From a virus (taxonomy: Duplodnaviria > Caudoviricetes): a stretch of DNA of 54,085 nt. The translations under genes and the position numbers were made by a program. This document shows, in pieces, positions 1 through 54,085 of the stretch (positions are counted from its first letter, which is position 1; every line of letters begins with the position of its first letter). The notes beneath the pieces were generated by a model. The model ran no database searches and was not told the DNA's origin. It saw only the letters and a program-made list of their open reading frames with translations. Location: IMG/VR virus record IMGVR_UViG_3300030330_004653, positions 1 through 54,085 of that record. The stretch is one strand, 5' to 3'.

Positions 1-1
1 T

Positions 2-99
2 TTGAGTGCGCTGTAGTGGCTCAGGGCGTTGGACTGTAGCGCGCATATCGATTCGATGCGCTCCAGCTCTGCGCGTAGCTTTGCGCGATCTCTCGCGCT
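2..99. repeat. Terminal direct repeat, left copy (98 bp, identical to 53988-54085)
   Basis: The first and last bases of the window match directly; base 1 (t) differs from 53987 (g). Most likely an assembly overlap of a circular genome. Confidence 0.95.
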
Positions 100-140
100 C
101 TTACCCTCGCGCCATTTGTCGTTTTCTTTTTGTTGTGGCA

Positions 141-308
141 TCAGGTCCCCAACGCGAACGCTATGGCTATCGCTCCGATAATGATAGCCGCCCCTGCCAG
201 TCGGCTGTCCTTTTTCTGGGTCAGGGGAGGGAGCTTGCGGTAGACTTTGCCATCGTTGCGTTTGTCACTGTAGCCCTGACGATGCAGGTGTGTCGGTAGT
301 TTTGTCAT
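141..308 (-). CDS. Small membrane protein, 55 aa (MTKLPTH...AAIIIGAIAIAFALGT)
   Basis: Translated by hand (below the ORF-track cutoff); CCAC leader and AGAGG RBS upstream; C-terminal hydrophobic segment. Confidence 0.65.
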   Translation of the reverse strand: MTKLPTHLHRQGYSDKRNDGKVYRKLPPLTQKKDSRLAGAAIIIGAIAIAFALGT

Positions 309-337
309 GTGGTCCTCTTGTGGTTTGATGTGGTGGT

Positions 338-583
338 TTAGACGTTGATCTTTGAGGGATAGCGCGACCAGTCTATCCAGACCCTCTCCTCACCGCGCTG
401 GATGCGTCCTGAGCGCGTGTAAGACGTAGTCTTGTCACTGTCAGGATCAACCACCTCAATCCTCTCCACCCCTTTGTTGAGCGCGAATAGGGTGTTGATC
501 ATACACCGCTCATGGTCTGTGTCGTTGTGGCTGGCTGGCAGGGTCAGGACCCTGACCGTTATATCTTTGTTTCTTAGTCCCAT
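338..583 (-). CDS. Hypothetical protein
   Basis: ORF track; tightly packed in the minus-strand operon. Confidence 0.6.
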   Translation of the reverse strand: MGLRNKDITVRVLTLPASHNDTDHERCMINTLFALNKGVERIEVVDPDSDKTTSYTRSGRIQRGEERVWIDWSRYPSKINV

Positions 584-600
584 CTTTGTTTCTTAGTCCC
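563..600. repeat. Perfect 19-bp tandem duplication (ATCTTTGTTTCTTAGTCCC x2)
   Basis: Copies at 563-581 and 582-600. Confidence 0.95.
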
Positions 601-946
601 TTCCGAACCCAAGCGGGAAGTCGACCCCTTCAGCCTCCGAAAGTAGATCCTCGACTTCACATAGAGCGCCATCAAAGTCGAGTGCATCCTCGCTAATGCT
701 TTCAAAGTCGAGATTGATAATCTCCTCAAGTTTTTCTGCTGTTGGGCTTCGCTGTAATCCCTCTGGCATATTGTCAAACCATTCTAAGTATTCCGCTTGC
801 ACCTCTTTGACCTCTTCGAGGCTCAACAAAACATCTGCTAATTTTTCTTTCGCGACGTCCGCTGCTTCGCGTAATTCTCCCATATTTACTTGCGCCGCGC
901 TAATGCCGTTGAGCCAGCGTTGACTGCGCGTGTTTTTCTTTGCCAT
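593..946 (-). CDS. Acidic coiled-coil hypothetical protein
   Basis: ORF 593..967; ATG at 946 preceded by TAAGGAGG. Confidence 0.75.
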   Translation of the reverse strand: MAKKNTRSQRWLNGISAAQVNMGELREAADVAKEKLADVLLSLEEVKEVQAEYLEWFDNMPEGLQRSPTAEKLEEIINLDFESISEDALDFDGALCEVEDLLSEAEGVDFPLGFGRD

Positions 947-963
947 ATTGAACCTCCTTAAGC

Positions 964-1170
964 TCATTTTGTGAGCTCCGTCCGGCTGTGGATTGATACG
1001 TGCATCGATTTGATCTCTTCGATTGTGTCAATAGCACGCTGAATTGATGTTGTTTTGGCTACGCAGAGACCCGCCTCAGTGAGGTCGGGGTCCCTGCTGC
1101 CACTGCCCTTGATCAGCTCCAGTTGGTTCTGGAGTCTGATCAGTTTGATGAGGATGTCCTTATGCAGCAT
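964..1170 (-). CDS. Hypothetical protein
   Basis: ORF with GGAGGAG RBS, overlapping the upstream gene. Confidence 0.7.
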   Translation of the reverse strand: MLHKDILIKLIRLQNQLELIKGSGSRDPDLTEAGLCVAKTTSIQRAIDTIEEIKSMHVSIHSRTELTK

Positions 1171-1579
1171 CGGCTTTCTCCTCCTCCGGTGTGCTCAGGT
1201 TTGGGTGTTTCCCTGCCTTGATCTGCTCCTCCATCAAGTAGGCGATCTCCTTGTGGCCGATAGCCTGCATGGATTTCCTCCGTGTGATGAGTCCAAAGAG
1301 CGTATCGATGTAGAGCTGGCACTCCTCTCTGCCCCTTTTTAAAATCTCATTCCTATCCTCGTCAGTTATTTGCCAAGAGGCTTTTCGTTCATAGGCTTTG
1401 TAATGCTCTGCTTCAAATAGGACAGAATCGAATGCTTCGCTATTGCCATCGCTAAACTGTGCATAGACAGCGGGGCAGCTTTCAAAGTTGCTGCTCCATT
1501 TGGCCTTCTTGTCTGCTATGAAAATTCTTGCTGTGTTGTCCAGATTTACGAGCTTCCCGCCTTGAGTTTTTAGCCACAT
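1160..1579 (-). CDS. Hypothetical protein
   Basis: ORF starting 2 bp after the helicase stop; AAGGAG RBS. Confidence 0.75.
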   Translation of the reverse strand: MWLKTQGGKLVNLDNTARIFIADKKAKWSSNFESCPAVYAQFSDGNSEAFDSVLFEAEHYKAYERKASWQITDEDRNEILKRGREECQLYIDTLFGLITRRKSMQAIGHKEIAYLMEEQIKAGKHPNLSTPEEEKADAA

Positions 1580-1581
1580 AT

Positions 1582-3534
1582 TTACTGCTCCTTTTTTGCG
1601 ATCTCAACGAGATCGGGTGAGAGTTGCCTACGATATTTATTGACCAGTTTGCGCCCCAGCAAAGCCTGCTTGGGGGATAGGGTGGTAGTTGAGGCCAGCG
1701 AGTGGCCTATGCTGGTGTCAAATTTGTTGAAGCCCATGTTGTCCTCCTCCCGTGCTCCATCACAATAGTCTGACAGGATCTTGAGACCCTTATGTATTGC
1801 AGCGATGGAGTCGGCTGGTAGGGTAGGCTGGGCGATCTCTTTGTCCGTGACCTCAACGGACCGCTCGACAGGGATCAATGCGATCTTGTCATCTAATTCA
1901 ATCTCGTTGTCGAGAGCAGCATCGATCACGCGCTGCTTGGCTACGACCTGCTCTGCGATGGTTGCGTCCAGCGACCCTTCGATGACGAGGTGCTGCACCA
2001 GCACGCTCTCGGTCTGTCCGATACGGTGAGCGCGATCTTCTGCTTGACTGAGGGTAGCGGGGACCCAGTCCAGTTCGGCAAAAACTACATGCGAGCTGGC
2101 TGTCAGGGTCAGGCCCACACCTGCCGCTTTCAGGTTGCCAACAAAGACATCCGCATGGCCTGCCTGAAAACTGTCCACGGCAGACTGGCGAGCGGCCATG
2201 CTATCGTTGCCCGTCAGGGTCACGACCCGTAGACCTCGGTCTCTCAGGTCGGTAGCGATGGTGTCAATAACATCCAGATGATGGGCGAACACGATGACCT
2301 GCTGACCGTCCGCTGCATCAGCGACATGGTCTACGACATACGAGGTTTTAGCGCGTGCCGTCTCATGCCTCACCTTAGCCATCTCTCCGAATGCCACTCT
2401 CGCGCCCTCTCTTAGGGCCTCTACGGCCTCCCGATACGCAGAAGTATCTTCGGCCACCTTGGCGAGCTGGACGGCAGAGCGCAGCTCTGAGAGCCTGTCC
2501 TCCTGACTCTGCCATGCGGCCTGCTCTGCTGCAACAACAGAGGACGCTCCGTTGGCGGGGATCTCAATGACCTGCCTGCGTTTGGCGGGTAGGTCATTGA
2601 GCACATCGGCCTTTAGTCGCCTGACGAGGATGGTCGAGCGGAGTTTTTCCTGTAGCTCCTCAAGGTTGGCCGCTCCAGAAAAGTCCCAGCCGAAGCCATT
2701 GTTGTGCGCGTTGGCATACCTCCGCGCATACCGGAAGAAATTGTCCCACTCGTCTGGGTCGAGGTAGCTGACCAGCGGCCACAGTTCGATGGGTCTGTTG
2801 ACGATGGGCGTGCCTGTCAGCAGCACGCGCCGCTTCGCTTTGATCGGCTCTTTAGTCCACTCTTTTTTCTTGTAGTTCCAGTGACCTACGAGGGCCTTGG
2901 TGCGTGCGGCTTTTGGGTTCTTCGCGTAGTGTGCCTCGTCTGCAATGAGCAGGTCCCAGTCGTGCTGATCGATGGTCTTACGATGCTTGGACAACACATC
3001 GTAGTTGATGATCAACACATCCGCATCGGCAGGGCATTTGCCCTTGTTGACGAGGCCGATGGTCAGGTCCTCGACCAGCCATTTCTCAGCCTCACGCTGC
3101 CAGTTGAGCCGCAGGCTGGCAGGGCAGACTATCAAGATCTTCTTCGCCTTGCTGGCGTTGGCGATACCGAGAGCCTGTATGGTTTTGCCCAGACCCATCT
3201 CGTCACCAATCAGCACGGCATCCTTGCCCAAACTGAACTGAATACCAGCACGCTGGTAGGGGAGGTATTCAAGTCCCGCAGGAGCGGGTATCTCTACATC
3301 AGCAGAGACCGCAGCCGATGCAGCCAGCGCGTCCCTCCGGTCCTGATCGGCCTGCTTTAACTCTTCGACCAGCTCGCTGTCTGCGTGGTCAATGAGCCTG
3401 CGTGCTTTGTTTATGTCATCCGTCCACCAAGTCCGCGCTGCTGGGTCCCAGCGGAACCCTGCTGACTTGGGGATATGCTTCTCCTCGTAGCTGCTCTCTG
3501 TCAGCCATTTCTTGCTTTGCTTATACAGCCTCAT
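1582..3534 (-). CDS. SNF2-family (HARP/SMARCAL1-like) helicase/ATPase
   Basis: Motifs LPYQ, GDEMGLGKT, DEAH, LTGTP, RRLK, GVGLTL and QAEDRAHRIGQ. Confidence 0.93.
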   Translation of the reverse strand: MRLYKQSKKWLTESSYEEKHIPKSAGFRWDPAARTWWTDDINKARRLIDHADSELVEELKQADQDRRDALAASAAVSADVEIPAPAGLEYLPYQRAGIQFSLGKDAVLIGDEMGLGKTIQALGIANASKAKKILIVCPASLRLNWQREAEKWLVEDLTIGLVNKGKCPADADVLIINYDVLSKHRKTIDQHDWDLLIADEAHYAKNPKAARTKALVGHWNYKKKEWTKEPIKAKRRVLLTGTPIVNRPIELWPLVSYLDPDEWDNFFRYARRYANAHNNGFGWDFSGAANLEELQEKLRSTILVRRLKADVLNDLPAKRRQVIEIPANGASSVVAAEQAAWQSQEDRLSELRSAVQLAKVAEDTSAYREAVEALREGARVAFGEMAKVRHETARAKTSYVVDHVADAADGQQVIVFAHHLDVIDTIATDLRDRGLRVVTLTGNDSMAARQSAVDSFQAGHADVFVGNLKAAGVGLTLTASSHVVFAELDWVPATLSQAEDRAHRIGQTESVLVQHLVIEGSLDATIAEQVVAKQRVIDAALDNEIELDDKIALIPVERSVEVTDKEIAQPTLPADSIAAIHKGLKILSDYCDGAREEDNMGFNKFDTSIGHSLASTTTLSPKQALLGRKLVNKYRRQLSPDLVEIAKKEQ

Positions 3535-3571
3535 GTGGTGGCCTCCATGTGGTGGTTTGTGGTGGATTTAA

Positions 3572-3600
3572 AATATAGTCTAATCAAGCATAATAATCAA
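3572..3600 (-). promoter_or_regulatory. Sigma70-like promoter upstream of the helicase
   Basis: TTGATT-N17-TATATT on the minus strand in an AT-rich gap. Confidence 0.6.
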
Positions 3601-3620
3601 TATACTACAGCACATGATTT

Positions 3621-3902
3621 TTAATAATCGTCATACGGAGTCCGTTCGCATACCTCCTTCGCAGCCGAGTCGAGAGCGGTCTCTTTGGCTGTCTCCAGAT
3701 CGGCATTACTTAACTCGTATTGACTATTTGTTTCATCATCGTCCCTGACTACGCTCTTGATCTCGACATCAGGATATTCTGCTGGCGTGGGCGCACCCCA
3801 TGTGGGGTAGGGGTTAGCTGGACGGCCTCCAGAAATATCTGCTGTGACCGTTACGTCTATTTCCTCATCGCAAGAAGTTGTCATTGAAAATGTTATTTCC
3901 AT
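3621..3902 (-). CDS. Acidic hypothetical protein
   Basis: ORF with TAAGGA RBS downstream of twister 1. Confidence 0.75.
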   Translation of the reverse strand: MEITFSMTTSCDEEIDVTVTADISGGRPANPYPTWGAPTPAEYPDVEIKSVVRDDDETNSQYELSNADLETAKETALDSAAKEVCERTPYDDY

Positions 3903-3934
3903 AGCGGGTCCTTATGTGGTTGGTGTGGTGTGAT

Positions 3935-4004
3935 CTGGGCTTGAGACCAGTATGCCTGACGGCATAGCGATTTAACAGCGGGGATGTCCCCGCTGCCTCT
4001 CATC
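3935..4004 (-). ncRNA. Twister ribozyme 1 (type-P5 permutation); predicted cut at 3974/3973
   Basis: GAT-GAGAG-[GCAGCGGGG acat CCCCGCTGT]-T^AA-ATC-GC-[TATGCC gtca GGCATA]-[CTGG TCTCAAGC CCAG]; matches the twister core (U^AA, GC, UCYCAAGC loop, GAGRG). Confidence 0.9.
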
Positions 4005-4614
4005 ATGGGTGAAGTGGACCTCCTCGCCTGAATGCTCTCCGCTCATCGCCCCGTGCAGCCTGCGCTGCGTCATACTCATCGGCTAAATATTTTTTTTCGG
4101 GGACGCTGACATCTATCGTGGGGCGATAGTCACCCAACGCATTGAGTAGGCCATCGAAGTCCTTAAATCCACTGTTGCGCTCGACTATATCGTCAAGCTC
4201 GACCAGCTTCTGCCTCTCTTCCTCTTCCTCTCCTTGTGTGGAAATTAGATTGAGCTTGTGATCGAACTCCACGGTCCCATTCCATTCAGACGCGTAGGGT
4301 TCATATTCCCTTAGCACATTCATCGCGTAAAGGCTATCGGCAGCATCCCACCCTCCAAAAAGTTGGAACCGGACCAGACTCAGGTCCATATCGTCTTTGA
4401 CGTTGCGTTCGATAATGTCTTCAATCCTCTCCTTGATACACTTGGCTGTCAGGTCTACGCCATAGGTCTCTCCCTCTGTGCCTTCGACTACGTTACCCTT
4501 GTATGTTGCGAAGATCCAAACGCCCCGTGACCTGACGGTCCACTGATCTACTTCCTTGCGTGCCTCTGCTCGCTGCTTTATAGCATCCTCTTTGATGATC
4601 TGGAAGTTTGTCAT
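4003..4614 (-). CDS. Hypothetical protein; stop codon overlaps the 5' end of twister 1
   Basis: 203-aa ORF; AAGGAGAGG RBS. Confidence 0.8.
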   Translation of the reverse strand: MTNFQIIKEDAIKQRAEARKEVDQWTVRSRGVWIFATYKGNVVEGTEGETYGVDLTAKCIKERIEDIIERNVKDDMDLSLVRFQLFGGWDAADSLYAMNVLREYEPYASEWNGTVEFDHKLNLISTQGEEEEERQKLVELDDIVERNSGFKDFDGLLNALGDYRPTIDVSVPEKKYLADEYDAAQAARGDERRAFRRGGPLHP

Positions 4615-4694
4615 TCTACCTCTCCTTGTGTGGTGGTTGTGACCAATCGCACGACCTTGGAATCGTGCTGGGCATTACAGCCCTTATATTCCAT
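4611..4694 (-). CDS. 27-aa small ORF (MEYKGCNAQHDSKVVRLVTTTTQGEVE)
   Basis: TAAGGAG RBS; ATGA overlap with the next gene; translated by hand. Confidence 0.4.
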   Translation of the reverse strand: MEYKGCNAQHDSKVVRLVTTTTQGEVE

Positions 4695-4703
4695 TTTGTC
4701 TCC

Positions 4704-4970
4704 TTATGCGTGGTGGATGTAGCGTGGCAGGCTGCGGATAAAACTCTCACTGTTTGTGTGTTTCTCGACAATAGCAGCACTCCACTTAGCTGGGTCAAGC
4801 TCTCCGGTCAAAGCCACGAAAAATTCTGGTGCATCTCGGTCCTCCTCAAGATACACATACTGACCGTCTGTGTAGCTGTATTTTGAGACAGTAATGCCAG
4901 CTTCCTTAACTGCCTGCACGCTGACCTGTAGCCAGCCGTGCGAGGGGTCTGTGTGGTAAGTAAATTTCAT
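4704..4970 (-). CDS. Conserved phage/plasmid hypothetical protein (HTDPSHGWL...YLEED motif)
   Basis: Probable start MKFTY at 4970 after a CCAC leader and AGGAG; the motif recurs in early genes of mobile elements. Confidence 0.7.
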   Translation of the reverse strand: MKFTYHTDPSHGWLQVSVQAVKEAGITVSKYSYTDGQYVYLEEDRDAPEFFVALTGELDPAKWSAAIVEKHTNSESFIRSLPRYIHHA

Positions 4971-5383
4971 GCGATCTCTCCTGTGGTGTGGTGGTGCGGT
5001 TCGTTTATCCATTCGCCATGGTCCCATCCATGGGGGCTGCTGATGGCGATGGGGTAGTGCGCGTAGGCTGGGCCTCCATCCTCCTTTACACGGCACTCTA
5101 TGCTGTAGCCTGAGCCGCTCGCATTGCGATGCACAGACCCAGTTCGCTTGACCCTGCGGTCATACGTAACGACCCCGCAGAGGCGATCCTGCGAGACCGT
5201 GATGGTGTCGAGGATCTGTATGCGGACATCCCTGCACTCTGTCCCTCTGATGAGCAGGGTGTTGCTCCTGCCGATGGTCAGCAGGTAATTGTCCAGCTCA
5301 TCTAATCCACAGAACTGGCAGGGGACCTGAGATCCATCAGCCAGCACTGCGGTGGCTCTGATCGGGCTTTTCGTTTCCCTCAT
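4967..5383 (-). CDS. Hypothetical protein
   Basis: ORF with ATGA coupling on both sides. Confidence 0.7.
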   Translation of the reverse strand: MRETKSPIRATAVLADGSQVPCQFCGLDELDNYLLTIGRSNTLLIRGTECRDVRIQILDTITVSQDRLCGVVTYDRRVKRTGSVHRNASGSGYSIECRVKEDGGPAYAHYPIAISSPHGWDHGEWINEPHHHTTGEIA

Positions 5384-5718
5384 ACCGCCCCCTCATGTGA
5401 TGAGTTGAGTGCGATTGTTTTGTTTACGTCCCCCTTAACCTCCAGACTGCTGGCATTGAGGTTGAAAGTTTTGAAATTTATCAGCCGATCATGGAGCGCA
5501 TCGACAGCCGTGCTGGGGCTGTCACCGAGGGCGAAAATCTCAAGGTTCCTCGTCCAATCATTATCGTCAATGTATTTGTGAAACGTCTGCTCAACCCGCA
5601 GGCCAGAGACGATCTTAGCGACCCATCCGAGCTGGCTGTGTATTCGGTAGACATGGGCCTGCAAGTGGTGGCCGTTCTCGACAACCGTTAATGACGGAGT
5701 TTTGTGTTCGTTGCCCAT
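5380..5718 (-). CDS. Hypothetical protein
   Basis: TAGGAGG RBS downstream of twister 2. Confidence 0.75.
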   Translation of the reverse strand: MGNEHKTPSLTVVENGHHLQAHVYRIHSQLGWVAKIVSGLRVEQTFHKYIDDNDWTRNLEIFALGDSPSTAVDALHDRLINFKTFNLNASSLEVKGDVNKTIALNSSHEGAV

Positions 5719-5751
5719 TTACTGCCTCCTATGTGGTGTGTGGTGGTTTGT

Positions 5752-5855
5752 CTGGGCTTGGGACCAGTATGCCGTCAGGCATAGCGATTTAACAGCGGAA
5801 GACCGTCTCGACATAGTGTGTCTGGTGGGTCGAGATCCTCCCGCTGCCCCTCATC
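5752..5855 (-). ncRNA. Twister ribozyme 2 (type P5, extended P1); predicted cut at 5791/5790
   Basis: GAT-GAGGG-[GCAGCGG...TCTCGAC...GTCGAGA...CCGCTGT]-T^AA-ATC-GC-[TATGCC tgac GGCATA]-[CTGG TCCCAAGC CCAG]. Confidence 0.9.
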
Positions 5856-5961
5856 AAAGTGGGTGCGGTTTGTTAGCTGAGATAGCGGGTCGCTGCTGCC
5901 CTGCCGCAAAGGCGCGACCCTCGCTCCAGTCACAACATGATAGTCTCCTATGTGGTGGTAT

Positions 5962-6273
5962 TTAGTGCCTATGTGGTGGTGTTAAGTCGAGCGCGGTCCC
6001 TCTCGGATATTTGACGCAGGACTCGCATTCGCAGTGCTCTACATCCCTCAACATGCCCCTGACCTCATCAATCGAATCGGCTGCGAAGGAGTGCCGATGC
6101 TCGTCTAATCGATACCCGTAGGTCAGTTCGACCCACCATGTAGTCCACACATAGCTGATGCTATGCACGGCTGGATGCGCCTCCAGCGAGGGCTTTGCCT
6201 GCTCGCCCTCGCGCCTCGCCTGTTCAATTGCCTGCCGCTCTGCGACAGTCTGTTTCCTGATGGTAAGCCTCAC
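5962..6273 (-). CDS. Hypothetical protein with a CxCxxC motif
   Basis: GTG start after TAAGGAGG. Confidence 0.7.
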   Translation of the reverse strand: MRLTIRKQTVAERQAIEQARREGEQAKPSLEAHPAVHSISYVWTTWWVELTYGYRLDEHRHSFAADSIDEVRGMLRDVEHCECESCVKYPRGTALDLTPPHRH

Positions 6274-6297
6274 ATGTGCCTCCTTATGTGGTGGTGG

Positions 6298-6546
6298 TTA
6301 TTGCTGGTTTATTTTGGTGTAGTAGAAAAACTTACGCTCAATGCCCTCCTCATCGATTTCGCCCCCATAACCTGCATAGTTATTTGTCTCATGCAGGATG
6401 TTTGTGAGCAGCACCTCAACGCCCTCCAGTCTGCCCTGTTTCTTTTCTTTGCTTGTTCCACACCATTTCGGTGGATTGTGGGTCTGAAGGTAGTTATTGG
6501 CGATCTCCAAAACGTCTGCCACTGCGATAGTCTTCTTGGGCCTCAT
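6298..6546 (-). CDS. Hypothetical protein
   Basis: TAAGGAG RBS and CCAC leader. Confidence 0.75.
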   Translation of the reverse strand: MRPKKTIAVADVLEIANNYLQTHNPPKWCGTSKEKKQGRLEGVEVLLTNILHETNNYAGYGGEIDEEGIERKFFYYTKINQQ

Positions 6547-6576
6547 GTGGTGTCTCCTTATGTGGTGTGTGGTGGT

Positions 6577-6601
6577 GGGGCAGGGCCATCCGACCCTGCC
6601 C
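6577..6601 (-). other. GC-rich intergenic hairpin without a U-tract
   Basis: GGGCAGGGTC-GGAT-GGCCCTGCCC between a stop codon and the next CCAC leader. Confidence 0.6.
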
Positions 6602-6607
6602 TGAATC

Positions 6608-6982
6608 CTATTGTCCGTATGCCTTCGCCCTCATCAATTTGCCAATCTCTTGAGTGCTCAATTTGTGGACGTTGTCATAGTATATTGCAGGCTCCCAAGC
6701 GTCATACAGCTCGTCATTGCATCGGGACTCAACGGTGGCCCATTTTTCATTAGCCCGAATCGCCTTGACCGTAGCCTTAGCTGATGCTTTCAGCCCCGCC
6801 CCGCCTTCGGGACCCCATGGGTCAGCATAAAACTCGGCATTGCTGAGTAGGTCATGGATGAGGATGTCATCCTCATCCAGATAGTAATGCTGGCGTGTAG
6901 TTTTGATGCGTCTCGGAATGGGTATAGAAGAAACCGTGTGGTCATCATAGAATTTTTGCGGTATGCGAATCAGTCCGGTCAT
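6608..6982 (-). CDS. Hypothetical protein
   Basis: ORF with GAGGGGG RBS. Confidence 0.7.
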   Translation of the reverse strand: MTGLIRIPQKFYDDHTVSSIPIPRRIKTTRQHYYLDEDDILIHDLLSNAEFYADPWGPEGGAGLKASAKATVKAIRANEKWATVESRCNDELYDAWEPAIYYDNVHKLSTQEIGKLMRAKAYGQ

Positions 6983-6984
6983 GG

Positions 6985-7284
6985 TTATATCCCCCTCTGG
7001 GGGTCATATTTCCCCGTCTCGCTGTCAAAGAAAGCATTTAGCCCCTGCCCAGCTATGTGTTCTACGACCCCATGAAAATTGCTGCTCCCGCTCATCTCGC
7101 CTGATGCGACCTTGCGGTCCCAAATCTCACAGATGTCAGCACGCTCCTCTGCTGTCATCGATGTGTTGTCATAGTCCCAGTAATAATTGGGTAAGAAGTA
7201 AGGTTTTCCGTTCCCTCCAATGCGCTGACGGATTCCATCAGCAACCATCTCGCTCTGTATCTGTCGCATTCTGTCGCGTGTCAT
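6985..7284 (-). CDS. Hypothetical protein
   Basis: TAGGAG RBS downstream of twister 3. Confidence 0.75.
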   Translation of the reverse strand: MTRDRMRQIQSEMVADGIRQRIGGNGKPYFLPNYYWDYDNTSMTAEERADICEIWDRKVASGEMSGSSNFHGVVEHIAGQGLNAFFDSETGKYDPQRGI

Positions 7285-7314
7285 GTTGATCTCCTATGTG
7301 GTGTGGTGGTTTAT

Positions 7315-7385
7315 CTGGGCTTGGGACCAGTATGCTCATTGAGCATAGCGACTTAATAGCGGGGATGTCCCCGCTACCCCTCGTC
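7315..7385 (-). ncRNA. Twister ribozyme 3 (type P5); predicted cut at 7355/7354
   Basis: GAC-GAGGG-[GTAGCGGGG acat CCCCGCTAT]-T^AA-GTC-GC-[TATGCTC aat GAGCATA]-[CTGG TCCCAAGC CCAG]; P1, P2 and P3 covary relative to copy 1. Confidence 0.9.
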
Positions 7386-7767
7386 AAGCTGCCTGCTTGC
7401 GCCTCTCAATCTCCCTGTCACAGGTGATCGTCCACTCCTTCAACTCCTTCTTGGTGCGGACGACAGCACCGTCTGTGACAAGCGCAATTCCATGCTCATC
7501 ACAGAACCCCGCCAGATTGAGGGGGTTGTACTTCATTTCATTGAGACCCTCGTCACCGTAGATCGGTGCGAGGTATTGCGACAGGCGATCAGTGGCATCC
7601 TGTAGCCACTGCGTCCCGTAGCCATAGGCGTATGGCTCATAAGCCAGCAGCCCGCTGGGCAGGCCCTCACCGCCAACATAAATCTTGTTAGCGTAGTAAG
7701 TGTTTCCGCTCGCATCCTGATACTTGCGGGCGAGGATGGTGATTGATGTGATTTTGATGGTAGCCAT
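7384..7767 (-). CDS. Hypothetical protein; stop codon overlaps twister 3
   Basis: TAGGAGG RBS downstream of twister 4. Confidence 0.8.
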   Translation of the reverse strand: MATIKITSITILARKYQDASGNTYYANKIYVGGEGLPSGLLAYEPYAYGYGTQWLQDATDRLSQYLAPIYGDEGLNEMKYNPLNLAGFCDEHGIALVTDGAVVRTKKELKEWTITCDREIERRKQAA

Positions 7768-7799
7768 TTTGGCCTCCTATGTGATGTGGTGTGTGGTGT

Positions 7800-7870
7800 C
7801 TGGGCTTGGGACCAGTGCGCCTGATGGCGCAGCGATTTAACAGCGAGCTACCCGCTCGCTGCCCCTCATC
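7800..7870 (-). ncRNA. Twister ribozyme 4 (type P5); predicted cut at 7839/7838
   Basis: GAT-GAGGG-[GCAGCGAGC gggta GCTCGCTGT]-T^AA-ATC-GC-[TGCGCC atca GGCGCA]-[CTGG TCCCAAGC CCAG]. Confidence 0.9.
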
Positions 7871-7877
7871 ATTTGTC

Positions 7878-8054
7878 TTACAGAGTGCTTGTCAAAATGT
7901 CACCTATGTCTCTGACGGCTAATTCCCACTGCCTGATACTGAGCCTGTAGTGCTCGTTTGCCAGCGGAGGATCAAACTCCCAGAGGTCTGTGTCTTCAAT
8001 GTCGTTGAGCCTGCGGATAATGATATTCAGTTCTCTGCGCTCGCTGCTCGTCAT
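7878..8054 (-). CDS. Hypothetical protein, 58 aa (MTSSERRELNII...)
   Basis: Translated by hand; GGGGAG RBS; fills the gap between 8058 and twister 4. Confidence 0.65.
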   Translation of the reverse strand: MTSSERRELNIIIRRLNDIEDTDLWEFDPPLANEHYRLSIRQWELAVRDIGDILTSTL

Positions 8055-8057
8055 GTT

Positions 8058-8237
8058 TTAGCTCCCCGCGATGATGCCAGCCGCGAGTGCGACCAGCCAG
8101 CCCAACCAGATGCCAGTCGGGACGTTTGTGATGGATGGGATATTGATGGTTGGAATACTGAGAGACAGAGCGTAACGGCCCGTGAACCGTCCCCGCTCGT
8201 CTCGTATGTGGGATGCAGTCAGCCAGCGATGTGTCAT
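8058..8237 (-). CDS. Small membrane protein
   Basis: Probable start MTHRW at 8237 (GGAGG RBS); C-terminal hydrophobic helix. Confidence 0.6.
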   Translation of the reverse strand: MTHRWLTASHIRDERGRFTGRYALSLSIPTINIPSITNVPTGIWLGWLVALAAGIIAGS

Positions 8238-8491
8238 GCTGCACCTCCATCGGACGGTAGGTTGCACACAAAGCGAAGGCGATCAAGAGCCTCCTCGTAG
8301 CTCTTGTATTCCCTCCCGTGACGGGTATTGCTGTAGGCATCGTATGTGACCACGCGCCAGCATTCTGGGGTCTCTCTCTTACCGGACCCTGCGACCTCCC
8401 AGCCTGCGCTGACATGCACAAGCTGGAAGAGTTTAGTCTGACGATACCCGCCAGTCCCAGCCTTCAGTGTTGTTTCGATTGAGCGATCCAT
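8234..8491 (-). CDS. Hypothetical protein
   Basis: GGAGG RBS; TAATG coupling with the upstream gene. Confidence 0.7.
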   Translation of the reverse strand: MDRSIETTLKAGTGGYRQTKLFQLVHVSAGWEVAGSGKRETPECWRVVTYDAYSNTRHGREYKSYEEALDRLRFVCNLPSDGGAA

Positions 8492-8643
8492 TAGCGCACC
8501 TCCGTCAGGCCAAGAGTGCGGAGCGTGATGCGATACTGCCTGTCGCGCTCCTCACGGTATTTTTCTACCGAGTGGGCGAGTGCAGTAACGGCTGCGCCTG
8601 CACCGATGAAAGCCGCGCAGATAGCGATGAATGTGTAGTCCAT
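8491..8643 (-). CDS. First early gene; 50-aa protein with an N-terminal membrane helix (MDYTFIAICAAFIGAGAAV...)
   Basis: Translated by hand; AGGGAG RBS downstream of twister 5. Confidence 0.65.
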   Translation of the reverse strand: MDYTFIAICAAFIGAGAAVTALAHSVEKYREERDRQYRITLRTLGLTEVR

Positions 8644-8673
8644 GTGGTGTCTCCCTGTGGTGTGGTGGTTTGT

Positions 8674-8753
8674 CTGGGCTTGAGACCAGCGCAGCTAACC
8701 GCTGCGGCACGTTAATCAGCAGCACCTGCATGATGCGCTGCTGACCTCTCCGT
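8674..8753 (-). ncRNA. Twister ribozyme 5 (type P5); predicted cut at 8714/8713
   Basis: ACG-GAGAG-[GTCAGCAGC...GCTGCTGAT]-T^AA-CGT-GC-[CGCAGC ggtta GCTGCG]-[CTGG TCTCAAGC CCAG]; most divergent copy, with all helices kept. Confidence 0.88.
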
Positions 8754-8759
8754 ATAAGA

Positions 8760-8976
8760 TGTTTGTGGTGGCTGCTCGACACTGTCACGGTGTGTCGCTA
8801 CCGCCTGCTGCTGCGTGGTGGCTTACTCTTGTTTTGCGCTCTCCCCTCCGAGGGTGTGGTGTCGAGCGTCGAGGCATCAGCAGGTCGTTAAGTGCATCCC
8901 GTTACACTGGCCCTGAAGACTCTTGTCAGTCGATGCGGTGTGCAGGATGCGCGTGGCTGCCGCCAGCGGCCTGCGA
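8760..8976 (-). ncRNA. Candidate structured non-coding leader RNA
   Basis: No RBS-supported ORF; stems GCTCGACAC/GTGTCGAGC (8774-8782/8859-8867), GCATCCTG/CGGGATGC and GCAGG/CCTGC. Confidence 0.45.
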
Positions 8977-8995
8977 TATTCAATTTTCAAAGATC
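8977..8995 (-). promoter_or_regulatory. rrn-leader-like boxA (Nus antitermination) element
   Basis: GATCTTTGAAAATTGAATA about 15 nt after the predicted transcription start. Confidence 0.6.
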
Positions 8996-9016
8996 AATCA
9001 ATCAACTTCGACCCTA

Positions 9017-9045
9017 AAGATAGTCGGGTGAGCTATACTTGTCAA
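9017..9045 (-). promoter_or_regulatory. Strong sigma70-like early promoter
   Basis: TTGACA-N17-TATCTT with an upstream T-tract, at the point where strand polarity switches. Confidence 0.8.
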
Positions 9046-9144
9046 GAAAAAATCACACATGAGGTTAAGATTGTCCTGTGATTATGTTGTTTAACAGCAC
9101 CTAAGTCGTTAAATTACAAGCAATAGAAAAAAGGAGAGAGAAAC

Positions 9145-9606
9145 ATGCCCAGAGCAAAGAAAAGTGTGTTGACAGTCGAAATGCTGCCACCTCATGTCCA
9201 GCCATATGTCCCTAAAGGACTGGCAGACAGCGACTTACCGTTGTGGTATGCTGCTTTTGAGACTGGCCGCAGCGCGCAAACGGGGACATCCCCGCCTGAA
9301 AAAACTCCCCCCAGCAGGACTGCTGCAAAGCTACCTGCCATGCCGATACCTGAACCCTCTAACATTATAGAGATGAAGAATTATGGTGACCCTGAAGACG
9401 CTGACGATACGCTTGACGGGCTGCTGGGATACGCTCGACAGGCACGGCCCCAGATCGATAGTGCTCGACTGGCAGAGATCGCTCCACAGCACGATGAGAT
9501 AGCTAAATGGCTAAAGGCTAAGAGTCTGCCCAGCGGCAGGGTGATGGACAGCATATTGGACAATGTTATTGAGCGCACACCAGCAGTGCTAAAGACGGCA
9601 GGATAA
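9145..9606 (+). CDS. Hypothetical protein
   Basis: AAGGAG RBS; first gene of the plus-strand block. Confidence 0.75.
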   Translation: MPRAKKSVLTVEMLPPHVQPYVPKGLADSDLPLWYAAFETGRSAQTGTSPPEKTPPSRTAAKLPAMPIPEPSNIIEMKNYGDPEDADDTLDGLLGYARQARPQIDSARLAEIAPQHDEIAKWLKAKSLPSGRVMDSILDNVIERTPAVLKTAG

Positions 9607-9638
9607 TAACAACAGCGGCAGAGAGAGATAGAGAGAGA

Positions 9639-10082
9639 ATGAGCGAATCCATAAATCCCATAAATATGGATCAAAGGATCAATAAATCAGAGGAAAAGCG
9701 GCTAAAAACACCGGAAACATACCGCAACCACCTCAACCAGTACCGCAACCCTGACGGCACATTCACCAAGGGCAAGGCCGTAGGCAGGCCAAAGGGGGCC
9801 AGAAACAAGGTTACAGCCAGTCAGAAGATCTCTGAAGTCGAGCAGCGGATGGGTGTGACGCTCGACCCATTGGAGGGCATGGCACAGATAGCTGCTGACG
9901 AGACGAACGACATACAGGTCAGGCTGGCTGCGTTCAGGGAGATGGCGAAGTATCTGTATGCGCAGCGTAAAGCGGTGGACATGTCTATTGAGGAGACGAG
10001 AGGCGAAGCCAGCAGCCTGAGCGACAGCGACCTTGAGTCTATCATACAGGCAGACTTTGGGGGGAGTGAAGAGCAGGCTTAG
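9639..10082 (+). CDS. terS: Terminase small subunit (putative)
   Basis: G-T-F-x-KG...GRPKG-x-RNK motif; position upstream of terL. Confidence 0.7.
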   Translation: MSESINPINMDQRINKSEEKRLKTPETYRNHLNQYRNPDGTFTKGKAVGRPKGARNKVTASQKISEVEQRMGVTLDPLEGMAQIAADETNDIQVRLAAFREMAKYLYAQRKAVDMSIEETRGEASSLSDSDLESIIQADFGGSEEQA

Positions 10083-10368
10083 ACTCACCATAATAGGTAT
10101 TATCGTTAGTTAAAATCTGGGGTGGGGGAGGGCGTTTTCCTCCTTTTTTAGCCCTCTCCTGCTCCTCCTGTGAAACACGTGGAACGCTGCCGGTCTCTGT
10201 GAAACATTGTTCCACGGCCTGGCAGGGGGGGGGTAGGGGGGTCTCAGGGCAGCATGGGGGGGATACCACAAAACCGAGAATCGCAGGGGGTGGGGGCAAG
10301 ATGCATAAGGACCCACCCATACATATCGCACATAACTTTTTCATTTATGGCACTCCATAGGAGTCAGC

Positions 10369-11832
10369 ATGTCGATCACCGCACAGGAGGCTGCACAGGC
10401 CCTTATCGAACGCAGGAAAGCGCGTAATGGGTTGATGGACTTTGTCCTGCTAACCAAGCCTGACTTTGAGGTGGGGCCTCACCATGTAATGATAGCAGAC
10501 GCATTGGAGCGTGTAGAGCGTGGCGAGAACAAGCGATTGATGATCTTCTGTCCTCCTCGCCATACCAAGAGTGAGTTAGCTACTCGTCGCTTTCCTGCAT
10601 GGTATATGGGGCGCAATCCCAATACTCAGATCATTTCGGCTTCATATAACTCTGAGCTGTCTTCTGACTTTGGTAGGGAGGTCAGGAATCTGGTAGCCAG
10701 TGGTGTGTATAAGAAGGTCTTCCCTGATGCCATGCTAAGTGAGGACTCGCAGGCTGCTAACAGGTGGCACTTGAAGGAGGGGGGTGCATACATAGCGGCT
10801 GGTGTGGGGACGGCTATAACGGGTCGTGGTGCGAACCTTGCCATAGTGGATGATCCGATAAAGGACCGTCAGGAGGCTGACTCAGAGACCATACGTAACC
10901 GGATCTGGGATTGGTATCGATCTGTCCTATACACCCGTCTTATGCCGAATGGAGCCATTGTGATAATCCAGACCAGATGGCATGACGATGATCTGGCAGG
11001 CAGGCTCTTGCTGGAGCAGGATGAGGGAGGGGACCAGTGGGAGGTTATCAGCCTTCCTGCGTTAGCTGGGGCAGAGGATGCTCTGGGCAGGGAGGAGGGG
11101 GAGGCGTTGTGGCCTGAGTGGTATCCAGAGGAGCGGCTACTACAGGTTAAGTCGGTTATCGGGTCTCGTGACTGGTCTGCCCTGTATCAGCAGACTCCGC
11201 AGGCAGAGGAGGGAGGCTTCTTCCTTGCTGACTGGATCAAGACGGTCCCAGAGGTTCCAGAGAACCTGCGTATCTACGGGGCCAGTGACTATGCCACTAA
11301 AGATGGGGAGGGAGACTATACGGTTCATGGTGTGTGTGGTGTGGATGATGCAGACAACCTGTATGTCTTGGACTGGTGGCGTGGACAGACGCCCAGCGAT
11401 GTCTGGGTAGAGGTCTTTCTGGATATGGTGGACAAGTGGAAGCCGATCCAGTGGGCAGAGGAGGCAGGCCAGATTAGAGCCTCTCTGGACCCCTATATCA
11501 ACATGCGCCAGCGGGAGAGGCGTTCCTACTGTGTCAGGACCCCGTTTGCGTCTCGGTTCGATAAGCGGTCCAGAGCACGGGCCATACAAGCCCGTATGTC
11601 TTCGGGGAAGGTGTTTTTTGTGCGCGGTGCTCCATGGATGGAGGATCTCCGGTTGGAGGTCCTACGCTTCGACGCAGGCAAGAACGACGATCAGGTCGAT
11701 GTCTTGAGCTTGATGGGCAGGCTACTGGAGGACATGCAGGGAGCGGGACAGTTAAAGAACTGGTCTCCATCCCGCCATATCAGGAGGGTTTCCGTTGACA
11801 GCAGCCAAGAAGAAGTCGAGGGCGTTGTATAA
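10369..11832 (+). CDS. terL: Terminase large subunit
   Basis: PPRHTKS Walker A, AIVDDP Walker B, QTRWH coupling motif, LYQQ.P and nuclease DDQVD. Confidence 0.95.
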   Translation: MSITAQEAAQALIERRKARNGLMDFVLLTKPDFEVGPHHVMIADALERVERGENKRLMIFCPPRHTKSELATRRFPAWYMGRNPNTQIISASYNSELSSDFGREVRNLVASGVYKKVFPDAMLSEDSQAANRWHLKEGGAYIAAGVGTAITGRGANLAIVDDPIKDRQEADSETIRNRIWDWYRSVLYTRLMPNGAIVIIQTRWHDDDLAGRLLLEQDEGGDQWEVISLPALAGAEDALGREEGEALWPEWYPEERLLQVKSVIGSRDWSALYQQTPQAEEGGFFLADWIKTVPEVPENLRIYGASDYATKDGEGDYTVHGVCGVDDADNLYVLDWWRGQTPSDVWVEVFLDMVDKWKPIQWAEEAGQIRASLDPYINMRQRERRSYCVRTPFASRFDKRSRARAIQARMSSGKVFFVRGAPWMEDLRLEVLRFDAGKNDDQVDVLSLMGRLLEDMQGAGQLKNWSPSRHIRRVSVDSSQEEVEGVV

Positions 11833-12181
11833 CGTCTACCTAAGCGAGAGCCATGATGTCAGTAGGGTTGATGAGGTATGGAGTCATGGACGCAAATGGG
11901 AAGAAGAGGATATGAGCCGATTAGAGCGGTTAGCTGATCGCATAGGGCATGAGGATGCATTCTCTTTTGACGGTCTTGATGGAGCCATCATAGGCCATGG
12001 ATCGAAGTATCCTGAAGACAGTGTCCTGATCTACTCAGCCCAGCGGATTATAGACCTGCTTGTGCTCCAGAGTGGGATGAGCCGTGAGGAGGCTAAGGAG
12101 TATTTCAGCTTTAACATTGCCTGTCTGAGTGCAGGAGAGGGGACACCCATCATTGTCTGGGAATGCGAAGACAACGATTGA
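11795..12181 (+). CDS. Conserved phage hypothetical protein (start may be 11825 or 11912)
   Basis: DG.D.AIIG...YS...GM..EEA.EYF.FNI....G..TP pattern common in environmental phages. Confidence 0.7.
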   Translation: MTAAKKKSRALYNVYLSESHDVSRVDEVWSHGRKWEEEDMSRLERLADRIGHEDAFSFDGLDGAIIGHGSKYPEDSVLIYSAQRIIDLLVLQSGMSREEAKEYFSFNIACLSAGEGTPIIVWECEDND

Positions 12182-12356
12182 GTTGTCAGACGGCTCTACA
12201 ACATGGCTGTATAGGGATGACATTGTGGACATTGCCGTTGTGGGCAAGCGGAACTTTCATGGGGTTGTGAAGCTGCGAGATGGCAAGAGCTATCACCTGA
12301 GCGAAGAGCAGAACGTAGGCACACTTATTGACTTCTGGAGAGAGGGTTGGTTTTGA
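12129..12356 (+). CDS. Hypothetical protein (start uncertain)
   Basis: Fills the gap and overlaps both neighbours. Confidence 0.5.
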   Translation: MQERGHPSLSGNAKTTIELSDGSTTWLYRDDIVDIAVVGKRNFHGVVKLRDGKSYHLSEEQNVGTLIDFWREGWF

Positions 12357-13237
12357 ACGCAAACGTGGAAGTAAGGAAGCGAGTTGATCCCAGCTTTATT
12401 GAGATCTATGAGGGAGACGAGTGGCAGGTGTTCACTCGCGTATGGATGGGTATTGTCCCTCCACATGGGACAGAGGCTGGTTATGCGTGTGTGGTAGGTG
12501 AGGTGTATGATGATGACCCTCGACAGAAGCCCAGACCTAAGATCTTGCTGGATGAGGGGCAGGCCCTGCACCCAGATGATTGGGATGGAGAAGTTATTGA
12601 ATATTATGAAGATTTATTCTATACCGAGATTGACGGGGAGAATGTCGCAAAGCATACCAACCCCACCCTGCATGACTTGAGAATGGCATCCGTAGCCCTA
12701 AAAGACCTATATCAGGTCGATATGGGCTGGACCTTACCTGCTCACCCTCCCTTTACGCAGTTTTTGCGCTCAACAGAAGGGCTATGCCTGTATGATAGCG
12801 ACATTGATCCAGAGACATATAAACAGTGGTTTCCTACATATCGATCATCAGACAATGTGCTCTCTATTATGGACGAGCCTCCAATGGGAGATGATCAGGA
12901 ATATGGTAAGCAATTAGTCGAAACCTTACTTGCCCGTAATGAGTTGCAGGTAAATGAGCACTGCAAGCTGTTCCAGAACTCGCACCTATCCCATCCGGTC
13001 AGAGCGGTGGGACTTGTGTGTGCAGCGATGCAGGTGTGGGACTGGACGTTTGCCATACGGGATATCGAAGAGGGGGACGGGTATGAGGATATCATTGATG
13101 CGGACATGGAAGAAGAGGCTAAGGCCCAGCTAAATGCAGAAGATGCGGTCCGTTTGTGGCAAGCTGGCATAAATACGGGACTTAGCGATGAAGAGGCCCA
13201 AGCGATTGAAAATAGCATTTTTAGCAATGTGACATAA
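12347..13237 (+). CDS. Acidic hypothetical protein
   Basis: 296-aa ORF between terL and the portal. Confidence 0.8.
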   Translation: MVLNANVEVRKRVDPSFIEIYEGDEWQVFTRVWMGIVPPHGTEAGYACVVGEVYDDDPRQKPRPKILLDEGQALHPDDWDGEVIEYYEDLFYTEIDGENVAKHTNPTLHDLRMASVALKDLYQVDMGWTLPAHPPFTQFLRSTEGLCLYDSDIDPETYKQWFPTYRSSDNVLSIMDEPPMGDDQEYGKQLVETLLARNELQVNEHCKLFQNSHLSHPVRAVGLVCAAMQVWDWTFAIRDIEEGDGYEDIIDADMEEEAKAQLNAEDAVRLWQAGINTGLSDEEAQAIENSIFSNVT

Positions 13238-13245
13238 AAATGCAC

Positions 13246-13278
13246 TTGACAATAGTGTAATTACACATGATTATTAGC
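13246..13278 (+). promoter_or_regulatory. Candidate promoter with a palindromic operator
   Basis: TTGACA followed by the perfect palindrome GTGTAATTACAC; weak -10. Confidence 0.4.
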
Positions 13279-13369
13279 TTTGAGTAATAATTATTACTTA
13301 GCTTTTGGCTTGGCTCCTGATCGTGATGCCGCATGGTCAGGAGCCTCTAAGAAAAAAAAGAGAGTGGAG

Positions 13370-13513
13370 ATGCCGCATATGTATGGTAAGTCAATGATGA
13401 AGAAAAAGAAGAAGATGCCAGCCACTAAGGCTATGCCTAAGATGAAAGCTAAGCCCAAGGCGAAGGCAAAGGCTAAGAAGAAGGCCAAGTCCATGTATGG
13501 GTATGGTCGATAG
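13370..13513 (+). CDS. Lys/Ala-rich 47-aa basic protein
   Basis: MPHMYGKSMMKKKKK...KAKAKAKKKAK. Confidence 0.6.
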   Translation: MPHMYGKSMMKKKKKMPATKAMPKMKAKPKAKAKAKKKAKSMYGYGR

Positions 13514-13518
13514 TATAT

Positions 13519-15681
13519 ATGGCTGAACGAATAGATGATCATGCTGTATCGTGCAACGATAGGCTGCGCGATGGTGTAGCTGAAGCCAGTGAGTGGGCTT
13601 CGGAGGCGCGTAGGGCATGGTCATACTATGCCAGCAGGCAATATCAGAACATCAGCGAGAACGAGCGGTTCCGCATCATGCCGATTGTTGCCAATGTCAT
13701 CAGGCGTGATATGGACCAGATGGTCAACCGTGTCTTAGAAGCGACCCCCGTGGTCAATCCGGTGGGACGCTTTGGCAAGGACCATGAGTATGCTCGGATG
13801 ATGGTGGACCTGCTGCAATACACCCGTGATGCAGAGGAAAACTTCCACAACGATCTGGAGGACGTTATACAAGACTTCTTCTTTACTGGGGAAGGCGTGC
13901 TCTTTGAAGGGTGGAATCAGGATGCGGACGGGGGTATGGGGATGCCAGAGGCCCGATGGATCGATCCACGTTACATCGTATGGGACCCAGCCGCCAGAAA
14001 CTGGCAGCGAGACGATGCTGACTGGGTGATTCACTTTGAGCCTAAGAAGGTGGATTACATAAAAGATATCTACGGACTGGACGATGTTCAGCCAGACTAT
14101 CCTGACTTCTTTTTTGATAACAATGACATAAGCAGGTTTAGGGACTATGGACAGGGGCGTGGCAACTTTACCCAGACCCAGCTTGGGCGAGAGATTAGTA
14201 GTCCTGAAGATATGGCCTACGTCAAAACGATGTATGAAAAAGTATATCGTGAAGAGGTCCGATATCAGCTACCCGATGGAGAGATCGCAACGCTCACAGA
14301 TCCCATGGGGAATGAGCGGAACGTAACGCAGGATGACTATATCATGCTGCCGCCTGAGCGGCAAGCAGAGCTGACTAAAGTCAAGGCTCGGGTCCATGAG
14401 CTGATGGAGACGGTGGTTATTAATGAAGTCACCATCTCAAGGGAAAATAGTGTTTACTGCACCACCAATGGGGGGCATGGCAATTATCCATTTGCCTTCT
14501 TTAGCTATGTCAGGCTGCGTGATCGATCTCATGGCAAGGGAGAGATTGACTATCTGGTAGGGATGCAGGACCTGATCAACCGCACGCTCGCCCGTTGGCT
14601 TGAGCAGATGATGATTGCGGGATCAAACTATGTCATAGCACCTAAAGGCAGCTTGCCCAGAGAAGATGAAGAGAAGCTGAAAAACATTGGCCGCTATCCA
14701 TTGCAGATATTCCGACCCTTTGCAGGTTTTCAAGGACCGCAAATAGAAGGGGGCCGTGCCACGGGTTCAGATCTGTTCCAGAGTGGATATCAGCTTCTTT
14801 CTTCTGTGAAGGATAAGGTCAGTGGGGTGTATGATGTGCAGCGTGGGAACATGCCCTATGCTACATCGGGGATTGGTATCCAGTCTCTCCAGTCTGCTAC
14901 CGACCTCCTTACGACGATGCCCCGAAGGCACTTAGAGTCTGGGCTGAAGCGCGCAACAATTATGCGGATGAAGAATATCCTACAGTTCATGCGTGGCAGT
15001 CGTGTGGTTGACATTGTTGATGAGAAAGACAAGAAAGACCGGACCTTGTTTGTGGGGAACAGTATGGCAGAGATTGCAGCCGAGTATGGCTTGCAGCCTG
15101 CTGTTGATGAGGCTACAGGCATCCCAATGGTTGATCCTTTGTCTGGACAGCCGTTGATGCTGATAAATCCTGCTACCGGAGAGCAGGCCGACATCATGGT
15201 TCTCAATGAAGGCACTTCCGGTAAGTTCGATATGCGTAGGATTCGTCTGGAGCTTGACACTGAACGGGATCGTTCGCGTCAGGAGCGCATGGACTTTGCA
15301 CAGATGATCCTGCAAGCTGTTGGTCCAGCCTCCGCTCAGTGGGCCTTGGAGTTGATGGATGCGCCTAACAAGGAGCTTTTACTGACAGCGATGGAGCAGT
15401 CAGATACAGGCAAGCAGATCTTGGCCCAGTTTGAAGAAGCTGCACAGCAGATGGGGACAGACCCACAAGAATTGATACAAATGGTCATGCAGCAGTTGCA
15501 GATGCAAGTGCAAGCGGCTCAGGCCCCTCCGCAACAGGGACCACAAGGTCCTCCACAGGGACCACAGGGACCTCCTCAAGGACCACAAGGTCCCCCGCAG
15601 GGACCACAACCACAGGAGATGGCTAATGCCCCCCAAGAAGAAGGACCCCCGATTAGCGAGGGCGGGGGTCAGCGGATTTAA
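13519..15681 (+). CDS. Portal protein (P22-like)
   Basis: 720 aa; position; motifs TGEG, IVWDP, YPF, QDLIN, SGV and SGIGI; Q/P-rich tail. Confidence 0.88.
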   Translation: MAERIDDHAVSCNDRLRDGVAEASEWASEARRAWSYYASRQYQNISENERFRIMPIVANVIRRDMDQMVNRVLEATPVVNPVGRFGKDHEYARMMVDLLQYTRDAEENFHNDLEDVIQDFFFTGEGVLFEGWNQDADGGMGMPEARWIDPRYIVWDPAARNWQRDDADWVIHFEPKKVDYIKDIYGLDDVQPDYPDFFFDNNDISRFRDYGQGRGNFTQTQLGREISSPEDMAYVKTMYEKVYREEVRYQLPDGEIATLTDPMGNERNVTQDDYIMLPPERQAELTKVKARVHELMETVVINEVTISRENSVYCTTNGGHGNYPFAFFSYVRLRDRSHGKGEIDYLVGMQDLINRTLARWLEQMMIAGSNYVIAPKGSLPREDEEKLKNIGRYPLQIFRPFAGFQGPQIEGGRATGSDLFQSGYQLLSSVKDKVSGVYDVQRGNMPYATSGIGIQSLQSATDLLTTMPRRHLESGLKRATIMRMKNILQFMRGSRVVDIVDEKDKKDRTLFVGNSMAEIAAEYGLQPAVDEATGIPMVDPLSGQPLMLINPATGEQADIMVLNEGTSGKFDMRRIRLELDTERDRSRQERMDFAQMILQAVGPASAQWALELMDAPNKELLLTAMEQSDTGKQILAQFEEAAQQMGTDPQELIQMVMQQLQMQVQAAQAPPQQGPQGPPQGPQGPPQGPQGPPQGPQPQEMANAPQEEGPPISEGGGQRI
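15535..15612 (+). repeat. QGPQGPP tandem peptide repeat in the portal C-terminus
   Basis: About 3.5 synonymously varied 21-bp units. Confidence 0.85.
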
Positions 15682-15940
15682 TAAACCGAAGCGGACCCCC
15701 AACCATCCGAAAAAGTCCCATATAGTGGTAGCTAAAGAGGGGTCAAAAATAAAGACAATTCGCTACGGAGAACAGGGAGCAAAGACGGCTGGCAAACCTA
15801 AGAAGGGGGAGTCGCAGGCGATGAAAAAGAAGCGAGCCAGCTTCAAGGCTCGCCATGCTAAGAATATAGCAAAAGGAAAAATGAGCGCGGCCTATTGGGC
15901 TAACCGCACTAAATGGTTGTTTTTACTGTTCTTATGTTAG
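15626..15940 (+). CDS. Conserved basic phage protein (R.SFKARH...SAAYWA)
   Basis: AGGAG RBS inside the end of the portal gene; motif common in aquatic phages. Confidence 0.75.
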   Translation: MPPKKKDPRLARAGVSGFNKPKRTPNHPKKSHIVVAKEGSKIKTIRYGEQGAKTAGKPKKGESQAMKKKRASFKARHAKNIAKGKMSAAYWANRTKWLFLLFLC

Positions 15941-15978
15941 TTTTTTAACGGCATTACACACAATTTAAGTCTTTTTAT

Positions 15979-16017
15979 AACAGGTTCGGCATAACCATGC
16001 TGGACCTGTTTTTTTTG
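15979..16017 (+). terminator. Intrinsic terminator
   Basis: AACAGGTTCGGCAT-AACC-ATGCTGGACCTGTT followed by a T-run. Confidence 0.75.
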
Positions 16018-16067
16018 TCCTCAGCAAAAAATCATGTGCAATTATTTGCTGATTTAAAAGGAGCGGC

Positions 16068-16649
16068 ATGAACGGCATACCAGAAGAGGCAGTATTAGCA
16101 GTCGGGTCCGAGTTTGAGCATCTCTACGAAGAGGAGCTACCGGAAGCTGACGTAACATTTAAGAGGGCGTTGCAGGCAGTAGTGCAGACTTTGCCTTATG
16201 ACCTTCACTTAGATCCCACCCTGCAAGGGGATGATGCAGAGAAGGTGGTAGATCGTGGACTGGTGGAAGCTGAGATAGGCAAGAGCTGGAAGATAACACT
16301 TAACTGGACCCGTAGCTGGAAGGGGAAGATCCCAGCAGGGTATGCCAGAATAAAGTATCACGACACTGAGGTTGCAATTATAGGCCCATGGGCCACGGTA
16401 CGGACCTGTTGGAAGTGTGGATTGAGTGGATGGGCAGATGAGAAAAAGAAGATTGGCATGTGCCTACCTCATTATCCCTGCCCCCACTGTGGTGAGCGGG
16501 ATTGGTTCGGAAGAATAGTTGAGCCGTATCACTTTGAGTTGGATATGGCTGAGTTCATAGTCCGAGACGCAGATAAGGACAATTTTTACGAAGAGTTGAA
16601 GCCATCAAAACCAAGTAGCGAAGGAGTACCTACTCCATCGCAGAACTGA
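16068..16649 (+). CDS. Zinc-ribbon-containing hypothetical protein
   Basis: CWKC...CPHC; AAGGAG RBS. Confidence 0.75.
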   Translation: MNGIPEEAVLAVGSEFEHLYEEELPEADVTFKRALQAVVQTLPYDLHLDPTLQGDDAEKVVDRGLVEAEIGKSWKITLNWTRSWKGKIPAGYARIKYHDTEVAIIGPWATVRTCWKCGLSGWADEKKKIGMCLPHYPCPHCGERDWFGRIVEPYHFELDMAEFIVRDADKDNFYEELKPSKPSSEGVPTPSQN

Positions 16650-16732
16650 CCACTGTCTTCTTGGGCTAAGATCACCCCATCTGGGGAACGCATTAAGGCC
16701 GCTGGGAGATAAAGTCAAAAAGGAGAAGTACG

Positions 16733-17638
16733 ATGTCTGAAGTTTTTGAGGAAGAGAACGTACAAGAGTCGGATGATTCTACTGCTACGCAGACTATTCC
16801 CGAAAAAGTTCAGGTTGACGGAGAAGAAATAGATATCCGTCAAGCTATTGCGGATCACAGAAACAAGAAGGAATGGCAACGATCTCAAACGCAACGAGAC
16901 CAAGAGATTGCCGCACAAAGAAAGGAAGTAAACGATTTGTTAGGCAAGGTCATTGATCAAGTTGCACCCAACAATGCACAAGCGGTTGCCAATACGGACT
17001 CCTCCTTCGATCTGGATGGGATGCTGGAAAAGATCCCAGACCCGATTGAAGACGAGAAGGGGTATAAGGCAGCGATGGCTCAGGTCCTCAAGGACTATGG
17101 GAGTGCATTGAAGAATGAGATTGCCAGCCAGACCAATAACTTGAAGACGGATACGCAGAAGCAAATACAAAGTCAATCGCAAAAAGATCGCATTGTGCAG
17201 GACAACCTACGCATGGTACGCGACTACGTTGCGAAAACACTCGGAGACGATGTCACAGAGACCGATGTCAACGATGTGATTAAGAGAGTCGGCCAGAAGT
17301 GGGGACCAGAGTATGGGACTGAAGATGCTTCTGGTGCGTTTCGATACAACGAGCACGCTGTAGAGGAGGCCCTTTGGGGTGTTCCTGCGTTGCGTACTCG
17401 TCTTATAGCATCGCAAACCAATGAGGCCCGTAAAGAAGGTCTTACAGGCAGACAGAAAGGTCAGCAGGGATCGCCTTCGGCAAATCGTGCGGTCGCAAGA
17501 CCAACAAACAATGCGCCCATTGGGGACAAGATTGAATGGCTCAGATCTCTTGGAGAAGATGAGATGGGACGAGCTGTTAGTCGGATGAATCCCGATGAGC
17601 GAAACAACATGCTCAGGGCCTTATATAACGGGTCCTAA
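16733..17638 (+). CDS. Capsid scaffolding protein (putative)
   Basis: KVQVDGEE...TQRDQEIA motif; coiled-coil; directly before the major capsid gene. Confidence 0.75.
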   Translation: MSEVFEEENVQESDDSTATQTIPEKVQVDGEEIDIRQAIADHRNKKEWQRSQTQRDQEIAAQRKEVNDLLGKVIDQVAPNNAQAVANTDSSFDLDGMLEKIPDPIEDEKGYKAAMAQVLKDYGSALKNEIASQTNNLKTDTQKQIQSQSQKDRIVQDNLRMVRDYVAKTLGDDVTETDVNDVIKRVGQKWGPEYGTEDASGAFRYNEHAVEEALWGVPALRTRLIASQTNEARKEGLTGRQKGQQGSPSANRAVARPTNNAPIGDKIEWLRSLGEDEMGRAVSRMNPDERNNMLRALYNGS

Positions 17639-17662
17639 CTAACCAAGTAGGAAGAAAGTACA

Positions 17663-18802
17663 ATGGCTGCAAACGTATTTACCACAGGAACAGGGACAGC
17701 AACCAGTCTTGCCGACCCCCTTGTTAATATTCTTTTCTCGTCCAAGCTGCATGTAGAAACGCAGTCGGAACTCTTCTTCAATCAGGCTGGCCTGATTAAG
17801 AAGGAAGATGGTAGCGAAGAAACCTTTGAGCGTAAGGGCGATAGTCCTATCGTGATGAAGGATGAGTTCGGCAAAGAGCGCGGTCAGCGCATTCGCCTTG
17901 CTCTCCGCAAGCAGCTTACGACCAATGTAGGCTTGTCGGATCGTGACGGAGGCAGCGGCCTCAGTCAGTATACGTATGGCGTTTCTTCAATGGTCGATCA
18001 AGAAGAAAACATGAACCTCTTCGATATGGAGGTGATTGTTGAATTGATGAAACACTCCGTAGGCTTTGCGACCCCAGAGTTGCAGGACCTCCGCACGCCT
18101 ATGCGTATGGAGCAGGAAGCGGCAGTCGCTTTGCGCGATTGGCTAACGGGCCAGTATGAAGAGTCCATCTTGGACGCTTTTTATGATGGCAACGCTGCTC
18201 ACGTAATCAAATCATCATTCGCGTCTGCAACGACTCACCCCCGTGTTATTTGGGGCAATGATGCTACGGAACAGGCTGATATCAGCAGCAATGACACGTT
18301 GTCTGCTGCGGATCTCCGCAAGCTGTATGAGACGCTTCGCGTAAACAACGTCAACCCGTTGAAGGTTGAGGGTAAGGAAATGTATGTCCTCCTTGCACAT
18401 GTTTACAGCGTCAGCGATTTGATGAACGATTCCGACATCAAGAATACGTATCAGAATGCGTTTACGCGCACTGGTGCGGGTGCTGAGAATCCTCTTTTCA
18501 GCCGTGCTGATGTTGTCTTTGAGGGCATTGTTGTTCACGAATACAACCGTGTGCGTTCGCCTGCTACGGGTACGAACGCTGCCAGCACCAAGCAGAATAT
18601 TGCTTTGGGTGCGGATGCGATTATCTGCGGTAACGCTTCTGAGCCTCGTCTCGTACGTCGCAAGGAAGATGCCTACGAAGATCGTTATGGCGTTGGTATT
18701 AAGCAGATCTTCGGATGTGCGCGTGCTGACTTCCAGCATATCAACAACAACGAAACCCTCAATCAGTCTTCTGCCCAGCTAATGAACTGGTCGGTAGCCT
18801 AA
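17663..18802 (+). CDS. Major capsid protein (N4-gp56/DUF4043-like)
   Basis: 379 aa; K..G..I motif, YVLLAH and GIVVHE..RV...LGADA; strong codon bias; hairpin downstream. Confidence 0.88.
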   Translation: MAANVFTTGTGTATSLADPLVNILFSSKLHVETQSELFFNQAGLIKKEDGSEETFERKGDSPIVMKDEFGKERGQRIRLALRKQLTTNVGLSDRDGGSGLSQYTYGVSSMVDQEENMNLFDMEVIVELMKHSVGFATPELQDLRTPMRMEQEAAVALRDWLTGQYEESILDAFYDGNAAHVIKSSFASATTHPRVIWGNDATEQADISSNDTLSAADLRKLYETLRVNNVNPLKVEGKEMYVLLAHVYSVSDLMNDSDIKNTYQNAFTRTGAGAENPLFSRADVVFEGIVVHEYNRVRSPATGTNAASTKQNIALGADAIICGNASEPRLVRRKEDAYEDRYGVGIKQIFGCARADFQHINNNETLNQSSAQLMNWSVA

Positions 18803-18816
18803 TTGATGTAAAACTG

Positions 18817-18853
18817 GGGAGGGGAGGGGGCCAACGCCCCTTCCCCCATCTCC
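18817..18853 (+). terminator. Hairpin after the major capsid gene
   Basis: GGGGAGGGGG-CCAAC-GCCCCTTCCCC; no clear U-tract on the plus strand. Confidence 0.5.
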
Positions 18854-18870
18854 ATAAAAAAGGAAAAAAC

Positions 18871-19242
18871 ATGGCTTCAATTTTTGTTGAATACGTAAAG
18901 AATAAAGACGATGTGGGATATAGCGAAGGTCCGCTCAATATAAAGGTGCGCGGTCATGGTTATTTGCAGTTTGAGCCAAAAGAAGAGTATGACAATCGAA
19001 GAGTTGAAGAGTTGTCAACGGAAGACGCAGCCATAGAGCTGTGTGAAAGACATCGTAGGCAGCAGTTGTTTAGGATCGCTCCTGACCTCATCGCTTCGCA
19101 GGAACTGGCAAAAATTGAGAGTTACATAAGTGGTCGGATATCTCCGCTGATAGAGCGCATAGAATCATTGGAAGAGCAGGTAGCTACTATGCGAGTTTCG
19201 GCTGCAAAGCCTCCGACAAAAAAGAAACAATCAAAGGCATAA
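18871..19242 (+). CDS. Hypothetical protein (head-associated?)
   Basis: ORF after the capsid gene; AAGGA RBS. Confidence 0.7.
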   Translation: MASIFVEYVKNKDDVGYSEGPLNIKVRGHGYLQFEPKEEYDNRRVEELSTEDAAIELCERHRRQQLFRIAPDLIASQELAKIESYISGRISPLIERIESLEEQVATMRVSAAKPPTKKKQSKA

Positions 19243-19245
19243 TTG

Positions 19246-19932
19246 ATGGCAATTACATGGGGAGAGCTTAAAGCCAGAATAGCATCAAGATCTCATAAAG
19301 ATCTGGGACGCTCAGAGGAGTTAGATGACGTAGAGCGATTTGCTAAGGCTGGTATAGAGCTGGTTGAAGCAGAGGATAGTTGGTCGTGGCTTTATAAGGC
19401 CTTCTCAATCCCCTTGGTTGCTGACACATATGAATATGACTGGCCCACAGGCTTAGAGCGTTTTGACGTAAAGACATTTCGATATGCTGGCAGTGGGTCA
19501 TATCTGGAGTATGCACGCATCGCTGAGAACATAGACCACCATTTAGGTCCAGACTGGCGGGATGCAGGATCGACCACAAGCGACCCTCGCTACTATACGG
19601 ACTTTGGTAGGAAGTTCTGGATCGCTCCTAAGCCCTCCTCTGGCTTCATAGCATCCAACTCCACGATACACCTATATGGATATACTTCAGACCTTGCAAC
19701 GCTCTCAGGGACCCCTACAGACGCCACAGAGATGCTTCTACCAGAGCGAGCTGCAAACACGTTCGTTGAGGCTGCTTTGATGGTGGGTCTACAGCAAGAG
19801 GATGACCCCGATTGGAAGACATATCAGCAGATATTTCAGTCCAATATTGTCAGGCTCAGGACGTTCGACATTTCAGTGGCATCCACTGACGAGGTCCTGC
19901 TGCCTGAGTGGTCTCCATACATGGAATTTTAA
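19246..19932 (+). CDS. Head-tail adaptor / tail tubular protein A-like
   Basis: W.WL, YEYDWP and PRYY...FWIAP.P pattern; position. Confidence 0.75.
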   Translation: MAITWGELKARIASRSHKDLGRSEELDDVERFAKAGIELVEAEDSWSWLYKAFSIPLVADTYEYDWPTGLERFDVKTFRYAGSGSYLEYARIAENIDHHLGPDWRDAGSTTSDPRYYTDFGRKFWIAPKPSSGFIASNSTIHLYGYTSDLATLSGTPTDATEMLLPERAANTFVEAALMVGLQQEDDPDWKTYQQIFQSNIVRLRTFDISVASTDEVLLPEWSPYMEF

Positions 19933-20240
19933 TGGCTGAAAACACAGACATCGATCTGGCAACCATCGCCATTTCAAACAACCTCAGTTCAGATACGGTT
20001 AGAGCCTCGCTGGAGGGGACTTGGAAAGAGTCTCAAGTGCTCGTTAAGACAGATGAAAGTCAGGTGGCCTTTCGGACGGAGGTGGGTTGGGGGAAGCTGG
20101 TATGGGGAGGTGTCTTGCCTACGCTAACGACAACAGAAAGAGACGCATTGTCATCTGTAGCTAATGGCACATTGATCTACAATACGACCACAGACAAAGT
20201 GCAGGCGCGAGCCGCTGGCAGTTGGGTGGATCTACACTAA
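19932..20240 (+). CDS. Small virion protein
   Basis: LPTLTTTERDAL...GTLIYNTT...W motif typical of fibre-shaft domains. Confidence 0.7.
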   Translation: MAENTDIDLATIAISNNLSSDTVRASLEGTWKESQVLVKTDESQVAFRTEVGWGKLVWGGVLPTLTTTERDALSSVANGTLIYNTTTDKVQARAAGSWVDLH

Positions 20241-21814
20241 TGCCAAAGCAAAGAAATAGATATCGGTTTCCTACGGGACGAGGGTTTCTCGGAGAGAACA
20301 ATACCGATGCCGAAACAGAGGATATGTTTGGCACGGGCGCATTGGCACTACTTCGTAATTACCATCTTGACGGGTATGGAGCATTAAGAAAAAGGCAGGG
20401 ATGGGAAGAATACACCTCCAATGCAGTCAATAGCACAAATGCTATTCAGGGCTTGGGGTATATGGACTTTGGGACCCCATACTTGCTGGCAGTGTCTGGT
20501 GATAAAGTAAAATACATGGTCGAAGCAGATCCTCCCACGTGGACTGATATAACTGGATCTGTGACGATCAATAATAACCAGAACAACCTTTGGCGTTTCT
20601 GCACGTTCCATGATGGGGTTAATGGGAACATCTTGGGAACGGATGGGGTAGGAAACCCGTGGAAGTGGAATGGCACTGGGAATGTATCAGCTCTGGCCCT
20701 AACAAAGGCAAATGACCTCCAACAGTTTAAGTCCCATGTCTTTGCAATCAATACAAGTGATCGCCCAACGGCTATTCGCTACTCTGACACTGGAGATCCA
20801 ACGACTTGGCCCTCTGATAATATTTTTGATTGCACGCGAGATTCGGTAGGTGTCGGCCTTGCACTACACACAAGCGAGACGCTGCTGGCTTTTTATGAAA
20901 ACAGTATATATCGGATCAATTTTGATTATGGTGGTGCGGGGTCTCTGACCAGCTTTTTTACGAATCAAGTTGTGGATGGGTCCGTTGGTTGTGCTTCTAA
21001 AAATTCAATAGTCACATCAAATGGACAAACATACTTTGCGGCAACGGATGGTATCTACACAATTGGTGATCCTTCGCGTCCAGCTATTTACATAAGCAGA
21101 TCTTTAGAGAGTCTCTGGCTCAATCTTTCAAAGTCGCGCATATCAAAGATTTATGCCTTTGAGCGCGGCGAGCCATGGAATGAGATCGTTTTCTTAGTCA
21201 GCTCTGCCAACTCTTCTTTTCACGACACAGCTCTTGTATACAATACGCTAACAGCGCAAAGAGCAGGGGCTGAAAATGCGTGGTCTGTGTTTACCGCAGA
21301 TAGCAATAAGCTCCGCTTCAATGTCGGTATTAATTATCGAAAAAGTGATGGGGTTGATTACACCCTGTTGGGCAAGTATGACTCCAAGGTAGTCAAGGCG
21401 TGGGGGAATGATAGGCAGCTTACCACGTTTCAGGATGGTGGGACAGCCGTAACGTCTGTGATAGAGACAGGCTTTATGGATATGGGGTATGAGGGGATAA
21501 AGTCCATCCGAGAAATATGGATGGATTTAGGGGTGTCAGCCAAGCATACTTTTTCTGTTAAGGTCGAAGGTCCAGAGGGAAGGCTTTCTACAAATACCCA
21601 AGTAGATGTGGGATCAGAGGGTGCGTTGCTGGATATAGACTTCACGTTAGGAACATCGTCCCTTGCTTCTGGATTAATATCTCAAGCCCGATTCAACCTC
21701 ACTGGCAACAGCCGCTATTTCAAATTTCGTGTTGAAGAAAATGACACAACTAAGCCCCAGCGCGTAGAGTCTTTTCACTTCCTCTATGCGCCTAAAGGGA
21801 TGAGGATAAAATAA
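20240..21814 (+). CDS. Tail hub / tubular protein B (P22 gp10-like beta-propeller)
   Basis: GALRKRQG, IRYS....P.TW and VGC...SIV....YF...GIY motifs. Confidence 0.8.
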   Translation: MPKQRNRYRFPTGRGFLGENNTDAETEDMFGTGALALLRNYHLDGYGALRKRQGWEEYTSNAVNSTNAIQGLGYMDFGTPYLLAVSGDKVKYMVEADPPTWTDITGSVTINNNQNNLWRFCTFHDGVNGNILGTDGVGNPWKWNGTGNVSALALTKANDLQQFKSHVFAINTSDRPTAIRYSDTGDPTTWPSDNIFDCTRDSVGVGLALHTSETLLAFYENSIYRINFDYGGAGSLTSFFTNQVVDGSVGCASKNSIVTSNGQTYFAATDGIYTIGDPSRPAIYISRSLESLWLNLSKSRISKIYAFERGEPWNEIVFLVSSANSSFHDTALVYNTLTAQRAGAENAWSVFTADSNKLRFNVGINYRKSDGVDYTLLGKYDSKVVKAWGNDRQLTTFQDGGTAVTSVIETGFMDMGYEGIKSIREIWMDLGVSAKHTFSVKVEGPEGRLSTNTQVDVGSEGALLDIDFTLGTSSLASGLISQARFNLTGNSRYFKFRVEENDTTKPQRVESFHFLYAPKGMRIK

Positions 21815-21815
21815 A

Positions 21816-24800
21816 ATGTCTTTAGGTGACTTATCTAACAAAAACAAACGTCTCGGATCGATAAATGTGACCGGAGATGATGATACTGATGAATACGTCC
21901 AGCGAGCTTATGATCTTTATAGTAGGCCATATCGTCAAGAGTTTGAACGGTTAGGTGAGTCTACGCGCAAAGAGGCATTAGCTAAGGGGCTTTATCTGTC
22001 TGGGGACTATGGTAAAGCGATTGGTGATAATTTAGAGGAATACAACCGTAGGATCGCAGAGCAAGTTGTTATACCCTTAGCAAAAGAGGGCATGGACAGG
22101 GGTTTTAAGGCTCAGGAATTGGGGCTAAGGGAGCGGCAACAGGATGAAGTGGAAAGAGCAGCCCTAATACAAGAAGGCTTTACGGGAAGAGAAATAGACA
22201 TACGAGAAGCCCAGCAGGCTGAAACTGAAAGGGCTGCTCAAGTCGATGAAAGTTTTCGCAGGGCTGATCTGACAGGCATGTATGGTGGGGGCATTATTAA
22301 TGCCGATGCACTGGGACTGGATGCCAAGGAGCTTCAGCGTTTTGTGGGACGGGACTCATCAGGCTTTGCCACAGACGAAGAAAAGGCCGCTCAAAATTTT
22401 GAAATAAGACAAGCATTTATAAATGCGGTGGGTCGAGAGCCGACAGCAGAAGAGGTCAGCTCTGTATTGCGCGGTGGGAATGTAGCAGTGGCTGGTGTTC
22501 AAACATTAGCTGGCCGACAGCAACTGGTGCAAGAGCAGGACTTGCAACAGCGCAGAGATCAGCTTGAAGAAGACAAACGACAGTTTGATGCAGAGTTAGC
22601 ACAGGACAAGACGCTATCGGATGCGGATAGGTTGGAGCGTCAGCGTCAGTTCGATGCAGAGCTACTGCGAAGAGAGATAGAGTTTGCAGCAGAAGCTGTT
22701 GGTATGTATGGCTCGGTCAGCGTCTCGGCAGACACCTTCGGCATTGACATATCTGACTATTATGACGCAGAAACAGGCGCGATTATATACGAGAACGATG
22801 AAGGGACCGGATTCTTTGATTATGCAGATCGCTTGCAAGACGAGCTGGAAAGGCAGGGGCTTAAAGCTACGGATGATGAGATAGCAAGGATGCTTAGGGG
22901 TGAGTCTGTGCAGCTCACAGGCGTGCAGACCTTGGCATCTCGTATGGCTTCTATGTCACGTGAGGAGTTTGATGCAGAGTTGAGCTTGCGCAAGGATCAG
23001 CTTGAGGCTGACAAAGAGCAGTTTACTGCACGCCTCGCACAGGACTTGAGCCTCTCTGATGCAGACCGAGAAGAGCGAGCGCGTCAGTTCAATATGGATA
23101 TGATCCGCAGGGAGGCCGAGTTCGCAGCCCAGCAAACAGGTCGCTATGGCGTGGCATCAGTATCCGCAGAATCCTTTGGTATAGACATCTCCGAGTATTT
23201 GGACCCAGAAACTGGACAGCTTAGAGAAGGTGGCTTTGACATCTTTATGGATTATGTCAGCAGCATGGAGACGCAGCTTGCTGCGGCTGGCATATCTATG
23301 TCGGATGCAGAGATCCAATCCTTCTTGATGGGTGAGACAATATCAGTCACCGGATCTCTGACCCTTGAAGGGCGCAGGCAGCTCTTTGAAGAAGAGCAGC
23401 AAGCGATTATCAATCAGCAAGAGGAAGATCGGATAACCATTCAAGAGGACCGAGTTAAACTTGATGAAGCTATTGCACGCGCCCAGCAGGCTGGGACCTA
23501 CATAGACCCAAGGGGGGGGAAGCCTTTAGATACCTTAGAAAAGGAGAGACTTGCCCTCCAAGAAATTGAAATGTATCTGGAACTGACGGGAAGTGCGAAT
23601 GGCGAGGATGAAAATGGCAACTTCCTTGGCACGCTTGCGTATAATGCCCAGAAGAAACAATTGGTTTGGGAAGAGGAGCGTAGGAATCTGGAGAATGCCA
23701 TTCAGCGAGCCAACGCTACAGGCAACTTTATAGATCCAGAGACTAACCAGTCTATTGACACCCTCCAAAAGAAACTGCAAGACGCAGATATACGCATTGA
23801 AAATGCCAAGCTCGCGTTTACCAAAGAAAAAGAATCATATGATCGTCAGGAAAGATACGCTGAACTAACTGGTACTTTCCCACCAGTCAATATGGGAGCC
23901 AGTGAGTTTGGCATTGACATGAACTTGTTGTATCCCGATGGGGGGGATGAGCCTGACATTGCCTACTTCATGGGGATGGCTGATGTGCTACAGTCGAACG
24001 CCAATCGTCTTATGGGCAGAGACCTTACGGACACTGAAATAAATGCTCTATTGTTGGGGCGAAAAATAACAACAGCTGACGCAACAACGACCCTCGCTTC
24101 ACAAATACAAATCGCGCAATTGACGGGTAAATACAAAGGTGCAGATATCTACGCCAAAGTCATTGAGGAGGCGAAGCTAACAGGCTTTTTAGATGAGACT
24201 CCTACCTTGCAGCAGAATGAAGCTGAGTTCAGGGAGGCAATAGAGAATAGAGTCCAAGCCCTCAATGAGCAGCGTCAGGCTTTTACCGAGAACATGGAGT
24301 TGATGCGCGAGACAGGATACATGGAGATCGGGACTAACGGCACGGTGACAGCTGAAGATATAGGCATTGATGTTACCTATGCTCCTACAGGGTCTCCAGC
24401 AGAGATGCTAAACTCTCTTGAAGCAGAAAAACTCCAAGATACAGCACAGATCTTAATGGGTCGAGAATTAACAGACCCTGAAATTATTGACCTCCTCCAA
24501 GGCAATGGCATCTCTATTGAATCTCCTATTCGCGTAGAGACGCTTGCAGCTCGCTCAGAGCGTAACCGGAATCAATTAGAAGTCGCTCAGTTGATGGGGA
24601 CGTTAGGCGAGAAGAAGACGGAAGCTGCACGCCAGTTCGATGCGACCCTTGCCGAGCAGCAGGGGCTTAACCAAGCAGACATCGCTCGCATTAACGCAGA
24701 TGTCGTACGCGCTGACAGGCAACTGGAAGGACAGTTAGCGCAATGGGCAGCGCAAACCAATCTCGACATAGCAACCCTAACAGGGGAGTTTGGTGTGTCG

Positions 24801-26165
24801 GGCGATATCACTGCGGAAGAGTTGGGCGTTGTAGTAGACTTGAGCCAATTTGAAGGGTCAATTGGGGATCAATTATTTGCAGCTATAGATGAGTATGGCC
24901 CCGTTTTAACTGAAGCATTTACGAGTATGACAGGTCGTGCGCCAACAGATCAAGAGTTAAGAAACTTCCTTCAAGGGGGATCGGTATCAGTAGAAGCTAC
25001 TCCTACTCTCGCATCTAAACAGCTCTCTCAGCTCGTATCGTCACAGTCCATGGAACGGGCAAATGATATGTACAAGTTTTCCCAGCAGTATGGCTTGGAG
25101 GTGCAAGAGTTTGCAGAGATGCAGCAGCAGTTTGACGATACCAATGCTCGCCTGACAGATGAAATAAGCAAACGCTTCACCCTTGATAAGATGAACTTCA
25201 CGCTCGCCCGTCAGGAGATGGAAGCCAACCTCACAGGGCGATACAATGTGAGCGGGACAATAGACGCAACCAGCTTGGGCTTCGATACTGGCCGATATGA
25301 AGGTCTAACCTATCAAAGTGAAGAGTTGCAAAACGCAGGAAAGCAGCTTTCTGAGGTGTATGAAACGCTGACTGGAAACACAATTGGACTACACGATGCA
25401 ATGAAGATGCTCCAAGGCAGACACTCTGTGCAGGCTGACACAACATGGACGCAGCAAGCCAGAGAAGCGGCCATGAAATACAATTTAGATCAAGACAAGT
25501 TTGAAGAAGCGATGGACCAGTTTAACAGGACCTTTGAGGATGAGCAGCGCAGAGCATACATCCAAATGAAAGGCACAGGCACAGACTACGAAGGCAATGA
25601 AATAGTCACACAGGGCTACCGAGCCTACCAAGATGCTCGGAACGACTTTGAGAAGGTAGAGGCTCGTAGGGATTTAGTGTGGAGTGGTTTTTTGACTGAC
25701 GCTCAGTCAAGAGACTTTGATGGTGTTGCGGGTGAATTTGATGCTGAGATGGCAGATGTCAACTTTTCCACCTCTTTCAGGGCTGAGAATGGAAGAGAGC
25801 CGACAATGGAAGAAAGGGCAGAAGCCGTCGAACAAGAGTTTTCGTCTATTTATGGATATGTCCCGCGAAGAAATGATGTCATTGCAGCCATTACAGGAGA
25901 CATTGAGTACCAATTTTTATCAAAAGAGAATAATCGATTTCTGCAAGACCTTGGGAGAAGGTATGGCGGCAGAACCGCAGGTTTTATTCCTGTCTTTTCT
26001 TTTGAGACGGGGAACAATTTTGAAGAGGAAGCGGGTCGTTTAGCCAACATGCTAAATGGACACTCTATGCAGGTTGTTGAGGCTATGAGCGGATGGCAGC
26101 AGGCAGGCATGTTCATAGGGAATGCAGCAGTCAATCTTGCTTCAGCCAAACTTGCAGGCACGTAA
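21816..26165 (+). CDS. 1449-aa internal virion/ejection protein with repeated modules
   Basis: Position after the tail hub; coiled-coils alternating with repeated modules. Confidence 0.7.
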   Translation: MSLGDLSNKNKRLGSINVTGDDDTDEYVQRAYDLYSRPYRQEFERLGESTRKEALAKGLYLSGDYGKAIGDNLEEYNRRIAEQVVIPLAKEGMDRGFKAQELGLRERQQDEVERAALIQEGFTGREIDIREAQQAETERAAQVDESFRRADLTGMYGGGIINADALGLDAKELQRFVGRDSSGFATDEEKAAQNFEIRQAFINAVGREPTAEEVSSVLRGGNVAVAGVQTLAGRQQLVQEQDLQQRRDQLEEDKRQFDAELAQDKTLSDADRLERQRQFDAELLRREIEFAAEAVGMYGSVSVSADTFGIDISDYYDAETGAIIYENDEGTGFFDYADRLQDELERQGLKATDDEIARMLRGESVQLTGVQTLASRMASMSREEFDAELSLRKDQLEADKEQFTARLAQDLSLSDADREERARQFNMDMIRREAEFAAQQTGRYGVASVSAESFGIDISEYLDPETGQLREGGFDIFMDYVSSMETQLAAAGISMSDAEIQSFLMGETISVTGSLTLEGRRQLFEEEQQAIINQQEEDRITIQEDRVKLDEAIARAQQAGTYIDPRGGKPLDTLEKERLALQEIEMYLELTGSANGEDENGNFLGTLAYNAQKKQLVWEEERRNLENAIQRANATGNFIDPETNQSIDTLQKKLQDADIRIENAKLAFTKEKESYDRQERYAELTGTFPPVNMGASEFGIDMNLLYPDGGDEPDIAYFMGMADVLQSNANRLMGRDLTDTEINALLLGRKITTADATTTLASQIQIAQLTGKYKGADIYAKVIEEAKLTGFLDETPTLQQNEAEFREAIENRVQALNEQRQAFTENMELMRETGYMEIGTNGTVTAEDIGIDVTYAPTGSPAEMLNSLEAEKLQDTAQILMGRELTDPEIIDLLQGNGISIESPIRVETLAARSERNRNQLEVAQLMGTLGEKKTEAARQFDATLAEQQGLNQADIARINADVVRADRQLEGQLAQWAAQTNLDIATLTGEFGVSGDITAEELGVVVDLSQFEGSIGDQLFAAIDEYGPVLTEAFTSMTGRAPTDQELRNFLQGGSVSVEATPTLASKQLSQLVSSQSMERANDMYKFSQQYGLEVQEFAEMQQQFDDTNARLTDEISKRFTLDKMNFTLARQEMEANLTGRYNVSGTIDATSLGFDTGRYEGLTYQSEELQNAGKQLSEVYETLTGNTIGLHDAMKMLQGRHSVQADTTWTQQAREAAMKYNLDQDKFEEAMDQFNRTFEDEQRRAYIQMKGTGTDYEGNEIVTQGYRAYQDARNDFEKVEARRDLVWSGFLTDAQSRDFDGVAGEFDAEMADVNFSTSFRAENGREPTMEERAEAVEQEFSSIYGYVPRRNDVIAAITGDIEYQFLSKENNRFLQDLGRRYGGRTAGFIPVFSFETGNNFEEEAGRLANMLNGHSMQVVEAMSGWQQAGMFIGNAAVNLASAKLAGT

Positions 26166-26184
26166 TAAGATTAAAGGATAACTA

Positions 26185-27405
26185 ATGAGCATTTTTGCAG
26201 GACTCGCACAGGGATTTGCACAAGGCGCAATGGCAGCTATGCCTGCCGCTACAGATAGATATGTCCAAGCTCGCAGGAGGGCCAAGGAGCGGAAGCAAAC
26301 AATAGAAGATCGTGAAAAGGCTCGCGCACAGAATTTAGAAGATGAGCGAAGAAGAGAAATGGTTGGCCTAAAGACAACCTTTGCCAAATTAGGGGGGCGG
26401 GATCTTGGAGAGAATGCTACCCCAGAAATGTATAGGAATGAAATAGCTGCTTATACAATCGACGATGAGTATAACTCAAAGCGCAGTCAATTGCAGCAGT
26501 CAGGTATTGACCCAACAAATATGGACCATAATCAAATTGATCAGGCCATTGCAAATCTGGGTCTAACAACTGCTGAAAGATTAGCAACTGAAGATGAAAT
26601 TCGTAAAAACAATCTTGAAAGTAGCAGGCGGCAGCAGCTTGTAGGGCATAAACAGTATATGCATTTAGAGCAAGGTGGTTATGCGACAGAAGATATGTTA
26701 GAGAGGGATGATACGGGAAAAGTAATTGGATACAATCAGACATTGTTGAATGAAGGGTCTGAAAGACAAAGGCAAGACAAGTTAGCACAGAGTAATCAAG
26801 CAAGGATGTCGAGAGATGAGCCGTATTCAATTGTAGCTAAGACAGACCAAATAAATAGAATTAAAAGTCTGGTAGATCATGCAGGATTTGATGGAGGTTT
26901 TGCTGAAGTTTTAAAAGTCAGCTTGGACACTTATATGGGTAACCCGACTGCAACCACATGGAATGCCCTTGAGAGAAGCTATGGTCGATGGTTTCAGGGA
27001 AGAGACAAAGATCCTCAAATGGGTACACCAATTGGCAAGCCTTATGGACAGATAGCATCTGATAAGCTCGCAATGAGACAGGCAATGGGGGGAGACGTAT
27101 TGCAAGGATTCCCTCTTTTGTCGTATGGATTAAAGCCATCGACAGGTGGTGGTGTGCAGTCAACGGTTGCTGAAACACAAACAACAATCCCAATAGGGGA
27201 ATCAAAGCCTAATACTACGGACTCCATAACGCCTTCCTTCTCTACAGGTAACACCTCTGGATCTGCCTCAATCGATTCATTGGGTGGTGGGAGTAATCTA
27301 TCAAATCTTACTCTTCCGCAAATAATGGGTATAGCTGCTGATGACGGACATCCAGATAATAAGGAAGCAGTTAGGATTGTAAGAGAAGGAGGGTATACGG
27401 AATAA
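26185..27405 (+). CDS. Internal virion protein (putative)
   Basis: G/A-rich amphipathic N-terminus (FAGLAQGFAQG); position. Confidence 0.65.
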   Translation: MSIFAGLAQGFAQGAMAAMPAATDRYVQARRRAKERKQTIEDREKARAQNLEDERRREMVGLKTTFAKLGGRDLGENATPEMYRNEIAAYTIDDEYNSKRSQLQQSGIDPTNMDHNQIDQAIANLGLTTAERLATEDEIRKNNLESSRRQQLVGHKQYMHLEQGGYATEDMLERDDTGKVIGYNQTLLNEGSERQRQDKLAQSNQARMSRDEPYSIVAKTDQINRIKSLVDHAGFDGGFAEVLKVSLDTYMGNPTATTWNALERSYGRWFQGRDKDPQMGTPIGKPYGQIASDKLAMRQAMGGDVLQGFPLLSYGLKPSTGGGVQSTVAETQTTIPIGESKPNTTDSITPSFSTGNTSGSASIDSLGGGSNLSNLTLPQIMGIAADDGHPDNKEAVRIVREGGYTE

Positions 27406-30400
27406 TGCCACTCACTCCTGAAGAAAAAGAGCGTCTATTAAGCAGAAAGAGAGAGCTTGAGTTAGGAGTCACCCAGCCTTCTACTGGGCTTACTTCTGAA
27501 GAAAAAGAGCGTCTATTAAAAAGAAAGCGCGAGCTTGAATTAGGGATAACCCAGCCTCCTGCTGGGGCAACTCCGCGCCAACAGAGACTTGCCAATACGT
27601 TCAGTGCGGGGATGTCCCCGCCCACTCAGCCTACCCCTGAACGCACATTCGGATCTGTCAGAGGACGCACCCGTGCGCGTGATACGGGACAGATAACGCG
27701 CCCTGTTGTTTCTCCTCCACCTCTTATCACTGAGCCTCCATCTCCTCTTGATTATTTCGATAAGCTCAGTCGATCATATGATCTTTCATCTCAAAGAATG
27801 GATTTGCAGTCTAATGTATTAGACCTGACAAAATTAAATCTTACAGACGATGAAAAGGTCGCAAGGGCTAATGAGCTTGTTGTACAAAGAGACAAGATAG
27901 ACCAAGAGCTTTCTACGATGGAAAGTGATTCTTATATCGGTGACATAGGAATCATGGCTGCAAGTATTGCGCCATCCATAGTCGAAACAACAAAGAGAAG
28001 TCTTTATGGTGCAGGATCAGGAGCAGCTATCGGTGGTGTTACAGCAGGACCAGTAGGGGCCTTAGCAGGCGCAAAAACAGGCTTTGTAACAGGTGGACTG
28101 GTATACACTGCCAATGAAGGCTATGGAGCAGCATATCTTGACGCAATAAAAGATGGCAGGAGCCATGAGGTTGCAGTTGCTACGGCAACAGGTTTCGCGC
28201 CTGTTTATGCTGCATTGAGTAGGCTTCAAATAGGCAATGTGTTAAATAGCGTTTTAGGAAAGAGCCTTAATAAAAAAGTAGCTTCAGATATTATGCCTTC
28301 GGTTTACAATAAGTTTGTAAACAAGGCCGAAGAGCTGGGGAAGAGGGCTGGCCCTGTAGGCACAACGGCTGCTCGGATAACAGCAGACACCGTTGTCGAG
28401 ACGTTTTCTGAAGTAGCGCAAGACTACGCTAATCTTAGTGCGCGTGAGCTGGCATCCCGCTATGAAGAAGGAGAAGGTCTTTCTAAACAGGAATGGGACA
28501 GAAGTATTGGTGATTATATGGATATGGCAGTTGCCTTATCTGTGATCACAGGCACTCCCACAGCCGCTATGGCTGGCATTGATAGGGGAGTCAAAGTAAA
28601 GAATGCAAAAAAATTAATTAAGGCATCCAATCCAGAGTTTCTTGAAAATGACTTAGGGGTTGATACTTCTCAAAAAGTGGGAAATCAAGTCCGTCAAGTT
28701 ATAAGCATGATGGAGGATGGCAGCTTAAAACAGAGAATTGAAGCAAGTAGGTCATTGGGTGATGAGCAAGGTTTAGGCAGCACGCCTCAAATACTTACTG
28801 ATGATGAAGTTAGTTCGATTAGAAACAAATCTATTGAGCTGGCGGTAAAGCAGGGATTTGAACCCGATAGTCCAGCATTGCAAAAAAGAGTTGAATCTGC
28901 TATTGCAGCGGCTAACATTAGTTTAGATAGGTATCAAGAAATTGATACCTTCCTAACAGATGCTTTAAAAGAGCTTGCTGTAGAAAACCCACTATGGGAT
29001 GATACGCGCACCAGCTTTGTTCGCGCTGAGAGGGAAGCTGACTTCCAAGCTGATATGCTCTCTACAGACGGCAAGCCCACAGGAGCGCGTGTATACGTCA
29101 AGACAAAGCCTGATGGCATAACGGAAGCCATTATTACTGATGCCAACAATCAGGCTCTCACGCCCATTGTAGACAAGTCTTACGATGAGGTTGTGCGTCA
29201 GTTGCAGTATTATGGCGATGCCAATGTCGGGTCGTTGATAGTCAACAAAGACAACATAGAGATAGTAGGTCGTGACGAGCAGGCCGTAGCGCAACAGGTT
29301 GCCAACCGATCTAAGCCTGATGTCCGAAGGATTCACCAATGGCGCGAGACTGAGGTCCAAGGCCCACTGCAAGAAGGTGGAGCTGAATCCGAGGTGCAGC
29401 GCACGCCTGAAACCGTTGAGGATGCAGGACCTGTATTTGGGGAAGAAACCTCTAAGGCTGCATTCCTAACCCAGCAACTACAGATAGTAGAGGGGACAAA
29501 TGATGTCGCTGCCCAGCGACAGATTATAAGCGGTATTCAAGATCTCGTAGCTAAGGGCGAGATATCGCAGCGAATGTATGAGGCAGCGATTCGCAAACTT
29601 CCTGCTCGGTTTGATGATATTCTGTTTCCGGAGTTGGAAGCACAGCGTGAGCGCGATTTGCAGCAGCGAGTGCGGGACCGTGAAGAAAGAGAAGTTTCTG
29701 AGCAGGCTGAAGCTGACCGCATTGCTCGCCAGCAAAGCGCAGTAGGAATCCCCGATGAGACAAGACAATCCAATGTCAGACAGGCACAGGAAGATCGGCC
29801 TGTTGAGGGGATGGAAAACATAATAGACCCCACAGGGGGGATGACATTACGTGAGGATGCGGAAGACTTTTTACTGGATGAGCTGCTTGACGATTCAGAT
29901 CCTTCGCCAACTCAAGAAGAGCAGCCTGCTACCCCAAGGGTCTCTGATACCGTGGTTCAAGAGCCACAGGTTGAGCCAGAACCTACACCAGAAGTAACGG
30001 AGCAAGAAGATGCCAGAGGACGCGAGTCCGTTCGGACTTACGACGAGAGCGACCCAAGCCCACCAGTTAGCCACGTGGGGACAGCTCTACCCGAAGTCGA
30101 GCAACCAATTGTATCTGTCAGGGAGACTGAGGCAGCTACTGGTAGACGCGCTTCGGGACAGACTTCGCTCATTGGAAAAAGAGTCTCTGATGCAAAGTCA
30201 CTCGGTTTAGCTTTTGAGCCACTGCGGAACACTCAGTCTGAGTGGACCTACATAGTCCTAAGAAATGGGGATACTGGCGAAATCTTATCTGTAGACGGCC
30301 ACAGCTTTAACTTGCCTGCTCAATCTCCATCGGCCAGAGACTTTGCTATATCACGTAGAGGTGATGCCAGATTTAGAGAGCAGCTAAGAGATCGTGTATC

Positions 30401-33400
30401 GCGTTTACGCTCGCGCACAGGCGGGGCCAATGTCATTGCTGATGTGGTCCACAACCATCCCAGTGGCAATGCGATGCCATCCGGTGCAGACATAGAGCTG
30501 ACCCGTGAGTTTGCTGAGCTGTTCGATCCCATCGATGGAGTCAGCTTTGGGGAGCACACCATCGTCAACACAGGTGAGGCTTCTTCCATTCAGCGTGATG
30601 GCACATGGTCTTTATATGACATCTACGATAATCAGCCGCTAACAGATAGCGGACTGACTATTGCTGATGTCGATATGCTAAAAGATGATCCAGAACTTAA
30701 TAATCGCAGGGCTGCTGCACGTAGACGAGATCCGCTGCTTGGCTTGTATAGTAGGACAGATGTAATTGATGCTTTGTTTGGTGGTGGAGCTGGAGATGCG
30801 ACATCGATGGATATGCTGCGCGGTGTGTCCAATGCTCAGATCGGTCAGTATCTAAAGCACGACCAAGGCAAGCTGGCACTGGGAGTCATCCTTGACTCTA
30901 AGAACAATGTCCGCAATGCAGTCCCATTTGATGTAAACCTCCTTAGTAACCCCGAAGAGTTTGGTCGCTGGTCAAGGAACAGGCGTATAGAGAATGCTGG
31001 TAGGCGCATGGTGGTCTACTATGGAGCGCATGACGAGGAGAGCCAGATTGGGGTCGATCAGTTTAAAGAGTTGGTCGCACCGTCGATAGAATCTGGTGAT
31101 GTCTTCGATGCTGTTTATACATCGGCCCGTGAGCGCGGGATAAGAGGTGAGGTAGGATTAGAATCTACAGCTACATTACCAGATACTGCGGTTGACGCTC
31201 CAAGAATTTCAACTGCAGATGGAACCCTTTTAGAGCCTGAAGCTGCTCCTATAGAAGGCGCAATAAGCGAATTGTTGGAAGGTGACTCTGGCAGGATAAA
31301 GAGGGACCTCAACTTTGAAACGCTCAGTGAAGATGCTGTTAAGATAGCTGAAGAAATATCGGACGAGCTTCAGCTCATCAACCCTGATCCAGCACCAACG
31401 CCTGAAAAGTTTATTACTGGTTACAGGTTGATGCAAGCAAAGCCAACAAGTGAGGCGGCTGACGATCTTTTTTCTTTATACGTCCTGAACACAACCCCTG
31501 TTGTGCAGGGGGAGTGGGTGCTTGCCAAGTCAGGGCCAAGAATGGAAAGTGGAAGAGTAAAGGCCACTATTAATAAGGGAAAGGGTCTTGCATGGAGAGG
31601 TGGGTGGCATTCGGGAAGTTTGCCTGCCTCTACACACATAGGAGGTATGGGGGTTCAAAATGCTTACTATGAGCTTTATGGGATTACGGCAGATAACAAA
31701 AAACCATCTCCAGTTTACAGAAGAGCAAAAGAGAACTGGGTAGAGGTATCTATTCCTGATGACGTTGATTGGCAAAGTGTTGCAGACAGCAGAGCTGTAA
31801 TTAACGAAGAAACAGGTAGGCCAGATCCAAAGACGGCTCACATAACAGATCAAGTGCCATATGGGGGGCATTATAAATATAAAACCAACCCCAACATGAC
31901 AGGCAGTTGGCTCATTAGTGGGTCAATGAAGATAAACAGAAGACTTGACAGGGATGAAGTAGTTCGATTGGGAGAAGAAGGGGGAATGGTTGACCTTCCC
32001 TTACTACCCGATTGGATACGAGAAAACAATGTTCGCTTTGAACATTTGACTGGAGAGGCGCAAAAAGAACTTGCCCAAGTTTATCCTGATGATCTGGAGA
32101 GCATATACGGCAGAGCTAATGCTGAAGAGATCTTTAGACAGCTTGAGCAGGCTAAGGTAGACGATCCCAGCACAAAAAAGAAGACCGTTACAAAGCTACC
32201 CCAGCCACGTAAGCCAGATAAAAGGCCGCTTCGCTATCCTGACACGCTCCAAGAAGAAGCCGATCCTTTGCCTGTATTTAAAGAGAACACTACAGGCTCC
32301 AAGAAGAGAGGGGAGTTTGTCCCTGCTTCAAGATCGAAAGCTAAGGGGGGCAATGTTAAGGCTTTTGAGGTTGGAGATAGGATACGACTTGAACATCCAA
32401 ACCCATTAACTTCTGAAAGTGAATTTGATGCATGGCTGGGAAAAGTTGTTGGAATTGAAAAGACAACAGATCAAGTAACTGCTCCAGTCCAAGCCATAGA
32501 ATGGGCGAATGATTCTGATTCTATTGCTGAGTATGTAGGTGGATTATTAGCAGATGATATGCGGAACTTGGCAAATGAAGGGTTGGACTACTCAAGAGAG
32601 CGTGCAGAAATGTATGCCAACGGGGAGATGACAGTATATGATACAATACATCACTATATGTGGAACATTTTATCTACTGGCACAAGTCCCTACGAGCAAG
32701 AAGCAGCATATCTTGAGACGTTAGTCCCTGAAAACCTTGAACGTCTTTACGATATATTTGAAAAGTGCATAGAGACAAAAGGCGAATATATACGCCCTGC
32801 AAAAAAAGGGGTTAAGAATCGTGATATAAACAAATTCATTAATCAAAGGTTAGCAATTCAACATTCTGGTAGGCCATCGGCAGGTTCAAAAAATATGTTC
32901 AATAGCTTTTTTCGGTATTTGGGAGCTATAACTGGACCTGCTGAAGGTGCAGATGCAGATGGTCGTAGCGTTATACAATATCTGCATGACATGCTTTCAG
33001 ATCCCAACTTGAGTGGAAGAGAAATAAGAAGGAATTTTTTCAACTCCTTGCCCCGTGACAAAAGTGTGGGCATGGAAAATAAGCTAATTAGTTTTATGCT
33101 TTTAACATCAGGGAAGTTTGATGTCTTAGTATTAGATAGAGTCCAGACAAGAAACCTATGGGGGGCGCAGTATCCTAAAAATCTTGTTTACAGTGACGGC
33201 AAAGAAGAGATTGACGTTTACGATTTAGTCGATAGTAAACTTTTCCATGGCCCAAGAGGAGCTGTTTTTTATGAAGCTCTTGAAGATGCCTTAGCTCCTT
33301 CAATAAAAGAAGGCTACTCTAAGATAGGTAGGGCCGAAGATGGAAACGTAGGAACATTTCATTGGGAGTCCTATTCTATAGCAGGGGACATGGCTGTCCC

Positions 33401-36400
33401 TCATCGCACATTAGGTGCGAGCATAGATCGCGCACGGGGAAAAGATCCTAAAGAAATTTTTGCTGGAAGCTCGACTCGACAAGGTAAATTAGACAAATCA
33501 GAAACGGGGATTAGTTATACCCCACTAACTACCGGAGAGGCAAGGTTTTTTTATACGCTTCGGAATGGTGAGCGGGTAGTCCTTGATCAGAGACGTAGAA
33601 ATCTTTTTGTAAAAAGAGACTTAGAAAAGTTAATTAATAAAGCAAAACGAGATAAGGGGATAGAATTTGATGGAGTCTCAGAGAAAAGATATGATGAATC
33701 AGGAAAGCAAGTTAGCTGGCTCCAATACCTCGGTGAAGCATATGAAGAACAGTTTGAGGAGGCCGTCCGCAAAAGAGCGGTCGAAGTTTTACCAGCGATT
33801 GAAGACGTTCCGTCCGATCCTGCCAGAAGCGGACGATATACAAGATTAGAGGAAGAAGCCGCTCCATTTGGCGAAGAGCAAGGACAGGATTTATTAGAGT
33901 CTGCAACGCAGGAATTGGCTGCTCAGGAAAAGCCAGTCGCTTCCGGTCAACAAATAGACTTTGACACAATTAATTATGGCCCCAGTTTTCCTCTTGCATC
34001 TGAGATGGCATCGCTGGACCGCCAATCCCTTGATCGTGTAACAGATCGCCTGTCTTCGTTTTACCCTGACTACACAGCCGTTACAGATCAGGGATCTTTT
34101 GACCAGCGAGCAACGGAGCTGGGCAGGAAGCCTGAGAAGATTGCAGGCTTTGTGGACCGAGAAACATCCACGGTCTTCATAAACCCATCGTTGGCAAAGT
34201 CTGACACGCCACTACATCAATTTTCTCACATATGGCTTGACCGTCTACAGACAGACAGCCCTGAACTATATGATCAGGCTACTGAGCTGGTCAGGAGAAG
34301 CCCTTACTACGAAAGGGCAAGTAAGGCAGGCTTTGGTGTGTTTGCCGAAGAGGAGGCACTGGCCCAGCTCATAGGAGAAAAGGGTGCGGGCTTTATCGAT
34401 GGGGGGCAGGCCACTCGCAAGGACAAGGGAATCATAAAGCGACTGATGGCTCAGATCGCCAAGATTGCCAAAAGATTCTTTAAGACATCTAAGGCTATTG
34501 ATGTTAATGAGATGACCTTAGAAGACTTTGTAGAGGGAGCAGTTGATGCAGTAACGCAAAACAGGCCCATGCAGACGAGGGCTGGCGTTCCCAGCAGAAA
34601 TACAGAATACCGACAAAAGAGAGCGGAGCTGGATCGAATTTCTTTTGGCGGGAATATGTTTTATGAGCCGATTGATGACGTTGCCAGAATAGCCGACGAG
34701 TATATGGAGTCGAAGGGGCTGGGAGAGCTAAGAGATCGCAGGATATTAAAAGTTCCTGCCGCTCAAGGGAAAGCTATTGCCGATGTCTATGATGCTATGG
34801 AGCATGATCCCCGTAACCCTGTTGTGTTGCAGGCATATCAAGACATGGCTAATGAAACCATGGAGCAGTTTGAAGCCATCTTGAAAGAGGGGTATGAAGT
34901 AGAGCTATTTAGTGAGGGGGTGGAACCATACAAGAGCAGCCGTGACATGATCGATGATGTGCGCGAGAATAAGCATATGTTTGTTTTTGCAACCGATCAG
35001 GAAAGCTCGTATGGCAAAGATGGCATTACACCTGAGCTGAGAGCTGAAAGCCCTCTGCTGGCAGATAGTGGATATAAGGACATTAATGGCAAGACGCTAT
35101 TGATCAATGATGTCTTTCGCTTTGTCCATGACTTCTTCGGTCATGCCAAGCGTGGCAATGGCTTTGGGCAGGATGGGGAAGAGAATGCATGGGAAGCGCA
35201 CAGTCAGATGTATACTGACAATGCGCGTAGAGCCATGACCTCAGAAACGCGAGGACAAAACTCATGGGTGAACTTCGGCCCACAGCTACGCCTGCCTAAT
35301 GGGAAGCTACCAACAAAGACGCATCCTGAATACAAGCCCATACCAGAAAGAGATTTTGCCGATCAGAAAAACAATCTCATGCCTGATGAGATTGTCTTCC
35401 CTGAACGATTTAAGCCCGATGTCTTACTGGAGGAAGCAACTCCCTTAGCGGAAGACGCAGATCCTTTAGGCGGGGATATCCCCGATCCAATGCAGAGACG
35501 GCTTGACGAGATATTTGCTGGTGTCGAGAAGCCTGCTCAAACGCCCCCACAGGAGGCTGCAGAGGATCAGGGTGACATTACCCCAGATCAGCCATTAGAG
35601 GCCGCTACAGAGGCTCCTGCGCCCCCTCAAGGCACAGAGGAGAGAGGCTTTGCCGAAACCTTAACAGAGCAAGGTCGAACCCCACCAGAAGGGGAGGGTC
35701 GGTTCTATCGTCCTCAGACTAATCTGGAGACCAGACGGCAAGCTGAAAATATATATATCAAAGACGGCATTGGAGGGGTAAGATCAGCGTTAGGGGACTC
35801 TGAGGGAGATCCTCCTTCTGCTCTTCGGACCGCGCTGGGGATCGTTGCTTATACCCACTACGAAAGTGAGGCCAAGGCTTTTCAAGAGCAGGGCGATACT
35901 CGTAGGGCAGAGGGAGCGCGTGAGGAAGCTATATCCATAGCCAACTTAGTATCGAAGAGGCTGACCAGCGCAGGGCAGGCAACGCAGGCTGCTTCTATGA
36001 TTTCTATGCTGGACCCTGACACTATTGGCTTATGGGCGCAGAGAAAAATAGACAGGATTAATGAGCGATACAATCTCAAGGGAAAGAAGAAACGAGAATT
36101 ACCTGAAGAGGATAAAGAGAAGCTCAAAGATCTGGCAGACAAAGGGCAGCAGTTAGTAGATCTCAACAAGTCTCAGCAAGAAGTAAACGAGGCAATGACA
36201 AAGGCTATTGAAAACGAGCCTTTGACTACTGAAGACATTGCAATCATCACTGAATACAGGGACAAAGCGACTGCGCTGTTGGTAGGCGAGCCAGTCCCTG
36301 AAGAAACAAAGGTAAAAAGGACTCCTAAAGATACTGTAAGGCGCATCCTAACTGCCAAGATTAAGAATCGCGCTGCCAATGCAAGACAGCGTCTACGGGA

Positions 36401-38858
36401 TATGAATATCCTGAGAGGTGGCTTGCCAGCAGATGTAATGGCAGACTTAGTCGTTGTGGGTCTGGATAAGATGGTAGATGGGGCCACTGACTTTAAGAAT
36501 TTTAGAGAGGCCATGCAGGCTGAACTACAGCAGGAGATTGACGAGAAAGATTTTCGCAAGCTCTTTGTCCAGACGCAGCGTGAGTTTGGGAGCGAAAAGA
36601 AGCAAGCTCGCGTAGATTTCAGACAGCTCAAAACAATAGATGACTTTTTGAGTTCAGTAGAAAATGATCCAGAGATGCAGCAGTATGAGCAGGTGACTGC
36701 CTTAGTCGATGCGATTAGTAAGATGTCCAACTTGACTGAACAGGCTCAGGTAAGTGTTGGTCAGCAGATCCAACAGGTCATAGATCGCATGGAGCCGAAA
36801 AGGCTGACGGGATACCTGACTGCTGTATTAAACACAGCCAGATTGCTCGCACCAAAAACTGCCCTAAGAAATATCATTGGCAACCAGCTCTTGTGGAATG
36901 CGGAACAATTAGCAACGGTTGTGGCCGCAGGCATCGACAGGGCAGGAAGTGCTGTTACCGGAAGCGATAGAGATATTGTGCTTACGGGACAGGCAAGTGA
37001 TGTGCTCCCAGTTGTGAAGTATTTGAAAGGGATTCCTGTCTACGGATTTAAAGGGTCCATGCAAAAGGTTGCACCAGAGCTTATAGAAGGTGCTCGGTCA
37101 GGATATGCAGGGGAGTCTCCTGCTGGCCTACCTACGCAGGCAGACCTGCCTTTGGGACTAACCTTTGATACCATGAGCGAAGACTTTAGGCGTTTGCAGA
37201 ATATTGAAACGCCTGTCGTAGGCACAGCTCTGCGAGGAACCTATAGAGTTGGGCGTGTACTGGAAGGATTGATGAGTGCTCAATTGAGAGGCTTTGACCT
37301 CGCAGCCTACATGAGGGCTTATAACACAGTCATGCGCGAGCAGGCAACGATTGCATTGACTAATCAGGATAGACAATTTGAGAGTGAACAGGAAAGAGAA
37401 GCGTGGATAAACAATTGGATATCCACAGCCGATGATAGCGTGCAAGGTGTCGCTGATCAGTATGGTCGATATGTGACCTTTCAAGACGATACGGATTTAG
37501 CCCAAGGAGCCATTCTTCTTAAACGCGCTCTTAATGGAGATTCTCGTCTTTTTAAAGGTAGGCTCAAGGCAAAGGACTCTCCAGACGAATCAAGATCTGT
37601 TCGCAGTATTATGCTTGGGGAGTTTGTAATTGCTTACCCAAGAGTTCCTGCGAACATTATAAACCGAGGACTTGCATACAGCCCATTTGGTGTTCTCAGA
37701 TCGATAAAACAATATCGTGATGCTGCAAAATTAGCAGAAGGTGGTCCTAAAAATTTGCGCGAAGCAAAAATGGCATTCAGCCGTGCATTAATAGGATCTG
37801 GGGTCACTGCATTGACTTATAAATTGGCCGAGTTGGGTTTAATGTCAGGCGAAGAGGAAGAGGAGCCACGCGCAAGAGATATAAAGCGTGATATTACAGG
37901 AGAAACAAAGTATCAAATAAATGTAACTGGCCTTGCTCGCTACTTGGATGGCTATTTCGATACGGGCGTTTTCTCTGACGCGCTGGCTACCGCACGGCAA
38001 GGTGACAAACTTATAACGTATGATTGGGCGCAGCCCTTAGCTATAAGCATGTCCTTTGGGGTAAATGCTTTTCAAGCCGTTGAACGTAAAGGGAGGAAGA
38101 GGAGGGTTAAGAGTATAGATGGAGCTTCTTTCATAGATGTTCCATTGGAAGGGTTGAGGGGTGGTATAAGGACCGTTGAAGAAATGCCAATGCTAACAGG
38201 CTTGAGAGACTTGATGGGCGTTAATTACGGCAGTAATAGCCTGACCGAAAATCTTATTGAGATAGCCTTAATAGCCCCATCTGGTTTTGTGCCGCAAGTA
38301 ATTAATCAGGTAAGGCAATTCACAGATAACACAAGAAGAGATGCGTATACAGGCAACGCTCTTCAAAGAGCTGTGAATAGGACATTCAACAGGTTGCCCT
38401 TTGTCTCTGAGTTGCTCAACGAAACATATAAGTCTATTGGCAAAGATATGCCCAGAGAAATATATACCGCTGGAACAAATAGCTTTTTTAATGTCTTTTT
38501 GAATCCAGCGTTTGTGACTGAGTATATGCCCGTTTTTAAGGATGATCCAGAATTAGGTGACCTTGCACTGATGATGCTGGAACCATATGAAGAAACTGGG
38601 ACTGTTAAATCTTTACCTCAAAGAGTTCCGAGAGTAATAAAAGTTGATGGTGTTCAGTATGAATTATCCTCAGATGATAAGACAAAGCTGCAAAACGTCA
38701 TGGCAAATACTATAACGTCTTTAGCCCAAGATCGTAAAAACGTGATAAAAAACGCCTCTCCAGAAGGTCAATTAAAAATCTTAGGAAAAATAATGGAGAT
38801 AGGGGGGGAGCAGATGCGAAACTACTTTAAGAAAAATATGATGAAGGAATACAAATAA
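27405..38858 (+). CDS. 3817-aa large polyvalent (probably injected) protein with JAB/RadC-like, HhH-glycosylase-like and zincin-like domains
   Basis: HNHPSG...S.AD; GMENKLISF...DVLVLDR; HQFSH; HDFFGH; G/A-rich segment near the N-terminus. Confidence 0.85.
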   Translation: MPLTPEEKERLLSRKRELELGVTQPSTGLTSEEKERLLKRKRELELGITQPPAGATPRQQRLANTFSAGMSPPTQPTPERTFGSVRGRTRARDTGQITRPVVSPPPLITEPPSPLDYFDKLSRSYDLSSQRMDLQSNVLDLTKLNLTDDEKVARANELVVQRDKIDQELSTMESDSYIGDIGIMAASIAPSIVETTKRSLYGAGSGAAIGGVTAGPVGALAGAKTGFVTGGLVYTANEGYGAAYLDAIKDGRSHEVAVATATGFAPVYAALSRLQIGNVLNSVLGKSLNKKVASDIMPSVYNKFVNKAEELGKRAGPVGTTAARITADTVVETFSEVAQDYANLSARELASRYEEGEGLSKQEWDRSIGDYMDMAVALSVITGTPTAAMAGIDRGVKVKNAKKLIKASNPEFLENDLGVDTSQKVGNQVRQVISMMEDGSLKQRIEASRSLGDEQGLGSTPQILTDDEVSSIRNKSIELAVKQGFEPDSPALQKRVESAIAAANISLDRYQEIDTFLTDALKELAVENPLWDDTRTSFVRAEREADFQADMLSTDGKPTGARVYVKTKPDGITEAIITDANNQALTPIVDKSYDEVVRQLQYYGDANVGSLIVNKDNIEIVGRDEQAVAQQVANRSKPDVRRIHQWRETEVQGPLQEGGAESEVQRTPETVEDAGPVFGEETSKAAFLTQQLQIVEGTNDVAAQRQIISGIQDLVAKGEISQRMYEAAIRKLPARFDDILFPELEAQRERDLQQRVRDREEREVSEQAEADRIARQQSAVGIPDETRQSNVRQAQEDRPVEGMENIIDPTGGMTLREDAEDFLLDELLDDSDPSPTQEEQPATPRVSDTVVQEPQVEPEPTPEVTEQEDARGRESVRTYDESDPSPPVSHVGTALPEVEQPIVSVRETEAATGRRASGQTSLIGKRVSDAKSLGLAFEPLRNTQSEWTYIVLRNGDTGEILSVDGHSFNLPAQSPSARDFAISRRGDARFREQLRDRVSRLRSRTGGANVIADVVHNHPSGNAMPSGADIELTREFAELFDPIDGVSFGEHTIVNTGEASSIQRDGTWSLYDIYDNQPLTDSGLTIADVDMLKDDPELNNRRAAARRRDPLLGLYSRTDVIDALFGGGAGDATSMDMLRGVSNAQIGQYLKHDQGKLALGVILDSKNNVRNAVPFDVNLLSNPEEFGRWSRNRRIENAGRRMVVYYGAHDEESQIGVDQFKELVAPSIESGDVFDAVYTSARERGIRGEVGLESTATLPDTAVDAPRISTADGTLLEPEAAPIEGAISELLEGDSGRIKRDLNFETLSEDAVKIAEEISDELQLINPDPAPTPEKFITGYRLMQAKPTSEAADDLFSLYVLNTTPVVQGEWVLAKSGPRMESGRVKATINKGKGLAWRGGWHSGSLPASTHIGGMGVQNAYYELYGITADNKKPSPVYRRAKENWVEVSIPDDVDWQSVADSRAVINEETGRPDPKTAHITDQVPYGGHYKYKTNPNMTGSWLISGSMKINRRLDRDEVVRLGEEGGMVDLPLLPDWIRENNVRFEHLTGEAQKELAQVYPDDLESIYGRANAEEIFRQLEQAKVDDPSTKKKTVTKLPQPRKPDKRPLRYPDTLQEEADPLPVFKENTTGSKKRGEFVPASRSKAKGGNVKAFEVGDRIRLEHPNPLTSESEFDAWLGKVVGIEKTTDQVTAPVQAIEWANDSDSIAEYVGGLLADDMRNLANEGLDYSRERAEMYANGEMTVYDTIHHYMWNILSTGTSPYEQEAAYLETLVPENLERLYDIFEKCIETKGEYIRPAKKGVKNRDINKFINQRLAIQHSGRPSAGSKNMFNSFFRYLGAITGPAEGADADGRSVIQYLHDMLSDPNLSGREIRRNFFNSLPRDKSVGMENKLISFMLLTSGKFDVLVLDRVQTRNLWGAQYPKNLVYSDGKEEIDVYDLVDSKLFHGPRGAVFYEALEDALAPSIKEGYSKIGRAEDGNVGTFHWESYSIAGDMAVPHRTLGASIDRARGKDPKEIFAGSSTRQGKLDKSETGISYTPLTTGEARFFYTLRNGERVVLDQRRRNLFVKRDLEKLINKAKRDKGIEFDGVSEKRYDESGKQVSWLQYLGEAYEEQFEEAVRKRAVEVLPAIEDVPSDPARSGRYTRLEEEAAPFGEEQGQDLLESATQELAAQEKPVASGQQIDFDTINYGPSFPLASEMASLDRQSLDRVTDRLSSFYPDYTAVTDQGSFDQRATELGRKPEKIAGFVDRETSTVFINPSLAKSDTPLHQFSHIWLDRLQTDSPELYDQATELVRRSPYYERASKAGFGVFAEEEALAQLIGEKGAGFIDGGQATRKDKGIIKRLMAQIAKIAKRFFKTSKAIDVNEMTLEDFVEGAVDAVTQNRPMQTRAGVPSRNTEYRQKRAELDRISFGGNMFYEPIDDVARIADEYMESKGLGELRDRRILKVPAAQGKAIADVYDAMEHDPRNPVVLQAYQDMANETMEQFEAILKEGYEVELFSEGVEPYKSSRDMIDDVRENKHMFVFATDQESSYGKDGITPELRAESPLLADSGYKDINGKTLLINDVFRFVHDFFGHAKRGNGFGQDGEENAWEAHSQMYTDNARRAMTSETRGQNSWVNFGPQLRLPNGKLPTKTHPEYKPIPERDFADQKNNLMPDEIVFPERFKPDVLLEEATPLAEDADPLGGDIPDPMQRRLDEIFAGVEKPAQTPPQEAAEDQGDITPDQPLEAATEAPAPPQGTEERGFAETLTEQGRTPPEGEGRFYRPQTNLETRRQAENIYIKDGIGGVRSALGDSEGDPPSALRTALGIVAYTHYESEAKAFQEQGDTRRAEGAREEAISIANLVSKRLTSAGQATQAASMISMLDPDTIGLWAQRKIDRINERYNLKGKKKRELPEEDKEKLKDLADKGQQLVDLNKSQQEVNEAMTKAIENEPLTTEDIAIITEYRDKATALLVGEPVPEETKVKRTPKDTVRRILTAKIKNRAANARQRLRDMNILRGGLPADVMADLVVVGLDKMVDGATDFKNFREAMQAELQQEIDEKDFRKLFVQTQREFGSEKKQARVDFRQLKTIDDFLSSVENDPEMQQYEQVTALVDAISKMSNLTEQAQVSVGQQIQQVIDRMEPKRLTGYLTAVLNTARLLAPKTALRNIIGNQLLWNAEQLATVVAAGIDRAGSAVTGSDRDIVLTGQASDVLPVVKYLKGIPVYGFKGSMQKVAPELIEGARSGYAGESPAGLPTQADLPLGLTFDTMSEDFRRLQNIETPVVGTALRGTYRVGRVLEGLMSAQLRGFDLAAYMRAYNTVMREQATIALTNQDRQFESEQEREAWINNWISTADDSVQGVADQYGRYVTFQDDTDLAQGAILLKRALNGDSRLFKGRLKAKDSPDESRSVRSIMLGEFVIAYPRVPANIINRGLAYSPFGVLRSIKQYRDAAKLAEGGPKNLREAKMAFSRALIGSGVTALTYKLAELGLMSGEEEEEPRARDIKRDITGETKYQINVTGLARYLDGYFDTGVFSDALATARQGDKLITYDWAQPLAISMSFGVNAFQAVERKGRKRRVKSIDGASFIDVPLEGLRGGIRTVEEMPMLTGLRDLMGVNYGSNSLTENLIEIALIAPSGFVPQVINQVRQFTDNTRRDAYTGNALQRAVNRTFNRLPFVSELLNETYKSIGKDMPREIYTAGTNSFFNVFLNPAFVTEYMPVFKDDPELGDLALMMLEPYEETGTVKSLPQRVPRVIKVDGVQYELSSDDKTKLQNVMANTITSLAQDRKNVIKNASPEGQLKILGKIMEIGGEQMRNYFKKNMMKEYK

Positions 38859-38931
38859 AGCGCAGTTGGCTTAAAAGCATTAGTTAATTAACTTCTATAT
38901 AGGGGCGGCATCCTCTAAAAAATAGATACGC

Positions 38932-38971
38932 AAAGTCTCGGCATAGACTGTCGGGACTTTTTTATTTTTTT
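38932..38971 (+). terminator. Intrinsic terminator
   Basis: AAAGTCTCGGCA-TAGAC-TGTCGGGACTTT followed by a T-run. Confidence 0.75.
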
Positions 38972-38980
38972 GGAGGAACA

Positions 38981-41812
38981 ATGGCAACAATATCAAGGGT
39001 TCATACGTTCTCAACGGGCGAGGTTTTAACCGCAGCCAACCTGAACGGGGAACTCAATCTAATCGTTTCTGCAATTAACGGGAATATAGATGCCGATAAT
39101 GTAGATACGTCTGCAATACCTACCCTTACAGCCACCCAAACACTTACCAATAAGACCCTAACCAGTCCTAAGATAGGCACGGCTGTCTTAGATACGGCTG
39201 GTGCAGAGCTGATAAAGCTGACTGCTACAGGCAGTGCAGTAAACGAGCTGACTATCGCTAACGCAGCAACTGGCAACTCTCCCACTATCAGTTCAACTGG
39301 GGATGATACAAACATCGACCTAACCCTTTCCGGTAAGGGAACGGGCAAAGTAATTGTGTCGGGAGATCTGCAAGTATCCGGTGACGATCTTTTTATGGGG
39401 ACCAACACATCCGGTCATGTCCTCATAGCAGATGGAACCAACTTCAATCCCACAGCTTTAAGCGGGGACGTAACCGTCAACTCTTCTGGGACCACGGCTA
39501 TTGAGTCGGGTGTCATTGTAGATGCAGATGTCAACGCTTCAGCCGCTATCGCACAGTCAAAGCTGGCTCTGGCAGTCACAACCAGTGAGATCGCAGCGGC
39601 CACTCTGGTAACAGAGTCTGAAGGGATCGGCAGCAATGATAACGACACAACCCTACCAACCAGTGCTGCTGTAAAAGATTATGTAGATACTCAGATTTTA
39701 ACTGAGGACACAATAGAAGAGTTAAATGACACTAATATTGTATTACCCCAATCTGGTCAGCTTTTAATTTATGACGGGTCTGATAGTTGGGATAATAAAA
39801 GTTTTGGTGGTGATGTTTTAATTGCTGCTGATGGAACAACGTCAATCAATTCTGACGTTATAGTAAATGCAGACATCAAAAGCGATGCTGCTATTGCTGA
39901 CAGCAAACTTGCTACAATATCTACATCGAACAAGGTTTCTGGATCTGCTGTTCAATTAGCCTCAACAACTGCTATAGAAGATTCTTCTGGCCTACAAATA
40001 AAAAGCGCAATTGCAGGGACTGGGTTAAGCCTTTCAAGCCAAGTCCTTTCTGTAGACGCTGCACAAACGCAGATAACTTCAGTCGGGACATTATCGTCTT
40101 TGACTGTTGGTGGCAATATAGTCAGTGATACAGACGGGACAGACGATTTAGGGTTGACTGGCACGCGCTGGAGATACGTCTACGCTGATGATATAGCAAT
40201 CACCAATGACTTAGCGGTGACAGAGGGCGGTACTGGTGCGTCAACTGCTTCGGCGGCGCGTACAAATTTGGGCGTTGCTATCGGATCGGATGTTCAGGCA
40301 TATGACGCAGGGTTGGCAGACATTGCAGGGCTTGCCACTTCAGATGGGAACATCATCGTTGGAAGTGGGAGTAACTGGGTAGCTGAATCGGGAGCAACTG
40401 CACGCACTTCATTAGGACTCGGTTCAATAGCAACACAAGCATCTGACAGTGTAAGCATAACGGGTGGTTCGGTTGCAGGCATAACAGATATAACCGTGGC
40501 CGATGGCGGCACTGGAGCGAGTAACGCATCAGGTGCAAGAACTAATTTAGGCGTAGCTATCGGATCAGACGTACAGGCATACGATGCAGGTTTAGCTGAC
40601 ATTGCCGCTCTCGCTACCACCGATGGTAATATTATTGTGGGCAGTGGTAGCAACTGGGTTGCAGAGTCGGGTGCAACAGCTCGCACATCGCTTGGCTTAG
40701 GCTCTATAGCAACGCAAGCAGCCGACAATGTAAGCATATCAGGCGGTTCACTTACGGGCATGACATCGTATAGCGGAGGAAGTTTTTCGGGCACTACGGG
40801 GACGTTCAGCGGTGATTTAGCAATCAATTCCGATACGTTATTCGTTGACGTTTCCGCAGACAAAGTTTCGATAAATGCAGGCACGACTCCTTCCAGTACG
40901 CTTCATATACAAAACACAGGAACGAGCGCATACGCTGTCGAGGTAGATGCGTCCGATGGTGGTAACCTTTGGGGCGTGTTTGAGGATAGCGGTGGCGCAG
41001 GTCAATCGTATTTACGCGATGCGAATGGCGATCCTAAAGTGGTTCTAAACTCAGTGGGTGATTCGTATTTCATAGGGGGTAATGTTGGCATAGGCACGGC
41101 ATCGCCTACAAGCCCTGCCAGATTGCATGTGCAAGGTGCGGATGGCGCAGTGGCATCATCTGACCATTCTGGTGACGCGCATGTAATTATTGAAAACGAT
41201 GGTCAGACATTTTTAGAAATGTCTACGGGAAATGACGATCTTGCAGGGCTAACATTTAGTGATCCAGATGCTGCAACAAAAGGCGGGTATTTATATAGCC
41301 ACACAAACGATTATTTACACTTACAAGCTGACGGTAGTATACGTGTTCGCATTGACAGCGATGGGTTGAAGTTTGGTACATCGACTGCCGCAGCGAATGC
41401 GCTGGATTCGTACGAAGAGGGTACGATAACGCCAACGTTAACCCCCTCGACAAGCGGATCAATAACAACGGGTAATAGTCGCGTTACGCTGCAATACACG
41501 AAAATTGGCAATGTGGTGCATATACAGGGGTTTCTGGAAGTGACTGCTGTCAGCAGCCCTGTCGGAAACATACAGGTGCCAACAGGGTTTACGCCTGCTG
41601 GCACACAAACAAGCAGTATAACTGGAGGGATATGTTTGGTTTCCAGTTCATCTAATTCTCTGAAAGTGAACCAATACACAATAACTGCCAATCCAGCAAA
41701 TACATATTTAACGATTGTCCCAACGGATGGTGGGGTATTCGCTGGAGACGCTGCACAGAGCATTGGCAGTACGGCTGATATCTATATCAACATCACTTAT
41801 ATAGTAGCATAG
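38981..41812 (+). CDS. Tail fibre / receptor-binding protein
   Basis: QTLTNKTLTSP, GGTGAS...ARTNLG, GNVGIGT.SP and LDSYEEGT.TP...YTKIGNVV motifs. Confidence 0.9.
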   Translation: MATISRVHTFSTGEVLTAANLNGELNLIVSAINGNIDADNVDTSAIPTLTATQTLTNKTLTSPKIGTAVLDTAGAELIKLTATGSAVNELTIANAATGNSPTISSTGDDTNIDLTLSGKGTGKVIVSGDLQVSGDDLFMGTNTSGHVLIADGTNFNPTALSGDVTVNSSGTTAIESGVIVDADVNASAAIAQSKLALAVTTSEIAAATLVTESEGIGSNDNDTTLPTSAAVKDYVDTQILTEDTIEELNDTNIVLPQSGQLLIYDGSDSWDNKSFGGDVLIAADGTTSINSDVIVNADIKSDAAIADSKLATISTSNKVSGSAVQLASTTAIEDSSGLQIKSAIAGTGLSLSSQVLSVDAAQTQITSVGTLSSLTVGGNIVSDTDGTDDLGLTGTRWRYVYADDIAITNDLAVTEGGTGASTASAARTNLGVAIGSDVQAYDAGLADIAGLATSDGNIIVGSGSNWVAESGATARTSLGLGSIATQASDSVSITGGSVAGITDITVADGGTGASNASGARTNLGVAIGSDVQAYDAGLADIAALATTDGNIIVGSGSNWVAESGATARTSLGLGSIATQAADNVSISGGSLTGMTSYSGGSFSGTTGTFSGDLAINSDTLFVDVSADKVSINAGTTPSSTLHIQNTGTSAYAVEVDASDGGNLWGVFEDSGGAGQSYLRDANGDPKVVLNSVGDSYFIGGNVGIGTASPTSPARLHVQGADGAVASSDHSGDAHVIIENDGQTFLEMSTGNDDLAGLTFSDPDAATKGGYLYSHTNDYLHLQADGSIRVRIDSDGLKFGTSTAAANALDSYEEGTITPTLTPSTSGSITTGNSRVTLQYTKIGNVVHIQGFLEVTAVSSPVGNIQVPTGFTPAGTQTSSITGGICLVSSSSNSLKVNQYTITANPANTYLTIVPTDGGVFAGDAAQSIGSTADIYINITYIVA

Positions 41813-41823
41813 GAGACTGACAA

Positions 41824-42078
41824 ATGGCACTGAGCGAACGCACAGAACAAGATAAAATAGAAATCGTGGGACAGCATAGAATCATACAGGTCAGAACGGC
41901 CACTGTTGTAGAGCGCGATGGTGTGGAGCTAACTCGCGCATTTAGCCGCAAAGCATTTGCGCCAAATGCAGACGTTTCTGAAGAAAGCGCAGAAGTGCGC
42001 GGCATAGCTGACGTAGTATGGACACAGGAAATCAAAGATGCGTATGCGGCACACATCGCATCACAGCAAATAGGATAA
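41824..42078 (+). CDS. Tail-fibre-associated small protein (possible chaperone)
   Basis: DKIE.V....IQVR......DG.E.R...VWT pattern, usually found after this type of fibre. Confidence 0.75.
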   Translation: MALSERTEQDKIEIVGQHRIIQVRTATVVERDGVELTRAFSRKAFAPNADVSEESAEVRGIADVVWTQEIKDAYAAHIASQQIG

Positions 42079-42216
42079 TAAGCCATGGCTTATACGCACG
42101 TACTAACTATAAGCAAAGAGCGAAAAGCACCTTGGGCCGCTTAATGCGCGCAATTCAGCGCATTGGGATGGCGTATCTCAACGCAATGATGGACGCATAT
42201 AAAAGGGATTGAGGAA

Positions 42217-42630
42217 ATGCCGTATCTGCCGCCCGAGCGAATAGCGTCACCAACGGAATTGAGAGACAGCTATCGCAGGGCATTGGAAGAAATCAAAACG
42301 CTACGCAAAGCCGCTCAAGCCGAGCGTTATGCAAGTCGAGAGAATCGCAAAGAAGCGTTGGAAGGTCGTAAAGTCGTAAAAAAATTAAACAAAGATATTC
42401 TTACATTAACAAAAAAAGAAAAGGCCCAAGAGGAAGCGTCTAAATGTGGCTATTGGTCAGGGGCCGCAACTGTATGTGTCACAATGCTTTACGAAGCATG
42501 GCGCGTGGTGGGATTTCCGGGCGGTGGCGCGTGGCGAGCTTGGTGGGAACATGAGGCGTTATATGGGGCGATCTGCTGGGTTACCACAATGACGTTCGCA
42601 TCTTTTTATAAAGCAACACAAGGACGGTAA
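42217..42630 (+). CDS. Coiled-coil membrane protein (lysis-module candidate)
   Basis: N-terminal coiled-coil and two C-terminal hydrophobic segments. Confidence 0.65.
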   Translation: MPYLPPERIASPTELRDSYRRALEEIKTLRKAAQAERYASRENRKEALEGRKVVKKLNKDILTLTKKEKAQEEASKCGYWSGAATVCVTMLYEAWRVVGFPGGGAWRAWWEHEALYGAICWVTTMTFASFYKATQGR

Positions 42631-42635
42631 GGGTA

Positions 42636-42884
42636 ATGGAGACGGCAGCAGTAGATCCTTTAGCGACTATGCTCCTAACAGGGGGAGGGAGTGCGGGAAC
42701 AATGGGGCTCTTGATGTATTTATTTATGAATAAGTTTAAAAATGGCAACAATAACGGGAGCCCAGATAGTGGGATGAAAGAAGTGTGCCACAAACTCGAC
42801 CAGACGAACGAATTGCTAAACGAGCTGCTGCGGTCTCAGGCACGCACTGAAGGACTGTTACAGAATCTAAATCATAGAGGGTAA
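42636..42884 (+). CDS. Holin-like membrane protein
   Basis: N-terminal hydrophobic segment followed by a coiled-coil. Confidence 0.55.
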   Translation: METAAVDPLATMLLTGGGSAGTMGLLMYLFMNKFKNGNNNGSPDSGMKEVCHKLDQTNELLNELLRSQARTEGLLQNLNHRG

Positions 42885-42888
42885 AATA

Positions 42889-43041
42889 ATGATTGATATA
42901 AAGAATGTATTGAAACGTAAAGCAGCAAAACAAATAGCAATAATAATTATTGTTGCGGTCCTATCGGCTATTGGTTTTTCAACAGACCTTGCGAGGGATG
43001 TAGCAGAAGAGACAGTTGAAATTATCGAAGAAACTAAATGA
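42889..43041 (+). CDS. 50-aa single-pass membrane protein (MIDIKNVLKRKAAKQIAIIII...)
   Basis: Translated by hand; GAGGG RBS; ATGA overlap with the next gene. Confidence 0.6.
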   Translation: MIDIKNVLKRKAAKQIAIIIIVAVLSAIGFSTDLARDVAEETVEIIEETK

Positions 43042-43913
43042 AGCCATTTATAAAGCGATTAAGTGAGCAGTGTGTCTCTTACGAATACGATGGCCTGTCG
43101 AATAGGGAATACTCCATTTTATTCCAGTCCGACCAACACTTCGACAGCGTGGACTGCAATAGGGATCTGCTCAATAAACACTTAACGCAAGTAAAAGACA
43201 TGGGATCGACCTGCTTTATGTTGGGTGATCTCTTTGATGGGATGGGAACGCAGGGCGATAAGAGAGGGAGCAAGTCAACCTTAAGACCGGAGCTAAAGCA
43301 GGCAAGCTACTTGAATGCGTTGGTTGATGAGGCAGTCAAACTCCTTACGCCCTATGCCAATAACATAGCAGCTATAGCAAGAGGCAACCATGAAGAGTCC
43401 CTCTTAAAATACACTGAGTTTGATGTGCTCTCTGCAACCATCCAACGTCTTAATACGGAGACGGGAAGCAGTATAATACCCATGGGCTATACAGGTTGGA
43501 TATTCCTTCGCCCCATGAGGAAGCGTCATACCAAAGGGAGCATGCAACCCGTAAAGACTATCAAGATTGCTTACACACATGGGCATACTGGAGGGGTCGT
43601 TACGAGAGGTGTGTTGGGAGTCAACAGAAAGAGCTTAGTATACCCAGATGCAAATATAATTATCTCCGGTCACTTACATGAAAGCTGGCAAATGGAGATA
43701 TGCAGAAACCGAATCACAAAGAGTGGGAATGTGGAAATTGATAGTCAGTTGCACTGCCAGCTCCCGACATATAAACAGAATCCTGAAGATGGCAGAGGGT
43801 GGGAGCACATGAAGGGTTTTGCACCTCGCCCTCTGGGAGGATACTGGATCGACCTTTCGTATGTGATGAGTGCCAAGCACGACATTGAATACAATTTAAG
43901 GAGGGCATCTTAG
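43038..43913 (+). CDS. Calcineurin-like metallophosphoesterase
   Basis: Motifs SDQH, GDLFD, GNHE, THGH and GHLH. Confidence 0.9.
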   Translation: MKPFIKRLSEQCVSYEYDGLSNREYSILFQSDQHFDSVDCNRDLLNKHLTQVKDMGSTCFMLGDLFDGMGTQGDKRGSKSTLRPELKQASYLNALVDEAVKLLTPYANNIAAIARGNHEESLLKYTEFDVLSATIQRLNTETGSSIIPMGYTGWIFLRPMRKRHTKGSMQPVKTIKIAYTHGHTGGVVTRGVLGVNRKSLVYPDANIIISGHLHESWQMEICRNRITKSGNVEIDSQLHCQLPTYKQNPEDGRGWEHMKGFAPRPLGGYWIDLSYVMSAKHDIEYNLRRAS

Positions 43914-44038
43914 GAGAAAGGTGCGTGTGGGGGGGGGGATTTATTTATTTTTGAATAAACCCCAGATGTTTTGATATTGATTTACCAGTCTCGTCAATCT
44001 TAAATTATTTTTACAATTTCAAAAAGGAGGGAGGAAAA

Positions 44039-44224
44039 ATGATGGATGCACAAATCTCGGATCGGCTAAATGAGTTGACCGAGCGAAGGGATCAGCTTGC
44101 GGCAGGGGTGCAAAAAGGGCTGACAGAATTAGAGCAGTTGAATGGAGCGATAGCGGTCTTGGGAGAGTTTGTCAACCAAGAAGATGAGGGAAAAACACTT
44201 CAAGATGATAAGATAGGGGAATAG
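44039..44224 (+). CDS. Small coiled-coil protein
   Basis: Strong GGAGG RBS. Confidence 0.7.
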   Translation: MMDAQISDRLNELTERRDQLAAGVQKGLTELEQLNGAIAVLGEFVNQEDEGKTLQDDKIGE

Positions 44225-44228
44225 ATCT

Positions 44229-44555
44229 GTGATAGGAGACAACCATAGCGGTGAAGATCGTGAATTGTGTCGGCTATATATTCCTGAAGATATATTAGAG
44301 CAAGGTTCCAATATGAAAAGCTCTTTGGCATTTTTCAGTCATCAAATGACTAAAGTGGTCGATATGCTTGAATATGCAGCCAGAGGGTGCGAGCCTATTG
44401 AAGAAGAAGATCCTGTTGAAATGATAAAAGAATGTAGAAGTAGAGCTTTGGATATGTGGGCTTTCAGCAATATCATCCTAAGTGGATCTACTTCGGACAG
44501 CGATATGATGCGGTGGTTTATAGATCAGAAGAAAGAGCTGAAAGAGCAGACATAG
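44229..44555 (+). CDS. Hypothetical protein
   Basis: ORF ending at the convergent hairpin. Confidence 0.65.
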   Translation: MIGDNHSGEDRELCRLYIPEDILEQGSNMKSSLAFFSHQMTKVVDMLEYAARGCEPIEEEDPVEMIKECRSRALDMWAFSNIILSGSTSDSDMMRWFIDQKKELKEQT

Positions 44556-44597
44556 ATAACCCCCCCCCAACTCTGGGTGGAGTTGGGGGGGGGTTAT
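44556..44597. terminator. Hairpin between the convergent late block and the integrase
   Basis: ATAAC(C)nAACTC-TGGGTG-GAGTT(G)nTTAT inverted repeat. Confidence 0.7.
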
Positions 44598-44600
44598 GTT

Positions 44601-45794
44601 TTAATCGATTATTGACGGGAGTCCATCTACGACTCCCTTTTTTTGTTTATTGGTAGCCTTGGCATACCTAAGTGTCATGGTCGGTGTCTTATGACCGAGG
44701 ATCTGTTGGGTGGCTCCAACGCTGCCCCCATTGTCCTGCGCCCATGTAGCAAACGTATGCCTGAAGAGGTGAGGATGAAGATGTGGCAGCTCAACATCCT
44801 CATCGGACCCTTTTTCTTGTACGTATTTTATTATTCCACTGGTCAGCTTGGCTTCAAATTTAAATAGAAAATCTTTCTTCAATTGCTCCAGACCTTCTCC
44901 ATTTTCAGATAAGACTTTTTCCTTATTGATTTTACAGCTAACCCATGCACATCGTTCGACTCTGCGTAGGTGATGCCGAAGGAAGTTTCTGTCTTTTGTT
45001 TCAATAAAATTTTCTGAAGTCTTTTTAAAAGTTTTTAATGTGCTAAGAACATCAGAAGACATGGGTATGTATTCACCTTCTCCTCCTTTACGCTCTTTGA
45101 CAAGAACTTTTTGCTCAGAAACTTTTATGTTTGACCACTTTAAATTGCAGACCTCTCCAATCCTCATCCCAGTATTTACCATTAGGACTATTACGTGCTT
45201 CACTTTGGGATTTATCAATCGATAAATCGTTTTGACTTGATCCTCGGTTAGGTATTCTGGGACCTTGGGGTTTTCCTTGACCTGCTTAATCCCATCACAC
45301 GGCTTATTCCTAAGATACCCCCAATCAACTGCACACCCAAAAACTACAGACATTGTTGATAGGTATCTGTTATAGGTGGATTTTGTTTTCCCTTCCTTGA
45401 TTAGATTGCTTAGATATTTTTCGCAATCATCCCTCGTTATCTCATCAAGATATTTTTCGCCCCACTCTAATGTGATCCTTGATAGTAGGGGCCATTGCCC
45501 CTTCTTCGTGTCCTTTTTCCAGCGTATATATCGTTGGGGGAATACGGCATCGTCAGCCATTACAAAATCAAACCACTTGATTCTGGGTCCAGATTTTCCA
45601 AAGGGGTTTATGCCACGATCAAGAGACTTCTCAACAGCCATAGCTTTGCGTATAGCTTGAGATTTACTATCAGTCCCTGTGCTATACTCATGTCGCTTCC
45701 CGTTATATCGAAAACGGACATACCATTTCTTTGATGTTGAAATTTTTCGGAGCGTTATATTGCCAATCTCTAAATAATCAAGAGTAGTCGCCAA
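44601..45794 (-). CDS. int: Tyrosine integrase
   Basis: N-terminal arm-binding WYVRF..NGKR..YSTGT; TGMRIGE, HLFRH and LGH...T.RY; probable TTG start at 45794 after a CCAC leader and AGGGAG. Confidence 0.93.
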   Translation of the reverse strand: MATTLDYLEIGNITLRKISTSKKWYVRFRYNGKRHEYSTGTDSKSQAIRKAMAVEKSLDRGINPFGKSGPRIKWFDFVMADDAVFPQRYIRWKKDTKKGQWPLLSRITLEWGEKYLDEITRDDCEKYLSNLIKEGKTKSTYNRYLSTMSVVFGCAVDWGYLRNKPCDGIKQVKENPKVPEYLTEDQVKTIYRLINPKVKHVIVLMVNTGMRIGEVCNLKWSNIKVSEQKVLVKERKGGEGEYIPMSSDVLSTLKTFKKTSENFIETKDRNFLRHHLRRVERCAWVSCKINKEKVLSENGEGLEQLKKDFLFKFEAKLTSGIIKYVQEKGSDEDVELPHLHPHLFRHTFATWAQDNGGSVGATQQILGHKTPTMTLRYAKATNKQKKGVVDGLPSIID

Positions 45795-45958
45795 TGCAAT
45801 TCTCCCTGTTTTGTGGTGTGTGGTGATGGTGTTTAACTCCCCCCCGAAATTACCACTTTCCACACGCGACATACAAGTGAACAAGTGTTCACATGTGCAT
45901 TTTTATAAGGGATTTATTGCTTTTTTTAAATGGTTTTATTGCTGTAGAGGCAATTTCA

Positions 45959-46000
45959 CTGATTACAAATCAGGTGCTCTACCAGTTGAGCTAAAGCGGC
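45959..46000 (-). tRNA. 5' half of tRNA-Thr(UGU) (not an intact gene as oriented)
   Basis: GCCGCTTTAGCTCAACTGGTAGAGCACCTGATTTGTAATCAG, then non-tRNA sequence. Confidence 0.9.
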
Positions 46001-46123
46001 TAAATAATACGATGATGCTTCTATGGTAGGTTTGCGTGATGGGGGGAGTGGGCTAAAATGAGGTTCGATTTTTACGACTCCCCCCAATACTCCCCCCGTT
46101 TTGTTTTTCAAATCACCCATTAA

Positions 46124-46178
46124 ATAAAAAAAACTCCCCCCAATCACGCAACTTTTATTGCGTATGATTGGGGGGAGT
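46124..46178 (-). terminator. Terminator ending the minus-strand replication module, inside the candidate invertible segment
   Basis: ACTCCCCCCAATCA...TGATTGGGGGGAGT stem followed on the minus strand by a T-run. Confidence 0.7.
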
Positions 46179-46218
46179 AATCAGGAGGTTACGGGTTCGA
46201 TTCCCGTAGGCGGCTCCA
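46177..46218 (+). tRNA. 3' half of tRNA-Thr ending in CCA (not an intact gene as oriented)
   Basis: GTAATCAGGAGGTTACGGGTTCGATTCCCGTAGGCGGCTCCA; T-arm present; AGGCGGC pairs with GCCGCTT of the 5' half. Confidence 0.9.
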
Positions 46219-46221
46219 CAT

Positions 46222-46608
46222 TCACTTCATTACGTCACCATCAAACACTTCTGCTACTTTAGCAATCTTATCATCCACGCCCTTCCCTCGCTGTGCCATC
46301 GCTTTTTCTAACGCCTTAGCCACCGTTTCCATGCGAGTGGCTCGCTGTCTGAGGTGGGCGATGGTATTGGGCATCTCCGTCCAATGGGGGTCATAGTAGT
46401 AGCCTCCTGACCCTGACCCTATTGGCTCGCCCTGCTCGCGCAGGTAGGATACAGCGGCTCTGACAGTCACACCGGAGATCCCTAACGCCTGTTCGATGTC
46501 CTTGCTCTTTTTTGGTTGGTCCTTGTTGTATCTCTTCAATCCGCGCAGGATTGTAGGCGCGTGCTCTCGCACGGCTGGTGGTTGCTGGTCCTCAAAGTTG
46601 GTAAGCAT
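46222..46608 (-). CDS. Winged-HTH DNA-binding protein
   Basis: SKDIEQALGISGVTVRAAVSYLREQGEPIGS..GYY. Confidence 0.8.
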   Translation of the reverse strand: MLTNFEDQQPPAVREHAPTILRGLKRYNKDQPKKSKDIEQALGISGVTVRAAVSYLREQGEPIGSGSGGYYYDPHWTEMPNTIAHLRQRATRMETVAKALEKAMAQRGKGVDDKIAKVAEVFDGDVMK

Positions 46609-46631
46609 TGGTCCTCTTATGGTGGTGGTGG

Positions 46632-46814
46632 TTACTTCTTTTTCTTTTTCTTAGTAGCTCCCTGAGCAGCTCGCGCATTATCAATCAGATTAGGGTAGCT
46701 CCGTCCAGCAGCGGCTGCTTTTTGCCGTGCGCTCTTTTTTTGAGAAGGCGTTAGGGTCTTTGACTTCTTTTTTGGATTCGATTTTTCCCAGAATTTCTTT
46801 TCTTTTTTTTTCAT
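46632..46814 (-). CDS. Small Lys-rich protein
   Basis: LTPSQK..AR..A...GR.YPNLIDN; ATG at 46814 after GGAGGG. Confidence 0.7.
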   Translation of the reverse strand: MKKKEKKFWEKSNPKKKSKTLTPSQKKSARQKAAAAGRSYPNLIDNARAAQGATKKKKKK

Positions 46815-46913
46815 CTCGCCCTCCAACTAAAGTTGTGTGGGGAGGAAGGTAGGGAATCCCCTACACAAAAATATTTTTTTCGTGTACACCTACCTGCCCT
46901 CCCCACGTTATGA

Positions 46914-47002
46914 TGTGTCTATGCAAGCATTCGCGCTCGTATTTTATTACGGCTCCCCTTCCGCAATAAAAACTGAGGTCTCTCCTCAGATCGCATGACA
47001 CA
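46914..47002 (-). ncRNA. Candidate four-helix (cloverleaf) RNA element
   Basis: Closing stem plus CTGAGG/CCTCAG, TTTTATTGCGG/CCGTAATAAAA and AGCG/TGCT. Confidence 0.4.
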
Positions 47003-47398
47003 TCAATCTCGTTTATCCCACCTTGCTTTTTCTCGCCCTATATAGTCCCTGCAATCAAGGTGGAGGAAGGTGTTGTATTGCCCTATACCCCCAAATCCAA
47101 CCTCTTCTGCGAGGTCATAGAGTGATTGCAACGCTCCTCGCAAGTCGGGATGTGGCCCTGATGTGATGGGCGTGATATCTGTCGCAAAAAGCAGATGCAT
47201 GGATCTCTCTACGCCTCCCACTAACTGGTTGTGCTCAGGGCTGCGATAGCCGCTATTTATTTTCAGGGGCGCGTCCCATAGGACCCGTAGCTGCTCCAAT
47301 AGCCCTACGTGCCGCAGGGTTAAATCAGATACAATGAGATGCTTTGCTGTTGGGCAATAAAACTCCCGCCATTTAAAGTGATTTGATGCGTTTTCCAT
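47003..47398 (-). CDS. Peptidase M15A-family zinc peptidase (endolysin candidate)
   Basis: HF...EF.C, SGYR...HN..VGG...S.H...A.DI and G.Y..FLHLD.R. Confidence 0.88.
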   Translation of the reverse strand: MENASNHFKWREFYCPTAKHLIVSDLTLRHVGLLEQLRVLWDAPLKINSGYRSPEHNQLVGGVERSMHLLFATDITPITSGPHPDLRGALQSLYDLAEEVGFGGIGQYNTFLHLDCRDYIGREKARWDKRD

Positions 47399-47648
47399 CT
47401 TCTTCCTCTCTGATTTGTTGTAGCATTCGGGGATATACGTCTTGGTCTAAGCGCAGCGTCCGATGCCATACTGTATCACTCAACACAAAATCAGCGTGTG
47501 TCTGTAGGCTGTGATGACCTGTAGCATACGCTCTGCGATACTCATGCAGAGCTGAGTAGATCACTTCTGAGGCCAGCCTGCGATACGGCTCATCTGGATC
47601 TCCTGAGATATACTGGAAGCCCTTTCCTCCGATGCTTTTTTTGCTCAT
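47373..47648 (-). CDS. Hypothetical protein
   Basis: Coupled to the primase-helicase stop codon. Confidence 0.7.
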   Translation of the reverse strand: MSKKSIGGKGFQYISGDPDEPYRRLASEVIYSALHEYRRAYATGHHSLQTHADFVLSDTVWHRTLRLDQDVYPRMLQQIREEEDGKRIKSL

Positions 47649-49579
47649 TCTCCATCCTCCAATCCGTCAAACATCTCCTGTATGTGCTGCCCTACGGAGT
47701 CCTGCGTGGGGGCAGGAACAGGGGCTGCGGGATAGGGCTTTGGGGTATAGAGTGATCCGCTCCCCAGATTGATAGGGTCCAGCGAGTCGGTGCAGATTTG
47801 AAATGTTGGACCGTCCCACGGATAAAGGGCGTAGTCCCCAGCAGCATGGGTCATGCCCTTGCGGGACTTGAGCACCTGCACTGCCATCGTCCGGTCAAGC
47901 GAGCTGCGCTCAGGACGATGGATGCCGAGCACTAAGTCTGCGCCTTCCTCTATCACACCTGAATCGCGCCCCGAGGACAGGCTGATAGGCACATCGCCAT
48001 CCTCGCCATGACCTCGTCCTATCTGGGACAGGACCATCACCAGCGTCTCAGTGCGCTTCGCTACATTTTTGAGCGATGCTGCTATCTCAGAGACAGCTTG
48101 ATAACTGCTGACCGAGCTGCCCTTGTTGCTCGACTTAATAAGTCCGAGGTAGTCAATGCATATCGCATCGACTTTGCCATGTCGGTCTGCTGTTTTCTGG
48201 ATGGTCTCTTCGATCTGGGACATGGACATCGCAGACTGTGTGCAGATGTGATAGCGGTCCCACCACGGGATATCCGCTATGGCCTTTCTAACGGCATTGT
48301 AGTCGCCTTCGATAGCCGAGGCAGGTATACCCAGCTCTATCGCTATCTGACGCTCCATGACCCGTGCCAGCGTCATTTCAAGCGAGAAGAAGAGCACACG
48401 GTGTCCTGCTGCGGTCATGTGCCTAAGCATATTAAGCGCGAGGGCTGTCTTACCGGAGCCTGTCTTGCCCAGCATGACACATACCTCGCCTGCCCGTAGC
48501 TCCCGATGCTGTTTGTCAATTTCGGGGAATCCAGAGGGCAAGCTGGCAGACGGGTTGCGGAGCGTATCGTGATACTCGTTGACAGCCTCCAGTCCAGTGT
48601 GGACTACGATGCCCTCATCCTCGTCCAGTGCAGCGTCCCCGCCATAGGCCGAGCGAACCTTGGCCTGTAAGACTTCCGGTCCATCGGTCTCGGTTAGGGG
48701 GGTGTCGAGCTTGCTATCCCACAGGCGCAGGATGTTGAGAGCTTTCCACGCTGGGACCCCGTAGTCACGCAGCTCTCTCGCTTCCCAATAAAATGCATTA
48801 TCCCGCCCTGCGCCTTCGGTCAGGTCTGTCTGATATCCCCGCTGCGGATCGCCCTGTGCGGCCTTAGATGGGGCTGTAGGGGCGATGCTCTGCTGGACAT
48901 CTAACCACACTGCCTCAAGCGCATCAACGCTCTTGGCTGCACTGGGAGGCAGGATGGTTGTGTCCTGCTGTGTTGTTGCCCGCTGCAATATTTCTTCGAC
49001 TGTAATCCCACAGAAATCTTCTGTGGGGATATGTGTCTTGAAGTAACCAGAAACGTCATGCTTTGTCCCTCCCGCACGCAGCAGACGTTTCTGGTCGTAG
49101 ATCGCATAGTCTATGTCGTGTCCATGCGCGATGCGCTTTGCCAATTCGCGGAGTCGTGTGTGCAGCTTGGCAGATTCTCGCCACCCGCCAAACAATCCCG
49201 CAGGCAGCATGACATGGTACCCCTTTTTACCGGAAAACCATACTACAATATGCTCTGGAGGCGTTCCAAAACCATCAATCAGCTCACCCACAAACTGCTG
49301 AGTGCTCTTTGTGGCCTCGTCGATGTTGGTATTGTCAATATCAAACGCCAAATAGGGTGCATACGATGCGCCCTGATACCCACGGACCGTGCCATGGGTC
49401 GCTACGTGATCAGCAAAGTCCTGCCCAAATACATGTATAGATTTATAAGCTGGCGTGCCTCGCTCCCTGCACTCTGCTATCTTGACCGCAGCCTCTGCTA
49501 CGGGTAGGACCGTGCCTCGGTTGCGTATATCATTCAGCGCAACCTCGCAATATTTCTTATGTGGTGTGGTGGTGGTCAT
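47645..49579 (-). CDS. AEP-type primase-polymerase fused to a DnaB-like (SF4) helicase
   Basis: FDID and FSGKKGYH (AEP); GRDN (PriCT-like); GKTGSGKT, FSLEM, IDYLGL, LSQ, IEEGAD and KSR.G. Confidence 0.92.
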   Translation of the reverse strand: MTTTTPHKKYCEVALNDIRNRGTVLPVAEAAVKIAECRERGTPAYKSIHVFGQDFADHVATHGTVRGYQGASYAPYLAFDIDNTNIDEATKSTQQFVGELIDGFGTPPEHIVVWFSGKKGYHVMLPAGLFGGWRESAKLHTRLRELAKRIAHGHDIDYAIYDQKRLLRAGGTKHDVSGYFKTHIPTEDFCGITVEEILQRATTQQDTTILPPSAAKSVDALEAVWLDVQQSIAPTAPSKAAQGDPQRGYQTDLTEGAGRDNAFYWEARELRDYGVPAWKALNILRLWDSKLDTPLTETDGPEVLQAKVRSAYGGDAALDEDEGIVVHTGLEAVNEYHDTLRNPSASLPSGFPEIDKQHRELRAGEVCVMLGKTGSGKTALALNMLRHMTAAGHRVLFFSLEMTLARVMERQIAIELGIPASAIEGDYNAVRKAIADIPWWDRYHICTQSAMSMSQIEETIQKTADRHGKVDAICIDYLGLIKSSNKGSSVSSYQAVSEIAASLKNVAKRTETLVMVLSQIGRGHGEDGDVPISLSSGRDSGVIEEGADLVLGIHRPERSSLDRTMAVQVLKSRKGMTHAAGDYALYPWDGPTFQICTDSLDPINLGSGSLYTPKPYPAAPVPAPTQDSVGQHIQEMFDGLEDGE

Positions 49580-49998
49580 TACTTGAGTGTCCCCTCTATG
49601 TTGACTGTGATTTTCGGATCGTCCTTTATCGGATCACAAAAATTATCTCGCAGATAATCGATGCCTGACCAGTTGTCCTGCTCTATTACCTGCGATTGCT
49701 GCAATGCATCTAATACATACTTGCGAACTACGGCTGCGGCATTGTCGGGATCACGCCTTTTGTTGGGGGGGTAATAGCTGATCGTGATCCCGACAGAGCC
49801 TGCATATTTTTTGATCTTCGCTCTCTTGATCTCAGCGATAATGATCGTCTGCCATTTCCGCTTAGACTTAGATCGATTGGACCAGTGGTGGCTGGTTTCC
49901 CTAAGCAGATCGTTGAGCGTGGGGAAGCCCCAAGGCAGCTCAAAAATCTGTTCTGTGGGGTAGGCAGGGCTACAGGGAGCCACCACACCCCCCATCAC
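49579..49998 (-). CDS. rusA: RusA-like Holliday junction resolvase
   Basis: PTLN, RRDPDN and K..LDAL....VI..DN. Confidence 0.8.
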   Translation of the reverse strand: MMGGVVAPCSPAYPTEQIFELPWGFPTLNDLLRETSHHWSNRSKSKRKWQTIIIAEIKRAKIKKYAGSVGITISYYPPNKRRDPDNAAAVVRKYVLDALQQSQVIEQDNWSGIDYLRDNFCDPIKDDPKITVNIEGTLK

Positions 49999-50058
49999 CG
50001 AGAATCGTTATGGAAGGAGTCCATCGGAGCCTCACGGTGTGTAGCCCTGCCTCGTTGC

Positions 50059-50562
50059 TTAAAACGGGATGTCATCAACGTCTTCATCTATGGGGGCAGG
50101 AGGCGTGGGGGCCTTCGGTGCTGGTGCAGGACCGTCATCTGCCTCCGGTGTTACCGTAGTGGCATCCAGATTAGCATAGACATCCCCATTTTTCTTGGTC
50201 TTGTGCTTGACCAATATCCGCACCCGCTTCCCCTGCCAGACATCATCGTTGATGTCGGTAGCCTCCTCTGGGCTAAGGGGACGGCCAAGAAGACGCTCCC
50301 TAAAGATGGTCAGGTGAGCACGTTCCCCGAATGACAGAGACAGCCAGATCAGTCCGGTAGAAGGATCTCCATTGTCGAGCGGTGGCTCAGTTTCGCTCTC
50401 AAAGGTGATCGTCAGTTTGGTCTGGGTTTCGGGTTCGCCCGTATTGTAATTTCGACCATCAATCGTTCTTACCTCGGACGCAACCAAGCGTCCTGTATGC
50501 CATCCTGCGGACAAGGGTTTGAAACTGCTTGCGGGTTTTTCAAGAGTGAATAGTGTAGCCAT
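50059..50562 (-). CDS. ssDNA-binding-like protein
   Basis: F.PL.AG.H N-terminus, beta-rich core, acidic tail ending DDIPF. Confidence 0.75.
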   Translation of the reverse strand: MATLFTLEKPASSFKPLSAGWHTGRLVASEVRTIDGRNYNTGEPETQTKLTITFESETEPPLDNGDPSTGLIWLSLSFGERAHLTIFRERLLGRPLSPEEATDINDDVWQGKRVRILVKHKTKKNGDVYANLDATTVTPEADDGPAPAPKAPTPPAPIDEDVDDIPF

Positions 50563-50790
50563 TGTGATCTCCCTTATGGGTGGTTTTTTGTGTTTGGATT
50601 ATTGTTGCTTATATTTGGCAGACGCAAATAGGCTCCTTTGGGTCTGTCTGCTGAGACCTCGTAGACTGTGGTGGTTTGCGGTGGTTCTCTTATGTGGTGG
50701 GGGGGGACGAGGATCTGTGGTGGGTCCGTTTGAGTCCCCCTCCTTTTTTTCATAAAGACTAAAAAAATAATGTGTGATTATTACCTGTAT

Positions 50791-50818
50791 AAGATAGGCA
50801 ATAATGCAGTCGGGTCAA
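50791..50818 (-). promoter_or_regulatory. Candidate promoter of the replication module
   Basis: TTGACC-N16-TATCTT; same -10 as the early promoter; divergent from the HTH gene. Confidence 0.5.
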
Positions 50819-50843
50819 GACCTAATTTGCATGGAGTCAGATT

Positions 50844-51050
50844 ATGATCAGATGGACATTATCAACAGCGATGGAGGATGCAGGCGTGCGCTTTGTCAAA
50901 GACCTTGCATCTATGACAGGCATCTCCTATGCTCACCTCACAAAACTCCATCGCAATCAATCGAAAACCGTATCAATGGATACGTTAAACGCTCTGTGTG
51001 TAGCGTTAGACTGCAATGTTGAAGCGTTACTGGAGTATGTGCCAGAATAA
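50844..51050 (+). CDS. Cro/C1-type HTH regulator (repressor candidate)
   Basis: DLASMTGISY..L..L......V..DTL..LC.AL.C.V..LLEY. Confidence 0.88.
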   Translation: MIRWTLSTAMEDAGVRFVKDLASMTGISYAHLTKLHRNQSKTVSMDTLNALCVALDCNVEALLEYVPE

Positions 51051-51059
51051 GTTGGCACA

Positions 51060-51190
51060 CTTTTTGCGATTTATTAATTATTAATTATTAATAAAAAATT
51101 AAGAGATATATAGAGATAGATAGAGCATTACTATGTACATATCTATAGATATTCTTTATATTTTATTAGAGTAAAATCTAATAAAAAAAG
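51060..51190. other. Extremely AT-rich intergenic region (candidate replication origin)
   Basis: TTAATTA repeats, palindrome ATATCTATAGATAT and inverted repeat TTTTATTAGA/TCTAATAAAA. Confidence 0.45.
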
Positions 51191-51196
51191 GATATC

Positions 51197-52018
51197 ATGT
51201 CACAGTTAATTACTCCCCCGCGCACGCGAGAAAAATCAGGCACTCTCAGTCCTACATCCTACACCAGCAATGCTTTCTCATATGACGAGTGGCTGGGTGA
51301 TGGCAAGAGATTTTATGCTATTGGAAAATCTTTAGCTTGGTGGATAGGGGACTGGTTGCTGCATGGCGAAGAGCATTTCGGGGATCGTGTACATCAGGCC
51401 GTAGCTGACTGTGGCTACGAGTATGAGACGATCAGAGATTCAGTCAGAGTCTGCAAACAATTTCCCCAAGACCAGCGATCACCTGACCTGTCATTTGCCC
51501 ATCATCGCGCATTAATCTCCTGCCAGAATCGTCAGGAGTGGATTGATAAGGCAGTTGAGGGGGAGTGGTCGGTTGCTGAACTAAGAACACAGATCAGATC
51601 AGACCGGAGGAATCAGGCCCTGTTGGGTGTAGCTGCTGAGACCCATCAATCACTGATTGCTATCCCTCCATACGGGGATATAGAATCCCTCCCAGAGATA
51701 CAGCTATCAGATCCTGCATTGGTTGTTTGGATCGTATCGTCTGTAGATGTTGCGCGAGGCATGAAAGACCTGCAAAGTTTGGGTTTAACTTATAAGAGCA
51801 TGATAGTCCTCAGACCTCCTGTAATCGCTCCTAATCCACGATCAGGGCATTGGACTACACAGGAGTGCTCTTATGGGTTGGTTGGCGTTAGGGGGGACCT
51901 GAAGGCCCCTATGCCTGATGATGTCCTGCCCCAGATCCAAGGCAACCTGAGCGTGCTCAGGATAACCTTGGAACGGGCCTATCCACAGTTGTCTGTCTCG
52001 ACTTTGTGGGTAGATTAA
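51197..52018 (+). CDS. LmbU-like N-terminal domain plus a degenerate MT-A70-like C-terminus
   Basis: WWIGDWL..GE..FG and LSF.HH; IAIPPY in place of DPPW; G.W....E.....G.RG. Confidence 0.6.
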   Translation: MSQLITPPRTREKSGTLSPTSYTSNAFSYDEWLGDGKRFYAIGKSLAWWIGDWLLHGEEHFGDRVHQAVADCGYEYETIRDSVRVCKQFPQDQRSPDLSFAHHRALISCQNRQEWIDKAVEGEWSVAELRTQIRSDRRNQALLGVAAETHQSLIAIPPYGDIESLPEIQLSDPALVVWIVSSVDVARGMKDLQSLGLTYKSMIVLRPPVIAPNPRSGHWTTQECSYGLVGVRGDLKAPMPDDVLPQIQGNLSVLRITLERAYPQLSVSTLWVD

Positions 52019-52629
52019 ATTTTCTTACTCCATCTTTTTTTGTCGTGGATGATTATGTCAGCATCAGGATCGATGGTGGGTCGAGGTCTATTTTTTCTAT
52101 CCCACTGCTGACTCTTAGTGTGATGGTCATCTAACGTCCACCCTGCTGCTTTGTAGCTGTGTCCTTCTTCCGGTTCAAGGGTGTATGATATGAGTCGCTC
52201 ATACCCTTTGGCCTTGGCTATTCTCTCAGCTCGTCCCAGCAGTTGAGAGGCAGAGTTTTTAGGTGATCCAGACATCAGGGCAAGTCGATTGACCTCCAGT
52301 GTCATATCGTTGTTTAGATTGCGAGCCTTGGGGTAGCCCATGACCAGCACTCCGTAGGTCGATACCTCGTCCCGTATAGTCAGGACATCAGTCCATCCGG
52401 TTACGTCCCCGCAATGACGGTGGATGTATCGGAGGAAGCTGTTGATCGTTTCTTTCCGCTTGCCTGTTGGCAGGGGAGCTACACTGCTTTGCCCCCACTG
52501 CCAACCAAAGCGACCCTGTGCTCGCAGGACATTGATCAGTCCGTATCGTTGGACATCTTGATCACTCATAGTAGATGTGTCCTGCCACCTAACCCAGAGT
52601 GATTCGGGTATTCCGGTTAAGTCGGTCAA
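52015..52629 (-). CDS. XF1762/Mom-like GNAT-fold protein (possible DNA modifier)
   Basis: HRH, G.P.AR, LEVNRL, N.ASQL, GY.R.ISYT...E.G.S.KAAGW and K.RW. Confidence 0.8.
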   Translation of the reverse strand: MTDLTGIPESLWVRWQDTSTMSDQDVQRYGLINVLRAQGRFGWQWGQSSVAPLPTGKRKETINSFLRYIHRHCGDVTGWTDVLTIRDEVSTYGVLVMGYPKARNLNNDMTLEVNRLALMSGSPKNSASQLLGRAERIAKAKGYERLISYTLEPEEGHSYKAAGWTLDDHHTKSQQWDRKNRPRPTIDPDADIIIHDKKRWSKKI

Positions 52630-52851
52630 TTATCCCCCCTCATTGAGGATGGCGGCAATCCTTTCAATCTGATCCTGACTGACTCGCCCTGCAAAAATTG
52701 CGAATGCGTGGTGATCCTCACTGCGGGAGTTGTCCAGCAAATATGTTTCCTTCTTTGTGCCATGGCTTCCGTGCGCCTTAAAAATCGCTCCTGCATTTGC
52801 CGTATAGGCATATGGTTTAATTATTTTTTTGGTCATCATTGTCTCCCTCAT
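52630..52851 (-). CDS. Hypothetical protein
   Basis: CCAC leader and GAGGGAG RBS (start probably ~52839). Confidence 0.65.
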   Translation of the reverse strand: MRETMMTKKIIKPYAYTANAGAIFKAHGSHGTKKETYLLDNSRSEDHHAFAIFAGRVSQDQIERIAAILNEGG

Positions 52852-53044
52852 GTGGTGTGGTGTCTGTGTTAAATCCTAAATGCTTGCAGCTAAAAATGTG
52901 GTCAATTAATACACCTTCTCCGTATGCTTTTTTGATCAAGTCTTTTGCAACCATCTCAACAGAGTCTACCGCATCATACGGGCAGCTAAATCTGTGTATT
53001 GCACTCGTCCCGTCTTTGTGGGTTATATGCGCTTCGTAGTCCAT
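52817..53044 (-). CDS. Hypothetical protein
   Basis: GAGGAGG RBS. Confidence 0.7.
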   Translation of the reverse strand: MDYEAHITHKDGTSAIHRFSCPYDAVDSVEMVAKDLIKKAYGEGVLIDHIFSCKHLGFNTDTTPHEGDNDDQKNN

Positions 53045-53476
53045 TTATTCCTCCTCTGCCCAAGTGAAGATTGACTCATCTGGCACAAACGCCCAGCGAT
53101 CAAACTCTTTTATTTTGTTAGAGGATTGGTCGAGAATGAGTCGTTGTAATTCAACGAACTTCTTTAGCTTTTTTTCTATTTCAAGTGCCGTTAAAAAATG
53201 CGGATCATTTGACTTGAAAAATGGAGTCCCCCTCATAGGCAAGCCGTGCCGAGCACGCAATCTAAATTCGATAGAATCACAATCTTCTGAGGTTACTATT
53301 TTTTCATAATGGCTTGACGCTTTTTGGTCGTAGGCTGTCCATTGAAGGTTCTGAGCTTCTTTGACATGGATCTCAGCAGTATATCCGCTCGCCTCTGAAA
53401 TCAATCCTTTCCCCCGAAAAAACGATGCAGTTGGTATGACTTCATAAAAAAACATTGCTAAGTGGTGCTTACTCAT
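53045..53476 (-). CDS. Hypothetical protein
   Basis: CCAC leader and GAGGAGAGG RBS. Confidence 0.75.
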   Translation of the reverse strand: MSKHHLAMFFYEVIPTASFFRGKGLISEASGYTAEIHVKEAQNLQWTAYDQKASSHYEKIVTSEDCDSIEFRLRARHGLPMRGTPFFKSNDPHFLTALEIEKKLKKFVELQRLILDQSSNKIKEFDRWAFVPDESIFTWAEEE

Positions 53477-53594
53477 CTCTACCTCTCCTCATTATGTGGT
53501 GTGTGGTGTGTGGTGGGTGCAGGGGGCGCGGTGTCAACGGATACCATGCCAGTGTCTCTCTGGACCCTCTCCTCGGCGCGCCCCCTGCGGTTGC

Positions 53595-53831
53595 TTACTT
53601 GGTCGTGCGTGGTCTACCTCTGACTGTATTGTCTCGTAGCTTGGTTAGCTTTGATAGGTCTCGGTGTGTCAGCCTGCGCTGCCGCCCCTCCATGTGTCCG
53701 ACATTGTGCTGTAGCGAAATTTTATTTATCCACTTGATAGATCGGTCGAGTTTCTTCGCAGCCGCTGGGACCGAGTAGCTTGGTAGTAGCATGTCTGGGG
53801 TTGTGATTGATGGCTCATGGATTTCTGTCAT
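53595..53831 (-). CDS. HTH DNA-binding protein (excisionase/MerR-like)
   Basis: YSVPAAAKKLDRS..WI...G......R.L...D; C-terminal RGRP. Confidence 0.65.
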   Translation of the reverse strand: MTEIHEPSITTPDMLLPSYSVPAAAKKLDRSIKWINKISLQHNVGHMEGRQRRLTHRDLSKLTKLRDNTVRGRPRTTK

Positions 53832-54085
53832 CGTTTTTTGCGCTCCTTTAGTTTTTGGTCCAGTGGGGTGAGTCCGTCTGCTCTAATCCCATCCGAAACA
53901 CTCTTTAATATTTCACTGTCTGCTTTGGTGACCCTGTCCGCAGCGTCCTCAAGTCCTTTGTCTGTCAGATACCCAGACATTTTTTTGTTGAGTGCGCTGT
54001 AGTGGCTCAGGGCGTTGGACTGTAGCGCGCATATCGATTCGATGCGCTCCAGCTCTGCGCGTAGCTTTGCGCGATCTCTCGCGCT
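53828..54085 (-). CDS. ~99-aa ORF spanning the junction (starts at 141; MPQQKENDKWREGK...KERKKR)
   Basis: Hand translation stays open across the terminal repeat and couples to the genes on both sides. Confidence 0.75.
   Translation of the reverse strand, partial: SARDRAKLRAELERIESICALQSNALSHYSALNKKMSGYLTDKGLEDAADRVTKADSEILKSVSDGIRADGLTPLDQKLKERKKR
53988..54085. repeat. Terminal direct repeat, right copy
   Basis: Identical to 2-99. Confidence 0.95.

Follow-up and report, generated by a model that had tools for sequence, protein, structure and literature searches.

We analyzed a 54,085-nt stretch of DNA (the window) from an uncultured, marine phage, which is temperate. Five RNA motifs of the twister class, reportedly described by Roth et al. 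2014, lie between genes of one long leftward (minus-strand) operon, taken to be an early operon on an assumption from its gene content. Over the 5 kb nearest the promoter, the motifs set off a leader and blocks of 4, 1, 4 and 5 genes, with the rest of the operon following. In the direction of transcription the features are:

9017-9045, minus strand: sigma-70-like promoter match (TTGACA-17-TATCTT, 10/12; a consensus match only), ~265 nt upstream of copy 5
8674-8753, minus strand: ribozyme copy 5, in the 5′ leader ahead of g1; P2 ACG/CGT, core GAGAG; predicted cut 8714/8713
8644-8673, minus strand: CA-rich leader and SD of copy 5, ACCACCACACCACA-GGGAGA; 30 nt to the ATG at 8643
7878-8643, minus strand: genes g1-g4 (50, 85, 59 and 58 aa); predicted unit 875 nt, cuts 8713 to 7839
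7800-7870, minus strand: ribozyme copy 4, between g4 and g5; RF02684 44.6 bits; fold z -3.24; predicted cut 7839/7838
7768-7799, minus strand: CA-rich leader and SD of copy 4; 32 nt to the ATG at 7767
7384-7767, minus strand: g5 (127 aa), a lone gene with a ribozyme on each side; predicted unit 484 nt
7315-7385, minus strand: ribozyme copy 3, between g5 and g6; RF02684 47.2 bits; fold z -3.83; predicted cut 7355/7354
7285-7314, minus strand: CA-rich leader and SD of copy 3; 30 nt to the ATG at 7284
5962-7284, minus strand: genes g6-g9 (99, 124, 82 and 103 aa); predicted unit 1564 nt
5752-5855, minus strand: ribozyme copy 2, between g9 and g10; RF02684 39.1 bits; fold z -2.92; predicted cut 5791/5790
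5719-5751, minus strand: CA-rich leader and SD of copy 2; 33 nt to the ATG at 5718
4003-5718, minus strand: genes g10-g14 (112, 138, 88, a doubtful 27, and 203 aa); predicted unit 1817 nt
3935-4004, minus strand: ribozyme copy 1, between g14 and g15; RF02684 41.9 bits; fold z -4.30; predicted cut 3974/3973
3903-3934, minus strand: CA-rich leader and weak SD of copy 1; 32 nt to the ATG at 3902
1582-3902, minus strand: g15 (93 aa) and an SNF2-family helicase gene (650 aa), 3′ of the last ribozyme

With five ribozymes for at least 16 genes, the motifs delimit blocks rather than every cistron. The lone gene g5 belongs to phrog_6246, a family of unknown function. No PHROG match was obtained for g2 (8234-8491), the only member of g1-g4 tested; the members of g6-g9 tested had no Pfam or PHROG matches, and those of g10-g14 tested had no family matches. 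A preliminary description had placed the five elements in intergenic positions on the sense strand, and all five indeed lie on the coding strand between tiled, co-directional ORFs. The two overlaps with stop codons that it reported are also present: TGA 4005-4003 (the stop of g14, at copy 1) and TGA 7386-7384 (the stop of g5, at copy 3) cover the first two bases of the respective ribozyme. The distance from ribozyme end to start codon, estimated previously at ~30-35 nt, measured 30, 32, 30, 33 and 32 nt.

To classify the elements, the whole window was searched on both strands with 4227 Rfam families at the gathering threshold (37.6 bits for RF02684). Four matches were returned, all to RF02684 (Twister-P5, clan CL00120) and each full length (model positions 1-58), with E-values of 9e-07 to 1e-04; they correspond to copies 1-4. 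RF02684 alone, run against the phage's own genome, gave eight candidates at E ≤ 10 and four matches. Copy 5 (8674-8753) was not reported by this model, and the only Rfam signal there was to twister-P1, whose match at 8645-8718 contains pairs marked as non-standard and, at 25.9 bits, lies below the cut-off of 67.2. Thus, the proposed Rfam check supports copies 1-4 as Twister-P5 but leaves copy 5 below the cut-off. However, a covariance model built from copies 1-4 (R1) recovered copy 5 at full length with 47.4 bits, the next-best match in the window scoring 15.1 bits. A second model (R2), built from 30 twister matches at nine loci of other phages only, returned at E ≤ 1 exactly the five copies (46.7-61.4 bits; copy 5, 46.7 bits). 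Note that R2 is not fully independent, since R1 served to gather and fit the sequences on which it was trained. All five minus-strand elements were therefore located where they had been described, four by Rfam and the fifth by two custom models. These searches support the assignment of the five elements as genuine, well-formed type-P5 twister ribozymes, whose cleavage is predicted.

A script parsed all five copies into the same order of elements: P2a (3 nt), GAGRG, the P1 hairpin, U^AA, P2b (3 nt), GC, the P3 hairpin and CTGG-TCYCAAGC-CCAG. P2b is the exact complement of P2a in every copy, and the five predicted cleavage sites were identical to those listed before. The 16-mer CTGGTCYCAAGCCCAG occurs five times in the window, always exactly; with up to three mismatches 0.98 occurrences are expected, and none of 100 shuffles reached five. 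When the five-copy alignment was scored with P2, T1, outer P1, T2, P3 and P4 specified, standard pairs were found in all 100 cells, and both sides had changed in 12 of the 20 pairs. The compensatory changes cover all three P2 pairs, all five scored P3 pairs and the middle pair of T1, which is G-C in three copies and A-U in two. The helix covariation and the in-register switch of T1 noted earlier are thus borne out. None of 500 shuffles equalled the combined pairing and covariation, and slid controls were only 29-38% paired. The minimum free energy fold of each copy by itself recovered P2, P1, P3 and P4. P1 and P3 are simple hairpins, except in copy 2, where P1 is long and branched.

Compared with RF02684, the copies have the same element order, conserved core and both pseudoknots, and the upper-case consensus of L1, L4 and the T2 GC (GAG.G, UAA, GC, GGUC.CAAGCCC) is kept in all five. 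The type-P5 permutation is open at the P5 position with P1 closed by a loop, as in the phage copies; because their 3′ flank is CA-rich, the copies cannot form a P5 helix. The P3 hairpin, optional in the family, is present throughout. P2 has three pairs instead of the four of the consensus, the core-adjacent pair being deleted in the Rfam alignments. The earlier caveat about a short P2 thus holds as far as length is concerned, but the 3-bp form is a recurrent natural one, found also in the twisters of another phage (L116), which score 51-57 bits on RF02684. Copy 5, which scores under the threshold, differs further: the sequence of its P2 is different, and its P1 loop measures 13 nt.

Most likely, the five type-P5 twisters are transcribed within the leftward operon and cut the polycistronic mRNA without the help of a protein. 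During synthesis of the RNA, each ribozyme would fold by forming P2, P1, the optional P3, P4 and the pseudoknots T1 and T2, and would then cleave its own strand between U and AA. Of the two products, the upstream one would retain its stop codon and end in the stable P1 hairpin carrying a 2′,3′-cyclic phosphate. The downstream one would begin with a 5′-OH and continue through the hairpins P3 and P4 into a CA-rich leader that lacks structure, and then a strong SD; this end chemistry is assigned by analogy with the known twister class. Since they would be joined only by P2 (3 bp) and T1 (3 bp), the products should part easily. They would comprise a discarded 5′ leader, units of 875 nt (g1-g4), 484 nt (g5), 1564 nt (g6-g9) and 1817 nt (g10-g14), and the helicase remainder. 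Each unit might thereby gain a uniform 5′ UTR that does not depend on context, together with a 3′ end capped by a hairpin, and the stability and translation of adjacent cassettes could be uncoupled where cassettes frequently swap. Against this explanation stand the failure of copy 5 with RF02684 and the short P2, as well as a relative without the copy-1 ribozyme and the scarcity of twisters among helicase relatives (see below). We consider protein-free cutting into units with protected ends a reasonable inference that is not contradicted here. In hosts with RNase J1, a 5′-OH end promotes decay, as shown for glmS (cited in PMC6765202, section 13). Depending on the host, any effect on stability may go in either direction.

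The early transcript of phage T7 is cut by host RNase III at intergenic structured sites, leaving 5′-phosphate and 3′-OH ends. In both cases polycistronic phage RNA would be divided at intergenic structures into separate, hairpin-ended mRNAs, but the RNA described here would cut itself and leave 5′-OH and 2′,3′-cyclic phosphate ends, whereas T7 needs a host protein; the likeness is a functional analogy only, not membership. The layout of a ribozyme before the ribosome binding site is shared with RiboJ, an engineered insulator in which a self-cleaving ribozyme fixes the 5′ UTR whatever lies upstream. Natural counterparts are ribozymes near phage genes. Twisters are known there, and processing of polycistronic mRNA has been suggested for both twister and hammerhead ribozymes (PMC6765202, section 13). 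In Perreault et al. 2011 (PMC3088659, section 6), clustered hammerheads flank prophage genes, and cleavage in the course of in vitro transcription was seen with three tandem arrangements. The prophage hammerheads likewise occur in several copies on the coding strand, flanking single phage-derived genes or short blocks, and were proposed to cut long phage transcripts into operon- or gene-length mRNAs. The present array differs in its class, twister instead of hammerhead, with all five copies within 5 kb belonging to that class, and in being known from sequence, while in vitro cleavage was reported for the hammerhead clusters. The arrangement has thus been described for phage-associated ribozymes, and the idea of a ribozyme-cut phage operon is not new.

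Comparison with relatives adds a second aspect. In L122, a close relative (helicase 97% identical in protein and ~91% in DNA), the copy-1 junction has no ribozyme, the CA-rich leader is kept and homology resumes at window position 3927. This junction implies that the ribozyme is not required for expression of the downstream genes (helicase) and that copy 1 is dispensable there. The counterpart of window 4982-3927 (g12-g14 and copy 1) is a stretch of 628 nt with other genes, and both breakpoints fall in CA-rich leaders. In L290, window 7389-7282 is matched at 95% identity by a 107-nt module that consists of a copy-3-like ribozyme with leader and SD, and the neighbouring genes on both sides differ from those in the window. 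L290 also has a copy-4-like module followed by a g9 homologue in place of g5, and a g5 homologue (46% identical) elsewhere in its gene order. In contigs from four other metagenome runs, seven of the 11 joints listed, by our mapping, have an end in or within ~10 nt of a ribozyme or leader, although with repeated modules the aligner may assign a contig to an incorrect copy, which would produce spurious joints at the borders of modules; joints placed below 95% likeness carry a warning of the alignment tool. In this handful of relatives the ribozyme, CA-rich leader and SD unit appears to mark points of gene-cassette exchange. The array is a real, well-formed case of a known arrangement; the part not found in published literature is this link to cassette exchange.

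The same comparisons bear on whether the unit acts mainly at the DNA level, as a portable junction providing homology for swapping ORFan cassettes, with cleavage secondary or tolerated. Promoter-early stem-loop (PeSL) cassettes of T4-type phages are repeated intergenic modules that contain promoters and no ribozyme and bound shuffled small early genes; the twister-leader unit would be a comparable repeated module at shuffle boundaries. The gene replacement in L122, the modules conserved amid different genes in L290 and the clustering of joints would all fit such a role. On the other hand, compensatory changes preserve all helices and the T1 pseudoknot, and the catalytic nucleotides are invariant, which argues for selection on the RNA and not on DNA homology alone. 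Leaders without ribozymes also occur at breakpoints, indicating that exchange does not need the ribozyme, and the joints themselves may be alignment artefacts. We regard a mainly DNA-level role as unlikely, if still worth weighing; it is compatible with RNA processing, and both may hold.

Cleavage by the twisters might also be conditional instead of constitutive: ribosomes terminating at a stop codon that overlaps P2a might unfold the ribozyme, or ionic conditions might tune it, and either would set the ratio of long to short transcripts in the course of infection. The two overlapping stop codons, which have several parallels at the ribozyme 5′ ends of other arrays, could serve such a switch, and salt-tuned control was proposed for the hammerhead of a haloarchaeal virus (PMC3088659, section 11). 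Yet three of the five copies have no stop overlap, none of the five contains an aptamer-like additional domain, and P1 and P3 do not go beyond simple hairpins save in copy 2, with its long P1. Regulated cleavage therefore seems improbable.

Formation of circular mRNAs would require that the ends of a unit be joined into exonuclease-resistant circles, either by an RtcB-type ligase of the host or by the twister reaction running in reverse. The 5′-OH and 2′,3′-cyclic phosphate ends of the twister class suit RtcB. For clustered hammerheads, circular or spliced products were considered, but none was detected according to section 6 of PMC3088659. However, when the 5′ half of a ribozyme is matched with the 3′ half of the one that follows, P2 and T1 do not pair consistently, the order of P2 (GAT/ATC, GAC/GTC, ACG/CGT) and T1 (GAGGG, GAGAG) giving mismatches across most units, and no sequence feature draws the unit ends together; we consider circles highly improbable. 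Finally, a reading of the motifs as inactive relics or as chance resemblances to twister can be practically dismissed: although copy 5 fails the Rfam model, P2 is one pair short and many predicted ribozymes fail in assays (PMC8782182), four copies reach their low E-values in a search of 4227 families on both strands, pairing is perfect with 12 pairs compensated, other window matches to R1 stay at or below 15.1 bits, and all five copies sit on the sense strand at gene boundaries.

The survey of related phages proposed in the preliminary description revealed that arrays of 4-10 twisters on a single strand are a recurrent feature, found in other IMG/VR phages as well. Among 50 of the 79 IMG/VR records sharing the P4 16-mer, Twister-P5 scored above the cut-off in 32, and six carried 4-10 same-strand matches within a few kb. 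In a second survey, covering 50 records that encode a helicase relative, such twisters were found in only three; in two of these three, the copies around the helicase gene number 7 and 10. At eight other loci, an SD-like motif (permissive pattern) and a start codon followed 11-49 nt downstream of 39 of 42 ribozyme matches. Other phage records contain 4-10 twisters or combine twister-P5 with twister-P1 and a hammerhead-III match that stays below threshold.

Searching the window with Rfam at the gathering threshold (37.6 bits for the Twister-P5 model, RF02684) returned four matches. All were Twister-P5, on the minus strand and full length (model positions 1-58 each), with scores of 47.2 bits for copy 3, 44.6 for copy 4, 41.9 for copy 1 and 39.1 for copy 2. 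Four of the five minus-strand elements proposed in the preliminary description were thus located exactly where it had placed them. The five elements lie between blocks of small genes (g1-g15, numbered in transcription order), in a chain assembled from tiled minus-strand ORFs with SD sequences. In the direction of transcription, the elements are as follows.

8674-8753, minus strand: copy 5, between the leader and g1-g4
7800-7870, minus strand: copy 4, between g1-g4 and g5
7315-7385, minus strand: copy 3, between g5 and g6-g9
5752-5855, minus strand: copy 2, between g6-g9 and g10-g14
3935-4004, minus strand: copy 1, between g10-g14 and g15, with the SNF2-family helicase gene and the rest of the series onward

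The expectation that the Rfam model would recognize every copy held for copies 1-4 but not for copy 5, for which RF02684 gave no match at E≤10 in a search of the phage's own genome. In cmscan, any RF02684 match to copy 5 ranks below a twister-P1 match of 25.9 bits. We rejected assignment of copy 5 to twister-P1: the score compares with a cut-off of 67.2 bits, the alignment contains flagged mispairs and covers only part of the element, and the SD region is used as the return strand. The fifth element was recovered by two models of our own. R1, a covariance model built from copies 1-4, matched copy 5 from end to end, scoring 47.4 bits without a mispair; with filters off, the next match in the window reached 15.1 bits. 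R2, trained on 30 twister matches from nine loci of other phages only, returned exactly the five elements at E≤1 (46.7-61.4 bits, copy 5 scoring 46.7); note that R2 is not fully independent of R1, which was used to collect its training alignment. Copy 5 is peculiar in its P2 sequence (ACG/CGT) and its 13-nt P1 loop, and in our view these two features explain why Rfam misses it.

All five copies have the nucleotides conserved in the RF02684 consensus line and in the R2 alignment (GAG.G, UAA, GC and GGUC.CAAGCCC). The order of the elements and the full-length matches to the P5 model fit the type-P5 circular permutation, with the termini at the P5 position and P1 closed by a loop. By eye, the CA-rich 3' flank makes a P5 helix impossible. 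The 16-mer that contains P4 occurs five times in the window, each time as an exact match, and none of 100 shuffles reached five occurrences even when 3 mismatches were allowed. An Rfam search by E-value found no other ribozyme class in the window; the leftover weak matches (tRNA, 27.2 bits; tmRNA, 15.9 bits; and others) were sub-threshold. On these sequence comparisons, identity as type-P5 twisters can be considered secure for copies 1-4 and well supported for copy 5.

We analyzed the predicted structure of the five copies by a scripted parse and an alignment. The parse agreed with the claimed common layout and with the five predicted cut sites: each copy reads as a 3-nt P2a strand, GAGRG, the P1 hairpin, U^AA (the caret marking the predicted cut), P2b, GC, the P3 hairpin and CTGG-TCYCAAGC-CCAG. 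The pairs scored in the five-copy alignment were those of P2, P4 and the pseudoknots T1 and T2, together with five from P3 and the four outermost of P1; MAFFT misaligns the inner half of P1 in copies 2 and 5, and this half was excluded for that reason. Standard pairs filled 100 of 100 cells, with changes on both sides in 12 of the 20 pairs. None of 500 shuffles matched these values, and 3' partners slid out of register paired at only 29-38%; the sample consists of five related sequences, and the shuffles ignore that relatedness. As described earlier, P2 covaries, all three pairs being compensated and P2b being the exact 3-nt complement of P2a in every copy. The stems of P1 and P3 likewise differ yet still pair (compensation in three of four scored P1 pairs and five of five scored P3 pairs). 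The register switch in T1 was also borne out, its middle pair being G-C three times and A-U twice. Compensation this dense, among paralogues with differing loops and flanks, is what selection on the fold produces.

The two pseudoknots (T1, 3 pairs; T2, 2 pairs) are complementary in all copies, and further matched T1 variants were seen by eye in other phages (GAGGA with UUCC, GAUGG with UCCA). Full P1 hairpins have predicted energies of -15.9 to -25.7 kcal/mol, and minimum free energy folds of single copies recover P2, P1, P3 and P4. The 3-bp P2 is also found in the twisters of another phage record (L116), which score 51-57 bits with RF02684, so that it is no oddity of this phage. In the twister class, the first G of GAGRG and the A 3' of the cut have catalytic roles. 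Pairing is complete in all five copies for P2 (3 bp), for P4 (3 bp) and for the 4 bp of outer P1 that were scored. P1, P2 and P4 are the stems given as essential in PMC5408937 section 8, which also treats the conserved A and U.

The genome that carries the ribozymes is rated 100% complete (CheckV; IMG/VR record, 54,085 bases). Genes for the large terminase, portal and major capsid protein are on the plus strand; the minus strand encodes the SNF2-family helicase, a DnaB-type primase-helicase, a Mom-like protein and a tyrosine integrase. By these genes the phage is temperate and tailed. A metagenome contig identical to the window (L291) continues from positions 46351-54085 directly into 2-6871, and the record ends (1-98 and 53988-54085) repeat each other over ~98 nt, apart from a single mismatch close to the start. 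Because L291 bridges both ends and the terminal repeat is present, the ends are contiguous, and the minus-strand genes therefore form one long leftward series starting near 9000. The genome is circular or circularly permuted, though the record is classed as linear.

Together with the terminase, portal, capsid and integrase markers, the genome carries its five sense-strand ribozymes in a single gene chain, each between tiled co-directional ORFs as had been claimed. The finer placement stood as well: in two copies the ribozyme overlaps the upstream TGA by two bases, and the distance from ribozyme end to next start, put at about 30-35 nt, is 30-33 nt. For those small operon proteins that were scanned, Pfam and PHROG gave nothing informative. 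A sigma-70-like consensus match lies at 9045-9017 on the minus strand, ~265 nt upstream of copy 5; if it serves as the promoter, cleavage at copy 5 would strip the transcript of its primary 5' end. No convincing minus-strand terminator was found among the ribozymes. Position and gene content make the term 'early operon' a plausible one.

Immediately after every ribozyme come a CA-rich run and a strong SD (ACCACCACACCACA-TAGGAG). With ≤2 mismatches allowed, the motif CCACCACAYAGGAG matches at 10 sites against 0.71 expected. The minus strand holds 30 CA-rich runs and the plus strand 4. An SD-like motif and a start within 20 nt follow 14 of the 30 minus-strand runs, all 14 in the leftward series. 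Most of these 14 leaders have no preceding ribozyme, which indicates that the leader is a property of the operon and that the ribozymes are inserted before some leaders. The leader itself (ACCACCACACCACA, TAGGAG, 5-8 nt, ATG) stands at 14 leftward-operon starts on the minus strand (8669 to 329 and 53519 to 46620), at none of the plus-strand structural genes, and is kept in four relatives (L122, L123, L124 and L290). It may enhance translation, bind a protein or serve as a linker in recombination.

Two further features of the operon were noted. A strong 10-bp GC-rich hairpin lacking a U-tract, at 6578-6601 (minus strand), follows g7 and precedes the CA leader of g8, a niche like that of the ribozymes; the 66-nt stretch folds at -23.5 kcal/mol (z -3.09). 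The hairpin could serve as a 3' stabilizer or an RNase III-type site. At 5937-5929 (minus strand), a full CA leader with SD precedes a two-codon ORF (ATG TTG TGA) and ~70 nt of non-coding sequence before copy 2, a layout resembling what a deleted cassette would leave behind. The region upstream of copy 2 (5856-5965) was discarded as a separate RNA element, its fold being non-significant (z -0.52).

The best-supported reading is that the five twisters would cleave themselves constitutively and co-transcriptionally at the predicted sites. The predicted products are a leader followed by units of 875, 484, 1564 and 1817 nt. Every piece upstream of a cut would keep its own stop codon and end in the P1 hairpin, and each downstream piece would begin with a 5'-OH, followed by P3 and P4, the unstructured leader and the SD. 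The predicted end chemistry, a 2',3'-cyclic phosphate and a 5'-OH, is taken from knowledge of the twister class. Effects on RNA stability or translation may follow, in a direction that would depend on the host RNases. Processing of the polycistron by ribozymes is a sensible prediction from the sequence, and one already made in the literature for such elements.

In prophages, several hammerheads were often found around a single gene or a short block of genes, and were proposed to convert long phage transcripts into operon- or gene-length mRNAs; three tandem arrangements cleaved in vitro (Perreault et al. 2011, PMC3088659 section 6). Like those hammerhead clusters, the twisters of the window are on the coding strand and flank single genes or short blocks. 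Reviews (PMC6765202 section 13; PMC5408937 section 13; PMC4604425 introduction) describe twisters and hammerheads as commonly no more than a few kb apart and near phage genes, and note that a role in processing polycistronic transcripts has been suggested. The biological role of bacterial and phage twisters is called largely unknown in the first two of these sections. A phage operon punctuated by ribozymes is of a known kind. The complete 54-kb genome offers a clean natural case, with one ribozyme class, five covarying paralogues, one operon, like leaders and defined predicted products. Close relatives in which individual copies are absent or rearranged serve as natural controls, and the case could be used to ask whether ribozyme cleavage insulates or stabilizes phage cistrons.

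We surveyed other phages for the same layout. The P4 16-mer is present in 79 IMG/VR stretches, for 50 of which, chosen to limit repeats from one sample series, whole records were scanned. Twister-P5 was detected in 39 of the 50 at E≤0.001 and in 32 above the cut-off. The layout recurred as same-strand arrays of 4-10 matches within a few kb in six of the 50 records, two of which (G008 and G032) have identical ribozymes. Eight array loci contained 34 Twister-P5, 7 twister-P1 and 1 hammerhead-III match at Rfam E≤0.01; all seven twister-P1 matches and the hammerhead-III match are below their own gathering scores. Ribozyme classes are sometimes mixed inside one array, and stop codons often abut or overlap the ribozyme 5' end. 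By a permissive pattern, an SD-like motif and a start follow 11-49 nt downstream in 39 of the 42 array ribozymes.

Individual arrays vary in composition and density. One same-strand array (L120, G042:C1:40000-50000) combines Twister-P5 with a sub-threshold hammerhead-III and three sub-threshold twister-P1 matches. Another (L119, G010:C1:14000-21000) has two Twister-P5 with P3, one of them sub-threshold at 35.4 bits, and two sub-threshold twister-P1. The ribozymes of both arrays are each 18-49 nt before a start. The densest of the arrays examined, in L114 (G047:C1:15000-27000) and L141 (G070, 3322-10089), belong to unrelated phages and hold ten same-strand Twister-P5 in ~7 kb each; in L114 the SD lies within ~5 nt after the ribozyme.

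Records with relatives of the helicase were examined as a second set, and 3 of 50 contained Twister-P5. L123 (helicase 64% identical) has one match and L124 (63%) seven matches upstream of the helicase gene; these are the two next-closest informative helicase relatives, and both have CA-rich leaders after the ribozymes. L141 (helicase 50%) has 10 matches around the helicase gene. A subfamily-specific pattern found no viral contig and three metagenome contigs, one of which is the same phage.

Closer relatives permitted comparison of presence and absence. L122, with a helicase 97% identical in protein and DNA at ~91%, is without a ribozyme: in place of window 4982-3927 (g12-g14 and copy 1) it has 628 nt with other small genes. 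Both breakpoints lie within CA-rich leaders, and L122 still has the leader that precedes g15. Copy 1 is kept in L289, which is 92% identical. The absence from L122 shows that the ribozyme is not needed to express the downstream genes, and its dispensability there agrees less well with an essential function than with one that is accessory, modulating or insulating. L290 has the same modules but arranges its genes differently, in the order g4-like, copy-4-like twister, g9-like, a new gene, copy-3-like twister, a g5 homologue (46%), g6-like and g11-like. The 107 nt of the copy-3-like module, which comprises ribozyme, leader and SD, share 95% identity with the counterpart in the window, and the genes on both sides of it differ.

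DNA contigs of four other metagenome runs were aligned to the window at 85% likeness, where uncovered stretches carry no information. By our mapping, 7 of the 11 joints listed end inside a ribozyme or leader or no more than ~10 nt away from one (for example 4005, 5739, 7792, 7797/7798, and 6290 with 6567); the others fall at other gene boundaries. Low likeness and repeats can misplace such alignments, so that the joints are only suggestive. PeSL-like mobile intergenic regulatory cassettes lie at gene-shuffling boundaries. The modules of the window may coincide with cassette-exchange breakpoints in a similar way: breakpoints are placed at leaders or ribozyme modules in L122, in L290 and at the seven joints, in a small number of genomes and with repeats that can misplace alignments.

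A link to cassette exchange is a modestly new angle. One speculative proposal, which we consider rather improbable, is that twister, CA-rich leader and SD form a portable junction, acting as an insulator in RNA and as homology for swaps in DNA, and that arrays are a widespread alternative free of RNase III and RNase E. If this were true, upstream sequence would be cut away and each downstream cassette would receive the same 5' UTR, while repeats within and between genomes would supply homology for swapping ORFan cassettes among marine phages. Arrays of up to 10 modules per operon would then take the place of operon processing by RNase III or RNase E, need no protein and tolerate constant gene shuffling. 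Our literature searches found no paper on twister-leader modules as cassette junctions; primary twister papers or their supplements may already show phage arrays.

The phage stands apart from cultured isolates, megablast against a phage collection finding no relative of 3500-9000. Its best protein matches in phages are 42% for the helicase (a Thermus phage) and 53% for the terminase (a Pseudanabaena phage), and no relatives of g5 and g14 were found in viral contigs. Among genome contigs, the closest helicase relative is 53% identical, in assorted MAGs, and a search by helicase relatives found no prophage copy there. The DNA runs in which the phage or a relative occurs bear marine or seawater metagenome labels (22 runs listed, no RNA run among them). 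In the structural region, a single ORF of 3817 aa occupies 27405-38858 (plus strand), its sole Pfam match being a RadC-like JAB domain at residues 1014-1065. The integrase gene (44601-45884) is adjoined by the sub-threshold tRNA-like match at 45915-46000 (minus strand, 27.2 bits) and the tmRNA-like match at 46128-46208 (plus strand, 15.9 bits). These may mark an attP that overlaps a fragment of a tRNA or tmRNA gene and could offer a clue to the host.

Follow-up and report, generated by a model that had tools for sequence, protein, structure and literature searches.

The DNA analysed here, called the window, is a stretch of 54,085 bases which comprises a whole IMG/VR record, classified as linear and 100% complete. 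Genes typical of tailed phages, coding for the large terminase, the portal, the major head and tail-fibre proteins, are located on the plus strand at about 9-44.5 kb, while the minus-strand genes at 0.5-8.4 kb and 46.2-54 kb code for helicases, a primase-helicase, RusA and an endolysin. The att region described in this paper is located where the late (plus-strand) and the early (minus-strand) operons converge. Two Logan contigs, from the runs X1 and X2, continue for about 40.7 and 12.4 kb, respectively, past the window's right end, and both end near 42177 in record coordinates. The X1 contig fits a circular map with a single break at about 40.7-42.2 kb, its start being placed at about 40689 by arithmetic. 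The record thus probably represents a free, non-integrated genome that is circular or permuted, the att region being flanked by phage genes on both sides. The ends of the Logan contigs also suggest that the stretch at about 40689-42177, at the end of a 943-codon tail-fibre gene, is strain-variable or repeated. In the structural module, two very large open reading frames were identified on the plus strand, one of 1449 codons (21816-26165) and one of 3817 codons (27405-38858), the latter alone making up one fifth of the genome.

The att region and the genes on either side of it contain the following features, where L003 is a tRNA-Thr(UGU) locus of a candidate host and L013 a contig of a diverged relative of the phage:

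44601-45794, minus strand: gene for a tyrosine integrase (int), 397 amino acids from a TTG start at 45794 (Pfam Phage_integrase, 1.4e-26; PHROG 1, 8.3e-62)
45836-45844, plus strand: lone copy of ACTCCCCCC, 42 bases upstream of the TTG start of int, a candidate for an arm-type site or an operator
45897-45958: int-proximal arm (L), A/T-rich and conserved, with two tandem 22-mers (direct repeat D4), abutting the left core
45966 to 45959, minus strand: left core GTAATCAG, an attL-type junction of tRNA 5' part, core and int-proximal arm
46000 to 45959, minus strand: tRNA-Thr(UGU) positions 1-42 (5' half), assigned from the sequence, 42/42 identical to L003 and L013
46001-46176: central segment M, 176 bp, with five copies of ACTCCCCCC/GGGGGGAGT at 46041, 46077, 46089, 46133 and 46170
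46040-46108, plus strand: hairpin of GGGGGGAGT/ACTCCCCCC followed by GTTTTGTTTTT (repeats I9 and I14; z = -4.64 in the fold of 45990-46230)
46123-46178, minus strand: hairpin with perfect 14-bp arms and an inner stem, followed by eight U (repeat I1; fold z = -4.73)
46177-46184, plus strand: right core GTAATCAG, an attR-type junction or the identity block of a conventional 3'-type attP
46177-46218, plus strand: tRNA-Thr(UGU) positions 35-76 with CCA (3' half), the identity block continuing to 46223
46222-46608, minus strand: gene for a 128-amino-acid HTH protein, the last gene of the early operon (Pfam HTH_11, 1.8e-4, below the cut-off; PHROG 2113, unknown function)

A first-pass annotation had described the two halves of a tRNA-Thr(UGU) on opposite strands with an inverted pair of cores, and its coordinates and strands were borne out from the sequence. 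The core GTAATCAG corresponds to tRNA positions 35-42 and is common to both halves as an exact 8-bp overlap, the last eight bases of the 5' half being the first eight of the 3' half, and its two copies form an inverted pair with 210 bp between them. An overlap of 8 bp is the length expected of the crossover region of tyrosine recombinases. Short inverted repeats are present around a short segment beside a recombinase gene, and the distance between int and the left core is 165 bp. The left core joins tRNA positions 1-34 to the int-proximal arm, and the right core joins the 176-bp segment M to tRNA positions 43-76 and the five bases after them. Read in the orientation of the tRNA, the left site runs from the reversed segment M through tRNA 1-34, the core and the int-proximal arm to int, and the right site runs from M through the core and tRNA 43-76 to the end of the HTH gene. 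The two cores are an attL-type and an attR-type junction, inverted relative to each other.

In the native window, ARAGORN identified no tRNA gene. After in silico inversion of 45967-46176, one tRNA-Thr(tgt) was identified by the same program at 46143-46218, matching L003 at 76/76 positions; the earlier statement that one inversion rebuilds the tRNA thereby held. The 5' half scored 27.2 bits with the Rfam tRNA model, below the gathering score of 29 and with a true fit in the 5' part only, and the Rfam search returned nothing beyond this sub-threshold tRNA and terminator look-alikes. More decayed tRNA pieces were sought in the flanks and none were identified, the match GGTTCGATT at 46062 being at chance level (p 0.087). 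Small open reading frames of 63 and 72 codons which run through the halves were taken as chance frames, since they cross tRNA sequence and the stems of terminators. No sigma-70-like promoter was identified upstream of the 5' half in a simple scan of 45400-46700. The heptamer AATCAGG is present as a 7-bp direct repeat in both halves (45968-45974 and 46179-46185), since the anticodon stem-loop is nearly palindromic; because of this direct as well as inverted sharing, a repeat finder can report the pair of halves in either orientation.

The pair of 8-mers alone is within chance, with 2 matches in the window compared to 1.56 expected and 41/100 shuffles reaching 2, so that the significance rests on the two 42-base tRNA pieces. 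As a chance control, every inverted 7-mer pair 40-800 bp apart was inverted and scored for a junction-spanning tRNA. In the window this was obtained for 1 of 2192 pairs, namely for the split tRNA. In 45 other loci (239,107 bases), 5 of 9780 pairs were positive; these were the true relative L013, artefacts of native tRNAs (two in L005 and one in L008) and one false positive in L023. The latter was considered as a second split tRNA and rejected, being located inside a 409-codon open reading frame of a GC-rich contig.

The exact 3' half was identified in only 4 stretches among 185,579 species genomes. Three of these belong to metagenome-assembled genomes (MAGs) of Gemmatimonadota, and the fourth, L003, is part of the same set of 168 genomes of this phylum. 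The joined halves show 0/76 differences to the tRNA-Thr(UGU) of L003 and 1/76 to those of L004, L005 and L006, in each case at position 32. Positions 46177-46223 are identical at 47/47 positions to G001 and L003. The identity to L003 extends for 5 bases past CCA and for 0 bases upstream of position 1, and no identity upstream of tRNA position 1 was identified to any of the four host loci. In line with the earlier suggestion that a search with the tRNA sequence would predict the host, marine Gemmatimonadota are predicted to be the hosts of this uncultured phage lineage.

In each of the four candidate host MAGs, tRNA-Thr(UGU) is encoded by a single locus. This implies that an integrating phage must restore or replace the tRNA, and that the target is probably essential. 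Extra copies of the tRNA halves were not identified in the four tRNA-carrying host genomes. The proposed inspection of attL and attR in related prophages yielded no lysogen in the 168 genomes of the host phylum, among which the MAGs are incomplete and the best integrase shares 38% identity, and for segment M no match beyond the chance level of about 20 nt was obtained in the same genomes. About 35-60 bases upstream of tRNA-Thr, the loci L003-L006 share a promoter-like sequence consisting of CTTGC(T/C)C, a spacing of about 17 bases and TTATATT, a motif which a simple sigma-70 scan would not fully score. The phage sequence upstream of the 5' half showed no significant similarity to the host tRNA-Thr promoter regions by local alignment (p 0.125-0.625), and the 8-mer GCAAACCT is common to the phage upstream region and to L004 and L005 only.

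For the integrase, a catalytic domain was identified with both Pfam and PHROG. The predicted fold comprises three domains, with an N-terminal four-strand beta-sheet and a helix at residues 7-59, and one of the best fold matches was full-length lambda Int (1z1b), aligned over 412 columns. A weak match to Arm-DNA-bind_3 covers the same residues 7-59. On the basis of the N-terminal sheet, the fold match and the Arm-DNA-bind_3 match, the protein is taken to be a lambda-like integrase, predicted to bind arm sites as well as core sites. The open frame of int runs on for 30 more codons to a TTG at 45884. However, 45795-45884 shows little conservation in L013, and in the relatives the protein begins at the point corresponding to 45794 (P0001-P0003 with 397-398 amino acids, and the L013 open reading frame with 397), so that the longer frame is probably untranslated. 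The integrase family is thinly sampled: among 30 matches, three proteins share 85-94% identity, five full-length proteins (P0004-P0008) and the partial P0009 share 40-45%, and the rest share 30% or less. A search of IMG/VR with an alignment of the integrase family returned 27 loci only, with 22-35% identity, and trial inversion of these loci gave no junction-spanning tRNA except for the false positive in L023. No relatives were identified in IMG/VR by means of the integrase, the HTH protein, the 3' half or a 25-mer of the right junction. Among cultured phages, close relatives were identified neither by DNA nor by protein, where the search gave 22 records only, with 23-26% identity. The stop codon of the HTH gene adjoins the tRNA's 3' end, and the HTH protein is a candidate regulator or directionality factor.

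The 9-mer ACTCCCCCC occurs in 8 copies in the window, compared to 0.27 expected, and 6 of the 8 are clustered within 343 bp (45836-46178), including a tandem pair. The lone copy at 45836 is kept in L013 amid diverged DNA. For the right core all six clustered 9-mers are located on one side, while the left core has 9-mers on both sides. Five of the six form the stems of two hairpins. The plus-strand hairpin with its T-rich run looks like a terminator for rightward transcription, and the minus-strand hairpin is, as predicted from its stem and U run, the intrinsic terminator of the leftward early operon. In the stem of the latter, L013 has a single change, T46144C, with which the minus-strand RNA still pairs, as G-U. 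The clustered 9-mers may therefore serve RNA structure rather than being arm-type sites, or both. The other two copies of ACTCCCCCC, at 9304-9312 on the plus strand and 10059-10067 on the minus strand, are inverted, about 750 bp apart and located just upstream of the large terminase gene.

A comparison to L013 gave the following identities:

45560-45794: int 5' coding sequence, 212/235, with 17/23 differences at third codon positions
45795-45937: non-coding sequence just upstream of int, 109/142 (77%)
45938-46248: att region, 302/311 (97%)
45959-46000: 5' half, 42/42
46001-46176: central segment M, 169/176
46177-46223: 3' half plus five bases, 46/47
46224-46608: HTH gene, 352/385, with 32/33 differences at one codon position

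In the coding flanks, identity is about 91% and most of the differences affect third codon positions; the conservation of the att region has a P of about 1.4e-5 against the coding rate. No difference is present over 45939-46032, and the int-proximal arm shows 3 differences over 45900-45958. The sole change in the 3' half, A46191G, affects tRNA position 49 in the T-stem, where the bases still pair as G-U; pairing is retained in the tRNA sense but not in the antisense. The contrast between att region and genes was also seen in the relatives represented by X5, for which at most 1 of 18 differences lies inside 46123-46248, and by X3, for which a contig shows 0 differences over 45964-46048. This X3 contig, of 215 bases and low depth, is identical to the 5' half and 48 bases of M and goes on with unlike sequence right after the first 9-mer, and its source may be a relative with a different central segment. 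Judged by these substitution patterns, both tRNA halves are under strong purifying selection. Since they are far more conserved than the neighbouring non-coding DNA, the halves are not a decaying scar, and the suggestion of the first-pass annotation that the arrangement might be a frozen recombination product loses ground as far as a pure relic is meant. A recent transfer of this 350-bp piece could mimic the conservation, but would have to involve three lineages.

An error of assembly, or a rearrangement that happened once and in one sample only, might be considered because the window is metagenome-derived and the tRNA sequence recurs across organisms, with a depth of 234-2042 over the 5' half. 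However, a k-mer assembler is not misled by an 8-bp repeat. Both junctions are crossed, with 0 differences over 43000-49000, by the Logan contigs X1 and X2 (52,598 and 24,347 bases) from two runs, which may be the source samples of the window, although the assembler differs. A metagenome scan with a 20-mer present in either orientation returned two contigs from other records, namely L012, which is near-identical to the window, and L013, which is about 91% identical in the genes and has the same gene order; both are split. The selection on the att region also speaks against an artefact, which has practically no probability left: the layout is not a misassembly, and the local misassembly that had been named as a refuting possibility is contradicted by X1, X2, L012 and L013. 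An X5 contig spanning 46123-46534 covers the right junction only, again in the split state. The split orientation alone was found in all assemblies (the window, L012, L013, X1 and X2). No strand-changing joint was reported in the contigs of four runs, contigs being known to drop rare variants, and with all 22 available runs present as contigs only, a minority orientation could go unseen; the runs X3 and X5 contain parts of relatives only, so that coverage gaps in them carry no meaning. It is likewise very improbable that the halves are transcribed apart and assembled in trans as a split tRNA of the archaeal kind, with no DNA rearrangement. The RNA downstream of the 5' half and that upstream of the 3' half can pair at -14.6 kcal/mol compared to -8.2 +/- 2.4 for shuffles (fraction reaching this value 0.017), but this pairing is driven by a 9-bp A/U-rich match located 16-17 nt from the ends of the halves, one arm is changed in L013 (A45938T), and the best L013 duplex is in a different register. 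Trans-pairing of the half transcripts was rejected on account of this weak, distant and altered match. In addition, no promoters were detected, and the 3' half is antisense and placed inside the 3'-terminal part of the early operon, whose terminator follows downstream. A splicing endonuclease of the kind needed for a trans-split tRNA is not known from bacteria and their phages.

Phage att sites in tRNA genes are normally described with a single part of the tRNA, in nearly all cases the 3' one. In the strongest rival explanation, the phage has only such a conventional 3'-type attP, in which the right core with its 47-bp block is functional and host 5' part and phage 3' part restore the tRNA upon integration; the 5' half would then be the fossil of one past integrase inversion, kept as a control region of int or as an architectural arm. 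The locus resembles a conventional attP in its adjacent tyrosine integrase, in the 47-bp host-identical block from the anticodon loop to past CCA, matched by G001 at 47/47 positions, in the 9-mer cluster beside the core and in its position between convergent operons. Such a control role of the 5' half is conceivable in that the perfect block 45939-46032 is located directly upstream of int on the int-coding strand, where promoter or activator sites could sit. The missing promoter of the 5' half and the split state as the only one seen point in the same direction, and a 3'-half block reaching a few bases past CCA is the norm in tRNA-targeting phages, as described in PMC10865867. On the other hand, all 42 positions of the 5' half match the host and L013, including the acceptor and D arms far from the core, in a neighbourhood of non-coding DNA which is only 77% identical. 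The locus further differs from a conventional attP by the second core with the 5' half, located 210 bp away on the other strand towards int, and by repeats of which nearly all are located to one side of the right core. The sole 9-mer outside M is on the int side and none is present beyond the tRNA 3' end, so that the right core by itself has repeats on one arm only. With these points weighed, a purely conventional attP is considered rather unlikely.

The reading preferred here, to which we assign a probability of roughly 0.6, is that a temperate tailed phage with marine Gemmatimonadota as its hosts has its att region here, and that both cores in it are live integrase substrates, whose recombination would re-join each tRNA half to a complementary one. 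The arrangement could have originated by an integrase crossover within the core between a short-core attP, consisting of M, core and int-proximal arm, and a complete tRNA-Thr gene located 176 bp away on the opposite strand. An attL-type and an attR-type junction are the reciprocal products expected of such a crossover, which makes this the simplest single event. The ancestral layout would then have been of the type known from tRNA-dependent lysogeny, with a short common core and a complementing phage tRNA. Since the halves are held to the host sequence and the one substitution respects tRNA pairing, each half probably still joins a working tRNA gene at some time, which would require recombination at its core.

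Two routes are conceivable when both cores are live, and inversion in cis is placed slightly ahead of a pure dual attP. In the cis route (a), a flip of the 210 bp would produce an intact phage tRNA-Thr together with a two-armed short-core attP; the integrase with a directionality factor would carry out the flip, the integrase alone would reverse it, and the split form would be the resting state. This would need just the two reactions of every temperate phage integrase. It counts against this route that the flipped state, if formed at induction, should be the packaged form. In the trans route (b), either core would recombine with the host tRNA-Thr gene and an intact tRNA would be restored each way, the right core acting as a conventional 3'-type attP and the left core as a rare 5'-type. 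This route fits the split form being the sole form seen, but by analogy to lambda, where attB does not recombine with sites of the attL or the attR type, a point would count against it. It counts against two live cores in general that no flipped form, no lysogen and no promoter of the 5' half were found, and that the 9-mers may be stems of terminators and not sites of protein binding. The switch proposed in the first-pass annotation is weakened by the split orientation in all contigs, yet not refuted, since contigs cannot exclude a minority form. Of its alternative of a switch or a dual attP, the structural basis stood, with the halves, the core and the adjacent tyrosine integrase, and both functions are candidates. 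Possible, though tentative, is the more specific idea that the flip creates an intact tRNA-Thr and at the same time unmasks a short-core attP, and would thus make tRNA-dependent lysogeny work through a DNA switch.

The fim switch of E. coli is a small invertible DNA switch run by tyrosine recombinases. The att region is similar to it in having short inverted repeats, of 8 bp here, around a segment of a few hundred bp beside a recombinase gene, with a gene start carried on the segment. It is different in the predicted lambda-like arm-binding domain of the enzyme, in repeats which are the crossover core of a host tRNA, and in the single orientation seen. Inversions made by integrases have been described in which HK022 Int recombined attP with a secondary site, or pTN3 Int recombined inverted tRNA sites (PMC5495485). 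These cases share with the present one a tyrosine integrase acting on two inverted sites of one molecule, with sites in tRNA genes. They were, however, sporadic or based on laboratory substrates, whereas here the product is fixed, spans 210 bp inside the att region and is conserved between diverged phages.

In tRNA-dependent lysogeny, as described by Guerrero-Bustamante and Hatfull, a short common core is combined with a complementing phage tRNA (PMC10865867). If flipped, the present att region would resemble these Fionnbharth-type mycobacteriophages, in which about 8-10 bp are shared between attP and host tRNA and an intact phage tRNA of the same isotype is present. Unlike in those phages, the tRNA observed here is split and no tRNA was identified by ARAGORN; it is also identical to that of the host and adjoins attP, so that the integrase would have the phage tRNA, too, as a target. 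Inversion goes unmentioned in that paper. An attP which shares only about 10 bp with attB is not what is present here, as the cores carry identity blocks of 42 and 47 bp; a short-core attP would arise in the flipped state only.

Integration at the 5'-distal part of tRNA genes is rare, with the cases of Zhao and Williams 2002 and archaeal examples being cited in PMC6563490. The left site, composed of tRNA 1-42, core, arm and int, has the form which these 5'-distal elements need. Those elements are described as carrying the 5' part only, whereas this phage also carries the 3' part. In the full-text literature searched, an att region of a phage in which both halves of a tRNA are inverted was not described.

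A natural and selected att region with both parts of a tRNA inverted around a shared arm segment is an unusual layout, and the compact pair of integrase and site is a candidate tool for inversion or integration. If both cores are active, the 210-bp inversion would represent a new way for a phage to control a tRNA gene together with its capacity for integration; alternatively, the phage would possess an attP which inserts in either orientation with the target still repaired. In the case of the DNA switch, there would be a physical link between the ability to integrate into the single tRNA-Thr(UGU) gene of the host, and so to disrupt it, and the provision of a substitute tRNA. Each of the two outcomes would have consequences for the definition of att sites in prophage-finding software, and for the directionality of integrases, the origin of phage tRNA genes and tRNA-dependent lysogeny.
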